A stretch of DNA of 53,657 bases from the IMG/VR virus record IMGVR_UViG_3300036715_001099, positions 1 to 53,657 of that record. One strand, 5' to 3'. The notes under the pieces are model-generated. The model was not told where the DNA came from, made no database searches, and saw nothing but the letters and a program-made list of their open reading frames with translations. The position numbers were made by a program, and so were the translations under genes. Position 1 is the first letter of the stretch; every line of letters begins with the position of its first letter. Below are positions 1 to 53,657 of this stretch, piece by piece. The stretch comes from a virus (Duplodnaviria; Caudoviricetes).

Positions 1-1
1 A

Positions 2-101
2 GCGCTAGGCGCCCGCCCGGGCTGCTGCGCCGCGGGCCGCCACCCTGGTATGGGTAGCGGCCCGATCTCGCTCTGGGGAGGCCCTGGCGGGCGCCTAGCG
101 C
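2..101. repeat. 16-bp perfect inverted repeat (GCGCTAGGCGCCCGCC ... GGCGGGCGCCTAGCGC)
   Basis: Arms at 2-17 and 86-101 are exact reverse complements; non-coding region upstream of the packaging operon. Confidence 0.8.
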
Positions 102-238
102 GGCGAATTGGCCTGGCCCGGGTGCGCTAGCGGTAGCTCCGACAAAACAGCCGGGGTGCTGTGCGCTTAGGTTAGGAGGCCACGGCAGCTGGACGCCGCG
201 GTCTTCTGCCCTACCACCCACCATCCCAGGGGCCACCC

Positions 239-598
239 ATGTCGCAGCATCCGAGCCGTGCCGTCCGCCGCGTTGTTCACATCAAGCCGCTCGACGAAGT
301 CGTGTCGACGATCATTATCATCCCTGACAGCGTCAAGAATCCGCCGAGTCGCGGACTTGTGCTGGCCACGGGATCCGACGTCGTGGGATTCAAGTCTGGT
401 GACGAGGTTCTGCTGCGCAAGTTGGAGGGTGAGTACGTCACCGTCCCGGGCCACCCGCGCTTCATCGCCATCGACTTCGATCACATCCTGGCCGTGGTCG
501 AGCCCAATGACATCGCGATCAGCACGGTTTCGGGCAAGACGCCGGAGTACACAGGGAAGGCGGACGAGACCGGGAAGTATGCTGAGGACGAGTCATGA
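239..598 (+). CDS. groES: GroES/Cpn10-like co-chaperonin
   Basis: IIIPDSVKNPPSRGLVLATG...GDEVL...DHILAVVE matches the Cpn10 pattern (mobile loop IIIPD, G.V.A.G, GD.VL, ILAV). Confidence 0.8.
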   Translation: MSQHPSRAVRRVVHIKPLDEVVSTIIIIPDSVKNPPSRGLVLATGSDVVGFKSGDEVLLRKLEGEYVTVPGHPRFIAIDFDHILAVVEPNDIAISTVSGKTPEYTGKADETGKYAEDES

Positions 599-891
599 CG
601 TTCCTGGATTTCGTGGAGCAGATCAACCTCGCGCAGGCCAAGACGCCGATGGGCAAGAAGCCGCGAGTCTTCATCGTGTTCCCTGAGACGCTGCCCGGCA
701 AGTTCGCGCGCATTCAGTTTGAGGGGCCGGGCGGTACCGCGAACATCGAAGGCGACATCCTGGACAAGAAGTACATCGGCGGGAAGCCCGCTACAGCCTG
801 CGCATTCGACTGCGAAGAAGCCATGAAGGAGCTCGTTCGAGTTGGGCTGTGCGGCACTGAGGAGCCCTCGCTACTGCACAAGCTCTCATGA
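595..891 (+). CDS. hypothetical protein
   Basis: ATGA overlap with the upstream gene, phage-like codon usage. Confidence 0.65.
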   Translation: MTFLDFVEQINLAQAKTPMGKKPRVFIVFPETLPGKFARIQFEGPGGTANIEGDILDKKYIGGKPATACAFDCEEAMKELVRVGLCGTEEPSLLHKLS

Positions 892-1040
892 CGCGCACGC
901 GGCTCACGTCCATAGTCTTCCGAATCCGCAGGGATAAACTCAAGGTGCTCAAGGCGCTTGCACAGGCCACGCGTATCCGGCAGAGCGAGTATTTACGCGA
1001 AGCGATCGAGGACCTTCTCAAGAAGTACGACGCGGACTGA
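888..1040 (+). CDS. ribbon-helix-helix DNA-binding protein (50 aa, below ORF-track cutoff)
   Basis: Translated by hand: MTRTRLTSIVFRIRRDKLKVLKALAQATRIRQSEYLREAIEDLLKKYDAD; beta-strand/helix/SEYLREAI helix pattern of RHH; ATGA overlap. Confidence 0.75.
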   Translation: MTRTRLTSIVFRIRRDKLKVLKALAQATRIRQSEYLREAIEDLLKKYDAD

Positions 1041-1140
1041 CCGAGTGGGCGCCCAAAGCGCTCGCCCGGCGTCCCTAAACCGACGTTCAGAGGGTGGAGT
1101 GCCAAGCCACTGCGTATAGGGCTCGCACTCTTCGTACAAC

Positions 1141-1686
1141 ATGAAGAATCCGACTACCTCACCGACGTGCAAGGTGTGCAATCTTCCTGCCCAAGACCGG
1201 CACGATGTAGAGGTTGAGATCAACAAGGGGCTGTCGCTGTCGAAGGTCGCAGCCTTCATGCTGACCCGCGGATGTCATGCCACCCCGCGCGCAGTCAACA
1301 CTCACCGTCACAAACACATGGGCGTCACCGAGGCAGTCAAGGCGCTCATCGCCAAGAGCCAAGCATCTCAGGAGCTCGTCGCCACTGAGGTCGCCGCGCG
1401 GGTGGCTGACGCGTCCGGTCTGGACGAGGTGTTCAGCATTGCGCGCGAAGTAGCGTTGCAGCTGAAGCCGAAGATCCTATCGGGTTCGTTCTCGATGCAA
1501 GAGGCCATGATCTTCAAGTGGATGCTCGTGGAGATGCGCGAGGCTGTGGTGTCGAAGTCCGAGCTCGTCGACGGCAAGAGGCTGAACATCAGCGACACCG
1601 ACGGGTTATTCGGCTTCCTGGCGATTGGCCACACTCCCGGCTCGCGGCCCACGGAGGCGCGCACCGAGGACGACGATGGAGGCTGA
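1141..1686 (+). CDS. terS: probable terminase small subunit
   Basis: N-terminal CxxC plus HTH-like segment ending HRHKH, helical C-terminus, immediately upstream of and overlapping TerL. Confidence 0.6.
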   Translation: MKNPTTSPTCKVCNLPAQDRHDVEVEINKGLSLSKVAAFMLTRGCHATPRAVNTHRHKHMGVTEAVKALIAKSQASQELVATEVAARVADASGLDEVFSIAREVALQLKPKILSGSFSMQEAMIFKWMLVEMREAVVSKSELVDGKRLNISDTDGLFGFLAIGHTPGSRPTEARTEDDDGG

Positions 1687-3103
1687 TCACAGTGCGCTCA
1701 TGGCTCAACGCCTACTCCTACGCTGGCGCGACGACCCCGTTGCGTTTGCCAAGGAAGCGATGGGCATCAAGGCCATCTACGGACGTCAGGCCGAGATGCT
1801 GCGCGCAGTCGCAGGCAACGACCGGACCGCGGTGCGCTCGGGACACAAGGTCGGCAAGTCCACGAGCGCAGCTGTGCTCGCGTCGTGGTGGGTCGGCACG
1901 CGCAGGAAGGGCCGCGTCGTGATGACGAGCTCGGGCTTTCGCCAGGTGAAGGACATTCTGTGGCGCGAGCTACGACGCATCGTGCGCGAGGCACCACGCG
2001 GGCTCGGCGGCAAGATGTCGCTCGACCCGAGCAGCGGCTGGAAGTTCCGCGATGGGCGCGAAGTCATCGGACTGAGCGCGTCGGAGCCAGAGAAGATCGC
2101 CGGCTACTCGGGCGAAGAGATGCTGTTCATCCTCGACGAAGCATCGGGCATCAACGAGGAAATCTTCGAGGCTCTGGAAGGCAACCGCGCAGCTGACGGC
2201 ACGAAGATAGTGATGTTCAGCAACCCGACGCGTACGAGCGGAACGTTCTACGACGCGTTCAACACAAAGCAGAAGTTCTGGCACCGCATCCACATCAGCA
2301 GCAAGGAGTCTCCCAACGTCACCGGCGAGATGAAGATACCTGGCCTCGCCGGCCCTGGATGGCTCGCGGAGAAGCTCGAGGAGTGGGGCGCTACGAGCTC
2401 CATCTACCAAGTGCGCGTGGAGGGCAACTTCCCAACGCAGGGCTCCAACGCGGTCATCTCGCAGCACCACGTGGAGATGTCGCGCACGAAGCATGAGAGC
2501 AACGTGTTCAGCGGTCCGCTCTCCGTGGGTGTGGACGTTGCGCGCTTCGGCGACGACGAGTCCGTGATCCGCGGCAGACGCGGCAAGAAGGCGCTTCCCG
2601 CTGAGCACCTGGCGCACAACCGCACCGATGAGGTCGCGGACGCTGTGATTCAGTACGTGCGCAAGTGGAAGGGAGCCGAACTCGCCAAGCCGCGCGTCAA
2701 GGTTGACGTGATCGGCGTTGGTGGTGGCGTCGCGGACTACCTGAAGCGGCACTACTCCGGCGAGGTGGAGGTCGTGGAGGTCAACGTCAGCGAGGCCGCC
2801 ACAGCCACCGAGGGCATCGACAAGCACGGCGAGCGCAAGCCGACGTTCAGCAAGCTGCGCGATCAGCTGTGGTTTGCGATCGGTGACTGGCTGAAGGAAG
2901 GCGGAACATACGAAGCCGACGACAAGCTAGATCAGGAGCTCGTCGCCCCGACGTATGGCTTCGACGCGCAAGGTAGGCGGAAGGTGAGCAGCAAGGACGA
3001 GATGCGCAAGATCATCGGCCGCAGCCCTGACAGGGCCGACGCTCTCGGTCTGTGCGTCTACGAGCCGCCCGCGCCGGCGAGGGTCGTGGTGCTGTTCAGC
3101 TGA
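1676..3103 (+). CDS. terL: terminase large subunit
   Basis: Walker A RSGHKVGKS, Walker B LFILDEASG, coupling motif FSNP, RNase H-like GVDVARFGDD and SPDRADA; ATG at 1676 chosen over 1625. Confidence 0.95.
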   Translation: MEADHSALMAQRLLLRWRDDPVAFAKEAMGIKAIYGRQAEMLRAVAGNDRTAVRSGHKVGKSTSAAVLASWWVGTRRKGRVVMTSSGFRQVKDILWRELRRIVREAPRGLGGKMSLDPSSGWKFRDGREVIGLSASEPEKIAGYSGEEMLFILDEASGINEEIFEALEGNRAADGTKIVMFSNPTRTSGTFYDAFNTKQKFWHRIHISSKESPNVTGEMKIPGLAGPGWLAEKLEEWGATSSIYQVRVEGNFPTQGSNAVISQHHVEMSRTKHESNVFSGPLSVGVDVARFGDDESVIRGRRGKKALPAEHLAHNRTDEVADAVIQYVRKWKGAELAKPRVKVDVIGVGGGVADYLKRHYSGEVEVVEVNVSEAATATEGIDKHGERKPTFSKLRDQLWFAIGDWLKEGGTYEADDKLDQELVAPTYGFDAQGRRKVSSKDEMRKIIGRSPDRADALGLCVYEPPAPARVVVLFS

Positions 3104-3184
3104 CAAGACTGGCCGCTGCGTACCGACGGCCTGCGATCGCGCTCTGTGGCGCAATGCAAAGCGGATTGGCCGCCTCGGTGCGAT

Positions 3185-3259
3185 GGTGGGCTGGCGCAGC
3201 GCTGCACCAGACTAGGCGGACCCGAGAGGGGCCGCGGGGTTCGAATCCCCGCCCCACTG
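3185..3259 (+). ncRNA. tRNA-like element (acceptor stem + T arm, no recognisable anticodon arm)
   Basis: CGGGG-TTCGAAT-CCCCG T arm; GGTGGG(C)/(C)CCCACT acceptor pairing; TGGCGCAG D-arm-like start; GAGA-tetraloop hairpin in the middle. Confidence 0.45.
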
Positions 3260-3280
3260 TTCACATGAAGGAGTGTCACC

Positions 3281-3844
3281 ATGTCGAAGCACGTGAAGCT
3301 GAATCGGAACTACAAGCTGCTCAACGCAGGCGAAAGCTGCGAGCTCTCGGACGCCGAGGCCGGAGTGCTGATCGCCAGCGGCGGGGCCACCGAATGCGCA
3401 GTCCCCGAGGGCAAGCCGCGTAGCCCCGACGCCCCCGCGGAGACTGAGACGGTTCCCCGCGCGGTCGCCGACCAGCTGGCCTCGGAGCTCAGCGAGATCC
3501 AGAAGGACCACGCTGAGCTCTTCGACGCGCACGAGCAGCTGAAGTCCGAGCACGCGCAGCTGACGGCCGAGGGCGTGGACGTGACGCTCGACCCCGCCAC
3601 CGACGCCGTCATGGTCGCGAAGGTCAAGCTCTTCAAGAAGGAGAACCTCAACGCCGAGCTCAAGGACGACGGCCCGACCGCGCTGAACTTCGGCGCCATG
3701 GCCGACGTCGAGGGGAGCAACAAGAACTGGAGCAAGTTCACGCCGACCATGAGCGTGAACATGACGGTCGACAATCCCGGCCCTGCGGCGAAGCTCGCCC
3801 AGGACGCCGAGTACTACGTCTTCTTCGTACCGGTCAAGAAGTAG
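3281..3844 (+). CDS. hypothetical virion-associated protein
   Basis: AAGGAG RBS; small N-terminal domain similar to 11303..11590, central coiled coil; lies between terL and portal. Confidence 0.75.
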   Translation: MSKHVKLNRNYKLLNAGESCELSDAEAGVLIASGGATECAVPEGKPRSPDAPAETETVPRAVADQLASELSEIQKDHAELFDAHEQLKSEHAQLTAEGVDVTLDPATDAVMVAKVKLFKKENLNAELKDDGPTALNFGAMADVEGSNKNWSKFTPTMSVNMTVDNPGPAAKLAQDAEYYVFFVPVKK

Positions 3845-3880
3845 TTCACGGGCCCACGGGCCGAGCACTGAGGTCGCGAC

Positions 3881-6082
3881 ATGGCGGACAAGAACATCCT
3901 TCAGCGCGCGATTGAGTGGTTTCGTGGCGCTCCGCCTGACGTGTACGCGCCGAACTCGCTCGGGCCTGTGGGCCAGGCCATCACGGGAGCCCTGCCATAC
4001 GGACTCCCGCCCCAGCGCGGCTCGCGCGAACTTGCTATCGCAGGCAAGCGCGAGCCGTGGCTCTACGCAGTCACGGACAAGATTGGTCGTTCGCTGAGCG
4101 CGGTGCCCTGGCACTTGAGCGTCGCGCGTGACTCCTCGGGCAATGCTGATCCAATGCGTGCTCGGCAGTACAACCGCTTCCGCGCGCAGATCACGAACAC
4201 GTACGAACCGCAGGCTCGCAAGAAGTGGATGCGTGACCTGCGCCGCGAGATGGATCTCGAGCCCGTCTACGCGCACCCTTTGCTGGACCTCTTTGACAGG
4301 CCGAACCCGCTCCAGAGCGGCGTGCAGTTTCGCTCTCTGCTGGCGCGGCACATGGACCTCAGCGGCGAGATCTTCCTCGTGAAGGAGCGCAACGCTTTCG
4401 GGATGCCTGTGCAGCTGTGGCCCGTCCCGAACTTTTGGTGCCGACTGACGCCGTACTACGAGCGAAGTACCTTCATGTTCAGCTACGGCCTGTTCATGAA
4501 GGAACTCGCCGAGACCGAAGTGATATGGATGAAGCACCTGGATCTCGAGAATCCGTATGCTCGCGGCACGGGCGCAGGCTTCGCACTCGCCGACGTGATC
4601 GAGACGTTCAGCTACGCGCTCAAGACCGAGAAGGCGTTCTACTACAACAACGGCGTTCCGCCGATCATCGCCAGCATGGATGGCGCGAATGAGGATCAGG
4701 TCAAGGCCGTTCGCGAAGCCTGGGACCAGCGACACGGAGGCTACTGGAACGCGATGAAGGTGGCATGGGTCAACTTCAAGCTGACCATCGCGCAGCTGAC
4801 GCCCAAGTTCGCCGACTCGCAGATGCTCGAGCAGCAGAACCAGAAGCGCGACACTATCATCCAGATCTACGGCGTGCCGCCTGAGGTTCTCGGCATCGTG
4901 GAGCACAGCAACAAGGCTTCCGCGGTGACATCGAAAGGAATCTACGCTGAGCAGGTACTCGTCCCGCGGCTGGAGGACCAGCGCGAGATCTTCCAGATGC
5001 AACTCGTGCCCGAGTTCGACGACTCGCTGATCCTGGACTACACGTCGCCGATGCAAGACGATCGTGAACAAGACATCGAGACGCTGAGCAAGGTTCCGAA
5101 CGTTCTGAAGGTGAACGAGTGGCGCGGGCTCGGCGGCTTCGACCCTCACGACGACGACTCCGTGGGCGAAAAGATGTACGAGCTCCCTGCGACGGCAGTC
5201 GATCCCGCATCCGTGCAGCCGACCCCGACGTTCTCCGCTCCGAGAGCCCTGCGCGCTGCGCGTGGCGCTCGCTCGGAGGGCGACACAGGTGACCTGAGTA
5301 GCGAAGAGATCGAGCAGATGATTGCGGCGCTGGAGAAGGCCGGAAGCCTCGACGACCTGGCGAGCCTCACGGCCGACACGGTCAAGGACTTCGGCGACAC
5401 CTTCCTCAGTCAGGTGAAGGACTCCTACGCCGACGGCACGGTCCCCGACGCGATGAACATGAAGGACCCCAACGTCAAGGATTACATAGAGGACCAGGCC
5501 GGCGACCGTATCGCGGACATCGACGACACGACGAAGCAGAACCTGCGCGACTACTTGAAGAAGGCTGTTGAAGACGGCAAGAGCATCGACGAGATGATCG
5601 ACGATCTCGAGGCTGACGACAACCTGTCGTTCGGGGACTCGCGCTCGGAGGTCATCGCGCGGACCGAGGTGCTGAGCGCTTCGAACTTCGGTACGCTCGA
5701 GGGCTACCGACAGAGCGGCGTGGTCAGCAAGAAGGGCTGGATGGCCACGCCAGGGAGCGAGGGTAGCCGACCAAGCCACGAGGCGCTGGATGGCACGACC
5801 CTGGACCTGGACGACGAGTTCACGGACACGGCGACGGGCGCGACGGGCCAGCATCCGGGCGGCTTCGACGATCCGAGCAGTGACTGCAACTGCCGATGCT
5901 CGATCTATGCTGTGGTGGATGACCCTGAGACGAAGGCGCTGCGCGTTCACATGAAGCAAGACCATGCGGCGATCTTGGCGCAACGCGCTCCGCACGAGAA
6001 GAAAGTGCAAGCGGCGGCGAGGCGCGGGCTCCAACGCCAGCGCGACTTCGTGGTCCGCGCGCTGAGCAAGCTGTCCAAGTGA
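3881..6082 (+). CDS. portal protein fused to a MuF/SPP1 gp7-like head morphogenesis domain
   Basis: HK97-type portal motifs (HPLLDLFDRPNP, LSGEIF, IYGVPPEVLG, NEWR) followed by IARTE...KKGW..T...RPSH..LDG...HPG....CNCRC of the MuF family. Confidence 0.9.
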   Translation: MADKNILQRAIEWFRGAPPDVYAPNSLGPVGQAITGALPYGLPPQRGSRELAIAGKREPWLYAVTDKIGRSLSAVPWHLSVARDSSGNADPMRARQYNRFRAQITNTYEPQARKKWMRDLRREMDLEPVYAHPLLDLFDRPNPLQSGVQFRSLLARHMDLSGEIFLVKERNAFGMPVQLWPVPNFWCRLTPYYERSTFMFSYGLFMKELAETEVIWMKHLDLENPYARGTGAGFALADVIETFSYALKTEKAFYYNNGVPPIIASMDGANEDQVKAVREAWDQRHGGYWNAMKVAWVNFKLTIAQLTPKFADSQMLEQQNQKRDTIIQIYGVPPEVLGIVEHSNKASAVTSKGIYAEQVLVPRLEDQREIFQMQLVPEFDDSLILDYTSPMQDDREQDIETLSKVPNVLKVNEWRGLGGFDPHDDDSVGEKMYELPATAVDPASVQPTPTFSAPRALRAARGARSEGDTGDLSSEEIEQMIAALEKAGSLDDLASLTADTVKDFGDTFLSQVKDSYADGTVPDAMNMKDPNVKDYIEDQAGDRIADIDDTTKQNLRDYLKKAVEDGKSIDEMIDDLEADDNLSFGDSRSEVIARTEVLSASNFGTLEGYRQSGVVSKKGWMATPGSEGSRPSHEALDGTTLDLDDEFTDTATGATGQHPGGFDDPSSDCNCRCSIYAVVDDPETKALRVHMKQDHAAILAQRAPHEKKVQAAARRGLQRQRDFVVRALSKLSK

Positions 6083-6088
6083 GGCAAC

Positions 6089-6289
6089 ATGAAAGTCACG
6101 AACGACGTGCGCGTGCAGCGGCAAGCGGAGAAGGACGGTCCGTGGATGGACGTCCTCTACTGTTCTGAGGTCCACGCGCAGAGTGCCACGCACGTCGGTC
6201 CTGACGGCGACGAGGTGTTGGTTGGCGTGGCGTTCCGTGTGATGGACCAGGCGACGTGGACCGAAGTTCCCATCGTGGAGGCATCTTGA
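6089..6289 (+). CDS. hypothetical protein
   Basis: GAGG RBS, tightly packed in operon. Confidence 0.55.
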   Translation: MKVTNDVRVQRQAEKDGPWMDVLYCSEVHAQSATHVGPDGDEVLVGVAFRVMDQATWTEVPIVEAS

Positions 6290-6558
6290 AGATCACGTCC
6301 GAGTTGCAGGCGCAGCAGATGCGTCCCGACGGTTACTGGTTTGAGATCGCCAGCGCGATCGAGGTCGACGCCGAGGCGGGCCTGGCCACGCTCGCCGGCC
6401 CCACGGGCGCCGTCGCTCAGGCGGGCATTTACCGCGTCGTGGACGCCGCGACGGGCGAGGTGCTGGCCGCAACGAGCTTCACCGCGAATGTGAAGGCCCC
6501 GGAACCTGACCACGCAGTTTCGCCTCTCAGTGCAGGCACTACGGAGCCGACGAAGTGA
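6286..6558 (+). CDS. hypothetical protein
   Basis: TTG start overlapping the upstream stop (TTGA), GGAGG RBS. Confidence 0.5.
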   Translation: MKITSELQAQQMRPDGYWFEIASAIEVDAEAGLATLAGPTGAVAQAGIYRVVDAATGEVLAATSFTANVKAPEPDHAVSPLSAGTTEPTK

Positions 6559-6830
6559 AGACGATTCCAACGCTCGAGGACGAAGTGATGCGACTCGCCG
6601 CGCTGAATTGGTGCGGGAAGCTCGAGGTGAAATGGGAGTCAGGTAATATTCGCAGCGCCAGGAAGACCAACCGGGGCTACGTACGACACGATCACCTCGG
6701 CGCTGCGGTCGTAGTACTCGAGGAGTTGAGCACCCTGCGCGGTGCTCGCTTCTTCGGCGACACAACCATCGAGTTCTTTGACGGGACCACGAGCATGACC
6801 GTGGTGACCGAGTCTGTCAGGGTGAAGTGA
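6555..6830 (+). CDS. hypothetical protein
   Basis: GTGA overlap; fills the gap before the protease. Confidence 0.55.
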   Translation: MKTIPTLEDEVMRLAALNWCGKLEVKWESGNIRSARKTNRGYVRHDHLGAAVVVLEELSTLRGARFFGDTTIEFFDGTTSMTVVTESVRVK

Positions 6831-6831
6831 C

Positions 6832-8337
6832 ATGAAGAACATCATCGTGTACGACCGAGAGCGCAAGGTGCCGCGCTACCTCAGCGACAAGGACTATCGC
6901 CGAGCGGACGCTGCGACTCGCTCCAGCGTGGGCGTGCGTCTCGGGTTGGGCTCTGTCGTGCGCAGCATGGAGAGCGACAAGCCTGGCACGCCGATCACCT
7001 TCATCTGCTCTACGGGCTCTGTCGACCGCTACGACAGCACCATCGCGGTCGACGGGTGGGACCTCAGCAACTTCGCGCGGAACGCGATCATGCCGTGGTG
7101 TCACAAGACCGAACAGCCTCCCATCGCGCGCTGGCAGAATTGGCGCACCGAGGACGACGCGCTCAAGATGGATGCCGTCTTCGTGCCGCTGGCATCGGAC
7201 CACGACTGGGCGAAGTTCGCGCTCATGATCGAGGAGATGTACCGCAAGCATCTGATGAACGCCGTGTCGGTGGGCTTCATCCCTGTGAAGTACGAGATCG
7301 CAACCGACCGCGACGACGGCGAGTCGTGGATGCCGCCGATTGACTACCTCGAGCAGGAATTGACCGAGTGTTCCGCGGTGCCCGTGCCAGGCCAGGCCGA
7401 AGCGTTGGCCGAAGGGCGCAGCGTCGCGGACCCGTTCCTCAAAGCGCGAGCCGCGGGTGTGGACATGAGCCCCATGATCCGGCACCTGGAGCGCACCATG
7501 GAGGAGCTCAACGGTTCCGGGCTGTGGGTGCGGCGTGACGTCGCCGAGCAGCTTCGTACTGAGCTCGGGGGCTCAAAGACCTACAGCATTCCGGCGCAGC
7601 CGGGAAAGGAGCAGACCGTGGAACGCAAGAAGGTGCGGCTGGTCGTGGAGTGCAACGTCGCTGACGTGGAGCGCATGTGCGCCGAGCTCAGCAAGAAGGC
7701 GCGCAACGGAGGCGGTGTGGTTCTTCGCGCCGAGCCCGTGGAAGAGGACGACGGCGGGGACGCGACGGAGGCCTTCAAGTCTATCGCCAAGGACTTCGGC
7801 AAGCACGTCGCCGCTCTGGGCGACGTGACCAAGTCGCTCGGCAAGGCGAGCGACGCGTTCGGCGGTCACGACATGGCCTTCGTGAAGCATGCCGAGGCCT
7901 TCGGTACGGTCGCGAAGAGCCTCGCCGCGTCGGTCGACGCGCTGAAGCCCAACGTCGACCCGAAGAGCACGGCCAACAAGACTGCGCCGACGGGCGAGGC
8001 GCGGGGCGGCGCGAGCCACAAGCTGAGCTCGGCGAACTCGGCGGACCACAAGCTCGCGATGACGTCGGCGCGCGGTGCGCTCGACGCGCTGACCCGGATC
8101 GAGTCGCGGCAGAACGGCAACGACGCGGCCGATGGCGAGACGGGGACTGACAAGTCCGGCGCCGACAAGACGACTGGCACCGACGCGTCGGAGACGAAGA
8201 CGGCGCCCACCCCGGTGACGCTGAGCGCCGAGGAGCAGAAGAAGGCCGCGCTGGAGGCGAAGGTGAAGGACCTCCAGCTGAAGCTCGACGCGGCCGAGCA
8301 GCGTGCCACTGGCAAGATCCCCCCGAAGCGCTCGTAG
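6832..8337 (+). CDS. HK97-family prohead protease with long C-terminal scaffold-like extension
   Basis: VDRY....GWDL.NF.RN..M.W.H, AVSVGFIP, ELTECSAVPVP motifs; Ala/Lys-rich and coiled-coil C-terminus. Confidence 0.88.
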   Translation: MKNIIVYDRERKVPRYLSDKDYRRADAATRSSVGVRLGLGSVVRSMESDKPGTPITFICSTGSVDRYDSTIAVDGWDLSNFARNAIMPWCHKTEQPPIARWQNWRTEDDALKMDAVFVPLASDHDWAKFALMIEEMYRKHLMNAVSVGFIPVKYEIATDRDDGESWMPPIDYLEQELTECSAVPVPGQAEALAEGRSVADPFLKARAAGVDMSPMIRHLERTMEELNGSGLWVRRDVAEQLRTELGGSKTYSIPAQPGKEQTVERKKVRLVVECNVADVERMCAELSKKARNGGGVVLRAEPVEEDDGGDATEAFKSIAKDFGKHVAALGDVTKSLGKASDAFGGHDMAFVKHAEAFGTVAKSLAASVDALKPNVDPKSTANKTAPTGEARGGASHKLSSANSADHKLAMTSARGALDALTRIESRQNGNDAADGETGTDKSGADKTTGTDASETKTAPTPVTLSAEEQKKAALEAKVKDLQLKLDAAEQRATGKIPPKRS

Positions 8338-8414
8338 TCTGTAGTCCCACCGTCAACACAAACTGAATCACGCACGGTACGGGTCCAGCCCGATCCGCTT
8401 GCTAAGGAGAAAGC

Positions 8415-9674
8415 ATGGATCTCGAACTCGTGGTTTCCCAGATGGAGAAGCAGCTGGCCAACATCGACTCCCGACTGGCGCAGACGCCCGTCACCACGAA
8501 CGCCACGGACCTGGCCTCGCGGGCTGCGGCGGAGGCGCAGCGCGGCGAGGTCACGAGCGTTCACCGCGTCGCGGACGCCTTCGACATGTACGGAGGCAAA
8601 GGCTTGATGTTCGCCCGCGCCATGCGTGCCTCAGCCGCGCTGGTCAAGGCGCCCCACGGCACCGACCAGGCCGCGACCCTGCGCGCCTGGAAGCTGCCCG
8701 AGAACATGCTGGACCGGACCAACGAGCAGCGCGTCAACCGCGCCCTCTCGGAAGGCACGGGCGCAGCGGGCGGCACCATGGACCCCGATCGCTACGCGAC
8801 GGAGGTCATCGAGATCCTCCGCGCGAAGCTCGTCGTGCTGAAGGCGGGCATCCCCTCCATCCAGATGGAAGGGCAGTCGATGACCCTGCCGCGGCAGGCG
8901 ACTGACGTGACGGGCGCGTGGGTCGGCGAGCAGCAGGACGCGCCGGCGACCGGCCTGACCACCGACGCCGTCCAGCTGTCGCTCAAGAAGTACATGGCCA
9001 ACGTCCCGGTCTCCAACGACCTCCTCCGCGACGCCATCGTGGCCGCGGACGTGCTCGTGCGCGACTCGCTGATCGCCGTGGCCATGCTCGCCCTGGACCT
9101 CGCGATGCTGCGCGGCGCGGGGACGCAGTACACGCCGCGAGGCATCCGCAACGCGACGGTGAGCGGCAACATCTTCAGTTCGTCCGCAGGCTCGGGTGCC
9201 AACACGCTGACCACGGCGCTGAGCGACCTGGCGAAGCTGGGCTTCCTCATCGACAACGCCAACGTGCCGCAGGTCAAGCCCGCGCTGTTCTGCAACCCGC
9301 GCTACAAATGGGGCCTGTACCAGCTGCGCGACTCGGTCGGCCGCCCCTTCTTCGAGGACATGTTCGAGACGAAGATGCTCCAGGGCGTGCCGTACTACGA
9401 CACGACGCAGATCCCGAACACCCTGTCGGGCGGCGGCTCGGGCGGCTCGCAGGAGTCCGAAGTGTACCGCATCGAGGCGACGCAGTGGCTCATGGGCCTC
9501 GGCATGATGCCGACCATCGAGACCAGCCGAGAGGCGGCGTACCCGGACGCGAACTCGACGATGCAGTCGTCGTTCACCCGCGACGAGACGCTCATCCGCG
9601 TCGTGGTCCGCGCCGACCTCCAGCCGCGACACCCGCAGTCGGCCGCGGTCGCGATCGGCAACACCCTCCAGTAA
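8415..9674 (+). CDS. major capsid protein (HK97 fold)
   Basis: GG...P.....VIE.LR, LPRQ......WVGE, VSNDLLRD, LRGAG....PRGI, QLRDSVGRP; AAGGAG RBS; strong codon bias. Confidence 0.93.
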   Translation: MDLELVVSQMEKQLANIDSRLAQTPVTTNATDLASRAAAEAQRGEVTSVHRVADAFDMYGGKGLMFARAMRASAALVKAPHGTDQAATLRAWKLPENMLDRTNEQRVNRALSEGTGAAGGTMDPDRYATEVIEILRAKLVVLKAGIPSIQMEGQSMTLPRQATDVTGAWVGEQQDAPATGLTTDAVQLSLKKYMANVPVSNDLLRDAIVAADVLVRDSLIAVAMLALDLAMLRGAGTQYTPRGIRNATVSGNIFSSSAGSGANTLTTALSDLAKLGFLIDNANVPQVKPALFCNPRYKWGLYQLRDSVGRPFFEDMFETKMLQGVPYYDTTQIPNTLSGGGSGGSQESEVYRIEATQWLMGLGMMPTIETSREAAYPDANSTMQSSFTRDETLIRVVVRADLQPRHPQSAAVAIGNTLQ

Positions 9675-9681
9675 CGGAGGG

Positions 9682-9722
9682 AGGGCTCGGCGCTCCAGCC
9701 ACGCATGGAGCGCCGAGCCCTT
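9682..9722 (+). terminator. 16-bp stem, 8-nt loop hairpin after the capsid gene (terminator or mRNA stabiliser)
   Basis: AGGGCTCGGCGCTCCA-gccacgca-TGGAGCGCCGAGCCCT; only a weak U tract. Confidence 0.6.
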
Positions 9723-9801
9723 GACATCTTCGCGGTTATGCGCTGGGGCGCGTGGCCCCAGCCCCAGCCTTGTTGTGAACACCCTCTCAAGGAAGTGAAA
9801 G

Positions 9802-10266
9802 ATGGGCATCACGAACCCGAAGAACATCGGATCTCACATCCGCTGTGTTGCGGCACTCGTTCCGCAGGCGTTGGCCGCGACCGCGGCTGCGAACACGGCG
9901 AACTCCACCCCGGTTTACAACCGGCTCCCGGACAACTACCCGCTGAGCATGACGCTCCACCTGCGCATCGGAGCGGTGACCGGCGCACCGACGAGCTTCA
10001 ACGTCGTGGCGAAGGTCCAGGACTCGGCCGACGGTACGACGTTCGCGGACTACGTCCCGCCCCCGATCGCCGGCACGAAGCAGACTCTCGCGCCGCAGAC
10101 TGCGCTGAGCGTGGTCCAGACCGAGGTGGAGGTCGACGTGGACCTCAGCGGTGCGCGTCAGTACATCGCGCTCAACGTCAACCCGACCTTCGTGGGCGGC
10201 ACCTCGCCGACCATCCAGGCCGCTGCGGTCTTCGTCCTCGGTGGGCCGTCGGTCGAGCCGTTCTAG
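9802..10266 (+). CDS. probable capsid decoration/cement protein
   Basis: Directly after MCP; beta-rich; KVQDSADGTTFAD and RQYI motifs typical of post-MCP decoration proteins. Confidence 0.6.
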   Translation: MGITNPKNIGSHIRCVAALVPQALAATAAANTANSTPVYNRLPDNYPLSMTLHLRIGAVTGAPTSFNVVAKVQDSADGTTFADYVPPPIAGTKQTLAPQTALSVVQTEVEVDVDLSGARQYIALNVNPTFVGGTSPTIQAAAVFVLGGPSVEPF

Positions 10267-10454
10267 TCTGACCGAAGTGTGGACGCAGCGCGACGAAACC
10301 GTACGCGGAGCGCTGCGTCCATGTTGTACTTGATGCGAGCTCAGGCTAACTGCCTAGAGCTCGCTCTGTTGTGATCTGCCTCGCGCACGGGCTGAGCGCG
10401 ATAGCGGGAAGTACGCACGGCCCATTTGATGTTCACACCTGAAGGAGTTTCGTC

Positions 10455-10931
10455 ATGCCGTTCATCGTGCCGAAGGAAGAGCAGCAGACCACGAAGATCC
10501 TCGTGCAGTTCAAGCGCATCTGGCGCAACTTCTCCCCGGGTGACATCTCGTCCATCGAGCTCGCCGCGCGCGATGAGCTCGGCAACTTCTACAAGGAGCG
10601 CGACCGCGACGGGAAGCCCACCGAGCGCGACGCGAAGAAGATCGGCGACTTGCTGGTTCTGCAGATGGAGAACCCGAACCTGCGCACCGCGGTCAAGCTG
10701 ACGGCGGACCAGGCGCTGCACCACCTTGGCCCGAAGGCCATGCTCGAGAACGGCTACGAGCCGGACGAGATCAAGGCCGCGCTGGCGAAGGCCGACGAGA
10801 AGACCAAGGAGCTCCAGAAGACGTATGCGGCTGGCGAGGCGCAGCGCGAGATCCACGGGTGGGTGGAGCAGCCCAAGGTCACGATGACCCCGCACTCCAC
10901 GGGCCCGCTCCCGCTCCCGCTGAAGAAGTAG
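10455..10931 (+). CDS. hypothetical protein
   Basis: AAGGAG RBS, phage codon usage. Confidence 0.75.
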   Translation: MPFIVPKEEQQTTKILVQFKRIWRNFSPGDISSIELAARDELGNFYKERDRDGKPTERDAKKIGDLLVLQMENPNLRTAVKLTADQALHHLGPKAMLENGYEPDEIKAALAKADEKTKELQKTYAAGEAQREIHGWVEQPKVTMTPHSTGPLPLPLKK

Positions 10932-10946
10932 ATTCAACACGACTTA

Positions 10947-11120
10947 GCTGGACCGCTCATTAGAGCGACCGACGTACGAGAGCCCATCCAAGTCCTCATG
11001 GACTCCTTGCTCTAACGTCTTCGGTCACTCTCTTGAGCGGTCCAGCGTTTGGGTGGTGCGCCGGGGCCGGGTGGCGGAGTTCCCACTGGGGTGAACTCTG
11101 AGGATGGTCCCCGGCGCACC
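10947..11120. ncRNA. candidate structured RNA: two long adjacent hairpins
   Basis: GCTGGACCGCTCA(10947-59)/TGAGCGGTCCAGC(11034-46) and GGTGCGCCGGGG(11055-66)/CCCCGGCGCACC(11109-20), each with inner paired segments, in a 370-nt gap without a credible ORF. Confidence 0.5.
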
Positions 11121-11302
11121 GCGTAGTTCTGGGTTGAAGGGTGTTTTAGCTGTGCGCGCCGCGCTGGGCGCTGGGCGCATTTGAAGGCCCACCCGCTACA
11201 TGGGCCTAGCCCCATGGCCTATAGCCCTCTGGCGGGGCAGCTAGGGGCCTTGCTTTGTGTGATTTGGCGCCTGGCACGGGCCACAACCGCGGGAGGCCTG
11301 TC

Positions 11303-11590
11303 ATGGCGCATATTCGCTATCTTAAGGACCACGGGGCGTTCAACGCCGGAGAGACCGGCTCCATCGAAGAGAGCGAAGCCGCGAAGCTCGTGGCGCGGGG
11401 CGTTGTCGAGCTCCTCCCGCTGAAGCTCGCGGCTGCGCTGGCCATCAACCCGAGTAGCGAAGAGTTTGATGCCAAGAAGTTCCACGACGCGCACGCTGCG
11501 AACGACGCCGCGGCTGCGGCGACTGCGCGGATCACAGGTAAGACTTCCTACCCAAGTGTGAACGGCTACGACGTGGCCTCGGAGAAGTGA
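11303..11590 (+). CDS. small hypothetical head-region protein
   Basis: GGAGG RBS before ATG 11303; FNAGE...I...EA..LVARG motif shared with 3281..3844. Confidence 0.7.
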   Translation: MAHIRYLKDHGAFNAGETGSIEESEAAKLVARGVVELLPLKLAAALAINPSSEEFDAKKFHDAHAANDAAAAATARITGKTSYPSVNGYDVASEK

Positions 11591-11591
11591 C

Positions 11592-12545
11592 ATGGCTCTG
11601 AATGCCAACGCGCTGATCGATCTGCAGTCCGTGAAGGACGAGCTCGGATACACGGACACGACGTACGACGCGATGCTGACGGGCCGGATCAATCGCGTCA
11701 GCTCGGCGATCGAGCGGTACTGCAACAAGAACTTCTTGATCGGTTACGTCACGGAGACGGCGCCCGGCCCCATCGTACGCAGCCCGCGGCTTCAGCTGAA
11801 GCGTGATCCGGTGTGGGCCGTGCAGTCCATCACGCAAGACGCCCAAGTCCAGCCGACGATCGTGAATCCTACGGTCTATCAGCTGGAGAGTTCCCGAACC
11901 GGCTGGATCTACCGCGCTGCGCGCTGGGCGACTACGGCGATTCGCCGGCCCGACATCGTCCAGGACTTTCAGCCGAACACGGAGCAAGAGTCCACGCTGA
12001 TCAAGTACATCGGCGGATACATCACGACGAATATGGCGCAGACCGGCGCAGCATGGCCTGGCGCGACACAGACCGTGAAGGTCGGGACCATCTTGAAGGT
12101 TTTGCCGTCGGGATACCTGTCTCCGAATGAGCAGGTCTGGATGTCGTACATCACCCCCGACTCAGTCGGTACGGACTCCGGTGTTACGGGGTCCACGAGC
12201 CCGACGTGGCCGAGCCCCGCGACGGCTCCTCAACAGGCTGTGCTCGGAGCGCAGGGCATCATCCCAGGAGTGACTATCGTCGACGGAACCGTGACGTGGA
12301 TCTACATGGGGACCGCGGGATCGGTCGGCACCGGGCTCGCAGGAACCGCGGTCACACTGCCCGACGACATCGTCGGAGCGGCGCTGGATTGCATCGTGAG
12401 CAGCTGGGCTTCCCGCGGTCAGGACACGAACGTCAAGTCGGAGTCCATCTCGGGCATCGCGTCGGTCAGCTACGGCGACCGGAACCTGTTCCCGCCGACG
12501 GCTCAAGCCATCATCGATCGCTACCGGCGCTTTATTGTCGCTTGA
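11592..12545 (+). CDS. head-tail adaptor/connector with inserted carbohydrate-binding-like module
   Basis: L.DLQSVK..LG...D..L...I...S..IERYC N-terminus; LPDDI..A and VKSESI.G..SVSY...I.RYRR C-terminus. Confidence 0.8.
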   Translation: MALNANALIDLQSVKDELGYTDTTYDAMLTGRINRVSSAIERYCNKNFLIGYVTETAPGPIVRSPRLQLKRDPVWAVQSITQDAQVQPTIVNPTVYQLESSRTGWIYRAARWATTAIRRPDIVQDFQPNTEQESTLIKYIGGYITTNMAQTGAAWPGATQTVKVGTILKVLPSGYLSPNEQVWMSYITPDSVGTDSGVTGSTSPTWPSPATAPQQAVLGAQGIIPGVTIVDGTVTWIYMGTAGSVGTGLAGTAVTLPDDIVGAALDCIVSSWASRGQDTNVKSESISGIASVSYGDRNLFPPTAQAIIDRYRRFIVA

Positions 12546-12553
12546 GGTGAGTC

Positions 12554-12877
12554 ATGAACTTCTCGCACAGGTTCAACATCACGTTCACGGTTCAGAGTCC
12601 CACGGGCTCAGGGACTGCGGGTTCTCCCGACCCCACATTCGGCGCGCAGCGCACGATCAAGGGCCGTAAAGACACTATGAACCGACGCGTGTTCACGGCG
12701 GATGGCGAGGCCTATATCCAGGGCGATGTCTTCGTCACGGACCAGCCGCTCGCTGAGGGCGACCGCTACTGGGATGTCGGTACGGACACGTCGAACAACA
12801 TGCTGAGCAAGAAGTTCTCGAGCGTACACAAGGGAGCGACCTTCGGGAACTACACGCTGTTCTATGGAGTGTTGTGA
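12554..12877 (+). CDS. probable head closure (stopper) protein
   Basis: Position after the adaptor, size, beta-rich. Confidence 0.55.
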   Translation: MNFSHRFNITFTVQSPTGSGTAGSPDPTFGAQRTIKGRKDTMNRRVFTADGEAYIQGDVFVTDQPLAEGDRYWDVGTDTSNNMLSKKFSSVHKGATFGNYTLFYGVL

Positions 12878-13356
12878 TGGGCGTCAAGGTCACAGGCGCG
12901 AAGGAGCTCCTGGCCAAACTCAAGCTCTTCAAGGACCGGGCGAAAGCCGCAGCCAGCGCAGCGCTCTACCAGCGCGCACTCCAGATCATCGCGCTCAGCG
13001 ACAGCATGGTTCCGGTTGATACCGGGCGCCTGCGCGCGAGTCACTTCGTTGGACTTCCCGATGACTCGGGCAAGTTGAAGATGGGTTACGGCGCGAACTA
13101 CGCGATGCCTGTGCATGAGCGACTTGACGTGAAGCACGAGCATGGGCAGGCGAAGTTCTTGGAGACCGCATTCGACAACTTCGCGTCGTCGAATGCGGCT
13201 TGGCTGCGCGAGAAGACGGTAGAGAATATCCGCAAGGGTATCGCGATCAAGTCTGGCGGTTTTCCAACGACGCCCGAGAGCGGAGACTTGACGGGCGCCC
13301 ATCACGAAGCACTCCGCATGAACCGCGCGCATGACCGGGCGCGAAGGAAGAAGTGA
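12874..13356 (+). CDS. HK97 gp10-like neck/tail completion protein
   Basis: VPVDTGRLRAS, NYAMPVHE, GQAKFLE motifs. Confidence 0.8.
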   Translation: MMGVKVTGAKELLAKLKLFKDRAKAAASAALYQRALQIIALSDSMVPVDTGRLRASHFVGLPDDSGKLKMGYGANYAMPVHERLDVKHEHGQAKFLETAFDNFASSNAAWLREKTVENIRKGIAIKSGGFPTTPESGDLTGAHHEALRMNRAHDRARRKK

Positions 13357-13781
13357 TGGCAACCCTGTCTCCGGAAGTTGACATCGCAGCTGTACTCGTT
13401 GCCGCGACCACCGTCTTCAGCCCCGCGCTGGCCATGGACACCGACATCAAGTACGGCCCGCCCCGCGCGCCACTGAGCGCCGGAAACACTGCGCGAATCT
13501 GGATCATTCCGTATGGTGGTCAAGAGCCCGATCCTCTGATCAACGCCGCTGTGGACGGGAGCATCTACTACTCCAAAGTTCAGATCGTCGTGCGCGGCTT
13601 GGTCGAGGATTACATGGGCTCGCTGACGTTGGCGCGCAAGATCCGCGACGCGTTGCATACGAAGCATCCGAGCACGTACATCTCGCTCCGCGCGCTGAGC
13701 AGTGAGCCCATCTACCTCGGGATCGATGAGATCAACGAGCATCGCTGGACTATCAGCTTCGAAGCGATGTGGCGCGCGTAG
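13353..13781 (+). CDS. tail terminator protein
   Basis: VQIVVRG...A.KI.D.L and P.YLG.DE..EHRWTI.F motifs; position before the tube genes. Confidence 0.7.
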   Translation: MMATLSPEVDIAAVLVAATTVFSPALAMDTDIKYGPPRAPLSAGNTARIWIIPYGGQEPDPLINAAVDGSIYYSKVQIVVRGLVEDYMGSLTLARKIRDALHTKHPSTYISLRALSSEPIYLGIDEINEHRWTISFEAMWRA

Positions 13782-13806
13782 TTCACCCTAACCAGGAGAG
13801 CAGCAC

Positions 13807-14286
13807 ATGGCGAACCTTGAAGTTGGCTATTCAGGCAAGGTGGAAGTCGCGGACGACACGAACGGGTCCCTCGGGACTTGGGTCGCGCTCGGAGCAACGA
13901 GCGAGGGCGAGATCACGCCCAAGAACAACACCGCGGACGTGACGCAGGTCAACCAGGCGGGCTTCGAACAGCGCCTCCCGACGACGCAGGACGCGGACAT
14001 CAAGGCCAGCGTGTTCTTGCTGTCCGGCTCGGCGGACCCGGGGTACACGAAGTGCCTCACGTCGCTGAAGAACCGCGTGGAGATGTGGATCCGCGTCTGG
14101 CGTGACGCGACCACGTACAACCTCGCGCGGGTGTACTGCACTTCGGTCCCCAGCAAGATCGACCCGAAGAACCCGGTGAAGGTGGAGTTCAGCTTCGCGT
14201 TCAGCGGCAACCCGAACGGCTACACCATCAACAACCTGCTGACCGGCTCGCCGTACGCCGCGACCGTGATCCTCGGCATCGCGTAA
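13807..14286 (+). CDS. tail tube protein 1
   Basis: Siphovirus tube pattern (ADVT.....EQRLPT..D...FSFAFSG.P); position. Confidence 0.75.
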   Translation: MANLEVGYSGKVEVADDTNGSLGTWVALGATSEGEITPKNNTADVTQVNQAGFEQRLPTTQDADIKASVFLLSGSADPGYTKCLTSLKNRVEMWIRVWRDATTYNLARVYCTSVPSKIDPKNPVKVEFSFAFSGNPNGYTINNLLTGSPYAATVILGIA

Positions 14287-14301
14287 GTCTGTCGCACACC
14301 T

Positions 14302-14340
14302 GGCCCGTCCAACTCGCAAGGGTTGGACGGGCCTCTCTTT
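14302..14340 (+). terminator. intrinsic terminator between the two tube genes
   Basis: GGCCCGTCCAAC-tcgcaagg-GTTGGACGGGCC followed by TCTCTTT. Confidence 0.6.
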
Positions 14341-14352
14341 CTGGAGTCGTAC

Positions 14353-15042
14353 ATGCCCGCCATCGTCGTAGGTTACGCAGGAAAGCTCTCGCTCGGTGGC
14401 GCTCCGGTCAACCCCGGCGCAGCTGAGGCAACGACCCAAGTCGGTGGAACCAAGGAGTACCAGATCACGAACGCTGTGCGCCGGGTCTTGGACCCGAACA
14501 CTGCGATCGTGATCAAGGACGGCGTGAGTACGGTCTCGCCGGCGAACTACACTATCAACCTGATGAAGGGAAGCGTGACCTTCGTCAGCACGTATACGGT
14601 CGGCGGAGCCGTCACGTTCGCATCCGGGTACAAGTACATCCCGCGCGCAGCCATCGCGAAGGTCAGCAACTTCGAGGGCGCGCCTGTTCTGAACACCGCG
14701 GACGCGACGATGATCGGCGCGAACAATCCGAATGGCTACGAGCAGCGACTCCCGACGACGCTGGACTTTAGTGGTAGCTTCACTATCTTCAACTTCCTGG
14801 CCGACCAGTCGCTCCAGACGTACGTGACCAACAAGACGCCGATGCTCCTCGAGCTCGACTTCGATGGCACGGGCTCGGGCGTGACGCGCGCTTGGGTCAT
14901 CATCACCGCGTGCAATAGCAACATCAAGCCGAAGGAGCTCAACAACGCGGAGTGTTCGTTCACGCTCTACGATCAGTCGCTCGCGGCCAACGCGCTCAAC
15001 GGCACCATCTGCAACGCCGCGTTTGACTTCGTCGTCACGTAA
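14353..15042 (+). CDS. tail tube protein 2 (paralog with inserted domain)
   Basis: Shares GY.GK and AD.T....G.EQRLPTT.D with 13807..14286; GGAG RBS before ATG 14353. Confidence 0.65.
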   Translation: MPAIVVGYAGKLSLGGAPVNPGAAEATTQVGGTKEYQITNAVRRVLDPNTAIVIKDGVSTVSPANYTINLMKGSVTFVSTYTVGGAVTFASGYKYIPRAAIAKVSNFEGAPVLNTADATMIGANNPNGYEQRLPTTLDFSGSFTIFNFLADQSLQTYVTNKTPMLLELDFDGTGSGVTRAWVIITACNSNIKPKELNNAECSFTLYDQSLAANALNGTICNAAFDFVVT

Positions 15043-15092
15043 GCGCACAACCTTCCACCCGGCGCGACAGCGCCACCACTGAGGAGCAGTAC

Positions 15093-15665
15093 ATGGCAGA
15101 CCCCAAGAAGGACGATCTCCGTACGGCAGCGATCAAGGGCGACATCCGCTTCGACACGTTCGAGCACAACGGGCAGGTCTTCGGCGTTCGGCAGATGACG
15201 CCGCGCATCCAGCAGAAGCTGCTCAAGCACAAGGACGACCCGTCGGGCCGGACCGCGCAGCTGGCCATCGAGATCGTGTGCGCCGTCGCGCTCATGCTCG
15301 ACCCCGAGGGCAAGCCGCTCGTCGACGAGATCAAGACCCCGGTCATGCAGGCCGTCATCGGCGACGACGGGAAGCCCGTCACCGAGCCCATGCTCGGCAC
15401 CCGCGGCGAGCCCATCATCAGCGTCGAGGGCAAGGCCCTCATGCAGGCCGTGATGAAGCAGAAGGTGGACGCCGACGGTCAGCCGGTGTTCGACGTGACC
15501 ACGAAGGCGAAGTACATGCTCGGCGACAAGCTGTTTGACGACACGTACTTCGAGACCTTCATGGACCAGGGCAGCGACGAGGACAGCTTCCTCTACAAGG
15601 TCGCGATGACCGCGCAGCGGGTCAACGACCGCGGCGACGCGAAGGCCCGCGCAAAAAAGTCCTAA
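15093..15665 (+). CDS. tail assembly chaperone (gpG-like)
   Basis: Between tube and tape measure; ends GCA AAA AAG TCC TAA. Confidence 0.8.
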   Translation: MADPKKDDLRTAAIKGDIRFDTFEHNGQVFGVRQMTPRIQQKLLKHKDDPSGRTAQLAIEIVCAVALMLDPEGKPLVDEIKTPVMQAVIGDDGKPVTEPMLGTRGEPIISVEGKALMQAVMKQKVDADGQPVFDVTTKAKYMLGDKLFDDTYFETFMDQGSDEDSFLYKVAMTAQRVNDRGDAKARAKKS

Positions 15666-15850
15666 GCGATCCGGGAACGCAGCTTCGGTTCTGGATCGCT
15701 GAGAAGTTTGGGCTGTTCCCCTGGGATACGCGGCTCTGGGCCATAACCATGGACCAGGAAGAAGAAGTCCAAGAGTGGTTCCGGCTCCGCAACCAGTGGG
15801 ACGCCGAAGCCTACGAAGCCGCGAAGCGCAAGGCCAAACTCAAAGGGTGA
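15653..15850 (+). CDS. -1 frameshift extension of the tail assembly chaperone (gpGT-like)
   Basis: Slippery heptamer A AAA AAG at 15653-15659; the -1 frame stays open (VLSDPGTQLRFWIAEKFGLFPWD...EAAKRKAKLKG) to TGA 15850, 4 nt before the TMP start. Confidence 0.85.
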   Translation, partial: KKVLSDPGTQLRFWIAEKFGLFPWDTRLWAITMDQEEEVQEWFRLRNQWDAEAYEAAKRKAKLKG

Positions 15851-15854
15851 TACC

Positions 15855-18800
15855 ATGTCGGCTGAGACGGATCTGCTTACAGTTTCGATGTCGGCCGATG
15901 CGGCTCCGCTGACCGCGGGTCTCTCTGCAGCAGAGCAGGCATGTGCGAAGGCGTTGGAGTCCACTGATCGTCTCAGTACGGCGCTCGACGCGCTGACTGA
16001 GGAGATGGCCGCGAACCGTGAAGCTGCGGACTCCGCTGGGGAAGCACACTCTGCGAGCGCCAGTGCCATCGGCATGGCGACTCAGGCTTGGGGCCTGGCG
16101 CTCGCAGCTGTGGAGAAGGTCGTTGGCGCACTCGTGGAGTTCGGCGACCAGGCCATCGAGTCCGCGCAGGCCATGGACCCCGGGGCTGCGATCAGGTGGT
16201 CGTCGTCTGTGGACGGGCTGCGCAGCGCGTGGGCCACGCTCACGGGAACGCTTGCCAAGCAAGTGATGCCCGCTATCGAAGCTGTGATGGACGAGTTCAC
16301 GAAGCTGTTTCAGACGCTGGCAAAGTACGACTGGAAGGCCATCTTCGCAGAGCTCTTCCACATCATCGACAGCATCGTTCCGTACGTCAAGACCATCGGT
16401 ACGGGCATCCTAGACGCGCTGACATGGCCGTTCCGCACGGCTATCAGCATGATCGAAGAGCAGATGGCCACGGCCATGACGATGCTCGGCGACATCATGA
16501 ATAAGTTCGCGGGGACTGGGCTCGGTAAGCGCCTCGGCCTCGACGCGCACATTGGCGACGCGCTGGCCGAGACGGGCCGAGACATGACGGCGCAGGCTGC
16601 GAAGATCAAGGGCAGCTTCGCCGGCCTGGCCAGCGAGGTCGGTAACGGTATCAAGGTTGGGCTCACCGCAGCGGTAGATGCTGTGGCGGGCGGAGGTTCG
16701 ATCAAGCGTCTGCAGGATGCCATGACCGTGAAGTCCTCGGGTCCGGGCAATGCGGACGGGCAAGTCGCCGTGACCAAGCGGATGATCGACATGGAGGCCA
16801 CGGCCTTCGGCATCCGTATGGCCCACGAGAAGGAGATCTTCGACCTTCAGACCGTGGCTGATCAACATCACATCGCGCAGATTCGGCAGGAGGTTGCCGA
16901 GAAGAAACAGGCTGCGCTCGCGGAGTACTCGGAGGCGAAGAACCGCGTCGGGAAGGCCGAGACCAAGCTGACCGAGGACCAGGGCAAGAACGCCGACATG
17001 GCCACGATCGCGGCCGACCAGAAGGCGCTCAACGATGCGATGGCCGACATGGGCGTCAAGGGCGCCAACGCGGTCAAGCTGATGAGCGACGCTGTGTCGG
17101 ACGAGGCTCGTGCGTCTGGCGTGTTGAAGGCGCAGGCTGAGGACACGAAGCTCGCCTACACCGAAGCCCGCGCGATGGCGGACAAGGCAGCAGAGGCAGC
17201 TGCGGCAGGGAGCCATAAGGGCGCGCTGGACGTCCGAGCGAGCGAAGCGAAGCAAGCCGCGGACATGCTCGAGGGACAGTATAAGCAACAGGCCGCGGAG
17301 GCCTGGACCGCGCAGGGCGCGGAAGCCAAGCTCAAGACGCAGACTGCGCACGAAGTCGCGCAGATTGGTAAGGACGCCACCGAGCTCCAAGCCAAGCGGC
17401 TCGAGGACGCTGCGAAGGTCGCTGCCAAGATCGCAGAGGAGATCAAGAAGAATCACGAGAGCGCACTCAAGGGCGCGGTCACGGGCTCGGCTGGCATCGT
17501 CATGGGCGGCGTGGAGGCAGCCGCTAAGACGGGCGACCCGATGGCCGCCCTGCTCGACGTCGTGATCGGCATCGTCGCAAAGAGCAAGGGCTTCACTGAT
17601 CTGATGGGCGCGGTCAACAAGCTGCTCGACGATGTTGGCGGGGCGCTCGGGCAGCTGTTCGAAGGGCTGACGCCCATCATCCAGATGACCGAGACCCTCA
17701 TCGCGCCGCTACTCAACGCGCTGGGCTCGGTGCTCGAGCAGGTTGGCGGGGCGCTCGTCGCCATCCTTCAGCCAATCATGATGGCACTCAACCCGCTGAT
17801 CATGTCGCTGTCCGACCTGCTCGTGGCGCTTGGCCCGCTGATCCCGCTGACCGTGCAGTTCGCCATGCTCGTCTCCGGCGAAGGGCCTGCGCTGGACATT
17901 GCGGCCGAGGCGCTGAAGCTCCTGTCGCCGGCGATCGAGCTTCTTGCGAAGGGCATCAAGCTCGTGGTCGATGCCATCGCCGGAGTCTGGAACTGGATCG
18001 TCGACGAGATCGCCAGTGTGTTCAAGGCGCTCGAGGGCATCCCGCTTGTGGGAGGTATCGCCAAGGACGCCGCGACTGACATCGAAGCGATGAAGGTGCA
18101 GGTCAACGCGGTAACGCCTGCCGCTGAAGGTGCCGCCGCTGCGCTCACGCAGTTGCAGGGAGCGGGTACGGACATCACGAGCGCGTTCGGCGTCATGCGA
18201 AACGTTCTCGCAGACGCCAACGCGCGCAACTTGGCGAGCACCGAAGTCAGTGCGTACAACGGGCTCGGTCAACACGACGCGGGAAGCGGTGACTTGTTCA
18301 ACGTAGCATTCGCCAAGGGCATGAACGATCAGGTGCTCGAGCCGCTCATCTCTACGATGAACACGGTTCAAGCCAACCTTTCGGGCGCGCAGTCCAACGA
18401 TTCCTCGGCCATTGCTAAGGTCGCGATGGACGACGCCACCATCCGCGCGCTGCGGACGGCCATCGGACAGACCAGCGATCCCGCTGTGGTGGCTGCGCTG
18501 CAGAAACAGCTGACGTCGACCGAAGCGTCCGAGGTCCTCGATCTGGACGCGCAACGCCTGGCCGACGCACAGCTGGCCGTCCAGCAGGATCAGCTTACTG
18601 TGGCGAAGGACGCGCTCCAGATGCAGATCCTTCAGCTGGAGTACGACGAGGCGGGCCGCGAGGGAAACTCGGCCGCACAGGCCAGCCTCCTCGACGCGAT
18701 GATCGCGCTTGGTGACGACCAGACCGCGGCACTCACCGCGAAGTCCACGGACCTGGACGCCGTCCAGCAAGCGATGGTCCAGCAAGCGAAGGACCAGGCC

Positions 18801-19199
18801 GCGGCCAGCATCTCCTCCAACGGCGCAACCAACGCAAACACGAAGGCGACCAAGGACAACACCCAAGCCCTGACGAACATGGTCTCGGGATTCAATACTG
18901 CGCGCTACACGTACAACGCGCAGGTGGACAGTGCGCGAGACGGGGCCGGCGAGACCGACGCGCAGCCTTGGAAGCATCCCGTGGACATGTCCAGCGTCAC
19001 GGATGAGATCAAGAAGCATCTCCAGATGGTGGCGCAGTCCGGAGGCGGTTCCGGAATGCACATTCATGGCGACGTGAAGGTGGAGGTGGACTCGCGGGAT
19101 CCGGGTACGTTCGCAGACCGGGTCGAGGCCGCAATGCGACTCAAGACGTTCAGGAAGCGCGGGCTCAATACGCCTGGCACTTCTGGAGAGTTCCCCTAA
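15855..19199 (+). CDS. tape measure protein
   Basis: 1114 aa, Ala-rich helical with amphipathic repeats, follows the chaperone frameshift. Confidence 0.92.
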   Translation: MSAETDLLTVSMSADAAPLTAGLSAAEQACAKALESTDRLSTALDALTEEMAANREAADSAGEAHSASASAIGMATQAWGLALAAVEKVVGALVEFGDQAIESAQAMDPGAAIRWSSSVDGLRSAWATLTGTLAKQVMPAIEAVMDEFTKLFQTLAKYDWKAIFAELFHIIDSIVPYVKTIGTGILDALTWPFRTAISMIEEQMATAMTMLGDIMNKFAGTGLGKRLGLDAHIGDALAETGRDMTAQAAKIKGSFAGLASEVGNGIKVGLTAAVDAVAGGGSIKRLQDAMTVKSSGPGNADGQVAVTKRMIDMEATAFGIRMAHEKEIFDLQTVADQHHIAQIRQEVAEKKQAALAEYSEAKNRVGKAETKLTEDQGKNADMATIAADQKALNDAMADMGVKGANAVKLMSDAVSDEARASGVLKAQAEDTKLAYTEARAMADKAAEAAAAGSHKGALDVRASEAKQAADMLEGQYKQQAAEAWTAQGAEAKLKTQTAHEVAQIGKDATELQAKRLEDAAKVAAKIAEEIKKNHESALKGAVTGSAGIVMGGVEAAAKTGDPMAALLDVVIGIVAKSKGFTDLMGAVNKLLDDVGGALGQLFEGLTPIIQMTETLIAPLLNALGSVLEQVGGALVAILQPIMMALNPLIMSLSDLLVALGPLIPLTVQFAMLVSGEGPALDIAAEALKLLSPAIELLAKGIKLVVDAIAGVWNWIVDEIASVFKALEGIPLVGGIAKDAATDIEAMKVQVNAVTPAAEGAAAALTQLQGAGTDITSAFGVMRNVLADANARNLASTEVSAYNGLGQHDAGSGDLFNVAFAKGMNDQVLEPLISTMNTVQANLSGAQSNDSSAIAKVAMDDATIRALRTAIGQTSDPAVVAALQKQLTSTEASEVLDLDAQRLADAQLAVQQDQLTVAKDALQMQILQLEYDEAGREGNSAAQASLLDAMIALGDDQTAALTAKSTDLDAVQQAMVQQAKDQAAASISSNGATNANTKATKDNTQALTNMVSGFNTARYTYNAQVDSARDGAGETDAQPWKHPVDMSSVTDEIKKHLQMVAQSGGGSGMHIHGDVKVEVDSRDPGTFADRVEAAMRLKTFRKRGLNTPGTSGEFP

Positions 19200-20032
19200 T
19201 GCCAGCACTCGCGCTCAACGGCATCACCATCCCCATCGCTCGGGATGGCATCACGGTCGCAACCGACCTCGTGGGATCTGGCCCCGACCGTGCGCAGGAC
19301 GGCTCCACGCGCTTCAACTACCAATCGCTCCGGCGACGATGGCAGTTCAAGACGGAGCGGATGCCGTTGATCGACGCCTCCTTCCTGGCCGCTATCATCG
19401 CGGGCCAGGGGGAGCGTTGGGCGTTCGATACGGACATGTACGGCGACAAGGGTCAGGGGCCGAGCGTCGCGCCTGGCACACCCACAGGCTCGTCGCTCGC
19501 TGCGGGGAAGTACGGCAACGCGCTCACTTTCACAGCTGCTACGGGCAACGCCGCAATATTCCCGACGCCGCCTGCGCCCGATGGATGGACTGTCTCGCTC
19601 TGGTATCAGCAGTCGGCGGGCGGGTTTGATCACTACTTCGTAACGGCGCTCGGCGATGTCGGCTCGGGCGGCGTCGCGACCGTGTGGAAGAACAACGTGG
19701 CGCAGAGCTCGTTCATTCCGTTCTTCATGACGTACGCAGCCGCGACGGGCATCTCGCTCAAGAGTCAGGCCGTCATCGCCAACTTCGACGATCTGGTCTT
19801 CATTCCTGCGCAGCTGACCACGGTCTCCGCAGCGATCCGCACTCAGCTTTACACATGGCTCACGACCAACGCCTGGAGCACTCCGTACCCGCGTCTCAGC
19901 GCGTCAGGCGACTTCCACACGGTCACGGTCCAGGCGGTAGGCAAGGTTGGGGACATGACCAACGCGATGTCCGTAGTCAACGGTACGTTTCAGGACAACG
20001 CACGGAAGCTCGACTTCGAGCTCTGGGAGTAG
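19199..20032 (+). CDS. distal tail protein with inserted LamG/ConA-like segment
   Basis: Follows TMP; RAQDGS...RRWQF.T Dit-like N-terminus; GKYGNALTF and WTVSLW LamG-like motifs. Confidence 0.6.
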   Translation: MPALALNGITIPIARDGITVATDLVGSGPDRAQDGSTRFNYQSLRRRWQFKTERMPLIDASFLAAIIAGQGERWAFDTDMYGDKGQGPSVAPGTPTGSSLAAGKYGNALTFTAATGNAAIFPTPPAPDGWTVSLWYQQSAGGFDHYFVTALGDVGSGGVATVWKNNVAQSSFIPFFMTYAAATGISLKSQAVIANFDDLVFIPAQLTTVSAAIRTQLYTWLTTNAWSTPYPRLSASGDFHTVTVQAVGKVGDMTNAMSVVNGTFQDNARKLDFELWE

Positions 20033-20035
20033 ACA

Positions 20036-22441
20036 ATGCGCGCAGACCGCAACGCTCAGCACCTTGAGTTCTTTACCAACCAGAGCCAAGCGGTCTTCAT
20101 CCGCGTAGACATCCAGGAGCAAGTCTCAGGAATCTGGCGGGACATCACGCTGCGCAGCGGCTACAACATGCTGAGCGGCGCGAAGTTCTCCATGAACGTG
20201 GACCAGCCTGGGATGACGCTGGATCTCTCGATCAAGCGCGAGATCTTCCAGCTGTCGATGGCACCACTCATCACGAAGAGCAAGATCAACGCCGTGTCTG
20301 GCTCGTACAGTGCGCTCGTCCGCCCGAATGCCAACGTGCGAGCCTACGTTCAAGTTCGCGCGTCGGGCCAGGGCCCTGTCACTACGGGCCACGTGGACGG
20401 CGACGGCCTGGCAGGCGCATGGATCTGGATCTTTGACGGGCAGATCGACTCGCCTGACTCGGGCGCTGATCCGATGCAAGTGTCTTGCTCCGACTTGATC
20501 TCCAGGTTGCAGCGGACGTGGATCAAGACCGAGCGCGTCTACGGAGTGTGGCAGGCGAGCACCCGCGTCCTCAGCGGCACGGTCGTCGTTCCATCGCCGC
20601 AGTCCAGTATCACGCCGAACAACCTGGACGCTCCGACCGGCCCGTGGTGGCAGGCGCAGAGCACGTTCACGACCGGGACAACGGAGCCAACGTGGCTACT
20701 CACACCCATCGTGGGCACGTCCACGGTGACCGACGGCGCTGGCAACGTCTGGAAGTGCATCAGCACGAACGTCGCCGATGTCGCTGGCACCGAGCTCGGC
20801 GTCCACATGCAACAGATCCTCGACGACAACATGGGCGTCGGCGCCTGGGCACTCACCACCGTCGGCTCTACGTTCCAGTCGATCAACCCATATAAGCTCA
20901 CAGGGATGTCCGTCTGGCAGGCGCTCCAGAACGTGGCGGACATCATCGGGTGGGTGGTGCGGTACGTATGGGACAACGGGAGCTCGACGTTCAAGCTCAA
21001 GTTCTTCGACCCGGTACGCACAGGCGGCTCGAGCGTTCAGTCGTTTCAGTCGTTTCAATACAACGACATCACGACGTTCAAGCAAGACATCAGTACAGTC
21101 CGCAACGACATCGACGTTCGCTACTTCAACAGCGTTGCGAACGTCGATGCCAGTGGCAATCCAATCGCGAGTACGGTGAACGTCCAGGACGCGACGAGTA
21201 TCGCAGCCAACGGCGACCTCTACGCAGCCATCGCCGAGGGTGCGGCCACAGGCATCAACGACGCGACCACAGCTGCGCGCCTGGCCAACGCTGCGCTGAC
21301 GGACTTGGCGCAGGTGCCGATCCAGACGCAGATAGAGGTGAACTTCCTGTGGTGGCTTGAGCTCAACGACCTTGTCACGCTGGTCCCCAACGGGCTCCAG
21401 TTTGACAGCGCCACGCTCCCGACCACGAACTGGAACGTACTCGCTGTTTACGGCATCGAGCTCACCTGCAGTACGGACGGCAGCGCAGATACGATGATCA
21501 GTCTGCGCAGCGCGCCGTGCTCGGGCGTCTACCGCTGGCACGACAAGCTCGCCGGCGGAGGTCGCAACGGTGGATCGGTCAAGACACTGACTCCCCACGG
21601 GGTGTCGAACATCGTGGCGAACTCCGCCCTCCGCGGGGCCCGCATCAGCTACACTATCCCCAGCGCACGGTTGGGCACCTACCGGCACACCGAGCTACAC
21701 GTCAGCTCCTCGTCAGGCTTTACCCCGGCCTCCGCCACGCTGCGAGGCACAGGCACAGGCGGCTACTTCCTGCTCGGCGACCTGACTCCCGGCATCACCT
21801 ACTACTACAGGCTGCTGCACAAGGACGCGCGGGACAACGCTGGCGTAGCGAGCGCAGAGCGCAGCTTCGTCGCCGGCCAGGTGCAGACCACGGACATTGC
21901 CAACAGTGCGGTGCTGCCCACGCAACTCAGCACCCCCCTGCGCACGTTCGCGCGCATGGTGATGCCAGTGGGCCCGGAGCTCACGTACCCTGGCAACGAC
22001 ATCGCGATCACCTGGAAGACAACGGCCGACATCGATCCCGCCGCAGGCTTCCAGTCCGACCACCAGAACTGGAAGAACATCATCAGCGACGGGTGGTTCC
22101 GCGTCCGCGTGCACATGCACTGGACGACGAACGTGGTGCCTGGAGATCGTCTCCAGCTTTACATCGTCAAGGCCACGGGCGCCACGGTCACGGCGTACTA
22201 CGGGTCAGGCGTTGCGCTCGCCAATACAGACCGCGCAGGCGCAGACGTGATGTTCCTACTGTTCGAGGAAATCATCTTCATCGCGAAGAATGACCAGATC
22301 CGTATCCACGCGTCGCTCACTGGTTCGACCACGCTTGGCGCTCTCACAACGCGCGTCATGAAGGGTCCGGTCGTCGCTGCTACGCTCGCCGGCTCCACGA
22401 CGGGTTGCTGGTGGGAGATCGAGCGGTTGCCGTACATCTAA
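20036..22441 (+). CDS. tail hub/tip protein with FN3-like and C-terminal beta domains
   Basis: IFDG.ID hub motif, VRNDIDVRY, LELNDLV, LTPGITYYYRL (FN3-like). Confidence 0.75.
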   Translation: MRADRNAQHLEFFTNQSQAVFIRVDIQEQVSGIWRDITLRSGYNMLSGAKFSMNVDQPGMTLDLSIKREIFQLSMAPLITKSKINAVSGSYSALVRPNANVRAYVQVRASGQGPVTTGHVDGDGLAGAWIWIFDGQIDSPDSGADPMQVSCSDLISRLQRTWIKTERVYGVWQASTRVLSGTVVVPSPQSSITPNNLDAPTGPWWQAQSTFTTGTTEPTWLLTPIVGTSTVTDGAGNVWKCISTNVADVAGTELGVHMQQILDDNMGVGAWALTTVGSTFQSINPYKLTGMSVWQALQNVADIIGWVVRYVWDNGSSTFKLKFFDPVRTGGSSVQSFQSFQYNDITTFKQDISTVRNDIDVRYFNSVANVDASGNPIASTVNVQDATSIAANGDLYAAIAEGAATGINDATTAARLANAALTDLAQVPIQTQIEVNFLWWLELNDLVTLVPNGLQFDSATLPTTNWNVLAVYGIELTCSTDGSADTMISLRSAPCSGVYRWHDKLAGGGRNGGSVKTLTPHGVSNIVANSALRGARISYTIPSARLGTYRHTELHVSSSSGFTPASATLRGTGTGGYFLLGDLTPGITYYYRLLHKDARDNAGVASAERSFVAGQVQTTDIANSAVLPTQLSTPLRTFARMVMPVGPELTYPGNDIAITWKTTADIDPAAGFQSDHQNWKNIISDGWFRVRVHMHWTTNVVPGDRLQLYIVKATGATVTAYYGSGVALANTDRAGADVMFLLFEEIIFIAKNDQIRIHASLTGSTTLGALTTRVMKGPVVAATLAGSTTGCWWEIERLPYI

Positions 22442-22450
22442 GGAGCGTCT

Positions 22451-22906
22451 ATGTCAGTCATCGACGTCATCGCGCAGAACGGCATCACAGTCGTCGCGCC
22501 TGCGGCGAAGCAACTGTTCTACATCGCGTCGCCAGGTCAGGCCGCTGTCGCTGCAGGATCCACGTTGCGCGGAGCTCTTCAGGACGTGGCCACCCTCTCA
22601 GCGTTCACGAACTCGTGGGTCAACTTCGGAGGAGGCGGGCCCACCTACGAGTTCGCTGCTTACTGGCTCAACTCGTTCGGCGAAGTGTGCCTTCAGGGCA
22701 GCATCAAGGCCGGGACCATGAGCGCGTCCGCGTTCACGCTCCCGGCTGGGCTGCGCCCCGCGAAGAATCATCAGTACGCAGTCGCGAGCTACAACGGAAC
22801 CTCAAACATCTACGGGATGGTGGAAGTCACAGCCGCAGGTCTGGTCGTGCCCACAGTCGGCGCGAATAACCTCATCTCGTTGGATGGCATCAGGTTCACG
22901 ATCTAG
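22451..22906 (+). CDS. small tail fibre/receptor-binding-type protein
   Basis: NSW.N...Y.....GEV.L.G.I..G......FTLPAG.RP...ISLDGI.F pattern common in tail fibre tips. Confidence 0.65.
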   Translation: MSVIDVIAQNGITVVAPAAKQLFYIASPGQAAVAAGSTLRGALQDVATLSAFTNSWVNFGGGGPTYEFAAYWLNSFGEVCLQGSIKAGTMSASAFTLPAGLRPAKNHQYAVASYNGTSNIYGMVEVTAAGLVVPTVGANNLISLDGIRFTI

Positions 22907-22944
22907 TGGAGAGTACTCTCACAACGCAGCGCAAGGAGCATCGC

Positions 22945-23337
22945 ATGTCAACCGAAGAGCACCCTCCTGCAGCAGAAGCTCAGCACCACGAAAGGGAGGC
23001 GCTTGAGCTTCCTGAGCGCGGAGTGCCCGCATGGCTCGCCATCATGGGCGTCGCAGTAGGCATCTTCATCTCCGCATCTGGGGCAGTCGGGAGTTACGCG
23101 ATCATGTCCTGGCGCGTCAACGACACGGACAAGAAGCTGGAAGTGCAGGCGAAGCAGATCGAAGACCTGCGCGAGAAGCAAGCGAGCCAAGCGGTCTTGA
23201 TGGGAGAAGTCAAGATCGAGATGACCAACATCGGTAAGAACGTAGAGGGCCTGGATCGCAGGCAGAGTGAGACAAACGCTCTCCTGCGGGAAGTCATCGC
23301 GCACCTCCCGAGCATCGACCACAGCCACACCCACTGA
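22945..23337 (+). CDS. membrane protein with coiled coil (holin/spanin-type lysis accessory)
   Basis: One TM helix then a coiled coil; AAGGAG RBS; in the lysis region. Confidence 0.55.
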   Translation: MSTEEHPPAAEAQHHEREALELPERGVPAWLAIMGVAVGIFISASGAVGSYAIMSWRVNDTDKKLEVQAKQIEDLREKQASQAVLMGEVKIEMTNIGKNVEGLDRRQSETNALLREVIAHLPSIDHSHTH

Positions 23338-23395
23338 TTCCCGCTCGCCACTCGCGAACGGCTACGTAGCATCCACCCGAAGGAGCACCACCACC

Positions 23396-23986
23396 ATGAA
23401 GCGAATCCTCTTGCGGTCCTTGCTGTTCACAACTGCCCCGCTCGTCGCGACCGCCGAGCCCTCCACCCTCACCTACGACATCGAGCGCCTGGCGCATGCG
23501 CAGAGCACCAGCGGTACGGCGGGCGGGGTGGCCACGCCCGCCGCGCCCGCCGCCGCCTCGAGCTCTGGCGGGGCTGTGCAGTCCCCTCCGACGGCACCCG
23601 CGGCCCCGTCCAGCGGGGGCTTCGGCGCCATGCTCTTGGGACTCCTGTCCTCCAGCTGGGAGTACGTCCTGACCTTGCTGCTCAGTATTCCGGTCATCGC
23701 GACCTTGCTGACTGCGCAGCGCAAGAAGCTCATCGCCGACGCGACCTTCCATGCGTTCTGGGCTGTGGAGGACGCGGTCTCGGACGCGGACATCAAAAGC
23801 CCGATCGTCGACAAGGCAGGCGCGGGCTTGAAGATCGCCAATCAGTACATGCTGGACCACGGGTGGCGGGGGCTGAAGCCCGGCGAGGTGGACGCGACGA
23901 AGACCGTGTTCAAGTCGATGAACGCACAGCTGGACGCGCAGACCAAGGGCAGCGACTCCCCTTCCTCGGCTCCGAGCCCCAAGTAA
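23396..23986 (+). CDS. putative holin (LL-H-like C-terminal part) with signal-like N-terminus
   Basis: Hydrophobic segments then A...AFWAVED...K...A...L pattern; AAGGAG RBS; upstream of the endolysin. Confidence 0.5.
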   Translation: MKRILLRSLLFTTAPLVATAEPSTLTYDIERLAHAQSTSGTAGGVATPAAPAAASSSGGAVQSPPTAPAAPSSGGFGAMLLGLLSSSWEYVLTLLLSIPVIATLLTAQRKKLIADATFHAFWAVEDAVSDADIKSPIVDKAGAGLKIANQYMLDHGWRGLKPGEVDATKTVFKSMNAQLDAQTKGSDSPSSAPSPK

Positions 23987-24204
23987 CCGGGCTTCAGGTT
24001 CGGAGCAGCATCTTCGTGGAGCACGACGGACTCGGCGATATGTTCAGCGCGCCGATCAGCCGCGCAGGTGCGCGCGTCGAGCTCCAGAAGCCCATCGTCG
24101 GCGGGCTGTTCAGCTTCGCAGCCGGCGAAGCCGCGATGTCTAAGCAGCCCGCGGGTTGGACTCCGGACTTGCGCGTGAGCGCAGGGCTGGGCTTCAACTT
24201 CTGA
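23863..24204 (+). CDS. possible overlapping or frameshifted ORF ending in a beta-signal-like C-terminus
   Basis: Fills the 220-nt gap after the holin-like stop, ends RVSAGLGFNF and is followed at once by a terminator; start unclear. Confidence 0.4.
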   Translation: MAGAEARRGGRDEDRVQVDERTAGRADQGQRLPFLGSEPQVTGLQVRSSIFVEHDGLGDMFSAPISRAGARVELQKPIVGGLFSFAAGEAAMSKQPAGWTPDLRVSAGLGFNF

Positions 24205-24210
24205 GCACAA

Positions 24211-24251
24211 CGCCCGACCATCCGCAAGGGTGGTCGGGCGATTTTCGTTTT
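24211..24251 (+). terminator. intrinsic terminator
   Basis: CGCCCGACCATCC-GCAA-GGGTGGTCGGGCG then ATTTTCGTTTT. Confidence 0.7.
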
Positions 24252-24266
24252 CAACTGGAGTCCCAA

Positions 24267-24875
24267 ATGCAAGTGGAATTTTCGCAATTGCAGAAGATCG
24301 CTCCTCGTGCTACGCTCGAGAGTTTCGTCGGACTCAACGAGGCCATGGCGGAGTTCGGCATCGACACGCCGCTGCGTGCAGCCATGTTCCTCGGGCAGCT
24401 GTCCGAGGAGTGCATTGAATTCACCACCTTCCGCGAGATCTGGGGCCCCTCGAAGGACCAGCTTCGGTACGAGCGGCCCATGCTGGCCGATGGCTCACTC
24501 GCACCGAAAGTCAATCCGCTTACCACGAAGGTCCCGACGTGGCAAGTCCTGGGAAACTGGCGGCGAGGCGACGGGAAGCTGTTCATGGGACGGGGCGGCA
24601 TCCAGCTGACCGGAGGCGGGAACTATGAGGAGTGTGGCACGGAGCTCAAGCTGGCGCTGCACGAGCAGCCATGGCTCGCCGAGCTCGCCGAGAACCGCTA
24701 CCGGGTGAGCGGCTGGTACTGGAGAAAACACAAGCTGAACGCGCCCTCCGACGAAGGCGACGTGCGGCGTGCAACGCTGCTGATCAATGGGCCCGGCCTG
24801 TATGGCCTGGCGCAGCGGGAGGCTTACTACACCCGGGCGCTTGCCGCTCTCGGGGCTGTGGCGGCCTGCAGCTAG
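24267..24875 (+). CDS. endolysin, glycoside hydrolase family 19 (chitinase-like)
   Basis: AMFLGQ..EE..F, LGN...GDG..F.GRG.IQLTG..NY, WYW, T..ING..GL..R motifs. Confidence 0.9.
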   Translation: MQVEFSQLQKIAPRATLESFVGLNEAMAEFGIDTPLRAAMFLGQLSEECIEFTTFREIWGPSKDQLRYERPMLADGSLAPKVNPLTTKVPTWQVLGNWRRGDGKLFMGRGGIQLTGGGNYEECGTELKLALHEQPWLAELAENRYRVSGWYWRKHKLNAPSDEGDVRRATLLINGPGLYGLAQREAYYTRALAALGAVAACS

Positions 24876-25006
24876 GCGCCAGAGCCCGCGGCCTGTGCAG
24901 GCTATGCCACGGGCCGGGCCGCCTGCCGTTAGCCCTCTGGCGGGGCGTATAGGACGCCGAACTGGGCCTCGCCGGCCCGGGGCGCGCTCATAGACCCACA
25001 AACGCA

Positions 25007-25044
25007 GCGGGCCCGGCTCCTTTTCAGGAACCGGGCCCGCTTTT
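25007..25044 (+). terminator. terminator at the convergence of the two transcription arms
   Basis: GCGGGCCCGG...CCGGGCCCGC followed by TTTT. Confidence 0.7.
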
Positions 25045-25075
25045 CGTCGTTGAAGCTCAGTCCACCAACCGCTGG

Positions 25076-25474
25076 CTACTTCGCCTCGGTCAGCTTGACG
25101 AATCCGTGCTTCTCGTCCCATCGCAAGTCGGCCATCCGCCCGCCCGCGGCGAGCAGCTGCTCGACCGTCTGCCCGTCATTCGTGTAGAGGGCGAAGCGCG
25201 CCTGGCCGTGCTCGGTGCGCTTGGGGTTCTCGGTCGCGAGAACCTCGATGGTCGACGAGAGCAGCGCGGCCTTCTTCAGCTGGCCTTCGGTCGGCGCCTT
25301 CGGCTCCTTCGGGGTCTCCACCTCGCCCTCGGTGGGGGTCGCGGCGGCGGGGGCGACCTTCGCCGGCTTCGCGGGCTTCGCGGGCTTCGCGGCGGGCGCA
25401 GCGGCGGGCGCAGCGGCGGGCGCAGCGGCGGGCGCAGCGACTGGGGCGGTCTTCGGGGCAGTCTTCGGGGCCAT
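25076..25474 (-). CDS. ADLRWD-domain protein A with Pro/Ala/Lys histone H1-like N-terminus
   Basis: ENPKR...ARFALY...TVEQLLAAGGRMADLRWDEKHG; AGGAG RBS; PAAA and PAK tandem repeats. Confidence 0.85.
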   Translation of the reverse strand: MAPKTAPKTAPVAAPAAAPAAAPAAAPAAKPAKPAKPAKVAPAAATPTEGEVETPKEPKAPTEGQLKKAALLSSTIEVLATENPKRTEHGQARFALYTNDGQTVEQLLAAGGRMADLRWDEKHGFVKLTEAK

Positions 25475-25607
25475 GATGTTGCTCCTGGGGATTCCAGCGT
25501 TTGCTGGTTGGATGCGCCGAGCACCATTGCTCGGTGTGAGGATGTATAGCGTGGGCTACGTAGGAGTGCAAGTTCTTTCGTACTTATTTTGCCAAGTGCC
25601 TGAATTT

Positions 25608-25835
25608 TCAGGTCTTTTTCTGAGCCTCCTCGTGCTCGTCATACAGGTACAGCCGGGCCACAGTGCGATTCCCAAGCTTCAGCCAGGCCGCGCTGACCTC
25701 CTTGCCTGTGGGCGCAGCGGCGACGAGCAGCCCCAGGAATGCCTTGATGGCTGTGCGGTCGTTCGGCTCCATCATGGTGGAGGGCCGCGGCTGCTTACCG
25801 CCCGGCCCGAGGAAGAGGTACGTGTACTCCTTCAC
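25608..25835 (-). CDS. hypothetical protein
   Basis: GTGA overlap with the upstream ORF. Confidence 0.6.
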   Translation of the reverse strand: MKEYTYLFLGPGGKQPRPSTMMEPNDRTAIKAFLGLLVAAAPTGKEVSAAWLKLGNRTVARLYLYDEHEEAQKKT

Positions 25836-26095
25836 GACTCAAACTCCTTGCCGCAAAAGCACGCCTGCGCCGAGATGGGATTCAACTCGGTGCAACCGCC
25901 GCACACCTTCGCCAGCTGGTAGCCTCCGGGCGTGGCGCAGTCCGCCCCGGGCACCGCATTCTCGCCCTCTCCGCGGAAGAGCTTCCGGGCCAGCTGGCCC
26001 GCCCCGTCCACGGCCCGAACGAGCAGTGCGTGTTCCTTGGTCAAGGTCTTCAGCGCCTGGCGCATGGTGCTCGGTCCACGATTTCGCTTTGCCAT
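25832..26095 (-). CDS. hypothetical protein with C-terminal zinc ribbon
   Basis: AAGGAG RBS; KVCGGC..LN...A..C.CG. Confidence 0.7.
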   Translation of the reverse strand: MAKRNRGPSTMRQALKTLTKEHALLVRAVDGAGQLARKLFRGEGENAVPGADCATPGGYQLAKVCGGCTELNPISAQACFCGKEFES

Positions 26096-26110
26096 GGTCT
26101 GCTCCTTGTG

Positions 26111-26290
26111 CTACGATGAAGGGTTGTCGCGGAGATGTTGTGCGGCCATCTTCTCCACGCGCTGCGCCTGCTCTTCTTGCGGACCACGTTGGCCCGGCTC
26201 TGCGCGCCATGCCGCGGCGCAGCGCAGAAGGTACGCGTGATGCTCCCGTCGGTTCCGCAGGTTGTTGTCCGCTCCAAGAAACTTCCTCAC
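26111..26290 (-). CDS. hypothetical protein (59 aa, not in ORF track)
   Basis: GGAGG RBS then GTG; MRKFLGADNNLRNRREHHAYLLRCAAAW...QHLRDNPSS. Confidence 0.55.
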   Translation of the reverse strand: MRKFLGADNNLRNRREHHAYLLRCAAAWRAEPGQRGPQEEQAQRVEKMAAQHLRDNPSS

Positions 26291-26522
26291 GTGTACCTCC
26301 CAGGTACCGCGCCGACCCTACACGGGCCGGGCGCAGCGTGCAACCATGAACCTAACTGCGAGCCGTGGCGTCGAACGCCTTGCGCGACTGGCGCTTCGCC
26401 ATCGGCCGCGCGCAGCGGGTGCAAGCGTTCAACCGAACCGAAGCGTGCTTCCCAGCTGCGCTGTTCATGCGAGAAGAGTAACCCGGGGCTTCGCAGGTTG
26501 CAAGCCCCGGGATGACGATTTC

Positions 26523-26879
26523 TTACTTCTTGTAGATGTAGCCCACCATCAGGTCCTTCTGCACACCCGTCATCAGCCACACCGCGGCCATGGCGCCCTC
26601 CGGCATCCCAATCTCGCGGCGGGCGTAGACCCACACGCTACTCACGCCGACGATGCGCCCGTCGAAGTACCGAGGACGCTGGCCGTAGCTCCAGCCCGTG
26701 GTCACCACACGCAGCGGGTTCTCGCGGTCCCGGGCATGCTTCTCGTACTGCCGACCGTCCATGTCGCGCATGAAGGCGGCGAGGTACGTGCCATTCAGGC
26801 CGAGCAGGTAGGCCTCCTTCCCAGCGATCATCTTCAGCTCGTACTGCGCCTTCTTGTTGGACGTGGTGGCCGGGGCCAT
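26523..26879 (-). CDS. hypothetical early protein
   Basis: Promoter cassette plus AGGAG RBS before ATG 26879. Confidence 0.75.
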   Translation of the reverse strand: MAPATTSNKKAQYELKMIAGKEAYLLGLNGTYLAAFMRDMDGRQYEKHARDRENPLRVVTTGWSYGQRPRYFDGRIVGVSSVWVYARREIGMPEGAMAAVWLMTGVQKDLMVGYIYKK

Positions 26880-26971
26880 GTGCGACTCCTGTGTTGCGCG
26901 GTGTGAAAGAAGAGTAGCAAAGATCGTCGCGCTGCGCAAGTAGCAGCGCGACGAATGTTGTAAAGCCGACG

Positions 26972-27193
26972 CTACCACCCGAAGAAGCTGAGCGTGTCGC
27001 ACTTCGCCTGTATGCGGCGGAGTAGCTTGGGGCTGACCACGCCGCCCGTCACGCGGAGCACGCCCTCGGTCTGGTTGCACCACGCGGTCTCCTGACCGCT
27101 GCGCGTAACGCTCAGGCTGTACGCATTCTCGCGCTCCACCACAACCACCCCGCCCGCGTCGCGCAGGGTGAACGACTTGGGCGGGGTGTTCAT
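26972..27193 (-). CDS. hypothetical early protein
   Basis: Starts 1 nt after the upstream stop. Confidence 0.65.
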   Translation of the reverse strand: MNTPPKSFTLRDAGGVVVVERENAYSLSVTRSGQETAWCNQTEGVLRVTGGVVSPKLLRRIQAKCDTLSFFGW

Positions 27194-27194
27194 G

Positions 27195-27398
27195 CTAGGC
27201 CACCTTCACGGCGAGCGTAGTGCCGCAGGTGTGGTTCCGCATCTCTAGGCTGTAGGCCTCGGGCTCCTCCGCGTCGGTGGGGTCCGCAGGCACGTCCCAG
27301 GTCTTCGGGTCGGGTAGCTGCGCCCATTCGGCCGCGGTGATCGCCACGCCGCACTTCGTGCAACGTTTGGGAAACTCGCCGGCCACTGGGGTCTTCAT
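27195..27398 (-). CDS. small zinc-binding early protein
   Basis: PKRCTKCG...LEMRNHTCGTTL; promoter cassette and AAGGAG RBS. Confidence 0.7.
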   Translation of the reverse strand: MKTPVAGEFPKRCTKCGVAITAAEWAQLPDPKTWDVPADPTDAEEPEAYSLEMRNHTCGTTLAVKVA

Positions 27399-27475
27399 GC
27401 TGGGCTCCTTGCTGCGCGGCACCATTGCCGTGAGAGAAGAGTAGCAACCCTTCTCCCGCGGCGCAACAACATTCG

Positions 27476-27733
27476 TCACACCTGCTCGCCGTTGGCATCG
27501 CGCGCCGTGACGTGGTGGGTGTGGCCACACCCGCGGCACTCAGCCAGGAGGTCTTCGCTGCCACCACCGACCAGCCGACCGTCTTCGGTCATGTTGGCGT
27601 GGCAGGACTCACAGAGGAACTTGCCGCCCATGCCCTGGAGGCGGATGGTGCCCTGCCGCGCAGGGGCCAGCTGGAGGGTGACGTTGCCGTCGCAGGAGGT
27701 AAGCTTGGCGGCCTTCAGGGAGATGGTGGGCAT
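27476..27733 (-). CDS. small zinc-finger early protein
   Basis: CESC and CRGC pairs; promoter cassette and GGAG RBS. Confidence 0.7.
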   Translation of the reverse strand: MPTISLKAAKLTSCDGNVTLQLAPARQGTIRLQGMGGKFLCESCHANMTEDGRLVGGGSEDLLAECRGCGHTHHVTARDANGEQV

Positions 27734-27835
27734 GTGCGGCTCCGCGGCGCTTGGTTAGTGGGAGAGTGTTGCGCGCCTTGTGAAAGAAGAGTAGCGCGGG
27801 CTCACGGGGAACGCAAGTGCTTTGTGACGAATGTT

Positions 27836-27873
27836 GTAAACTCGGCGCAGGCCCCGCGCTGCGCCGAGTTTAC
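27836..27873. repeat. 15-bp stem, 8-nt loop hairpin, copy 1
   Basis: GTAAACTCGGCGCAG-gccccgcg-CTGCGCCGAGTTTAC. Confidence 0.85.
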
Positions 27874-27880
27874 GAGTGGG

Positions 27881-28528
27881 CTACTTCCCCAGAATCACGA
27901 TGCCCTTGCTGACATCCCAGCGCAGGTCGGCCATGGTGCCGCCGAGCGCCAGGAACTCCGCGACCGTAGTCGCTTTGTTGTAGTACGCATCGAACCGGGC
28001 CGCCGAGGCGCCACGCTTCGTGACCCCGGGCTTGAAGGTGAGCGACTGCGCGGGGTTCATGGCCATCGGGTTCTTTCGGCCCATTCGGACCACGTCGGCC
28101 ACATCGCCGACGAGCTTGGCCACGGGGTCCACGGTAGGCCCCGGCTTCGGCGTCGTCACCTCGGGCTCCACAGGCAGCGCAGCGGGCGGAGGCGACTTCA
28201 CGTGGGGCGCCATGGCCACCTCGGCGGGCCGCGGGGTGACCAGCGGGCTCGCGGCCTGTGCGGCCTGCTTCATCTCAAACTCCTTCTGGCCCGCGTTCTC
28301 GGTGGCGATGTGCAGCTGCTCCAACGCGCCGAGCAGCTTCTCCCGCGGGATGCTGGGGTCGGCCTTCTGCGCCTGGAGCCCGTGGCCCTTCGCCAGGCCG
28401 ACGAGGCGCTTGTGGTCCAGGTGAAGCTGCGGCATGGTGTACGCGGCCCACAGTTCGCGCGCCTTGATGACATGCGCCGGGGCAGACGTGGTGGGCTTGA
28501 CTGCGGACTTCGGGGACTTGGTTGCCAT
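27881..28528 (-). CDS. ADLRWD-domain protein B
   Basis: KRGASAARFDAYYNKATTVAEFLALGGTMADLRWDVSKG; start ATG 28528 after a promoter cassette. Confidence 0.85.
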   Translation of the reverse strand: MATKSPKSAVKPTTSAPAHVIKARELWAAYTMPQLHLDHKRLVGLAKGHGLQAQKADPSIPREKLLGALEQLHIATENAGQKEFEMKQAAQAASPLVTPRPAEVAMAPHVKSPPPAALPVEPEVTTPKPGPTVDPVAKLVGDVADVVRMGRKNPMAMNPAQSLTFKPGVTKRGASAARFDAYYNKATTVAEFLALGGTMADLRWDVSKGIVILGK

Positions 28529-28640
28529 GGTGAAGCTCCGGGTTCGACGTGGTTGCTGCGTTGACTGCGCCCTACAAGAGGAAGAGTAACCCGGGGCTCG
28601 CAGGATTGCAAGTCCCGGTTGTACGATTTGTGACGATTTG

Positions 28641-29165
28641 TTACGGAACGAGCTTGAAGATGCCGTGGGCCAGATCCCAGCGGAGGTCGGCGCGCGTGCC
28701 GCCGAGGGCGAGGAACTCGCCAACCGTGGTCGCGCCGCTGTAGGCTTCGAACCGAGCCGCGCAGGCGCCACGCTTGCCCATCCCGTCCACGGCCTGAATC
28801 TTCGTGTCCGGGGCCAGCTGCGCGGCCTTCGCCTTCGCCGGCTTCGCAGCCTGCGCGACCGTGGTCGGCGCCTGGCCCATGCGCTCGTCGAAGTAGGCCG
28901 CGGCCTGCGCGTTCGTGGCGTTGTCAGTGGAAATCTCGCAGGTCTGCCACACGCTCTTCGCGGTCTGCCCGTTGGCCTTGCGCCCGCGGCCGATGCCCGG
29001 CTCCTCATTGACCGCCTCCGCCCCGACCAGCCCTGCGGCGTCCAGCTTACCGAGCGCGTTGCGCGCGGCCGAGGCGCTGATGCCGAAGTGCTCGGCGACG
29101 TCCGTGGTGTGGACGGCGAACTCGGCGAAGACGTAGAGGTAGATGGACTTCAGGTCGGTGGTCAT
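28641..29165 (-). CDS. ADLRWD-domain protein C with N-terminal winged HTH
   Basis: TTDVAEHFGISASAARNALGKLDAAGLV (wHTH); KRGACAARFEAY...GGTRADLRWDLAHG. Confidence 0.85.
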   Translation of the reverse strand: MTTDLKSIYLYVFAEFAVHTTDVAEHFGISASAARNALGKLDAAGLVGAEAVNEEPGIGRGRKANGQTAKSVWQTCEISTDNATNAQAAAYFDERMGQAPTTVAQAAKPAKAKAAQLAPDTKIQAVDGMGKRGACAARFEAYSGATTVGEFLALGGTRADLRWDLAHGIFKLVP

Positions 29166-29268
29166 TTGCGGCTCCAGGCGGCGAGGTTGTTTGTTGCGCC
29201 GTTGAAAGAAGAGTAGCGCAGGTGTTCCGGTAATGCAAGCGACTATCTTCGGGTTCGTGACGATTTCT

Positions 29269-29306
29269 GTAAACTCCGCGCAGCGGGCAGGCTGCGCGGA
29301 GTTTAC
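29269..29306. repeat. 15-bp stem, 8-nt loop hairpin, copy 2
   Basis: GTAAACTCCGCGCAG-cgggcagg-CTGCGCGGAGTTTAC; compensatory change relative to copy 1. Confidence 0.85.
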
Positions 29307-29313
29307 GAGTGGC

Positions 29314-29583
29314 CTACTTGGAGACGACCGCGTAGCCGTGCGCGAGGTCCCAGCGCAGGTCGGCCATCTTCCCGCCGAGCAGGATGAACTCGGCGACCGA
29401 GGTGGCTGCGCTGTACTTCGCGAAGCGGGCGAAAGACGACGTGCCAGGCCGCTTCGGGTTTTCAGTGACGAAGCGCAGCCCCGTGACCGTGGTGTCGGTG
29501 CTGACCACCTTGCGCATGTCCCGGAGAACGGCGACGTCGGCGTACTTCGGGGAGGTGGCGTTCTTCAGGACGTTGGCGGACAT
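29314..29583 (-). CDS. ADLRWD-domain protein D
   Basis: ENPKRPGTSSFARFAKY...GGKMADLRWDLAHG; GGAG RBS; promoter cassette. Confidence 0.85.
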   Translation of the reverse strand: MSANVLKNATSPKYADVAVLRDMRKVVSTDTTVTGLRFVTENPKRPGTSSFARFAKYSAATSVAEFILLGGKMADLRWDLAHGYAVVSK

Positions 29584-29677
29584 GTGAGGCTCCAGGTGTT
29601 GCGTGAGGCGCGGGATGCGCCGTTGAAAGAAGAGTAGCAAGGTTCTTCAGGCGTTGCAAGTACCTTCTTCGTTTTAT

Positions 29678-29896
29678 TTACTTGACCACGGTGACGAACC
29701 CGTGAGCGAAGTCCCAGCGGAGGTCCGCAGCGGTGCCGCCGAGGAGGAACATCTCCGCGATGCAAGTAGCAGCGCAGTAGCGAGCGAACCGGGCCGCCGA
29801 GGCGCCACGCTTGCTGACGCCAGCCTTGAAAGCAATCTTCGTGACCTTCGTGCTGTTCGACTTGACGGTACGGAGATCGCGGATCGAGCGGGCCAT
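29678..29896 (-). CDS. ADLRWD-domain protein E (near stand-alone domain)
   Basis: KRGASAARFARY...GGTAADLRWDFAHG; GGAG RBS; promoter cassette. Confidence 0.85.
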   Translation of the reverse strand: MARSIRDLRTVKSNSTKVTKIAFKAGVSKRGASAARFARYCAATCIAEMFLLGGTAADLRWDFAHGFVTVVK

Positions 29897-30079
29897 GGTA
29901 GACTCCAGGTTCAGCGGGTTGACTGCGTTTGTGAGAGAAGAGTAACAGACTTCTTTGAGCGCTGCAACTTCTTTCTTCACTTTGTTTCGCGGCTTGCTGC
30001 GCACCGCACCGCGTCCCAACAAGAGAGAGGATAGTACCATCCTCTAAGGAACGCAAGCCCCTCGATGACGATTTCTGAA

Positions 30080-30117
30080 GAAAGTTCCCAAGTGCCTGGA
30101 ATCACTTGGGAACTTTC
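30080..30117. repeat. 15-bp stem, 8-nt loop hairpin, copy 3 (different sequence)
   Basis: GAAAGTTCCCAAGTG-cctggaat-CACTTGGGAACTTTC. Confidence 0.8.
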
Positions 30118-30125
30118 GAAGGCCG

Positions 30126-30899
30126 CTACTCGCAGCGTGCCGCGTGGATGCTGGGCTGAATCGCGACGAAGGGCCGCGGGGCGCTGCACAGGCCGGCGAT
30201 GTCGTCCTCCATGGCCTGTGCAGCGTAGTCCAGCGCGTTCCAGGGAGCCTGCGCCACAGCCTCGAGGCGCTCCTTGGCGCACCGTGCGCAGCCGCAGAAG
30301 CGGCTCTGCCCGCCGACGCACAGAGCGTCCTGCTCTTCCTTCGGCATCTCACGGCCACAGTCTACGCAGGCGTTGTTCAGGTAGCTACAGCCGCCAAGCT
30401 GCGCGCAGCGCGAAGGGTCCGTGGCGCTCGGCACGTCGTCGGCCAGCTGGAGTGGCGCCTGCTCGTACTCCGGGCGCGTGGTGGTCACGCCAGGCGCGTA
30501 CTCCGGCTCCACCACGGCGATGGGCTGGCCGCAGGTGTGGCAGTCCGCCGAGCCGCCGAAGATGTGGCCGTCGCGCTTGCACTCGGCCGCGCGGTCCGCC
30601 AGGTACTCGCCACGGTATGCGTTCACGCCCTGCGCAAGCGCCGCGTTGAAGATGTGGCTGGCCAGGTACTCCGCCGCCTCGGTCAGTTCCGCGTTGTTGC
30701 GCGGGGTCCGCACGTTCACCACGATGCCCTCGGCGCGGGCCATGGTCACAGCCGCCTTGTAGCGGTCCATCCGGCCCTCCACAGTGTGCCTGTAGTCCCG
30801 CTCCGACGTGAAGGTGGTCTCGTAGCCAGTCTGGAACCCGTAGTCCTTGCAGGCGAAGAGGGCGTAGTGGAAGGCGTCCTGAATCTTGCTGGCGTCCAT
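30126..30899 (-). CDS. hypothetical Cys-rich early protein
   Basis: Promoter cassette plus GGAG RBS; several CxxC motifs. Confidence 0.75.
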   Translation of the reverse strand: MDASKIQDAFHYALFACKDYGFQTGYETTFTSERDYRHTVEGRMDRYKAAVTMARAEGIVVNVRTPRNNAELTEAAEYLASHIFNAALAQGVNAYRGEYLADRAAECKRDGHIFGGSADCHTCGQPIAVVEPEYAPGVTTTRPEYEQAPLQLADDVPSATDPSRCAQLGGCSYLNNACVDCGREMPKEEQDALCVGGQSRFCGCARCAKERLEAVAQAPWNALDYAAQAMEDDIAGLCSAPRPFVAIQPSIHAARCE

Positions 30900-30998
30900 G
30901 GTGTGACTCCGGTTCGGCGTTGGCCGCGCCCTGTTGCGCGGTGTGAAGGAAGAGTAACCCGGGGCTCGCGGGATTGCAAGCCCCTTCTTCAAGTTTCT

Positions 30999-31250
30999 TC
31001 AAGCTTCTTCGCGGGGCATCCGGGTCCCGCAGCTGTGGCGCCCCACGTACATCTCGGAGCCGTCGGCGTACTCGTAGCAGGTGTCATCCCCGTCCGGGCT
31101 GGCAAACGCCTTCCCAGCGCGCATGTCGGCTTCGCCCTGCGCGGCGGCCATGTCCCGCACCTCCCGCTTCCGCTTACCAGCCACGATTCGTGCCACAGCC
31201 ATCGCGTACTCCGCCTGCGTGCCCTGGAATGCCGTCGGATCGTAACCCAT
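30999..31250 (-). CDS. hypothetical early protein
   Basis: Promoter cassette plus AAGGAG RBS before ATG 31250. Confidence 0.7.
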   Translation of the reverse strand: MGYDPTAFQGTQAEYAMAVARIVAGKRKREVRDMAAAQGEADMRAGKAFASPDGDDTCYEYADGSEMYVGRHSCGTRMPREEA

Positions 31251-31338
31251 GTTCAACTCCTTGCTGCGCGGAATTGCGCGGTGTGAAAGAAGAGTAACCC
31301 AGGGCTCGCGGGATTGCAAGCCCCGGGTCACAATTATT

Positions 31339-31602
31339 TTAGAAGTGCTTATCGAACTCCGCCAGGGCCATCGCCTCGGTGTACGCGGGGCCGCGGTAGC
31401 CGGACTGGAAGGCCTCGGCGGGACCAACGTTGTGCCAGTAGACCCCGTCCGCGCAGCCGACCATGTTGGCCTTGATGAGATGCCTGGCCAGGGCCTCAAC
31501 CTCGGGGACCGTGACGCCCACGGCCTGCGCCAGTTCGTTCATGTTGGGGTCCATGTTGTGGAAGATGAACAGGAAGGCGGTCTTTATCTTGTTGCGATCC
31601 AT
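31339..31602 (-). CDS. small winged-HTH-like early protein
   Basis: MNELAQAVGVTVPEVEALARHLIKANMV; promoter cassette. Confidence 0.65.
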   Translation of the reverse strand: MDRNKIKTAFLFIFHNMDPNMNELAQAVGVTVPEVEALARHLIKANMVGCADGVYWHNVGPAEAFQSGYRGPAYTEAMALAEFDKHF

Positions 31603-31680
31603 TTTCGGCTCCTTGTTGCGCGGCACCATTGCCGTGAAAGAAGAGTAGCACAGCGCTCGGCGATTGCAAGCCCCTTCTTC

Positions 31681-31716
31681 AAAATAAAAGCGGGGCCAGC
31701 TGCGCGGCTGGCCCCG
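31681..31716 (-). terminator. intrinsic terminator
   Basis: Minus strand CGGGGCCAGC-cgcgca-GCTGGCCCCG then CTTTTATTTT. Confidence 0.8.
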
Positions 31717-31722
31717 TGGTGC

Positions 31723-32034
31723 TCAGCCCGGATAGCTGGCATCCCAGGGCGCGCCCGTGTAGGCGTTCCACCCTTCGGCTTGGCCGCACAGGAAGATGGT
31801 GGCTGCGAGCCAGCTGGCGTAGCGATCCCACGCGGGCCCTGTGGCGCACTGTGGCGGGCGCAGCGCGTAGATACCCACCACAGCCGCGCAGTTCACGGCA
31901 CGCTGCGCGTAGTCGACCTGTTCGCTGATGCTTTGCGCACAGTCGTTGGTCGATTCGTGACCGTAGCGCATCCCGCCATCTTGCATGGCAGCGATCGCCA
32001 AATGGTAGGCCCGCTGCAATGTATCCTTATTCAT
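31723..32034 (-). CDS. hypothetical early protein
   Basis: Promoter cassette plus TAAGGAG RBS. Confidence 0.7.
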   Translation of the reverse strand: MNKDTLQRAYHLAIAAMQDGGMRYGHESTNDCAQSISEQVDYAQRAVNCAAVVGIYALRPPQCATGPAWDRYASWLAATIFLCGQAEGWNAYTGAPWDASYPG

Positions 32035-32110
32035 TTGCGTCTCCTTACTGCGCGGCACCATTGCCGTGAAAGAAGAGTAGCACTGGCTCCCACCGAACGC
32101 AAGCCCCTCA

Positions 32111-32779
32111 TCACAAAAACTTCACGTAACCCTTTTTCATGTCCCATGCAAGATCCGCACTCGTACCGCCCCGGGCGTGGTACTCCGCGACCGTTGGGGC
32201 GCCCATGTAGCCGGCGAACCGGGCCGCCGAGGCGCCACGCTTCGGGTTCGCCTGTACGAGCCACTCCAAGCGCCGCACGTCGGCCAGAGCGTGCGCAGCC
32301 ACACCTGCGGCGACCTTGACCCCAGACAGCTTGGTAACGACGAGCTCGTTCGGCAGGCCCATCCGCCTGCAAGAAGAGTGCGCCCGGCGCTCGCCCGGCA
32401 CAAACCGCTTGAAGTAGAAGACATGATCGCACGCGGGGCATACACCCTTGAAGCCTGTGGTGGGCGGGGGAATGACCGCGTCGGCTTCGCTGAAGTACCG
32501 CTCGGGCTTGCACCCGAGCGACACGGCCCACCTCTGCCAGAGCGGCCCGTGGCCTGCGGCGTAGCCTGCGATCGCGTGGGCGATCTCGTGGAGGATGGTG
32601 TCTAGCACAGCGGGCCGCTCGTTGGCTTCGGTCAACTCCACTGACAGGCAGATCTCCATGGCCTCATACTTGCACATCCCGAAGGACTTGGAGCTACGCA
32701 CGAAGCTGAACACCCATCGGGCGTCCAGGTAGCGGGACATCTCATGGCGGGCCAGTTGCGCAGCTTCGATCAGGTTCAT
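32111..32779 (-). CDS. SprT-like zinc metalloprotease fused to ADLRWD domain (protein F)
   Basis: G.C......I.LS...DTILHEIAHA....GHG..W SprT motif, CxxC; C-terminal NPKRGASAARF..Y...GGTSADLAWDMKKG. Confidence 0.85.
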   Translation of the reverse strand: MNLIEAAQLARHEMSRYLDARWVFSFVRSSKSFGMCKYEAMEICLSVELTEANERPAVLDTILHEIAHAIAGYAAGHGPLWQRWAVSLGCKPERYFSEADAVIPPPTTGFKGVCPACDHVFYFKRFVPGERRAHSSCRRMGLPNELVVTKLSGVKVAAGVAAHALADVRRLEWLVQANPKRGASAARFAGYMGAPTVAEYHARGGTSADLAWDMKKGYVKFL

Positions 32780-32875
32780 GTGGTGTTCTCCTAGCGAGAA
32801 GGCAGGTGTAGCAGAGCTCGCGCCCCAACGCAAGCGGCCCGATGACGATTTCTCGCCAACGGGCCGCGGGTGGAT

Positions 32876-32995
32876 GGTCGGTTCTCAAGCGTACCACAGA
32901 TCGCTCGAGCGGTGTAAGAAATCTTCGAGCGTCGGCGGGGCGGTCAAGGTCGGTTCTCAAGCGTACCACAGATCGCTCGAGCGGTGTAAGAAATC
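32876..32995. repeat. two exact 48-bp direct repeats 24 bp apart (tandem promoter with palindromic core)
   Basis: GGTCGGTTCTCAAGCGTACCACAGATCGCTCGAGCGGTGTAAGAAATC at 32876-32923 and 32948-32995. Confidence 0.9.
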
Positions 32996-33210
32996 AGCGC
33001 AGCCGACGCTCTCGGTGCTTTGCGTCGGCTGCGCCGGACTTTGCGCCCCGTTTGACAGCCAAACCGCGCCAGGCGCAGCCGCTTGGCTTTACAGCGTAGA
33101 AAGCCCCTTGTGGCTACCCGCGCCCATGTGCTAGCCCGCCGTCGCTCTGGCGGGGCGCCTGGCGCTCCGATTTTGCTTGCCAAGCGCCCCGCAGCGTGCC
33201 AACGGCTCGG

Positions 33211-34632
33211 CTAGCGGTGTCGCGTGGCCAGGTCGCCCTTCAGAGCGTCCAGCAGCGCGGTTTGGCGCTTGCCCTTGGACTTGAGCGCGCCGAGCACGGC
33301 CTGGTCGATGGTATTCTTCGCGACGATGCGCGTGACCACCACCCGCTCCTTCTGACCCTGCCGCCAGATGCGCCGGTTGAACTGCTCGTAGAGCTCGAGG
33401 TCCCACGTCAGCCCGTACCAGATCACCGCGGCCCCGACCTCTTGCATGTTCAGGCCATGCGCCACGCTCGCCGGCTGTGCAAGCAAGATGGGAAGCTCGC
33501 CACGGTTCCACTTGAGCTCGATATCACGCTGCTGCGCCGTGGTGGTCCCGCCTCCCAGGTGCGGTACCGGCCCGTCGCAGTACGGCGCGAGCGCCACCTT
33601 CAGCCGCTCCATGTCATGCTGAAACTCGTACGCGATGAAGGCGGGCTTGCCGCTGAGCTCCTCGATCAGCGAGATGAGCGCTTCGGTCTTCGCATCGTGC
33701 AGGTGCTCCGACTTGCGCTTCTTCTTGCCGACAGTGACTTCGTCGTCGCCCATCAGGTAGAGCCCTCCGTTAGCAATCTGCCTGCACTTGCCAGCGGCGG
33801 ACGCGGTGTTCGGTGCGACGACTGCCTCGTCACGAATCTGCGTCACCAGGAGCTCCTCCATCTCGTCGTACACCTTGCGCGCCTTCTCGGGAAGCTCGAC
33901 GGTGATGGTGTTCTCAATCAGCGGCGGGAGCTCGAGGTAGTCGGCGCCCGACATGCGAAGTACGTACGGCCTGATCGCCTCGGTGATGGCCTCCTCGGCC
34001 CCCGCGCGCAGCGTCCACGTGAAGCCACCGAAGCCGGTCTGGTCGAAGTATTTCATCCGGTAGTGACTGATGAACTTTCCGAGCGACTTCCCGAGGTCCA
34101 CGATGTACATCTGTCCGAAGAGGTCCATCATCCCGTTGGGCGATGGCGTTCCAGTCAGGATGTAGCGACGCTTGAACTTCGGAAGTACCGGGCGCAGCGC
34201 CTTGAACCGCTTGGTCGTGGTGTGCTTGAAGCGCGTGCTCTCGTCGACGATGAGCATGTCCCACCAGAATCGCTTCTTCTTCGGCAGCTTCTTCATCGCC
34301 GCGAAGAGCCACTCCAGACCCTCCGGGTTGATGACGCTGATGTCGTGCGGCTCGAGGAGCAGAGCATCCTTCTTCGGACCGTGCAACACCGACACTCGCA
34401 GGTCGGCGAAGTTGTCCCATTTCTCGCGCTCGTTGGGCCACGCGCTGTGAGCCACGCGCAGCGGCGCGATCACAAGTACGCGCTCGACCAGCTTCTGCCG
34501 GCGAAGTAGGTTGGCGATGGAGTAGCTGATACTCGTCTTCCCCAACCCGGGATCGAGGAACAGCCCGCCGAAGGACTGCGCGACGCCGAACTTGATGGCC
34601 TTCTTCTGGTAGTCGTGTGGTGTGTACTTCAT
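33211..34632 (-). CDS. SNF2-family helicase
   Basis: HDYQ, LDPGLGKT, IVDES, LTGTP, HGLN.Q, Q...RIWRQGQ motifs. Confidence 0.93.
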   Translation of the reverse strand: MKYTPHDYQKKAIKFGVAQSFGGLFLDPGLGKTSISYSIANLLRRQKLVERVLVIAPLRVAHSAWPNEREKWDNFADLRVSVLHGPKKDALLLEPHDISVINPEGLEWLFAAMKKLPKKKRFWWDMLIVDESTRFKHTTTKRFKALRPVLPKFKRRYILTGTPSPNGMMDLFGQMYIVDLGKSLGKFISHYRMKYFDQTGFGGFTWTLRAGAEEAITEAIRPYVLRMSGADYLELPPLIENTITVELPEKARKVYDEMEELLVTQIRDEAVVAPNTASAAGKCRQIANGGLYLMGDDEVTVGKKKRKSEHLHDAKTEALISLIEELSGKPAFIAYEFQHDMERLKVALAPYCDGPVPHLGGGTTTAQQRDIELKWNRGELPILLAQPASVAHGLNMQEVGAAVIWYGLTWDLELYEQFNRRIWRQGQKERVVVTRIVAKNTIDQAVLGALKSKGKRQTALLDALKGDLATRHR

Positions 34633-34925
34633 GTGACCTCCGGGGCTTCGAGGAAGGTGTCGATGAGTGACTTGCCTGCGGCGATGTCGTCGATGACGAA
34701 GACGGGGAAGCCCTTCTCCATCATCTGCTGATGGAACGCCGCTTGCTGTGGTGTCGCCGCTCCGCCCGGCTTCTTGAACTCGATGAACAACGTGCGACCC
34801 GCGAAGAGGAACATGCGGTCAGGCCATCCGCGAGCACCGAGCCCATTCATCTTGCGAATGAGGCAGCCGCGCTTCTTCGCATGTGCCACCACTGACTCCT
34901 CGATGGTCTTCTCTAGTAGCGGCAC
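34629..34925 (-). CDS. VRR-NUC domain nuclease
   Basis: LEK.IE...GWPDR...FIEFK.PG....QQ; GTG start inferred. Confidence 0.88.
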   Translation of the reverse strand: MPLLEKTIEESVVAHAKKRGCLIRKMNGLGARGWPDRMFLFAGRTLFIEFKKPGGAATPQQAAFHQQMMEKGFPVFVIDDIAAGKSLIDTFLEAPEVT

Positions 34926-35614
34926 GGGCCACCCTTGCTCTTGCTGTACGGGCACCACCGACAGGACATACTCGGCTTCGCCATGAAGATCGTGTCGCTC
35001 AGCATCGGCTTGACCCGCTTCTCCCAATTCTTCATCAGCGCAGGGAGCATGTCGCGGGTGACCACGCCCTCCGGACGGCGTACCGGCTCCGGCCCGTGGT
35101 CGGTGAAAATCAGCTGGCCTGTGGCGCGCTCCAGCTGCGGCTGCTTCAATAGCGCGACCACGCCGTAGATGTTCAGCTGGTCGTCGTATTCACCGTCGGG
35201 CTTGTACTTCCCCGTCTTCCAGTCCGTGATCCATGCCTCGTTCTCGTCGACCTCGATCACGTCCATCTTCACGCGCAGCCATGCGTCCTTCGCGAACCAA
35301 TCCACTGGGCGCCATTTCACATCGAACGCGAGCTCTTGCTCCACGTAGACGTTCCCGCCCGGGTACTGCGCGCGGAGTTCGTCGAGCTTCGGCCGTACAG
35401 CGACGAGATCCTTGTGCAGCGCACGCGTTCCGCCGACGATGTACTGCTCGGCCGCGCTGTGGATCGCGATGCCGCGGGTCATCGCCGGCCCACCCGGGTC
35501 GGGCAGCTTGTCAATCTCCTTGTACTTCGTCTTCGCGGGGCACTGTTCGTAATTCCCCAGTCGGCTGATTGACCACGCCGTCAGGGTCTTGGCTTTGGTT
35601 GTCTTGAACGTCAT
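34913..35614 (-). CDS. PD-(D/E)XK (Cas4/RecB-like) exonuclease
   Basis: WS.SRL..Y.QCP, RG..IH, KMD, ITDWKTGK, QL..Y, CRWCPY...C. Confidence 0.88.
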   Translation of the reverse strand: MTFKTTKAKTLTAWSISRLGNYEQCPAKTKYKEIDKLPDPGGPAMTRGIAIHSAAEQYIVGGTRALHKDLVAVRPKLDELRAQYPGGNVYVEQELAFDVKWRPVDWFAKDAWLRVKMDVIEVDENEAWITDWKTGKYKPDGEYDDQLNIYGVVALLKQPQLERATGQLIFTDHGPEPVRRPEGVVTRDMLPALMKNWEKRVKPMLSDTIFMAKPSMSCRWCPYSKSKGGPCRY

Positions 35615-35615
35615 G

Positions 35616-37475
35616 TCAGGCCTCCTCATACTTCGTGAGCTCGCCCCAGTTGGGACCAGCCTTCCCGTCGCTGATCATAGGGACACTCATCTCAATCGAC
35701 GACATCACGTCGTTGAGGATGGTCATCTCCTTTCGCAGCGCCATCTTCGGTGCCGACGCGTTGATCTCGTCGTGTACCGTGACCATGAAGCGCGACTCCT
35801 TCTTGACCGCGTCGTAGCGGATGACCGCCTCCTTCGTGCAGTCTGCAGCGCTGCCCTGGACCAAGTAGTTCAGCAGCTTGTAGTCGAAGTGCAGCCACCT
35901 CCCCTGATGGAGTACGGGCGGCTCGCAGAAGTAGAGACGCCCGCCCCACGTCCGGAGCGGCTGATTGTTGCGCGCACGCTCCTTGATGTCGCGCTCCATC
36001 TGACGCAGGTCGGGGATCGCAGCCTTCTGCGCTGCGCGCAGCTTGCGCGCAGTCTCCACGTCCACGCCCGTTCCCGCGGCCAGCTTCCCGACGCCCATCC
36101 CGTAGAGCATCCCGAAGTTCAGGATCTTGACGGGGCGACGCTGCAACGACTGGCCCGTGACGCGCTCGATCTCGCCTTGGACGAAGATGTGGAAGTCCAT
36201 GCGTGGGTTCGTGCGATAGGCCGCACACATCTTACCGTCCTCGAAGTGAGCGAAGATTCGGAACTCTTGCTGATTGTAGTCGCGGTGCATGAAGACACCA
36301 CCCTTGTCGGGGATGATGTACTTGCGCACAAGCGGGAGCTCGGGAATGCCGAGGAAGGCGGGGTGGATGTACCCGTCGCCCTTGTCCATGAAATCCTTGC
36401 TGATGTTCATGAACCTCGAGCAGCTGAGGCGCCCGGTACGAGTGCCCTTGCTGGCGTTCGCGCCATGTCCCTCCTGCGCCTGACGCACTTGGTTCCACGA
36501 CGTGAAAATGGATCCGGTCGCTTGCGCCTGCGCGAGCCACGGCTCCATTGACATCTTGAGCACGGTGATCAGCCGGTTGCGGTAGCCCAACGCAGCCGCG
36601 ACCTGAGGGTCGAGGATCTTGTCGATGGTGAGGTTCTTCTTTGCCACCGACTTCTTCCCCGACTTCGGCGTCATCACCCAGTCAGTGACGAGTTCGTTGG
36701 CGTCCAGCGCAGCCGCGACCTCCGCGTCCGCGTCGAAGTTGATGGAGTCGTTGCCGAGCCGCTTGCGGAGCCAGTCCTCCGACGCCCCGAGTGACTTCTG
36801 GTAGACGGTCACGTCGCGGGCCAGGCGGTCCACGTCGACGAGCATCCCCTCGCGCTCGTTGCGATACAGGATGGGCATCAGCCGGAGCTCGCGCTCGTAC
36901 GCCGTACGCATCCCCTCGTCGAGCGTCGGGTAGATCAACTCGTAGAGCTTCCACGTACGGAGCACGTCGCCGTTCGCGTAGTCCCCGACCAGCTTGCCCG
37001 GTGCCTTACAGATGAAGGCGCCCGCGTCCTTCTGCTTGAGCGTCTTGATGAAGCCATGCGCGAGCAGCCATTGCTTGACCGCGTCCTGCTCTTCAGGCGG
37101 CATCCCAAGCAACGCGTCGGCGCTCGGCTTCAAGCTCAGCGACATTGCGTGTGGATTGTGCAGGAACAGCAGGAACATCGTGTCGTCGTACTCGTCGTGA
37201 TTCAACATGCGCAGGCCCCAATGCTCATGGGCCACCGACTGATCGAACTTCGCGTTGTGGAAGATGACCAGGTACTTCCCGCCCCACACCGCGGTCAGCG
37301 CGCGACGCGCTTGGCTCTCGGTGCAATTATTCTCGACGGGGTGCCCGAAGGCCCAGTACTTGGACTCACCGGAGTCCGGGAACATGATGCTCACGCCGAC
37401 GGGCTTGGGCGCAGCGTTCTTCGTGTCGTCGATGGCCTCGGTCTCAAAGTCCACGACAACAATTCTCTTCGACAT
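35616..37475 (-). CDS. polA: family A DNA polymerase with 3'-5' exonuclease
   Basis: DFETE, FHNAKFD, TGRLS, DYNQQEFRI, K.LNFG..YG.G, NYLVQGSAAD, VHDEI. Confidence 0.95.
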   Translation of the reverse strand: MSKRIVVVDFETEAIDDTKNAAPKPVGVSIMFPDSGESKYWAFGHPVENNCTESQARRALTAVWGGKYLVIFHNAKFDQSVAHEHWGLRMLNHDEYDDTMFLLFLHNPHAMSLSLKPSADALLGMPPEEQDAVKQWLLAHGFIKTLKQKDAGAFICKAPGKLVGDYANGDVLRTWKLYELIYPTLDEGMRTAYERELRLMPILYRNEREGMLVDVDRLARDVTVYQKSLGASEDWLRKRLGNDSINFDADAEVAAALDANELVTDWVMTPKSGKKSVAKKNLTIDKILDPQVAAALGYRNRLITVLKMSMEPWLAQAQATGSIFTSWNQVRQAQEGHGANASKGTRTGRLSCSRFMNISKDFMDKGDGYIHPAFLGIPELPLVRKYIIPDKGGVFMHRDYNQQEFRIFAHFEDGKMCAAYRTNPRMDFHIFVQGEIERVTGQSLQRRPVKILNFGMLYGMGVGKLAAGTGVDVETARKLRAAQKAAIPDLRQMERDIKERARNNQPLRTWGGRLYFCEPPVLHQGRWLHFDYKLLNYLVQGSAADCTKEAVIRYDAVKKESRFMVTVHDEINASAPKMALRKEMTILNDVMSSIEMSVPMISDGKAGPNWGELTKYEEA

Positions 37476-37515
37476 TGGCTACTCCTGTGAGGGTGAGGCG
37501 CCTACTCCACACCAC

Positions 37516-37546
37516 AAAGCCCCACGAGCCGAGTAGCTCGTGGGGC
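37516..37546 (-). terminator. intrinsic terminator
   Basis: Minus strand GCCCCACGAGC-tactcg-GCTCGTGGGGC-TTT. Confidence 0.65.
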
Positions 37547-37565
37547 AAGTGCTAGGGAGCGAGGT

Positions 37566-38477
37566 CTAGAACTTCCGCGGCGTGACCTTCTTCGCCGGCT
37601 TCGCCTCGTCGGACTCCGGATTGAACTTCCCGTAGGGGAAGGTGATCTCCTCCTTCACCGACTCCAGCCGCGCCAGGATGGGCACGATGAACTCCTGCCC
37701 CAGCGACTCCACGACCCGGAAGTTCATCTTGAACTGCGTCTTCGCGTCCGGGGTCAGACTGATCTCCGTGATGACGCCGAACGGCGGGCGCTTGAGCGTG
37801 GAGGCGACGCCCTTCACGTAGTGCGCCCACGGCTTGACAGAGGTGACCGAGACCTTCGCGTAGAAGATCTCGGCGTCGGGGACACCCTCCGGCGTCAGGC
37901 CGTTGGCGCTGATGATGGCCAGGCGCCGGATGTTCTTGCACGCCTTGCCCTTCCCGGTGTCCGCCGTGCCCCACTCATTCTGAGGGCACCCGCTGCACTC
38001 CGCCGCTTGCTTGTCGCCGGCGTCCTCGTGCGGTGCCATGCCGTCCTCGACGTGACCGAAGGCGTAGCAGTTCGGCGAGGCGGGGGCGTCGGCGTCGAAC
38101 TTGCCCTTGTAGAAGACGTTCTCGTAGACGTGGTCGAGGATGATGACGAGGATCTTGTTGCCCTCGACGGGCTGACCGCCCACGGACAGGATGCCGCCCC
38201 GGGTGCCGATGAACTGGCCCGAAGGGGTCTGCTCGCGGTCACTGGTCTCCTGCGCGTACTTCGCGAGCTCCTCCTCCCAATTCATCATGGCCGTGGACTG
38301 CGCAGGCGCGGCCTTGACGGGCAGGGTGGGCTTCGCAGCGGGCTTTGCGACGACGGGCTTGGCCGCTGGAGCGACGGGCGCAGCGGGTGCGGCCTGCGCC
38401 GGGGCCGCGGGCTTCGTGGCCTGTGCGGCGGGCGTGGTGGCTTTGACGACGGGCTTCTTGATGGGCAGAACTGCCAT
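37566..38477 (-). CDS. putative ssDNA-binding/annealing protein with Pro/Ala/Lys N-terminal tail
   Basis: Upstream of polA; P.CY, C..CP.N.WG...GKGKACKN.RRL motif seen in phage replication clusters. Confidence 0.6.
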   Translation of the reverse strand: MAVLPIKKPVVKATTPAAQATKPAAPAQAAPAAPVAPAAKPVVAKPAAKPTLPVKAAPAQSTAMMNWEEELAKYAQETSDREQTPSGQFIGTRGGILSVGGQPVEGNKILVIILDHVYENVFYKGKFDADAPASPNCYAFGHVEDGMAPHEDAGDKQAAECSGCPQNEWGTADTGKGKACKNIRRLAIISANGLTPEGVPDAEIFYAKVSVTSVKPWAHYVKGVASTLKRPPFGVITEISLTPDAKTQFKMNFRVVESLGQEFIVPILARLESVKEEITFPYGKFNPESDEAKPAKKVTPRKF

Positions 38478-38525
38478 GGTGAGACTCCGTTGTGTTGCGT
38501 TGAGAGGCTGCACTGCGAGGGTTGG

Positions 38526-38927
38526 TTACCGCTTGGTCAAGCTGAGGGACAGCACCTGGAACGGCTCCACGCCGGGGATCGCTTTGCCAGCCTCGAGGCG
38601 CTCCCGGTAGGCGCCGTCGGACACCCGCTTCTGCAGGAGGTCAAAGGACTTGGTCTTCTTGATGTACTCGTAGAACTTGTCCCAGTCCTTGACCGTGGCG
38701 ACGGTCTTACGCTGGAGGCTCGCCGTGGCGATGGTACCCTTCGCGCCTTCGATGGAGTCCTTACTGAAGGAGTTGATGATGTGCTCCTTGAGCGCGTGCT
38801 CCTCGTGCTCCACCTCGGTCACTTGCTGTGCAATCGCGTGTCGCTTCTCGCGCAGCTTGTACGCCTTGTCCACGCACGCCCCGATGGTCTTCGGGAAGAT
38901 GTAGACCTTCTCCTCTTTTTCGGCCAT
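38526..38927 (-). CDS. conserved phage replication-module protein (coiled coil + V.DWD.FY.YI motif)
   Basis: LLQKRVS...IPGV; typical neighbour of this SSB type. Confidence 0.7.
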   Translation of the reverse strand: MAEKEEKVYIFPKTIGACVDKAYKLREKRHAIAQQVTEVEHEEHALKEHIINSFSKDSIEGAKGTIATASLQRKTVATVKDWDKFYEYIKKTKSFDLLQKRVSDGAYRERLEAGKAIPGVEPFQVLSLSLTKR

Positions 38928-39008
38928 GCTGTACTCCGTGTTTTAGGATTTCGGTTTTCGTTCTCAGCGGGTGGCGCGTCCACCCATGTCGGCGCTCTAC
39001 CTCCGGTT

Positions 39009-39389
39009 CTACTTCTTGACCTCGGGGACCTTGCTGCCGACCTCGGCCTCAATCAGCAGCAAGTAGCGACGCAGGTCGCGGATGTCGTCCATGATGCCCT
39101 CGGCCCGCTTGTCGCCCTCCACAGCCCTGAAGATGTTGTAGTCGTACTTCCCGACGGCGAGTTCGAGTCGGTCCCATTTCCGCGCAGCCATCATGAAGGC
39201 GCCCACACCACCACGCTTCTTCCACGACGTGCCGTAGTTCATGTGAGATGCGGCCAGGCTGTTCGCATCTGCGAGCGCAGCGTCCAGCACCGCGTTCGCC
39301 GGAAACCCGTCAGCCTGTGCAGTGCGCAGAATGGGCGGCGTCCCACTCACCACGAAGTCCGTACCACCCGGCGTCTTCTCGTCAGACAT
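39009..39389 (-). CDS. nucleotide-modification-associated (Nmad1-like, all-alpha NTP pyrophosphohydrolase-related) protein
   Basis: NYG.SWKKRGGVGAFMM.ARKWDRLE...D.I.DLRRYLLLIEA; inside the modification cluster. Confidence 0.65.
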   Translation of the reverse strand: MSDEKTPGGTDFVVSGTPPILRTAQADGFPANAVLDAALADANSLAASHMNYGTSWKKRGGVGAFMMAARKWDRLELAVGKYDYNIFRAVEGDKRAEGIMDDIRDLRRYLLLIEAEVGSKVPEVKK

Positions 39390-39939
39390 CGTCGAAGCTC
39401 TCAGTCAGGGCCTGCGTGAAGTACGACACACCAGGGAGGCCCGTCTCGGTGGCGTAAGTGAGGGCGTTCTTGAACACGCTCTCCAAGTGCTTCGTGCGGT
39501 TGCCCATCTCGCGCTCGTGAAGACAGTTGAATGCCAGGTCCAGCGCGTCGCTCGCCTTCACCACCCTCTGCTCGAGCGGAGTGAGGTGCGTATAGATCAG
39601 GAACTTCTCGTCGAAGCGCGCCTCAAGCAGTGTGACCGCATTGCGCACAGACTCGCTGTACCGCTTGACCGGCGCAGGGATGTCGCCCGTCACGAGCTCG
39701 GCGGCATCGTGGTAGAGCAGCGCCAGCATCACGCTCAGCATATTCACAGCGGCCGAGCCCAGCGTCTCGCAGAAGTGGACGCCGAGGATCAGCGATCCGT
39801 AGACGTGCTGAGCATCCGTATGGTGGTTCAGCGTGGGAATGGCGTGCATTCGCTTGACCCGCCCGCTGCGGTAGAGGGTCTGGATTCGCTGGTACTGCGT
39901 AGGCTTGAACTCGGGGTCCAGCAGTCGAATCTCGCTCAT
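39382..39939 (-). CDS. HD-domain 5'-deoxynucleotidase (YfbR-like)
   Basis: V.R.H......AQH.Y, ALLYHDAAE..TGDIPAPVK, K.SD.LD. Confidence 0.85.
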   Translation of the reverse strand: MSEIRLLDPEFKPTQYQRIQTLYRSGRVKRMHAIPTLNHHTDAQHVYGSLILGVHFCETLGSAAVNMLSVMLALLYHDAAELVTGDIPAPVKRYSESVRNAVTLLEARFDEKFLIYTHLTPLEQRVVKASDALDLAFNCLHEREMGNRTKHLESVFKNALTYATETGLPGVSYFTQALTESFDDV

Positions 39940-39963
39940 GGTCGTGGTCCTCGGTGAGTGTGC

Positions 39964-41013
39964 TTACTTTGCTTCCGGGTGCGCCTTCAGCCACAGCTGG
40001 CCCGCCCGGCTCCAGTCGCTGGCGTGGCACTCCTCGAGGAATCCCTCGTCCCTGTGCAGCCACGCATTCCACATCGGGATTGCGACCTCCTGCCACCACG
40101 CCGTCTCGTAGTGATCGACGGTCTGGGACCTCGGGCCGTGCTCATCGAAGTCTTCGAAGAAGCTGGCCAGGTCGTCGTCCCATCCCGTGTCGCCGGCGCA
40201 CATCGGCGTCGCAGCCACGCCACCCTTCGCGTAGAGGTCATCGCTGACCGGGTCGCCGTGGTCGAGCTCTCCGCTGACGCGCGCCCACACCTTCGAAGAC
40301 CCGCCTTCGGTGTAGACGTGGAACGAGTCGCTGATCTGAATCATCTGGCCTACCTCCACGCCGAGCTTCCCGGCGATGTACTCCTGGAGCATGGAGAAGT
40401 GGACTGCGTTCGCGCCGTACGCACCCCAGACCATGTCGTTGGAGCGACAGCAGATGGTCATGCGCAGCGCCCCGTCGCGCAGCTTGAAGTAGAGGATGGA
40501 GTTGCACGGGATGTCCTTGCTGTCGATCCCGCCAACCTGCCTCACCACCCCATCGGGGTCCTGCGCGCCGAACGTCCGCAGGTCGTGCCGCGTGTCCCAC
40601 ATGGCGATCACGCCGCGACGCGTGTTCTTGTCACGCTTGATGACCTCCACCACGGCCTGAATCTGGTCGATGCCGAAGGCCGTGCGCCACCGCCATCCAT
40701 AGGCGCCTTGCATCAGCCATCCGTTGTCACTGAAACTCGCCATGTGCTTCACGATGGTCGCAGGGAACCGAACGTCGTTCCGGCCCGCCAGCATCCAGAG
40801 CGCTTCGAACAGGTGAAAGAACGGGTTGGCGTCGCGCACCGCGCTGAACAGGACGCGCTCAGTGGGCCTGTCGTAGGTGGTGATAACCGGGGCGGGCCAC
40901 TCCAAGACCTTCGTGCCGCGTGCCGCGATGGCGAACGACTGACGCGCGAAGATGTGAAGGAGCTCAGCCCCACGCTGAAACGCCCCGTTGACGTTGCGAA
41001 TGTTGATCTCCAT
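39964..41013 (-). CDS. thymidylate synthase homolog, probable dUMP hydroxymethylase
   Basis: NPFF...E.LW..AG, GAYG.R, TRR, KDIPCN, RSND..WG..GAN (Asn at the dUMP-specificity site), SFHVY. Confidence 0.85.
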   Translation of the reverse strand: MEINIRNVNGAFQRGAELLHIFARQSFAIAARGTKVLEWPAPVITTYDRPTERVLFSAVRDANPFFHLFEALWMLAGRNDVRFPATIVKHMASFSDNGWLMQGAYGWRWRTAFGIDQIQAVVEVIKRDKNTRRGVIAMWDTRHDLRTFGAQDPDGVVRQVGGIDSKDIPCNSILYFKLRDGALRMTICCRSNDMVWGAYGANAVHFSMLQEYIAGKLGVEVGQMIQISDSFHVYTEGGSSKVWARVSGELDHGDPVSDDLYAKGGVAATPMCAGDTGWDDDLASFFEDFDEHGPRSQTVDHYETAWWQEVAIPMWNAWLHRDEGFLEECHASDWSRAGQLWLKAHPEAK

Positions 41014-41017
41014 GGGT

Positions 41018-41869
41018 CTAGACCTTTCCCTTGACTGCCGTCTTCAGTGACTTCTGGCGCAGCGCCTCGGCCTCCGCAGCGGCCTTGACCCTCGCGTTGT
41101 GCCCGACCGCGTTGCGCCACGAGATGACAACGTCCTGCCGTGTGGCGCCCTCCATGCCTTCCCAGGCGGGCTTCTCCACGACCTTGACGTACTCGCTGTG
41201 GAGCTCCTTCAAGCGCAGCGCGCTGGCGTTGTGGCGCTCGAGCGTCCGCCAGGTGGAACAGCCTCCGGTCGCGTTGCTCGTGCCCATCGTGCAGCGCCAC
41301 TCCAGGCTGACCCGGTTATTGAATCCGGCCTTCATCAGTTGGAGCGTCATGTGAAAGTCCTCCATGCACCACCACGACTCAGGCCCGAGAATGAAGCTCG
41401 CCTTGTTGGCGAACACGACCGGGACGTTGTAGGCGAGGCAGTACATCATCCGCCCGGACATGTGGCTCTGCGTAACCGGGGCTGCGTAGGCCAGCTGTCG
41501 CACGCCCCATCCGCAGTGAGGCACCTCGTCCAGCGTGGTCTCGATCCACTGGAGCGCCTCCATCACCTCTGCCGGCGAGCAGTCGGTGATCTTTCCGTCG
41601 TCTCGCCGGCGCTGAACGTGCCGCATGTCGTCATCCATCATGACGACCTTGTCCCAACCATTCTTCTTCGCGGTGTCGAGGACAAACTGCCTCACAGCGG
41701 AGATACCCATCTTGTCGCAGACCAGCACCGAGCGACCGAGCGCCAGGTGCGCAGGAGCCTCCTCCTTCGTGCAGACGATGGATGTGACGGCGCGCGCAGC
41801 GGGCGGAAGCGCGTTCCAGGTGTGTTGCTTGTTGACACGGTTCAGCGTGGGAATGAAGATACGCAGCAT
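41018..41869 (-). CDS. GT-A fold glycosyltransferase (TET/JBP-associated, GREB1-like DNA glycosyltransferase family)
   Basis: IFIPT..R, GI..VRQ, MMDDD (DxD), EDF...LQL...G, GGCS..RT. Confidence 0.75.
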   Translation of the reverse strand: MLRIFIPTLNRVNKQHTWNALPPAARAVTSIVCTKEEAPAHLALGRSVLVCDKMGISAVRQFVLDTAKKNGWDKVVMMDDDMRHVQRRRDDGKITDCSPAEVMEALQWIETTLDEVPHCGWGVRQLAYAAPVTQSHMSGRMMYCLAYNVPVVFANKASFILGPESWWCMEDFHMTLQLMKAGFNNRVSLEWRCTMGTSNATGGCSTWRTLERHNASALRLKELHSEYVKVVEKPAWEGMEGATRQDVVISWRNAVGHNARVKAAAEAEALRQKSLKTAVKGKV

Positions 41870-41878
41870 GGTCGCTCC

Positions 41879-42754
41879 TTACTTCTTGGGCTTCGGGTGA
41901 TGATACGTGGAACGTGGACGGCCTTGACCGAGCCTGACTCGCTCGTACTTGTCGAACTCACAAAGGCAGAACTGAACGTCGTGGGCGGAGAGCGGCTTGA
42001 TACCCGTGCCAATGAGTTCAGCATTCACAGCACCCTGCACAGCCATCAACTCGGCGACCCAGAAGGCCTCCTTGCCGCCTCCGTAGTGCAGGTCCCGCTC
42101 CTGTAGGCGGTTGATACCGCGCCGAGCGCCCGGCCCTACAGGACTCCAGGTCAGCGCGTCGTCCGCGTCCTTGCCGAAGCGCGTCAGGAGCACGTCCTGT
42201 AGAACCTCCTTGCTCATGAATCCGCTCCCGCCGAAGCCAGGTACAGTCTTCAGCACGTCGTACGCCGCTTCCCAGCTGCGCCGCATCTTTAGCGCGGACA
42301 TCACCATCGGGGCGCGCTTCCACATGCTGCCGATGAAGTCACAGACCACAACTTCTTTCGGCTCAGTCCGGCCACAGTTCGTGATGACGTAGGCACCTGT
42401 GAAGACCCGAGCCCCCGCGCCGAGCCGAGCCCGCGCAGTCTGGATGACGCTCTTCGCGACGTCGTCGTTCCAGTCATTGAGCCAGCCCAGATGCTCCATG
42501 AATTCGAAGGTGCCAAAGTACCTGGCGATCGTGCAGTTGAGCAGCGTCACTTCGGGCTTCGTCTTCGCGTTGATGTTCTTGTCGTAGATCGCCTTGAACC
42601 GCTTCGTGGCCGCGTCGTCCTCTCGGTGAACGTTCGTGAACTTGTACTTGTGGAGAATGGGGTCCTTGGTCCACGGGGACGGGAGCCCGGCTGCGCGCTT
42701 GACGCGTATGGACTCGCGCTCCCGGATGTAGCCTGCGAAGGCTTCGGTGTTCAC
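41879..42754 (-). CDS. 5-hydroxymethyluracil DNA kinase (aGPT-Pplase1 family)
   Basis: ERE.IR.......PWT.DPIL..YKFTNV.REDD, FTGAY, GPGA.RG..R, Q..LCEFDKY.R. Confidence 0.85.
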   Translation of the reverse strand: MNTEAFAGYIRERESIRVKRAAGLPSPWTKDPILHKYKFTNVHREDDAATKRFKAIYDKNINAKTKPEVTLLNCTIARYFGTFEFMEHLGWLNDWNDDVAKSVIQTARARLGAGARVFTGAYVITNCGRTEPKEVVVCDFIGSMWKRAPMVMSALKMRRSWEAAYDVLKTVPGFGGSGFMSKEVLQDVLLTRFGKDADDALTWSPVGPGARRGINRLQERDLHYGGGKEAFWVAELMAVQGAVNAELIGTGIKPLSAHDVQFCLCEFDKYERVRLGQGRPRSTYHHPKPKK

Positions 42755-43620
42755 AGGAGCTCCATGGCGTCAACGGTGAAGTGTCCATCGACACAGGTCG
42801 GGCAGCGCGTGCGCAGCGGCGGAAGCTCTTCGTAGACGGTGCCGGGGAGTTGCACACCGTAGATCAGCGGTCGGATGTCTGCGGCCGACACTGGCCATGT
42901 CACGAGCCCAGTGCAGCGCCAGCACATGCCGCGCGCCGTAAAGCAGGCCCCTAGCTGCCCCGCTGGAGGGCTAACGGTGCCGGGCCCGGCCTGTGGGGTG
43001 GGTGCCGTTGGCGCCCTTGCCTGCGGCTGTGCTGCGAAGTCGCGCTTACGCACAGGCTCCTCAAGTAGCTTGGGAATCTTGTACGCGAACATCTCGTCGA
43101 GCGCCGCGTTGCGCGCGGTGAAGTAGCTCGGGACATCCGACTCGAGCCGCACCATCTCAACCCCGGCGATCTTCGCAAGCCACCCGACCACCTTGGACTC
43201 CCGTGGCTCACGGCTCGGGTACGTGTCGAGCTCGTACACGACGCGCTTGATTCCACTTGCCAGCACCACGTTCTTCATGCAAGGCGCGCACGGGATATGA
43301 GTGCAGACCAGCGACGCGGTACTCAGGTCAACACCTGCGCGCAGCGCCTTGCGAACAGCATTCACCTCAGCGTGAATGACGAGCTCATACTTCGTGAGCT
43401 TGTTCTCGGTTGTCTCGCGCTGATTCCAGGTCTCCTCAGCGTCCGGCACGCCGACAGGGAACCCGTTGTACCCGATGAACAACCCGCCGCTGACCGGGTC
43501 GTAGATGCAAGCGCCGACCTTCGTGCTCGGGTCCTTGCTGCGCGACTCCGCCCACAGCTTGCACACCGCGAGAATCGCTTCTTCAGTGCTCAGCTTCGAC
43601 TTCAGGATGTTCGGTTGCAT
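42751..43620 (-). CDS. dCMP deaminase with C-terminal CxxC...CxxC extension
   Basis: RSKDPSTKVGA, GYNGFP.G, HAE.NA, PC..C. Confidence 0.9.
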   Translation of the reverse strand: MQPNILKSKLSTEEAILAVCKLWAESRSKDPSTKVGACIYDPVSGGLFIGYNGFPVGVPDAEETWNQRETTENKLTKYELVIHAEVNAVRKALRAGVDLSTASLVCTHIPCAPCMKNVVLASGIKRVVYELDTYPSREPRESKVVGWLAKIAGVEMVRLESDVPSYFTARNAALDEMFAYKIPKLLEEPVRKRDFAAQPQARAPTAPTPQAGPGTVSPPAGQLGACFTARGMCWRCTGLVTWPVSAADIRPLIYGVQLPGTVYEELPPLRTRCPTCVDGHFTVDAMELL

Positions 43621-43916
43621 CACGTTCCTTTCGCCTTGACAATCTGCCATGGCTTGAGCGCGGGCTTCGGCGGCTCGGGTGGTGGGATCTTCGCGGTCAG
43701 CTCTTTGCGCAGCGCCTCCATCTCCTCGTTGTGCGTGGCCTGCGCTTCGGCCAGGTGCTCCATCATCGCGGTCCAGGTTCCGAGTGCCACGCTCACGGTC
43801 CCCTTCTTCGCATCTTTGGCCATGCGGCCCATCGTGGTGATGGACTGCTCCAGCGTTCGCCGCACTGGCCCCTCTGTGCTCGGCAGTCGCCCGCCGCACG
43901 TCGTGCAACGCTTCAT
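43620..43916 (-). CDS. hypothetical protein
   Basis: ATGA overlap, AAGGAG RBS. Confidence 0.6.
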   Translation of the reverse strand: MKRCTTCGGRLPSTEGPVRRTLEQSITTMGRMAKDAKKGTVSVALGTWTAMMEHLAEAQATHNEEMEALRKELTAKIPPPEPPKPALKPWQIVKAKGT

Positions 43917-44278
43917 CGCCGCTCCTTGTTGTGGTTGAATCCGGTGCCGACCTCAACGCGCGGACCGCTGATGACTCCAGATCCCAGCCCGTACGACGTA
44001 CGCCACACTAGCCACCCGCGGCTGAACATGGGGTTCGTCACGCGCCAGTCTTCGGCGAGGTACTCCAGTCGGCTGATGCTACCGCCCACAGCCTGGATGC
44101 GCTCGTAGACACGCCGCTGCGCGAGCGACATCGAGTAAGTCTTCTTCGACTTGCGCTCGGCGCGCTCAGCGAGGTTGTGCTGTTGAGACTTCGGGAATTT
44201 GGCGAGGTACTCGCGAACGAGTTCACGGACCGTCGAGCCAATGGCGTTCTGCAGATTCGACTTCGTTTTCGATTGCAT
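43913..44278 (-). CDS. hypothetical protein
   Basis: GAGG RBS before ATG 44278. Confidence 0.55.
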   Translation of the reverse strand: MQSKTKSNLQNAIGSTVRELVREYLAKFPKSQQHNLAERAERKSKKTYSMSLAQRRVYERIQAVGGSISRLEYLAEDWRVTNPMFSRGWLVWRTSYGLGSGVISGPRVEVGTGFNHNKERR

Positions 44279-44402
44279 GTAGTCCTCTCTACGTTGGCAG
44301 CGCAAGCGCCGCATGACCTACGAAACATCAACTGCGCCCGACACTACCCGGCCCCCGCTCCGAGTACAAGCATCTAATTACACTATAATATGCGGATATG
44401 AA

Positions 44403-45401
44403 TCAGGACGCCACGCCTGGCAGGACACACTCACGTGGATTCTTGTCGGGCCTGAACATCTTGAAACGCGGGTGCCTGAAGCGACCGCTGGGCTCGCGCT
44501 CGTTGGCCTCGATTTCGATCACGTGACCGATGTACTTGGCTCCGCCGTCCACGCGCTTGGGTCGCCCGTTGTGCGTCACGGTTCGCGGACTGAGTTCGGC
44601 CCGCATGCTGTCTGTCATGCCGCTGACCGATGCTACCTCCACGAGCTCGCCCGTCGCGTCGTACTGGCCGCATGTGATGGCGCCGATCCACCCGTTGGCC
44701 TTGTATTTCGTGATGGACTTCAGCCCGTCCACCTTCTCGCTCAGCGCAGCGGGCTCCTCGTAGCCCATGATGACCACGTCCTCGGTGAGCTCGTGCTTCA
44801 CCTTGGCCCAACGGTTCTTCTCCGCGTAGAGCGAGTCAACGTGCTTGAAGATGACGCCCTCGCCGCCCGCCTCCCACACCATGTTCAGGAATGTGAACTT
44901 CTCATCGCGTCGCACGATGGCCTGCTTCACGTACTTGTTGTTCCACTCCGAGAGCACGTCCACGAGCATGGCGCGTCGCTCGTCAAGCGGCTTGCTGCGC
45001 ACGTCCTCACCCATGTGAAACAGGATGTCGAACGCTCGGTACTCGAGGAACCCGTTCTTCGCCTGAAGCTGCGCCGCACGCGCTGGCAGCGAGCCCATGA
45101 CGCTCGTGACCGCGTTGCTCCGTGCGCCCTCACGCGGGCTGATGATCTCGCCATCCAGGACGCACCCGATGAGCGACTCCACCGGCTCGTTCATCTGCGG
45201 CAGGTTGTCCGTCTTCTCCACGAGCAGACCGTCCACGTCGCTGACTCGCCGGCCCGTGAACCGGGTGCCCTCAGGGCAGAACTGTGCGATGCGCCTGTCC
45301 CCGTCGTACTTGAGCTCCGCTGTCCACTTCGGGTCCTCGTACATCTCCTCCTTGAATTTGCCTCGGGCTGGGGTGGGGTGAAGCTGCTGAAAGACGTACA
45401 T
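44403..45401 (-). CDS. lig: ATP-dependent DNA ligase
   Basis: E.KYDG.R (motif I), LDGEI, AFDIL, EGVIFK, W.KVK, FRHPRF...R.DK. Confidence 0.93.
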   Translation of the reverse strand: MYVFQQLHPTPARGKFKEEMYEDPKWTAELKYDGDRRIAQFCPEGTRFTGRRVSDVDGLLVEKTDNLPQMNEPVESLIGCVLDGEIISPREGARSNAVTSVMGSLPARAAQLQAKNGFLEYRAFDILFHMGEDVRSKPLDERRAMLVDVLSEWNNKYVKQAIVRRDEKFTFLNMVWEAGGEGVIFKHVDSLYAEKNRWAKVKHELTEDVVIMGYEEPAALSEKVDGLKSITKYKANGWIGAITCGQYDATGELVEVASVSGMTDSMRAELSPRTVTHNGRPKRVDGGAKYIGHVIEIEANEREPSGRFRHPRFKMFRPDKNPRECVLPGVAS

Positions 45402-45428
45402 GATCGCTCCGGGTGGTTGAGTTGCGAG

Positions 45429-45707
45429 CTAGAAGCTGACCTTGCCCTCGGCGTTGAGGTAGACCAGCTGCCACTCGCGACGACCGACGCGCTCGTACGT
45501 CCTGCCAGCCGTCGTGACGATCCAGTGATGGCTCCGATCGCGGTGCGCCATGTGCTCAGCCGCGCGCAGCGTCACGCCATGGTTCTCGCTGCTCGGGTCG
45601 ATGTGGGCCGCGCGCTTCTCAGGCAGCCGGTAGACCTCATCGCCATCACGGGTGATCCGGCTGAGTTGCGTACTGCACTGAGTGATTCCCCTGTACTTCT
45701 CAGACAT
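45429..45707 (-). CDS. hypothetical protein
   Basis: AGGAG RBS before ATG 45707. Confidence 0.6.
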   Translation of the reverse strand: MSEKYRGITQCSTQLSRITRDGDEVYRLPEKRAAHIDPSSENHGVTLRAAEHMAHRDRSHHWIVTTAGRTYERVGRREWQLVYLNAEGKVSF

Positions 45708-45720
45708 AGTGTGCTCCTGG

Positions 45721-47751
45721 TTAGAACTTCTTTGCCTTCGGGCCGAAGTACGTATCCCAATGCGCGGCCAGTGCATTGGGAAGTTCACTCGTCCACCTGT
45801 TGGCGTCTCGCACAGCGTACAGACGCTGAAGCCCTCCGCCCAACGTACGGACTGGGATGCCATCATTCACCTGGCGAAAGCCTGCGCGCTTGAGCTCGCG
45901 GGCCAGACCGTTCGTGGTGACCTTCGTCTCACTCTCCGGGTCGTAGGCTTGCTGAAGCTGCGCCGCGCTGAATAGCGCGCACTCCTCTGAGGCCTGCGTT
46001 CCCAGCTGCCTGAGCATGTTGTCGGGCTCCTCGCGCAGTGCCATGCACCACGCGCCGATGTCGCTCTTGTTGTCTCGGATCATCGCACTCTTGGAGTTCG
46101 TACTCGGGGCCGGGGCCTTCGGGTCGAAGCCATCCAAGTCCAGCGTCAGCAGATGGTGGAATAGCGCGCTCGCTCCGCCGCTGCGCCTCCATTTGTCAAA
46201 CGCCTTGTACTTCTCGAGTTCCGCCGGCTCACCTTGCACTTCGTGGACGAAGAAGCGTCGGTCGCTGTCCTCGAGGAAGAACGCGTCCGGATGGTTGGAC
46301 GTGAACAGGTAGTTGATGCGATCCTCGATGGTATAGCTCGGCAGGTACTTGATATTCACGCGGAGTTGCTGCTGCGTGATCATCCCCTTCAGCATGTCCG
46401 CTTGATCGCGTCGGTCGTTGCCCGTGATCTCGTCGCCCACCACGAACTGACGATTCTCAGCCCAATCGTTGAATCCACCCTTCAAGTCCTTGTCGCGGAG
46501 CTCCACCGCGTTTGTCCCGTAGATCTGCATCATGCTGTGTCCCACGAGTGTCTTCCCAGTACCCTGCGCCACGCCCCAGATTGCAGCGGCGGTGAACATC
46601 TTGACGCCCGGGTGTTGCAGCGGGTATGCGAGCCATTGCTCAAACCAGATACGCCCGTCCGGCGACTCCTCATGCTGAAAGAGGAAGTCGAGCAGCCAAG
46701 TCCACGGCTCCACGTCCCCTTCCTTGGGCTCGCAGCCCCACCCGCGCCACTGATTCCAGCAATTGTCCACGATGGCGTCCTTGCCCGGCTCGTAGACCAC
46801 GCGCTCCAGTTCGAAGCGCCGCTCCCACTCCATCCATCGCGGGGCCAGCGGCTTCTTGACTGTGACCTGCGTCTTCTTCGTGACCTGCGTCTCCAGGTAG
46901 TGCCGATTGGAGTACACATGCTCCTTGAAGGCGCCTGGCATCATCTTCTGACCGGACACCCGCGTGATCACCATGCCAGGGTCCCGCACGTACACTACTT
47001 CCTCGTTCAAGCCCCACAGCGCCTCGGCCTCGAGGAACAGTGGCGCCGTCGCCAGGAGCTCCTCCAACGCAGTCGCGCCTCGTGCCATGAGGAAGTCATC
47101 CAGCCCTTGCTTCCCACCATCCTCGCGCGCTGGTAGGCTGGCAATCACCGGCATCGCGCCCCGCGCCGTGAGTTCCTGCGCTAGCTGACGCTGCGCTCGC
47201 ACAACGTTGGGATTCGTGGCCGCGTCGCTGTCGAACACGATCACCACGCGCCGACCATTCCAGTCAGTCTGTTTCAAGACCGGGAGCATGTCCAGTCCGC
47301 GCTTGGAGCTCCGCCACACATCCACGCCACCGAGCCCCATGCACGGGAGACCGACTGCGCAGGCGCTCGCCGCTTTGAACTCGCCCTCGGTGATGTAGAG
47401 TGTCATCGCGGGATCGTCCATGAGCTCCTGCCATGTACCCTCGAACATCGGCGGGAGGTACACATCGTTCAGCGTCTTCGGAGGCTGTGCGTATCGCTGC
47501 GGCTTCTTCGCGACGCCGGCGAAACCAGGGAGGTCCTCCAGGTAGCGAATTCGGTAGAATCCGGTGAGGTCGCCGCTTGGGGCAAAGTACGGTATGCGGA
47601 TCGAGCCAGCACGTATGAAGCTCGGATTGAGCTTGGCGGTCTCGTCGCTTGTAAGAACGTCTAACTTCAGCATCGCGGCTTGCCCATCCTCCAGGCCAGA
47701 GGACTCCCATTTCTTCTTCGCAGCGGCTTGAAGCTCCAATCTCGTCATCAT
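45721..47751 (-). CDS. primase-helicase (Toprim/DUF3854-like + superfamily 3 helicase)
   Basis: ITEGEFKA, IVFDSD, KQGLDD Toprim motifs; G.AQGTGKT, FN.W, V.DE, TSN. Confidence 0.9.
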   Translation of the reverse strand: MMTRLELQAAAKKKWESSGLEDGQAAMLKLDVLTSDETAKLNPSFIRAGSIRIPYFAPSGDLTGFYRIRYLEDLPGFAGVAKKPQRYAQPPKTLNDVYLPPMFEGTWQELMDDPAMTLYITEGEFKAASACAVGLPCMGLGGVDVWRSSKRGLDMLPVLKQTDWNGRRVVIVFDSDAATNPNVVRAQRQLAQELTARGAMPVIASLPAREDGGKQGLDDFLMARGATALEELLATAPLFLEAEALWGLNEEVVYVRDPGMVITRVSGQKMMPGAFKEHVYSNRHYLETQVTKKTQVTVKKPLAPRWMEWERRFELERVVYEPGKDAIVDNCWNQWRGWGCEPKEGDVEPWTWLLDFLFQHEESPDGRIWFEQWLAYPLQHPGVKMFTAAAIWGVAQGTGKTLVGHSMMQIYGTNAVELRDKDLKGGFNDWAENRQFVVGDEITGNDRRDQADMLKGMITQQQLRVNIKYLPSYTIEDRINYLFTSNHPDAFFLEDSDRRFFVHEVQGEPAELEKYKAFDKWRRSGGASALFHHLLTLDLDGFDPKAPAPSTNSKSAMIRDNKSDIGAWCMALREEPDNMLRQLGTQASEECALFSAAQLQQAYDPESETKVTTNGLARELKRAGFRQVNDGIPVRTLGGGLQRLYAVRDANRWTSELPNALAAHWDTYFGPKAKKF

Positions 47752-47777
47752 GACTTTGGGTCTCGTCAGCTAGGTAC

Positions 47778-47809
47778 GCAGGCCGGGCCAACGTAGCGGC
47801 CCGGCCTGC
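47778..47809. other. 12-bp stem, 8-nt loop hairpin upstream of the primase
   Basis: GCAGGCCGGGCC-aacgtagc-GGCCCGGCCTGC. Confidence 0.6.
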
Positions 47810-47826
47810 CAGTGTAAACGTCGCGG

Positions 47827-48090
47827 CTAGTTGTGGAGCCTACGCCACTCGGTTAACCACAGATCGCCAGGATAGACCGTGATCCCGTTCGTCTCGCACC
47901 ACTCGTTCGTCGCATGCTGCGCCGCGCCCGGCTTCCCGTACGTCACGATCGCATCGGGGTTCGTGCCAAACAGGTCAAGCGGCGCTTTCACATGCACAGC
48001 GTGAAGTAGCTTGGGATCCGCGTCACGTACGAACTCGTCGAAGCCGCGCTTGTTTGCGATCACGTAGATCGTCTTGATCTGAACGCTCAT
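47827..48090 (-). CDS. hypothetical protein
   Basis: ATG 48090 in an ATGA overlap. Confidence 0.6.
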   Translation of the reverse strand: MSVQIKTIYVIANKRGFDEFVRDADPKLLHAVHVKAPLDLFGTNPDAIVTYGKPGAAQHATNEWCETNGITVYPGDLWLTEWRRLHN

Positions 48091-48221
48091 CCGATCCACC
48101 ACCTTTTGAACGCGATGTCCAGCACTCGGGACTCCCTCTGGCGTTGCTTGCGCAGCGCCCACGCATTCCACCCAAGGAGCCCCACCACGAGTCCAAGGAT
48201 GGCGCAGGACGCGACGGTCAC
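48087..48221 (-). CDS. small membrane protein
   Basis: GTGA/ATGA overlaps at both ends; AILGLVVGLLGWNAWAL TM segment followed by a basic tail. Confidence 0.45.
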   Translation of the reverse strand: MTVASCAILGLVVGLLGWNAWALRKQRQRESRVLDIAFKRWWIG

Positions 48222-48502
48222 AGCGGCACCGACGCGGGCCAGGGGATACGCTGGCCATGTGGGTCGCAGACCGGCTTGTCGTCTGTGGTCTCGAGCCACA
48301 CCCTCACTCGCGTGGTGCCCGTCGGGCATGGGCTGCGTTCCACGTCCACTAGCGGTTTGACCATACGCAGTTTCTTCAAAAGCCCCACCATCACCGAGAA
48401 CTCGCCGGCTCGCGGTGTGCGCCCCGGGCTCTTGTTGAATCGCTCCGCCATCTCCACGACGAGGTCGGCTTCCTGCGGCGTCAGTTCGAACTTGATCTTC
48501 AC
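48218..48502 (-). CDS. hypothetical protein
   Basis: TAAGGAGG RBS. Confidence 0.65.
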   Translation of the reverse strand: MKIKFELTPQEADLVVEMAERFNKSPGRTPRAGEFSVMVGLLKKLRMVKPLVDVERSPCPTGTTRVRVWLETTDDKPVCDPHGQRIPWPASVPL

Positions 48503-48511
48503 GTGTCCTCC

Positions 48512-48898
48512 TTAGCGGTTGGTCAGGCTGCTCTTGAATCCCGGCAGAAAGCGCACACCCACCGAGCACTCGATCATCGGACGCCAGGTCAGGCCGCAGT
48601 ATTGACAAGAATGCGTGTGGTGAGGGTGCGTGGCCCACCGACCTTCGTCAATATGAAGCTCCCCGCACTTCTCGCAGCAGAGCCGCGCAGCTATCGGCTT
48701 GGCGGTCTTCTTGTCGGGCTTCGATGGAGCAGTCACACAGCCTTCGGAGCACCCGATGGCCGTGATCGGCGTACTGCACTTGGAACACATCGCCGGGCCG
48801 GGCTCCCCGGATTTGGGCTTGTGAACCGAGTTGGCGCATCCACAACCCGTCGGGGTGATTGGCTTCAGGCAATCGGGGCAGTTGTACGTCGTGGTCAT
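48512..48898 (-). CDS. Cys-rich multi-zinc-finger protein
   Basis: Two CxxC..PIT..GC repeats plus CEKCGELHID.G.WAT.PH.TH.C..CG..WRP. Confidence 0.7.
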   Translation of the reverse strand: MTTTYNCPDCLKPITPTGCGCANSVHKPKSGEPGPAMCSKCSTPITAIGCSEGCVTAPSKPDKKTAKPIAARLCCEKCGELHIDEGRWATHPHHTHSCQYCGLTWRPMIECSVGVRFLPGFKSSLTNR

Positions 48899-49167
48899 GG
48901 CGTCTCCTGTGCAACCTTCTTGTGTCGTTTGCGGCCGATCTCGTTGACGTGCTTCGGACAGTACCGCTTCGCGTCGGTGCCGTCCGCGGTAGCCCGGAAG
49001 TAACACTGATGCTCAGCAACAAGATCATCAGCAGCGACCGTGAATTCACACCGCACCTCCGGCCCCTTCTTGGGCTCCTGAAACACCTTCGTGAACGACA
49101 TTCCGAGCGGGTTGCTCGCTGCTCTAGGTACTTTCGGGTACATACTGCGCACGCCTCGGTTCGCCAT
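48895..49167 (-). CDS. hypothetical protein
   Basis: AAGGAG RBS; C/H residues. Confidence 0.55.
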   Translation of the reverse strand: MANRGVRSMYPKVPRAASNPLGMSFTKVFQEPKKGPEVRCEFTVAADDLVAEHQCYFRATADGTDAKRYCPKHVNEIGRKRHKKVAQETP

Positions 49168-49970
49168 CAGGCAAGCTCCTTACACTGTTCGAATAACTTT
49201 TCACGCCAACGCATAGCGAACGTTCTGCAGTTCTGACAAGCCGAGTGCGTACACCCTGGAAGCGGCCCCTCCCTGCGCCCCGCTAGACTCCACGCCAATG
49301 AGTCGGCGCTGTGCAGCAGTCCGGTCACCTTGGCGAGCCCTTGGGTCTTCACGCCGAACCCGTGCAACTTCAACCCGTGCGCGTGTAGTCGCTTCACGAT
49401 CCCTGCTATCTCGTCGGTCGCCTGGCGCCTGCACACAGATCCCAGTCCTACTATTGGCTCCTTTCGTAGGTCCACTCCAGCGCGCAGATACATCTGGATA
49501 TGAGCGAAGTAGTCGTCATTCTCCCAACCTTGCAACACCGGAGTCCACTGAATCTCAGGGGCCATACGGCGCAGGTCCATGAGTGACTGAACAGTTAGCT
49601 TCTGATGCTCCGTCGTAGTCTTCCCGGTCTTCGCTCGAATCACTGGCTCGCACATCCAGTCCTGGATTGCAGCCCAGTCCATTCCACCTATCTGCTTCGC
49701 CCATCTACGAACCTCTTCAACGTAAGCGGCTGCGCTCACCGCACCCCAGTCGCCATTCATGGAAAGCTCGGAAAATCCCCCCGAGTCAAGCGACCACCGA
49801 GTAACACTCTTCGGCCACCATTTCTGTTGAGTAAGCCTGCGCCGTGAGACGAAGAGCGGAACGTTCACCTTGGTCAGCCAGTCTGGAAGATGGGTGCCAA
49901 GGTAGAACAACGTCTTGACCGCGGGCGCGCTCGGACGTGGTTGCCTCGGGTAGCGCAGCGGCAGGCTCAT
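49167..49970 (-). CDS. TGT-fold (queuine tRNA-ribosyltransferase/DpdA-like) base-exchange enzyme
   Basis: LDSGGFS, QDWMCEP, PVLQG, VGLGSVCRRQ, LHGFGVK, SADSLAWS. Confidence 0.75.
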   Translation of the reverse strand: MSLPLRYPRQPRPSAPAVKTLFYLGTHLPDWLTKVNVPLFVSRRRLTQQKWWPKSVTRWSLDSGGFSELSMNGDWGAVSAAAYVEEVRRWAKQIGGMDWAAIQDWMCEPVIRAKTGKTTTEHQKLTVQSLMDLRRMAPEIQWTPVLQGWENDDYFAHIQMYLRAGVDLRKEPIVGLGSVCRRQATDEIAGIVKRLHAHGLKLHGFGVKTQGLAKVTGLLHSADSLAWSLAGRREGPLPGCTHSACQNCRTFAMRWREKLFEQCKELA

Positions 49971-50197
49971 GCGGCCCAACCTAATCCAACGCCGCATGAC
50001 CAGCAAATTCGATAGGAGCCCTCAGCACCACGCGCTTCGTCGTACCGAATGCGGTGACCCTCTTCGCTGCACTCCTTCAGAATTCGCTTGCGCTCCTCCA
50101 TCAGAATTCTCAGCTTGTTGTCGATGGCGCTGAGTCCGCTCTTTCTGGAGAACTCCGAAGGTGTGGGGTGTGGGGCGTGCGTCGACCACGCCCCCAT
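49967..50197 (-). CDS. hypothetical protein
   Basis: Ends in an ATGA overlap with the TGT-like gene; start uncertain. Confidence 0.45.
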   Translation of the reverse strand: MGAWSTHAPHPTPSEFSRKSGLSAIDNKLRILMEERKRILKECSEEGHRIRYDEARGAEGSYRICWSCGVGLGWAA

Positions 50198-50217
50198 CGC
50201 CGGCTTCCTCGATGAGC

Positions 50218-50700
50218 TTAGTCACTGTGATCCTCGCAGTTCTCCGTTCCGGGCACCACGGGCTGACCACATCGTCGGCGGAATACGGTGTCGTAGCGAG
50301 TCATCTGGCAGCCCTCCCGCTGCGCACGCGCCGAGCCCTCATCGACCAGCTTCTGGTTCGCCGCACGCTGCGCAACCTGCCACTCCTTGACCACCTCGCT
50401 CAGTTCGTATCGGAAGTGCGCCTCGATGAAGTCTGCGACCTCGTTCATCTCGCGCTCGCTCATGTCCATGCTCTCGCCGCAGAGGTCCGCGGCGTCCAAG
50501 ATGGCGTACTCGAGCGACTCTCTGCGCCACCTCTTGAGGAGCTCCTCAATGGGGCCTGTGTACTCCATCAAGTCGCTTGCGACTTCGGCCGGAGTGTGGT
50601 CCAGAACTTCAGGGTCGCCGTTGTTGTACTTCTCGACGATCTGTGCAAGCGCCACCTTCTTCATCGCTGCCAGTTCGGCGGGCGTCATCGCGGCCACCAC
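50218..50700 (-). CDS. hypothetical acidic protein
   Basis: Long ORF with phage codon usage. Confidence 0.65.
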   Translation of the reverse strand: MVAAMTPAELAAMKKVALAQIVEKYNNGDPEVLDHTPAEVASDLMEYTGPIEELLKRWRRESLEYAILDAADLCGESMDMSEREMNEVADFIEAHFRYELSEVVKEWQVAQRAANQKLVDEGSARAQREGCQMTRYDTVFRRRCGQPVVPGTENCEDHSD

Positions 50701-50939
50701 TCGTTCAGGTCGATGTAGTCCGTGCGCGCCCCGTCATCGCTCACGGGCACCGCGCCCACAGGCCACACAACCTCCTCGGTACGAGCGATCACGCGGTACT
50801 TCCTGTGACTGTCCGCCAGCTGGAACAGCGCGCACTTGTCAAGAGCCTCGGTCGGCCCGCTGAAGTTGTCGTGCTGAGTATCCAGCCACCTGCCCACCCG
50901 CACCGAGAACAGCTGCACAACGAAGACGATCTGGTTCAT
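50685..50939 (-). CDS. small protein, paralog 3 of a tandem trio
   Basis: FVVQ...W.D...F....A...YRVI.R..EVV. Confidence 0.7.
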   Translation of the reverse strand: MNQIVFVVQLFSVRVGRWLDTQHDNFSGPTEALDKCALFQLADSHRKYRVIARTEEVVWPVGAVPVSDDGARTDYIDLNEWWPR

Positions 50940-51157
50940 GACTTCTCCGGCTTGGCATCCGTCTTCAGCACGCGGTCGGCGCGCTCGAGCAGCTGGAGCT
51001 TCCAGCCGGGCGGCAGGCTGCTGAGCTTCCTGGCGTACCGCTCTTCGGCCTCGGTGCGGTCCAGGAAGGACGACCAGTCGTTCCAGACGGACGTTCCGCC
51101 GGGCATGATCTGCAGGACGAACAGTTTCTTCAGCATGGCTTCACTTCTCCGGTACAT
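50936..51157 (-). CDS. small protein, paralog 2 of a tandem trio
   Basis: FVLQ...WND...F....A...LQLLER...VL; start uncertain. Confidence 0.7.
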   Translation of the reverse strand: MYRRSEAMLKKLFVLQIMPGGTSVWNDWSSFLDRTEAEERYARKLSSLPPGWKLQLLERADRVLKTDAKPEKS

Positions 51158-51362
51158 CGAGGATGACTTCTTCCTGCTTACGCTCTACGAGGCGGTACTG
51201 AACCGCACCGATCAGGCCGTTGCAGCGGATGCTCTTACTCATCGCGCGGAACTCGTCGACCGCGACGCGCTTGTCCATGAACTCCTTGCTGTCCCTCCAC
51301 TTGTTGGGCGGGCCGATGGCGAGCCTGTGCTGTACGACGTACGTAATCACTTGACCTTCCAC
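51141..51362 (-). CDS. small protein, paralog 1 of a tandem trio
   Basis: YVVQ...WRD...F....A...YRLVER..EEVI. Confidence 0.7.
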   Translation of the reverse strand: MEGQVITYVVQHRLAIGPPNKWRDSKEFMDKRVAVDEFRAMSKSIRCNGLIGAVQYRLVERKQEEVILDVPEK

Positions 51363-51607
51363 TTCACGTAGAGATGCAAGCTGATGTCGGGCCCGGCGGA
51401 GCGCTGCACATACGGAGACAGCGGATCCACCTTGCTCAGTACCGGGCGCCGGATGTCCAACTCCATGTCCTCGATCTCTCCGTGCTCCGGGCTCAGGTTG
51501 TGCGTGGTGCCGTCGTCCATCGTCATGATTACAATCATGGACCTGACCTTGCTCGGCTTCAGGTTGTCCGTGGTCAGCTTGATATCCACTTCGTCCTTCG
51601 TGCTCAT
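51347..51607 (-). CDS. hypothetical protein
   Basis: ATGA overlap, AAGG RBS. Confidence 0.6.
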   Translation of the reverse strand: MSTKDEVDIKLTTDNLKPSKVRSMIVIMTMDDGTTHNLSPEHGEIEDMELDIRRPVLSKVDPLSPYVQRSAGPDISLHLYVKWKVK

Positions 51608-52044
51608 GGATTCACCTTCTTAGCCCGCGGGTCAGCGGGCGGGTTCGGGTAGATCAGCGGTAGAGCAGGGTCAACGGTCCAATCGTATTGCTTGTAGAAC
51701 TCGGGTTCCTTGCGTAGCAGGAGCGCCTTGTGCATGTCGTGAAACTCGTCGCCTCCGAACCACGGAGGCATCGCCGTAGTGCCATCCTTGCGCTGATCGG
51801 GGACTTCCATGTTGTTCACGTAGCCCCGGCGCTTCCACTCCCAGATGACCTCGCGCATGTAGATGCACAGAGCGTTGTCGTAGTGAGTCCACATCTTCGT
51901 TGCCGGGTGGTTCACCCATCCCGCCGTGACCCCGCGCAGGCCGTTGATGATCTGCAGGCACTCCAGGCGCTGCTTACCGAGCCGACGCATATCCAGGCAG
52001 CTTGCGCTCTGCACGAAACTCGGGTAGGGGAGAAAGGTCTGCAT
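51604..52044 (-). CDS. pyrimidine-dimer DNA glycosylase/endonuclease V-like protein (MSMEG_6728-type)
   Basis: MQTFLPY..F..SA..LD..RLGKQR.E..QI, W.NHPA..MW, PPW.G...H..H...L..K. Confidence 0.85.
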   Translation of the reverse strand: MQTFLPYPSFVQSASCLDMRRLGKQRLECLQIINGLRGVTAGWVNHPATKMWTHYDNALCIYMREVIWEWKRRGYVNNMEVPDQRKDGTTAMPPWFGGDEFHDMHKALLLRKEPEFYKQYDWTVDPALPLIYPNPPADPRAKKVNP

Positions 52045-52048
52045 CGCG

Positions 52049-52498
52049 CTACTCCTTCTCTGGCTTGGCTGCAAGAGGAATCTTCTTGACGACAGGTCTG
52101 GGGCCGATCGTGGTCTGCGGCTTCGGAACAGGGAAGTCGGTGTGACCCCGTGCAGCTGCGATCTGGCTTACATCACTCGGACGCCCGCGCAGTTTGCCAA
52201 CCGCGGGATCGTCCAGTCGCTCGCGAACCTCCTGCGCAGTGGCCGTCTCCAGCGAAATGCTGATGAGGGCGCGCAGCACATTCCCGCTCGAACTGAACAT
52301 CTTCACGACGCGCTCAGTGGCGCGAACCTTGTTGGCGAGCGGAGATATCTGCGCGAAAATGCCCGACGGGAGCACGCGGTTGAGCGCCGCTTGCGCCTGA
52401 TCAAGCTCCTTGAGAGCGCCTGCGTAGCACTCTGCACGCAGCTTTTCAATGTGAGCAAGCTGTTGGATATCCACGGAAACCTGTAAGATACTCCCCAT
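52049..52498 (-). CDS. hypothetical protein, first gene of the leftward operon
   Basis: GAGGTG RBS. Confidence 0.6.
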   Translation of the reverse strand: MGSILQVSVDIQQLAHIEKLRAECYAGALKELDQAQAALNRVLPSGIFAQISPLANKVRATERVVKMFSSSGNVLRALISISLETATAQEVRERLDDPAVGKLRGRPSDVSQIAAARGHTDFPVPKPQTTIGPRPVVKKIPLAAKPEKE

Positions 52499-52499
52499 T

Positions 52500-52834
52500 A
52501 ATCACCTCAAAACAGCGGGTTTGACTGCCCGCACCCTAGCCCCACGCGGCTTAATTGTGCAACTTAAGTATAATTGTTTGGGTCTTGGGCTAAGTTTTGA
52601 GCGCGCGGCCCCGCATTGTGTAACTGAGCTCAAAACTCTCGGCACCACGTAACCCCGCGTTTTGGCTGGGGAAATTACGGTTCGCAGCACAGAGGACTGA
52701 GTGTTACGTTACACATTTGCTTATCCTTGGTTCTGAAAAAGTGTTAAATATAGTAGTAGTATAGTAAGGGAAAACCAATAGGGGTTTGGGCCTGCACTGT
52801 GTAACTGTAACAAGTCTTCAAAATAGTCTGCGCT
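52500..52834. other. AT-rich divergent intergenic region, candidate replication origin or control region
   Basis: Most AT-rich stretch of the window; TAGTAGTAGTATAGTA core flanked by inverted TGTTACGTTACACA (52702-15) and TGTGTAACTGTAACA (52798-812). Confidence 0.55.
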
Positions 52835-53428
52835 GTGCAAGTTTACATGGAGGTTGCGCTCGAGTATGTTGTCCCTATTCAATGTCTTCGCGCGAGGAGT
52901 TGTGTTGTGCGGATTAGCGGCCTGGAAGCTGGAGATGAGCTCGACCTGCGCTGGTTCTTTGGGGAGCGCGACACGTCACTGGGGATGCGGAGCAATTACG
53001 GGTCGCTCGTGGACAGGTTGTCCGGACTGAGCTCGGGGACCAACCTCGAATTCAGCATGAGCGAGCAGGTGTTCAAGGCCGCCACCCGTGCTCGGCTGGT
53101 ATCGAAGGCGTTGCGGGCCATCCCCGAGCAGCAAGCGCGCATTCTTTGCGATGCCTACGGCCCGATCGTTGAGACTCAGCTTTACCCGTCATTCAGTCTG
53201 CTCGCGGACATCGTATGTCAGCTGCTCTCCGTTCGCGCAGCGCACCGCGCGGCAAGGAGCAAGGACCCCGTCGCCAGGTGGCTCGCGAGCCAGACACGCT
53301 TGACTGTCCCCTCCGCCCGGGACGTAGTGTATCACGCGACCCGCGAAGCTACGCAGCTGCTGACCGAAGCGGCGCTCGCGTACGCACAAGCGCGCACGGG
53401 CCGACACCTGACGCCGGAGGGGCGATGA
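52835..53428 (+). CDS. hypothetical protein (possible transcription regulator); start uncertain
   Basis: First rightward ORF; L..IP..Q..IL...Y segment resembles sigma region 4-adjacent helices. Confidence 0.55.
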   Translation: MQVYMEVALEYVVPIQCLRARSCVVRISGLEAGDELDLRWFFGERDTSLGMRSNYGSLVDRLSGLSSGTNLEFSMSEQVFKAATRARLVSKALRAIPEQQARILCDAYGPIVETQLYPSFSLLADIVCQLLSVRAAHRAARSKDPVARWLASQTRLTVPSARDVVYHATREATQLLTEAALAYAQARTGRHLTPEGR

Positions 53429-53657
53429 AGCTGAAGACTGAGCAACCCACGCTGTTCCAGACGATGTATTCCGTGACAGAGCTCGCGATGCTTGCTGGGG
53501 TCTCGCGCTACCGCATGGGCCGATTCCTAGCTGCCAACGGCCTTCGCCCGTATCTCAGCGGAAAGGGCCGGCGAGTGGTGCTACTCGCGCAGATCAAGAA
53601 AGTCATGCCTGAACTGTGGGAGTCCATCGAGGAGCGCGCATTCCTGCGTAAAACAGT
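53425..53657 (+). CDS. HTH DNA-binding protein, runs off the window end
   Basis: GGAGG RBS, ATGA overlap; YSVTELAMLAGVSRYRMGRFL..NG. Confidence 0.65.
   Translation, partial: MKLKTEQPTLFQTMYSVTELAMLAGVSRYRMGRFLAANGLRPYLSGKGRRVVLLAQIKKVMPELWESIEERAFLRKT

Follow-up and report, generated by a model that had tools for sequence, protein, structure and literature searches.

Six genes with a shared C-terminal domain

The window analyzed here is a 53,657-nt stretch of viral DNA (Caudoviricetes; IMG/VR record IMGVR_UViG_3300036715_001099). As a preliminary description of this DNA had reported, and as we confirmed, six minus-strand open reading frames share a C-terminal domain, approximately 55 amino acids long (Table 1). 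Alignment of the six copies yields 14 invariant columns (K, R, A, R, F, Y, G, G, A, D, L, W, D, and G), and pairwise identity in the core ranges from 35 to 60%. A profile built from the six copies was run against 933 stop-to-stop frames of at least 30 aa and matched these six only (E values 7.9e-34 to 5e-28), with the next-best frame at an E value of 0.49. A profile search of the whole virus record returned the same six genes; the gene 1 domain scored 5e-28 in the frame scan and 2.0e-28 in the whole-record search. The sixfold expansion described earlier is real in the window but not unique to it, given that other genomes carrying the domain (carriers) have one to six copies each, and sets of three to six copies are also present outside the window.

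Table 1. Positions of the domain-bearing genes, promoter-like cassettes, and modification genes in the window
Feature	Position	Strand	Description
Gene 1	25076..25474	-	132 aa; PAK/PAAA-rich histone-H1-like N-terminal tail, C-terminal domain (about 25088-25276)
Gene 2	27881..28528	-	215 aa; N-terminal helical then Pro-rich region, C-terminal domain (27884-28078)
Gene 3	28641..29165	-	174 aa; winged-HTH-like N-terminus, Ala/Lys-rich linker, C-terminal domain (28647-28838)
Gene 4	29314..29583	-	89 aa; short leader, domain (29317-29514)
Gene 5	29678..29896	-	72 aa; minimal form, short basic leader, domain (29681-29872)
Gene 6	32111..32779	-	222 aa; SprT-like zinc metalloprotease, Cys-rich stretch, C-terminal domain (32114-32305)
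Array of 12 promoter-like cassettes	26467..32116	-	Repeat families D2, D3, D8, and D10
Thymidine-hypermodification block	39964..43956	-	Same strand as the six genes, not adjoining
Thymidylate-synthase-like gene	39964-41013	-	Pfam Thymidylat_synt, 1.4e-14
TAGT-like glycosyltransferase	41018-41869	-	Pfam TAGT, 1.4e-16
5-hmdU DNA kinase	41879-42754	-	Pfam HMUDK_hel, 4.3e-35
dCMP-deaminase fusion	42751-43956	-	Pfam dCMP_cyt_deam_1, 1.2e-15

The N-termini of the six proteins differ, in agreement with the preliminary description. Tandem repeats of 9 and 12 nt encode the PAK/PAAA tail of gene 1, and the N-terminal region of gene 2 has no family match. Residues 9 to 51 of gene 3 match the Pfam family FaeA above threshold (22.6 bits, cutoff 20.7; E value 1.4e-4) and the families Fe_dep_repress (24.6 bits, cutoff 26; 3e-5) and MarR_2 (19.2 bits, cutoff 27; 1.4e-3) below threshold. 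The nearest relative of gene 4 outside the window is P0003. The N-terminal part of gene 6 matches the SprT-like family PF10263 (43.6 bits, cutoff 25.6; E value 3e-11) as well as PHROGs 3768, 6445, and 1006, and its translation contains the HExxH zinc site as HEIAH.

Most small genes of this block are preceded by a promoter-like cassette that reads CTTGCA-N16/17-TACTCTTCTTTCAC on the minus strand and is followed by an AGGAG-type ribosome site. The motif AGAAGAGTAR occurs 10 times (0.02 expected), in a single orientation and confined to 26.4 to 32.1 kb; with two one-base variants, the number of sites is 12. The earlier statement that each of the six genes has its own promoter cassette mostly holds. 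The canonical form, CTTGCA-N16/17-TACTCT, lies directly ahead of genes 2, 3, 4, and 5, with the cassette variant GGAAGAGTAA at 28575-28625 before gene 2 (repeat family D2) and cassettes at 29207, 29628, and 29936 for genes 3, 4, and 5, respectively. Genes 1 and 6, however, have variant sigma-70-like hexamers, read by eye, such as TTGCAC-N17-TATACA upstream of gene 1. Judging from their position and promoters, the six genes are probably expressed early.

An unnamed family with a predicted winged-helix-like fold

The C-terminus common to the six proteins belongs to a very large family, as yet unnamed, of modules of about 55 aa whose fold is predicted to be winged-helix-like. That the domain belongs to no named family, as previously stated, was borne out by searches of four collections. 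Pfam gave no family over the domain among the six window proteins, and its best match, to DUF7199, was found in one of 36 members (A2) at an E value of 0.1 (13.3 bits against a cutoff of 27). Over the domain of the six proteins, NCBIfam had no model at E ≤ 0.1, and the domain had 0 matches to PDB sequences at E ≤ 10; PHROGs gave no match for genes 1, 2, 4, and 5. The domain is not an orphan: a profile search, of the kind that the preliminary description had proposed, retrieved 5,301 clusters at 50% identity. The family signature is N-P-K-[RK] ... R-[FY]-x-x-Y ... T-V ... D-[LI]-x-[WY]-D ... [FY]-I.

The domain is C-terminal in 166 of the 201 proteins examined and is usually preceded by a Lys/Ala/Pro-rich linker; tandem pairs occur in large proteins. 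The net charge of the core averages +2.9, with positive values in 86% of 218 instances. Ala, Lys, and Pro make up 17%, 16%, and 10%, respectively, of the 40 residues ahead of the core, a stretch whose net charge is +3.9. An RGR or GRxGP-like motif is present in 27 of 118 linkers. Both in the window and in metagenomes, the domain is joined to many unrelated N-termini, as expected of the portable module that had been proposed. Partners with DNA or chromatin roles include the winged-HTH-like region and SprT in the window and, outside it, an ATP-dependent DNA ligase domain, Rho_N, HTH_23, PHD fingers (including those of eukaryote-like proteins), and an AAA_11/AAA_12 helicase in one fusion with PHD and HA. 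Two others, Arc-like RHH and Phd/YefM, are partners in a 7.3-Mb alphaproteobacterial MAG, where both copies of the domain lie in antitoxins of PIN toxins. The domain is also fused to ADP-ribosyltransferase domains.

Because the domain is present in both eukaryote-like PHD proteins and bacterial antitoxins, a single host-specific protein target is unlikely, and we found nothing in support of the earlier idea that the six proteins dock on one host complex. The other idea put forward, that they form a diversified set of decoys or inhibitors against a host defense system, likewise gained nothing, and we give it very little credence. Multiple diversified copies in an early-looking block with individual promoters would suit such a set, as would the presence of the family in toxin-antitoxin modules and ADP-ribosyltransferase fusions, which are typical of conflict systems. 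However, the NCBIfam models without a match over the domain at E ≤ 0.1 include defense-related ones, and one strictly conserved core attached to enzymes (SprT, ligase, and helicase) better suits targeting.

The preliminary description had also called for structure prediction and Foldseek comparison. The two copies modeled with AF2, gene 5 (72 aa; pLDDT 79, with core blocks at 82 to 91) and the last 66 aa of gene 1 (pLDDT 90.8, pTM 0.74), agree in fold, with one order of elements: strand-helix-(strand)-helix-helix-strand. Their best structural neighbors are winged helices, all at Z ≤ 5.9 (VIA-align), where a Z of about 8 would indicate more than a common arrangement; the best Foldseek match has an E value of 0.65. 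The PriA winged helix bound to dsDNA aligned over 62 residues (Z 5.8, rmsd 2.7). Further neighbors are the MetAP2/Ebp1 insert, the NPRL winged helix, RRE domains, SelB, and DprA, and many winged-HTH regulators score at Z 3.5 to 4.7. The winged helices that are the best neighbors of both models (PriA, Fur/Zur/PerR, IclR, MarR/MexR, MecI, Z-alpha, and TFE-alpha) are similar to the domain in size and, like the models, place three short helices on a small three-stranded sheet. Unlike them, the domain matches none of the Pfam HTH or WH models in sequence, and one strand of its sheet is N-terminal rather than derived from a C-terminal hairpin. Its predicted third helix also differs: it carries an aromatic residue and a pair of nearly invariant Asp residues, the latter being unusual for a helix that contacts DNA.

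The domain most likely binds DNA. Support for this part of the earlier account is indirect and comes from the winged-helix-like model, the basic Lys/Ala/Pro linkers, and the DNA-acting partners. Alternatively, the domain could be a protein-binding or self-association module that makes no DNA contact and either causes its partners to dimerize or docks them on a phage protein such as the kinase, the glycosyltransferase, or a part of the replisome. Among the best fold neighbors are RRE domains, which bind peptides and not DNA and score as high as DNA-binding winged helices (Z 4.7 to 5.5, and 4.1 in another comparison). The domain is often added where a DNA-binding domain already exists (the winged-HTH-like region of gene 3, and RHH and Phd/YefM in the antitoxins), tandem pairs could mimic a dimer, and adjacency to modification genes (see below) would suit a docking partner. 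We nevertheless consider this alternative quite unlikely: eukaryote-like PHD and helicase proteins and chromosomal antitoxins carry the domain without those phage enzymes, which makes it hard to propose one protein target for all of them, and the Lys/Ala/Pro-rich and RGR-type linkers, together with the positive charge of the core, suggest nucleic acid.

Association with thymidine hypermodification

The window contains the hypermodification gene set, with genes for a thymidylate-synthase-like hydroxymethylase and for a 5-hmdU DNA kinase (HMUDK). The nearest copy of the domain in the window is approximately 8 kb from the kinase and glycosyltransferase genes, and none adjoins them. Scanning for domain motifs without regard to the enzymes, we found 30 IMG/VR carrier records. 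HMUDK was detected in 12 of the 13 carriers that are at least 70% complete (13 of 14 with the window) and in 14 of the 30 records at any completeness, and TAGT was detected in 12 of 14 carriers at least 70% complete (window included). For comparison, the background among 50,697 GenBank phage records is 218 (0.43%) for HMUDK and 11 (0.02%) for TAGT. TAGT was present in 15 of 18 carriers tested, compared to 0 of 4 HMUDK phages without the domain. Co-occurrence with 5hmdU pathways, which the preliminary description had suggested examining, is thus strongly positive, and this link of the domain to HMUDK and TAGT across virus records is new.

A sample of 36 HMUDK-bearing IMG/VR records contained eight with both the domain and TAGT, one with the domain only, eight with TAGT only, and 19 with neither (Fisher one-sided p = 0.0029); like the other association figures given here, this value is uncorrected for shared descent and block co-transfer. 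In eight of the nine domain-positive records, the domain matches were weak (E values 7.7e-5 to 6.6e-7). Gene order shows the same association. In 14 of the 17 carriers with mapped positions, HMUDK or TAGT is preceded on its own strand, at a distance of <700 bp, by one domain gene, and this arrangement recurs in G057. The N-terminal modules of these enzyme-adjacent copies vary, and the domain and its position are kept. DpdA was found in only 1 of 15 carriers, namely the window; because this other modification gene does not accompany the domain, the association is specific. The capsid protein of the window had no match in 16 records (14 carriers and the non-carriers M6 and PaMx11), and carrier genomes range from 41 to 110 kb, which indicates that the carriers are not one close clade.

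Overall, the family is found almost only in thymidine-hypermodifying phages, with exceptions that include a bacterial MAG and eukaryote-like PHD proteins. The domain-bearing alphaproteobacterial MAG had no match to HMUDK or TAGT; antitoxin copies in such a genome argue against an obligate need for modified DNA. The domain was also absent from eight of the nine GenBank HMUDK or TAGT phage records searched (M6, RHph_TM26, PaMx11, CN2, MW202897, LuckyBarnes, phiRSL1, and AB1I1T) and from 27 of the 36 HMUDK-bearing IMG/VR records. We therefore rejected it as an obligate component of the pathway.

These data also bear on whether the domain is a generic DNA or nucleoid binder, functionally unrelated to modification, that would bind any DNA or preferentially unmodified host DNA. 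Such a binder would condense or strip the host nucleoid during takeover, and its tie to the enzymes would reflect a co-inherited block of replication and modification genes. The evidence from fold, charge, and partners is equal for this binder and for a tether to modified DNA, and both bacterial copies, in antitoxins of PIN toxins, come from a genome lacking matches to the two enzymes. The window copies lie in a separately promoted, early-looking block away from the enzymes, and an attack on the host nucleoid could well employ an H1-like tail and a SprT-type protease. Still, we judge a generic binder improbable, given that descent alone does not easily explain frequencies of 13/14 and 12/14 among carriers against backgrounds of 0.43% and 0.02%. 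The unrelated capsid genes of the carriers, the differing N-terminal modules of enzyme-adjacent copies that keep the domain and its position, and the lack of a similar association for DpdA also count against it.

A candidate DNA tether and its known parallels

The reading we prefer, to which we assign a probability of roughly one half, is that the domain serves as a portable tether to DNA, with a tie to the hypermodified DNA of phages. Since the domain is winged-helix-like in the models and tied to hypermodifying phages, phages of this kind may use it to keep proteins on their unusual DNA. In them, 5-hydroxymethyl-dU would take the place of thymidine and then be phosphorylated and glycosylated within the DNA, and the C5 adducts would fill the major groove, probably shutting out ordinary binders. 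The six separately promoted genes would attach the tether to an H1-like tail, an unassigned helical/Pro-rich region, a winged-HTH-like region, a SprT-type protease, and two minimal leaders, and the attached activities would thereby be kept on DNA, with the hypermodified genome of the phage itself as the most plausible target. The domain may tell modified from unmodified DNA, as the preliminary description suggested, or merely tolerate the modification.

It is doubtful, in our view, that reading glycosylated or phosphorylated 5-hydroxymethyl-dU, a base-J-like mark, is the dedicated role of the domain and that PHD proteins and PIN modules took it up later. If so, phages that make the mark would rely on the domain to direct enzymes, regulators, packaged ADP-ribosyltransferases, and condensing tails specifically to their own genome, PIN toxin-antitoxin modules of bacteria would use it to detect modified phage DNA entering the cell, and eukaryote-like PHD-finger chromatin proteins would have borrowed the same reader. 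The J-DNA-binding domain of the kinetoplastid proteins JBP1/JBP3, which reads glucosyl-hydroxymethyluracil and is also combined with other chromatin modules, would then be a functional analogue; it is larger and helical, has a different fold, and gave no match to the domain.

Other systems also offer parallels. HARE-HTH is a small HTH module of phage, restriction, and ASXL proteins for which comparative genomics proposes recognition of modified DNA and a spread among phages, bacteria, and eukaryotic chromatin proteins, but its conserved motifs differ from those of the domain, which has no Pfam match to it. Phage SPO1, whose DNA is of the hmU type, provides a precedent for a phage encoding its own adapted DNA-binding protein, TF1, which reportedly prefers hydroxymethyluracil DNA. 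TF1 belongs to the HU family (type II) and has a different fold; unlike the domain, it is single-copy and not a portable module, and the two have no sequence relation. Linker histones H1/H5 consist of a winged-helix globular domain and a Lys/Ala/Pro-rich tail, and gene 1, as well as family members with such linkers, similarly combines a small winged-helix-like domain with a K/A/P-rich basic tail, but here the tail is N-terminal to the domain, and the linker-histone profile PF00538 had no match at E ≤ 1 in the six proteins or in the 36 members (A2).

Joining a protease to a DNA-binding module is a known logic among DNA-protein-crosslink proteases. Gene 6 resembles Spartan/Wss1/SprT in that an HExxH protease is joined to a putative DNA-binding module, although that module is a different domain.

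Six genes with a common C-terminal domain

CheckV rates the window as a complete virus record (53,657 bp, 100%). Its plus strand encodes the late functions (terminase, portal-MuF fusion, major head protein, and endolysin), and its replication genes (SNF2-type helicase, PD-(D/E)XK nuclease, DNA polymerase, ligase, and primase) lie on the minus strand. The six genes that the preliminary description had singled out, by coordinates that proved exact, are minus-strand genes sharing the same C-terminal domain (hereafter, the domain), and their N-termini differ in the way it had described. The six copies agree at fourteen positions without exception, and their cores are 35 to 60% identical. A profile built from the six copies was run against all 933 open frames that the window contains and recovered those six alone, with the next frame at E 0.49. 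Megablast of window positions 25000-33000 against GenBank phages found no near-identical phage DNA.

Features of the window and of other domain-bearing loci
Feature	Position	Strand	Detail
Portal-MuF fusion	3881-6082	plus	single 733-aa ORF
Small-gene block	25-33 kb	minus	endolysin to helicase; includes the six domain genes
Gene 1	25076-25474	minus	N-terminus: PAK/PAAA tail, H1-like
Repeats of gene 1 tail	25357-25447		head-to-tail, 9 and 12 nt (repeat families D9, D11, D14, D16)
Gene 2	27881-28528	minus	N-terminus: unassigned, helical, with Pro-rich region
Gene 3	28641-29165	minus	N-terminus: winged-HTH-like start
Gene 4	29314-29583	minus	N-terminus: short leader
Gene 5	29678-29896	minus	N-terminus: short leader
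Gene 6	32111-32779	minus	N-terminus: SprT-like HExxH protease
Direct repeats	32876-32995		two, perfect, 48 bp, 72 bp apart (repeat family D17)
HD/YfbR-like 5'-deoxynucleotidase	39382-39939	minus	directly downstream of thymidylate-synthase-like gene
Thymidine set	39964-43956	minus	complete 5-hmdU kinase/TAGT set
Thymidylate-synthase-like gene		minus	modification gene
TAGT-like glycosyltransferase	41018-41869	minus	modification gene
5-hmdU DNA kinase	41879-42754	minus	modification gene
dCMP-deaminase fusion	42751-43956	minus	modification gene; deaminase domain begins at residue 125 of 401 aa, with the N-terminal part unassigned
DpdA, 7-deazaguanine DNA transglycosylase	49167-50006	minus	E 2.7e-82
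PhiJL001 gp18	L038:2719-3174		recurrent N-terminal module, then domain
G024 large protein	L055:2220-5537	minus	1105 aa; two N-terminal domain copies, C-terminal ADP-ribosyltransferase-exoenzyme
G024 large protein	L055:5710-8436	minus	908 aa; domain and NUDIX
MAG G031 antitoxin copy	L057:4890-5854		upstream of PIN-domain toxin
MAG G031 antitoxin copy	L058:3636-4768		upstream of PIN-domain toxin

A repeated cassette, by its sequence a sigma-70-type promoter plus a ribosome site, stands in front of most of the block's genes. The motif AGAAGAGTAR was counted 10 times (0.02 expected), and the cassettes number 12 if two variants are included. The earlier claim that each of the six genes has a promoter cassette of its own holds for genes 2 to 5, which have canonical cassettes; for genes 1 and 6, it comes down to variants read by eye. 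As the gene 1 tail (PAK/PAAA) is encoded by short tandem repeats, slippage probably makes it vary in length. Between gene 6 and the helicase gene is a gap of ~380 bp that holds the pair of 48-bp repeats; these could act as operators, form part of an origin, or belong to a terminator region.

Five rows that exactly duplicated window copies were removed before a tree was built. In the resulting FastTree phylogeny, which rests on a short alignment (218 domain instances, 58 columns), genes 2 to 5 cluster with the proteins P0003 and P0005, and on these sequences they look like a local expansion. The nearest neighbors of genes 1 and 6 are elsewhere, in other metagenomic sequences, and the smallest clade that holds all six copies comprises 85 of the 218 tips. 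On this tree, we rejected in part the idea that the six copies arose in a single recent burst. Six-fold expansion is unexceptional among carriers (records with the domain): most have two or three copies, G029 and G030 have five, and G024 has six.

Domain family, partners, and predicted fold

The preliminary description could not assign the domain to a named family; we found no match in Pfam, NCBIfam, PHROGs, or PDB sequences. With a 36-sequence profile, matching cluster representatives (50% identity) numbered 5301 at E<=1e-3, of which 2077 reached E<=1e-10. Of 201 proteins, 166 have the domain ending at most 10 residues before the C-terminus, and 22 have more than one copy. Across the whole family, the invariant residues are N-P-K-[RK], R, [FY], Y, T-V, D, [WYH]-D, and [FY]-I. 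The domain core is basic (mean net charge +2.9), the 40 residues preceding it are Ala/Lys/Pro-rich (net charge +3.9), and an RGR or GRxGP-like motif is present in 27 of 118 linkers.

N-terminal partners are highly diverse, and most are without a name. The largest similarity clusters among N-terminal regions of at least 50 aa (n = 115) have 24, 10, 6, and 4 members, and the few Pfam-named partners in the 103 proteins scanned are PHD/RING, SprT, DNA ligase, Rho_N, and HTH. The 24-member cluster represents a recurrent module without a Pfam name, approximately L-x-x-L-Y-N ... K-P-[VI]-K-K-F-x-D-R-x-T-A, which is present in P0049, P0052, P0053, P0054, P0072, and gp18 of phage PhiJL001. Among 20 selected proteins, mostly the longest, seven combine a tandem N-terminal pair of domains with a C-terminal ADP-ribosyltransferase-exoenzyme domain (P0057, P0063, P0067, P0068, P0080, P0126, and P0127), and four have PHD fingers. 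One PHD protein, of 2067 aa, includes HA and AAA_11/AAA_12 helicase domains and is eukaryotic in appearance. Tandem domain copies occur in the eukaryote-like PHD-finger proteins P0058, P0060, P0061, P0200, and P0081, and in copies from such proteins the Trp of ADLRWD is replaced by Tyr, Phe, His, or Asn. A tblastn search of 50,697 GenBank phage records with gene 4 matched a single record, PhiJL001 (gp18), a result that is no census given the low sensitivity of the search. ESM Atlas returned only virus clusters labeled 'hypothetical protein' for gene 5 and no usable match for P0060, and the cluster members of 10 domain proteins had no informative names.

We modeled gene 5 (36-row alignment) and the last 66 aa of gene 1 (40 rows), the most divergent of the six copies, with AlphaFold2. 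The models reached a pLDDT of 79 (core >82) and of 90.8 (pTM 0.74), respectively. The preliminary description had taken different folds among the six C-termini as a refutation; in both models the elements follow one order (strand, helix, short strand, helix, helix, strand), and these two copies are thus predicted to share a fold. Foldseek found no PDB match at E<=0.001 for either model, and its sole meaningful row in BFVD was PhiJL001 gp18, a sequence homologue (E 9.8e-3). With an exhaustive structural aligner, the gene 1 model had 10 chains at Z>=5, led by the Rv2067c C-terminal region (Z 5.9) and the PriA winged helix on dsDNA (5.8), with a FAM91A1 domain (5.7), the MetAP2 insert (5.7, 5.3), GATOR1/SEA winged helices (5.6, 5.1), and an RRE-containing enzyme (5.5) among the others. 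Many winged-HTH regulators, SelB, Z-alpha, TFE-alpha, and DprA ranked lower, and the gene 5 model had winged-helix neighbors too, at Z<=4.1. The picture is consistent with a winged-helix-like predicted fold, with all Z scores below the aligner's decisive level.

RRE domains, which bind peptides, score on par with DNA binders as neighbors, as would suit a protein-docking or oligomerization module; with the charge of the core and linkers also in view, we regard such a module as distinctly unlikely. A predicted complex of the window's 5-hmdU DNA kinase (11 rows) and gene 5 (36 rows) speaks neither for nor against binding (score 0.01, mark 0.32).

Association with thymidine hypermodification genes

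We located carriers in IMG/VR by peptide-motif scans that were blind to other genes, which gave 33 loci in 30 records. Fourteen of these 30 records encode the 5-hmdU DNA kinase (PF18723); they comprise 12 of the 13 with a completeness of 70% or more and only 2 of the 17 fragmentary ones (<70%). We searched for TAGT, a glycosyltransferase family of thymidine hypermodification, in 16 of the 30 IMG/VR carriers, the window, and five GenBank phages. It was present in 15 of 18 carriers (those without it being G005, G024, and the half-complete G015) and in none of four kinase-bearing phages without the domain (M6, RHph_TM26, PaMx11, and CN2). The check for co-occurrence with 5hmdU pathways that the preliminary description had proposed was therefore positive: among carriers at least 70% complete, counting the window, 13 of 14 have the kinase, 12 of 14 have TAGT, and all 14 have one or the other. 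By tblastn with window queries, the GenBank phage background is 218 of 50,697 records for the kinase and 11 of 50,697 for TAGT-like genes. On these backgrounds, the chance probabilities are ~1e-30 (kinase) and ~1e-42 (TAGT), values that ignore relatedness.

Our second sample, chosen in a different way, consisted of 36 records of at least 35 kb. They were drawn from the 80 best-matching IMG/VR stretches that encode the kinase, out of at least 494. Within this sample from the best 80, the domain was detected in 9 records and TAGT in 16: 8 records had both, 1 (58% complete) had the domain without TAGT, 8 had TAGT without the domain, and 19 had neither (Fisher one-sided p 0.0029); for the subset at least 90% complete (n = 22), the corresponding counts were 4, 0, 4, and 14 (p 0.0096), and the domain matches were weak in 8 of the 9 positive records. 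The domain was absent from the other 27 of these 36 kinase-bearing records and, by profile search, from 8 of 9 phage records in GenBank that encode the kinase or TAGT; it is not needed for the hypermodification pathway.

Two other explanations of the distribution were rejected. The domain does not track 7-deazaguanine modification, as DpdA was found in 1 of 15 carrier records, the window itself. Carriers do not look like close kin of the window phage either: the window capsid protein, in a search that had no positive control and so shows little when empty, matched none of 16 records (14 carriers plus M6 and PaMx11), and carrier genomes span 41 to 110 kb, which indicates that the carriers are not a single tight clade.

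In 14 of the 17 carriers with comparable positions, a domain gene precedes the kinase or TAGT gene on the same strand by <700 bp (G001, G003, G005, G008, G009, G010, G012, G017, G023, G024, G025, G029, G030, and PhiJL001); G002, G013, and the window do not follow this pattern. In PhiJL001, gp18 lies 23 bp before the kinase gene gp19, followed by glucosyltransferase and hydroxymethylase genes, and the same adjacency is repeated in the genome record G057. The N-terminal halves of the enzyme-adjacent proteins vary, so the conserved part is the domain and its position. Variety among copies is what a decoy set would display; we consider such a set very improbable. Both large domain proteins of the kinase-bearing G024 adjoin a DUF4376 tail-fibre-type gene, a neighbor that suggests that they are virion proteins traveling with the DNA.

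For prokaryotes, we ran two motif scans of 185,579 species genomes, which do not amount to a census of bacteria. The scan with SAARFALY matched 20 stretches, none of which was confirmed, and the second scan gave one locus. Across both scans, the sole confirmed match is an alphaproteobacterial MAG (G031) with two domain copies, in which searches for the kinase and TAGT found no match. Each copy belongs to an antitoxin whose gene directly precedes that of a PIN-domain toxin, and the neighboring genes are ordinary chromosomal ones; one antitoxin has the domain and then a Phd/YefM part, and the other has an Arc-like ribbon-helix-helix first and the domain last. The domain is not confined to hypermodifying phages, and its occurrence in these antitoxins without kinase or TAGT argues against an absolute need for modified DNA. 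The antitoxin location fits a general DNA-binding or sensing module. A generic or host-DNA binder, linked to the pathway by descent, would agree with these copies; considering as well that the phage carriers are not one tight clade, we find this explanation unlikely.

A putative tether to modified DNA

We propose, with a probability of about one half, that the domain is a winged-helix-like, nucleic-acid-binding portable tether through which phages with kinase- and glycosyltransferase-modified thymidine would attach proteins to DNA. The putative nucleic-acid binding draws on the basic core, the minor-groove-type basic linkers, the DNA and chromatin partners, the tandem arrays, and the tight linkage to post-replication DNA enzymes. 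C5 adducts fill the major groove of such modified DNA; therefore, a binder of it must either read the adduct or bypass that groove. For recognition, the conserved Asp-x3-Asp and aromatic residue in the third helix would be suited to hydroxyl, sugar, or amine groups, and for avoidance, the NPKR loop and AT-hook-like linkers would be suited to the minor groove and backbone. Early in infection, the domain would put the H1-like condensing tail, the transcription-factor-like HTH, and the SprT-type protease on DNA, and three further window proteins would be placed there likewise.

According to the models, the domain may work like a winged-helix tether. The domain proteins resemble linker histone H1 in architecture, and the domain resembles SPO1 TF1 in its proposed biology, as it would the J-binding domain of JBP1 if the sugar is read. 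No test run places it in any of these families; it is a new family of a type of module already known. Iyer et al. 2013 reportedly gave the first description of TAGT and the kinase. The available parts of the literature searched contain no description of the domain, and its association with hypermodification appears undescribed there, with an earlier mention possible, for example, in Iyer et al. 2013 or in supplements.

Work on hypermodified phage DNA has so far focused on base synthesis and restriction blocking, and the literature searched, as far as available, holds no treatment of how a phage's own proteins cope with an adduct-filled major groove. In Lee 2018 (PMC5889632), 'DNA-binding' or 'DNA binding' occurs 0 times, and in Pathways of thymidine hypermodification (PMC8989533), the one mention of DNA binding concerns endonucleases. 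The domain, unnamed, present in >5000 clusters, and tied to the 5-hmdU kinase and TAGT, is a candidate for the missing protein-handling component, and the 72-aa gene 5 protein makes the handling of hypermodified DNA by proteins testable. If the domain reads or tolerates the modification, it would provide a tool to detect 5hmU-derived bases and a genomic marker of phages with glycosylated thymidine, and it could explain the targeting of proteases, regulators, and injected enzymes in such phages. If it is merely a generic DNA binder, the large family still merits a domain-database name. The genomic signal is strong and the family is large and unnamed; its function is what we infer.

Two further observations concern the window genome. 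In the portal-MuF fusion, portal families match over the first two thirds, and residues 475-697 match MuF-like head-morphogenesis families. DpdA coexists with the complete thymidine set, which suggests two distinct base modifications in a single phage.

Follow-up and report, generated by a model that had tools for sequence, protein, structure and literature searches.

Gene content and organisation of the locus

The window analysed here (IMGVR_UViG_3300036715_001099) is a complete phage genome of 53.7 kb. Its modification genes form a tight operon on the minus strand, upstream of the gene for a family A DNA polymerase (PolA), and neighbouring genes overlap or abut (Table 1). The first-pass annotation had described a thymidine hypermodification cluster, and this cluster is real and lies where it was placed, with the deaminase, PF18723 protein, glycosyltransferase, thymidylate synthase (TS) homolog, HD protein and nearby PolA all present. 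The arrangement is far beyond chance, because the same gene order occurs in dozens of unrelated viral contigs.

Table 1. Genes of the modification operon and two context genes.
Gene product	Coordinates	Strand	Match
dCMP deaminase	42751..43620	-	PF00383, phrog_174
Clade-1 aGPT-Pplase (PF18723, 'HMUDK_hel'), 291 aa	41879..42754	-	PF18723
TAGT-family GT-A DNA glycosyltransferase (predicted), 283 aa	41018..41869	-	PF20691, phrog_842
TS-family enzyme, predicted dUMP hydroxymethylase, 349 aa	39964..41013	-	PF00303, phrog_5131
YfbR-like HD-domain 5'-deoxynucleotidase	39382..39939	-	PF12917
Small conserved helical protein, Pam3 gp54-like, 126 aa	39009..39389	-	Pam3 gp54 identity
Family A DNA polymerase (PolA), context gene	35616..37475	-	PF00476 1.1e-40
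PD-(D/E)XK nuclease, context gene	34913..35629	-	PF12705 1.3e-19

Counted from its ATG (top coordinate 43620), the dCMP deaminase is 289 aa long. It matches PF00383 (57.7 bits, 1.2e-15) and phrog_174 (1.8e-32), and HAE and PCxxC can be read in its translation. Its C-terminus is extended by about 150 aa that include two CxxC pairs and matched no Pfam family, and the stop codon of the deaminase gene and the start codon of the PF18723 gene overlap (GTGA). The HD protein matches PF12917 (3.1e-19, 69.8 bits against a gathering score of 25.9) and has homologues in Pam3 gp53, PaMx11 gp52 and PhiJL001 gp25. Its earlier label of HD nucleotidase stands in the form of a YfbR-like HD protein, and we infer that it controls the dNMP pool by removing dTMP.

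Two other labels were not confirmed. The 126-aa protein had been called Nmad1-like, but DUF1599 (PF07659) had no match in this protein, in the six frames of the window or in any of 20 members of its family, and no Pfam model matched the protein at E<=5. It is 45% identical to Pam3 gp54, and its family has 26 invariant columns. Its AF2 model (pLDDT 86.6) gave weak matches to RS21-C6/MazG-type pyrophosphatases (Z 7.2) and, in the Atlas, a weak match to a DUF1599-rich cluster at TM 0.57, below the Atlas's own bar. From the model, the protein is possibly MazG/Nmad1-like. The gene at 37566-38513, labelled SSB, has no Pfam family and matches only PHROGs of unknown function. The Pfam scan of 59 window ORFs found no PLP or radical-SAM family, in agreement with the first reading, and no methyltransferase family.

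The TS homolog matches PF00303 (1.4e-14, 54.3 bits against 24.3) and phrog_5131 (7.1e-95). Alignment to TS and to the CMP hydroxymethylase MilA places the catalytic Cys170 in 'IPCNS' and puts Asn202 ('GANAVHF') opposite an Asn in thymidylate synthase and an Asp in MilA, so the Asn noted earlier at the specificity position is confirmed. Both residues are kept in 78/78 homologues. The best PDB sequence match is MilA (2.8e-15), and true TS scored 1.6e-07 or weaker. The protein is 39-43% identical to PaMx11 gp51 (39%), Pam3 gp52 and PhiJL001 gp24. Lee et al. 2021 (PMC8989533) reconstituted the hypermodification of PaMx11 starting from 5hmdU DNA. From its sequence, including the phrog_5131 family shared with M6/PaMx11-type enzymes, the TS homolog is predicted to be a uracil-specific dUMP hydroxymethylase.

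The glycosyltransferase belongs to the TAGT family (PF20691, E 1.4e-16, 61.5 bits against a gathering score of 27.5; phrog_842, 5.5e-37). The DDD motif reported for this GT-A protein is D79-D80-D81, invariant in 7/7 and 27/27 sequences of two alignments; in the larger one R60 and D171 are also invariant and F172 almost so. These residues fit the motif R...DDD...EDY/F given by Pyle et al., whose preprint presents TAGT relatives as DNA glycosyltransferases with a JGT-like fold that act on 5-hydroxymethylpyrimidine. The window enzyme is predicted to transfer a sugar onto 5hmU in DNA, both sugar and acceptor being assigned from relatives. Its genomic partner is the TS homolog and not a TET/JBP dioxygenase. 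There is no Tet_JBP gene in the window, and only one of 50 records (L043), which contains a TAGT relative of similar identity, has one. GT-A matches divide between 5mYOX and ThyS contigs, with dCMP deaminase accompanying ThyS (Pyle et al.), and the co-occurrence of GT-A and ThyS is already known from that work. The available text of Pyle et al. gives no product characterisation for ThyS-linked GT-A and makes no mention of PF18723.

The PF18723 protein and the search for a kinase

The 291-aa protein matches PF18723 with E 4.3e-35 (121.9 bits, cut-off 25) over profile positions 5-276 of 281. Pfam now calls this family "HMUDK_hel" ('5-hmdU DNA kinase, helical domain'), formerly aGPT-Pplase1, and Pam3 gp50, annotated aGPT-Pplase1, also matches the model. 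The protein is 31% identical to M6 ORF055 (gp55) over residues 6-284, 30% identical to PaMx11 gp50 over residues 2-291 and about 30% identical to PhiJL001 gp19 over its full length. Sequence comparison identifies it as a homologue of M6 gp55 and PaMx11 gp50, a clade-1 paralogue. The best 120 relatives listed are all stand-alone proteins with PF18723 as the sole domain.

The AF2 model (pLDDT 93) has 12 helices and no strands. Its top structural match among 48,161 chains is 8z2m_A, the amino-acid:DNA transferase PaMx11 gp46 (Z 10.5, rmsd 4.3 over 219 residues, model 4-284 against chain 8-265). A Z of 10.5 is a modest score for a helical protein. By sequence, no PDB match was found, and hhalign of the protein with Pam3 gp47, an ADDT, gave 1% probability over 26 columns. 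C265-E266 is invariant in 25/25 relatives, and its context, (E/D)V(E/Q)xxLC, resembles the AADT motif EVETxLC; four residues before the Cys the window protein has Gln and many relatives have Glu. PaMx11 gp46 has C247 as catalytic Cys and E243, four residues earlier, as metal-binding Glu, and the correspondence of C265 to this pair comes from a weak alignment and matching ranges rather than from residue-level superposition. As modelled, the PF18723 protein shares a helix-hairpin-helix fold with the Cys-dependent amino-acid:DNA transferases, of which it is a paralogue, and has kept an (E/Q)xxxC motif. Its substrate is probably 5hmU or a 5hmU derivative in DNA, and the invariant Cys suggests chemistry that could alter the final product. 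We found no published role for PF18723 in the literature searched. The 315 u product of M6 was still formed when M6 gp55 was omitted from the reaction (Lee et al. 2021, PMC8989533). Phage ViI has a second glycosylase-fold protein, gp160, paralogous to gp247, and only gp247 is called necessary.

According to Lee et al. 2021 (PMC8989533), the kinases are the P-loop proteins M6 gp54 and PaMx11 gp49, and clade-2 aGPT-Pplases act as the transferases. A six-frame search of the window for PF18748, the family of the P-loop kinases, gave no match at E<=10, and the family was absent from 49/49 TAGT-bearing related records, of which 12 have a completeness of 90% or more; as a positive control PF18748 detected Pam3 gp49 at 2.3e-07 and the Pam3 record at 1.4e-7. 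No Walker A motif ([AG]xxxxGK[ST]) was found in the PF18723 protein. Among 75 candidate window genes, no small Walker-A protein was found, and similar motifs occurred only in an SNF2 helicase, a primase-helicase and a 492-aa ORF in terminase position that has no Pfam family. The gene at 41879-42754 had been read as a 5hmdU DNA kinase; we reject this function, since the protein is all-helical and lacks Walker A and the proven kinases are P-loop proteins.

An aGPT-Pplase2 among the hypothetical ORFs had been named beforehand as grounds for giving up the initial interpretation. In a six-frame HMM search of the window, PF18724 (ADDT/aGPT-Pplase2) had no match at E<=10, and 0/49 TAGT-bearing records had an ADDT above the cut-off (Pam3 control 6e-20). 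The claim that there is no amino acid:DNA transferase stands as regards PF18724, but a protein with a transferase-like fold and a conserved Cys is present. Because PF18748 is absent and the PF18723 protein is not a kinase, the cluster combines a transferase paralogue with a glycosyltransferase and has no kinase.

Distribution, predicted pathway and alternatives

The trio of PF18723, TAGT and TS was found in 71 of 80 IMG/VR loci. By tblastn, TAGT was present in 80 loci, TS in 74 and PF18723 in 73, and HMM search found PF18723 in two further records, so that it is paired with TAGT in 75/80. PF18723 > TAGT is the commonest order (40+10+8 of 80 loci), and 40 loci have PF18723 > TAGT > TS > small protein. 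A PolA homologue lies alongside the module in 69/80 loci, the small helical protein in 50/80 and the HD protein in 21/80. The PD-(D/E)XK nuclease family occurs in 59/71 of the related trio loci plus the window, and its median position is inside the module, between TS and the small protein. Among cultured phages, PhiJL001 (gp19, gp22, gp24) and LuckyBarnes (gp38, gp39/40, gp41) have the trio. The complete 40-kb genome MW202897 has TAGT, TS(Asn) and HD without PF18723, so that TAGT is not necessarily dependent on PF18723. We found no nucleoside analysis of phages with this module, including PhiJL001 and LuckyBarnes, in the literature searched.

In the predicted pathway, dCMP deaminase would supply dUMP, which the uracil-specific TS-family enzyme would hydroxymethylate to 5hmdUMP, and host kinases would convert this to 5hmdUTP. 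The nucleotide pool would be biased against dTTP by the HD nucleotidase, perhaps with help from the small helical protein, and the phage PolA would incorporate 5hmdUTP to give 5hmU-DNA. TAGT would then use an NDP-sugar to glycosylate 5hmU in DNA at its 5-hydroxymethyl group. Gene content thus points, with rather more than even probability, to a kinase-less thymidine-replacement and glycosylation module with a base-J-like O-glycosyl-5hmU product. A base-J-like glycosyl-5hmU is the most likely product and a sugar-phosphate adduct is unlikely. This keeps the base J-like outcome of the first-pass annotation, which had paired a kinase with a glycosyltransferase and no transferase, although its premise is inverted: there is no kinase, and a transferase-like Cys enzyme is present. 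PF18723 is part of a core 'platform' (PF18723...TS-HD-small protein-PolA) common to M6, PaMx11, Pam3 and the window phage. Simple one-step glycosylation does not explain why TAGT is almost always paired with PF18723 (75/80).

Other readings differ mainly in the role given to PF18723. If it were the 5hmdU DNA kinase, as its Pfam name and the P-loop kinase gene next to it in M6, PaMx11 and Pam3 might suggest, a sugar on or beside the phosphate would give sugar-phospho-5hmU. This is extremely improbable given the strandless model, the missing Walker A and PF18748, the stand-alone state of the relatives and the M6 product formed without gp55; with the kinase absent, the sugar-phospho-5hmU once proposed loses its basis. 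Glycosylation could instead serve as activation, with Cys265 attacking C6, the sugar expelled via an exocyclic methylene and another nucleophile added, so that the final base is not a glycoside. TAGT indeed stands in the module where kinase phages have the kinase cassette, PF18723 carries a transferase-type motif and is paired with TAGT, and clade-2 enzymes are established to work through an exocyclic methylene. We consider this unlikely, however, because, on chemical reasoning, phosphate leaves far more readily than a sugar alkoxide, MW202897 has TAGT and TS without PF18723, PF18723 also occurs alongside kinases and so is not tied to sugars, and the tandem TAGTs of LuckyBarnes fit glycan building rather than a leaving group.

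Alternatively, PF18723 might couple a nucleophile at C5 of 5hmU without phosphate, by reversible dehydration and a Cys adduct, and TAGT would glycosylate the appended group. The invariant Cys, the common PF18723 > TAGT order and the lack of a kinase agree with this, but the known clade-2 enzymes require a phosphorylated substrate (Lee et al. 2021, PMC8989533), TAGT relatives act on hydroxymethylpyrimidines directly (Pyle et al.), and PF18723 is missing from MW202897, so that we give it little credence. It is also conceivable that the TS homolog works as a normal thymidylate synthase, the target of the glycosyltransferase is not DNA and T in DNA is unmodified. Hydroxymethylase activity is beyond proof by sequence, and most GT-A matches mined by Pyle et al. 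do not lie beside base-modification genes. Such a reading is nevertheless very unlikely: phrog_5131 and MilA far outscore true TS, PF18723 flanks the TS homolog, the TS gene is fixed in an operon with PolA, dCMP deaminase and the HD nucleotidase, and the cultured PF18723 phages examined (M6, PaMx11, Pam3, PhiJL001 and LuckyBarnes) all have thymidine-modification gene sets.

Likeness to known modification systems

Base J is made in kinetoplastids by JBP1/2, which oxidise specific thymines in DNA, and JGT. The favoured O-glycosyl-5hmU would be of the same product type, 5hmU in DNA that bears an O-linked sugar. Pyle et al. describe the GT-A family of the window as structurally JGT-like. Unlike in base J synthesis, the 5hmU of the window is predicted to come from a nucleotide-level hydroxymethylase and would probably replace T genome-wide; the system is from a phage rather than a eukaryote and has the extra Cys enzyme PF18723. 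Phage TET/5mYOX and GT-A (TAGT) pathways glycosylate 5hmC (Burke 2021; Pyle et al. 2023 preprint, Cell Reports 2024). They share with the window the PF20691 family, the R...DDD...EDF motifs and, as predicted here, a 5-hydroxymethylpyrimidine acceptor in DNA, whereas the predicted hydroxymethyl base of the window is uracil (Asn202), made by the TS homolog before replication.

The Pseudomonas phages M6 and PaMx11 and the Pseudanabaena phage Pam3 (5-HMUDK and AADT; Lee et al. 2018, 2021) have a core in common with the window, in similar order: clade-1 aGPT-Pplase, TS-family enzyme, HD protein, small protein, PolA and deaminase. The window lacks their P-loop kinase, clade-2 AADT and PLP, radical-SAM, FAD and acetyltransferase tailoring genes, and has TAGT between the Pplase1 and TS genes, in the place of the kinase/AADT cassette. 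The trio of PF18723, TAGT and TS(Asn) is shared with PhiJL001, a phage of Alphaproteobacteria (gp19-gp30), and LuckyBarnes, a Brevibacterium phage (gp38-gp41), although amino-acid identity is only 27-41%. PhiJL001 also has PolA, dCMP deaminase and the HD protein, as the window does, but unlike the window it encodes an Nmad5 protein (gp23), and LuckyBarnes differs in its tandem pair of TAGTs and in a TS homolog of 517 aa.

The PF18723 protein is a probable relative of the transferases and is not the kinase

The phage record (IMG/VR, 53,657 bp) is rated 100% complete by CheckV and has a G+C content of approximately 63%. Structural genes are found on the plus strand to approximately 23 kb, among them those for an HK97-type capsid protein and for a portal protein bearing a Mu-F domain; genes for replication and nucleotide metabolism are on the minus strand. 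The closest named phage by DNA is Pseudanabaena phage Pam3, and M6/YuA/PaMx11-like Pseudomonas phages come next; every one of these matches lies within the thymidylate-synthase (TS) homolog. Six minus-strand genes abut or overlap to form the cluster, and two genes (133 aa and 315 aa) separate it from PolA.

Coordinates of the cluster genes and of other features in the window and in related loci
Feature	Record	Position	Strand
dCMP deaminase	window	42751-43620	-
C-terminal extension of the deaminase	window	42751-43200	-
PF18723 protein, 291 aa	window	41879-42754	-
TAGT glycosyltransferase, 283 aa	window	41018-41869	-
TS homolog, 349 aa	window	39964-41013	-
YfbR-like HD protein	window	39382-39939	-
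126-aa protein (Pam3 gp54-like)	window	39009-39389	-
PolA	window	35616-37475	-
Genes downstream of PolA	window	32111-35629	-
DpdA-family protein (PF23859)	window	49167-50006	-
DenV-like glycosylase (Pyr_excise)	window	51604-52074	-
TS homolog, two TAGT genes, PF18723	LuckyBarnes (L084)	5436-9451	
gp23, Nmad5 homologue	PhiJL001 (L083)	8836-9435	
DenV-like gene upstream of PF18723	related locus L082	6310-6804	

The first-pass annotation had equated the aGPT-Pplase1 protein with a 5hmdU kinase. This premise is wrong, as the proven kinases are P-loop proteins of PF18748, a family without a match in the window. Lee et al. 2021 (PMC8989533) describe M6 gp54, PaMx11 gp49 and ViI gp67 and gp243 as the P-loop kinases and the clade-2 aGPT-Pplases M6 gp51 and ViI gp247 as the amino-acid:DNA transferases, and report that the M6 product was still formed in reactions without M6 gp55. 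The PF18723 protein of the window is a homologue of M6 gp55 and PaMx11 gp50. A scan of Pam3 separates the three Pfam models: gp50 matches PF18723, gp49 matches PF18748 (kinase) and gp47 matches PF18724 (the transferase, ADDT). Of 75 candidate genes of the window, the only ones with Walker-A-like motifs are a 492-aa ORF in the terminase position, the SNF2 helicase and the primase-helicase. The present Pfam name of PF18723, HMUDK_hel, invites the equation, and a kinase cannot be assumed from a match to it. Other parts of the annotation held: the DDD motif of the glycosyltransferase is invariant, the TS homolog retains the catalytic Cys, and its Asn aligns with the Asn of thymidylate synthases, whereas the cytosine-specific hydroxymethylase MilA has Asp, and a six-frame search of the window gave no match to ADDT. 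The labels "Nmad1-like" and "SSB" were not confirmed.

An AlphaFold model of the PF18723 protein (25 sequences, pLDDT 93) is all helical. In a VIA comparison with 48,161 PDB representatives its top match was 8z2m_A (Z 10.5, 219 residues aligned), which is PaMx11 gp46, the 5-PmdU glycinyltransferase, followed by HhH DNA glycosylases and DUF2419 at Z 6-9.6. The gp46 match was seen only in this wide search; Foldseek gave only low-scoring matches to HhH glycosylases and DUF2419 (E>=0.1), and the family profile had no match among PDB sequences. In the PF18723 alignment C265-E266 is invariant within (E/D)V(E/Q)xxLCEFDKYxR, for which the transferase counterpart is EVETxLCKW, and there is also a GPGxxRG hairpin. 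In gp46, C247 acts as the nucleophile at C6, and a Glu four residues earlier is a metal ligand (PMC11472151; PMC13458397). The VIA-aligned ranges set C265 opposite C247, and the position four residues before the Cys is Gln, not Glu, in the window protein. Because of the gp46 fold match, the Cys motif and this alignment, PF18723 may be read as a paralogue of the transferases that retains the nucleophile Cys, the sequence-level link being weak.

Complex prediction from alignments of the PF18723 protein and TAGT scored 0.17 and 0.00, the mark being 0.32, a result that speaks neither for nor against their association. The protein collection holds at least 1968 relatives of PF18723, and the best 120 matches of near length are all stand-alone. 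Among longer proteins a word-limited search gave three matches, one with PF18723 as its sole family, one also carrying AAA_25 and one also carrying DNA_pol_A; none was fused to a kinase or TAGT, an absence that is weak evidence in such a search. P0008 and P0009 are long proteins, one of 1026 aa in which PF18723 is fused to AAA_25 and one of 913 aa in which its partner is a family A DNA polymerase. These fusions hint at a clade-1 enzyme working at the replication fork.

Distribution of the cluster and its neighbours

A single TAGT protein query found no relatives in IMG/VR, and an alignment of 7 sequences gathered 152, confirmed by tblastn. In the best 80 of these 152 loci (tblastn E<=1e-4) we found the TS homolog in 74, PF18723 in 73, PolA in 69, the small protein in 50, HD in 21 and the deaminase in 2, and the kinase, AADT and Nmad5 of Pam3 in none. 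PF18723 was picked up by HMM in two further records, one of them truncated by the contig end. The one-strand order PF18723, TAGT, TS and small protein occurs in 40 of the 80 loci, and the rest are permuted. In an HMM set of 49 records (47 of the related records, PhiJL001 and LuckyBarnes) there was no kinase and no ADDT above cut-off, and the Pam3 control was positive for both. Of 50 records a single one, L043, has Tet_JBP, and it lacks TS and PF18723; a search of five further TAGT fragments gave no Tet_JBP match, but its controls gave none either. The Cys and Asn are kept in all 78 TS homologs compared. The other genes conserved nearby serve replication and repair, with no kinase among them: PD-(D/E)XK nuclease, UvrD helicase, AEP primase, DenV-like glycosylase, DUF932 and DUF3310. 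The complete circular 40-kb genome MW202897 is a counter-example to the pairing, having TAGT, a TS homolog with Asn (uracil-type pyrimidine hydroxymethylase), HD and a small protein, with PF18723 nowhere in the genome.

LuckyBarnes has a 517-aa TS homolog and two tandem TAGT genes followed by PF18723, and its two glycosyltransferases suggest a disaccharide. PhiJL001 gp23, encoded between the genes for the glycosyltransferase and the TS homolog, is homologous to the Nmad5 protein Pam3 gp51 (26% identity, E 1.8e-19), so that a TAGT-type cluster can also include Nmad5. The DenV-like pyrimidine-dimer DNA glycosylase of the window (Pyr_excise, 2.6e-23) belongs to a family with a member immediately upstream of PF18723 in 33 of the 71 related loci. 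Between HD and PolA there is one of two unrelated families of small helical proteins, a Pam3 gp54-like family in the window and 49 related loci, and a second family, whose representative matches DUF3310, in 19 loci. M6 gp61, PaMx11 gp53 and the MW202897 protein, which are alike by eye, have in common an N-terminal stretch 'DKQVGG.HY' and are presumably DUF3310-like. We make no fold claim for the 126-aa protein because its model reached only E>=3 in Foldseek and a best Z of 7.2 in VIA, within the range of common helical arrangements; its family profile had no match among PDB sequences.

The window deaminase has a C-terminal extension of approximately 150 aa with two CxxC pairs, for which no Pfam family was found. 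Downstream of PolA are a SprT-like protein, the SNF2 helicase, a weak VRR-NUC match and a PD-(D/E)XK nuclease. The DpdA-family protein (E 2.7e-82) points to a further modification of this phage's DNA, with a 7-deazaguanine inserted at G. No preQ0-synthesis family was found among the Pfam-scanned window ORFs, and DpdA was found in none of the best 80 of the 152 related loci.

The likely product and comparison with known systems

By family assignment, the route to 5hmU-DNA would run through DctD, the dUMP hydroxymethylase, host kinases and the phage polymerase, the steps set out for the kinase phages (PMC13458397). TAGT would then glycosylate the base, in keeping with the known activity of its family on 5hmC-DNA and the family's JGT-like fold (Pyle et al., bioRxiv 2023.12.21.572611). 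Pyle et al. mined approximately 20,000 GT-A contigs and found the enzymes about evenly divided between 5mYOX and ThyS neighbours, with dCMP deaminase accompanying ThyS. The association of a DNA glycosyltransferase with a TS homolog is therefore already published. For 5hmU produced by oxidation, a 2026 PNAS paper on T-dioxygenases anticipates attached sugars. Our full-text literature search found no measured glycosyl-5hmU in any phage, and no sugar-5hmU adduct reported for phages whose 5hmU comes from a TS homolog. The main texts consulted gave no statement of the PF18723-TAGT pairing; Iyer et al. 2013 may have anticipated the gene combination, and the Pyle and Lee supplements may list PF18723 co-occurrence.

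Glycosylated 5hmU is known as base J from kinetoplastids. The base-J-like outcome proposed in the first-pass annotation remains the best guess even with its kinase premise gone, and, given the absence of a kinase, a product containing phosphate is unlikely. There is also a small chance that the orphan PF18723 is a Cys-dependent DNA-base transferase that works without activation by phosphate, which together with the glycosyltransferase would give a new chemical class of thymidine hypermodification. The sugar might then be the leaving group, or a nucleophile might be coupled directly to the 5hmU C5 methylene and TAGT might glycosylate the coupled product. If such a transferase exists, it would be a second, kinase-independent route of thymidine hypermodification, common in marine viromes.

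The abundance of the module (152 TAGT and at least 1968 PF18723 relatives) means that a whole class of phage DNA may carry an uncharacterised base, which may affect restriction, CRISPR and sequencing. The cluster also offers a way into the role of the clade-1 aGPT-Pplase, to which, to our knowledge, no function has been assigned since 2013. In the window it stands beside a single candidate partner, with neither kinase nor clade-2 enzyme, and it is also present, together with TAGT and the TS homolog, in two phages in culture, PhiJL001 and LuckyBarnes, the DNA of which is open to direct analysis.

The cluster is real and widespread, and is a new variant of the known thymidine and cytosine hypermodification systems. 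M6, PaMx11, Pam3 and the window have a common core of PF18723, TS, HD, small helical protein and PolA. In M6, PaMx11 and Pam3 the kinase, AADT and tailoring enzymes are added upstream of this core, whereas the window and its relatives have TAGT beside PF18723 in place of these additions. Because it is common to the kinase/AADT phages and the TAGT loci, PF18723 looks like a part of the 5hmU platform, on which the decorating enzymes seem exchangeable.
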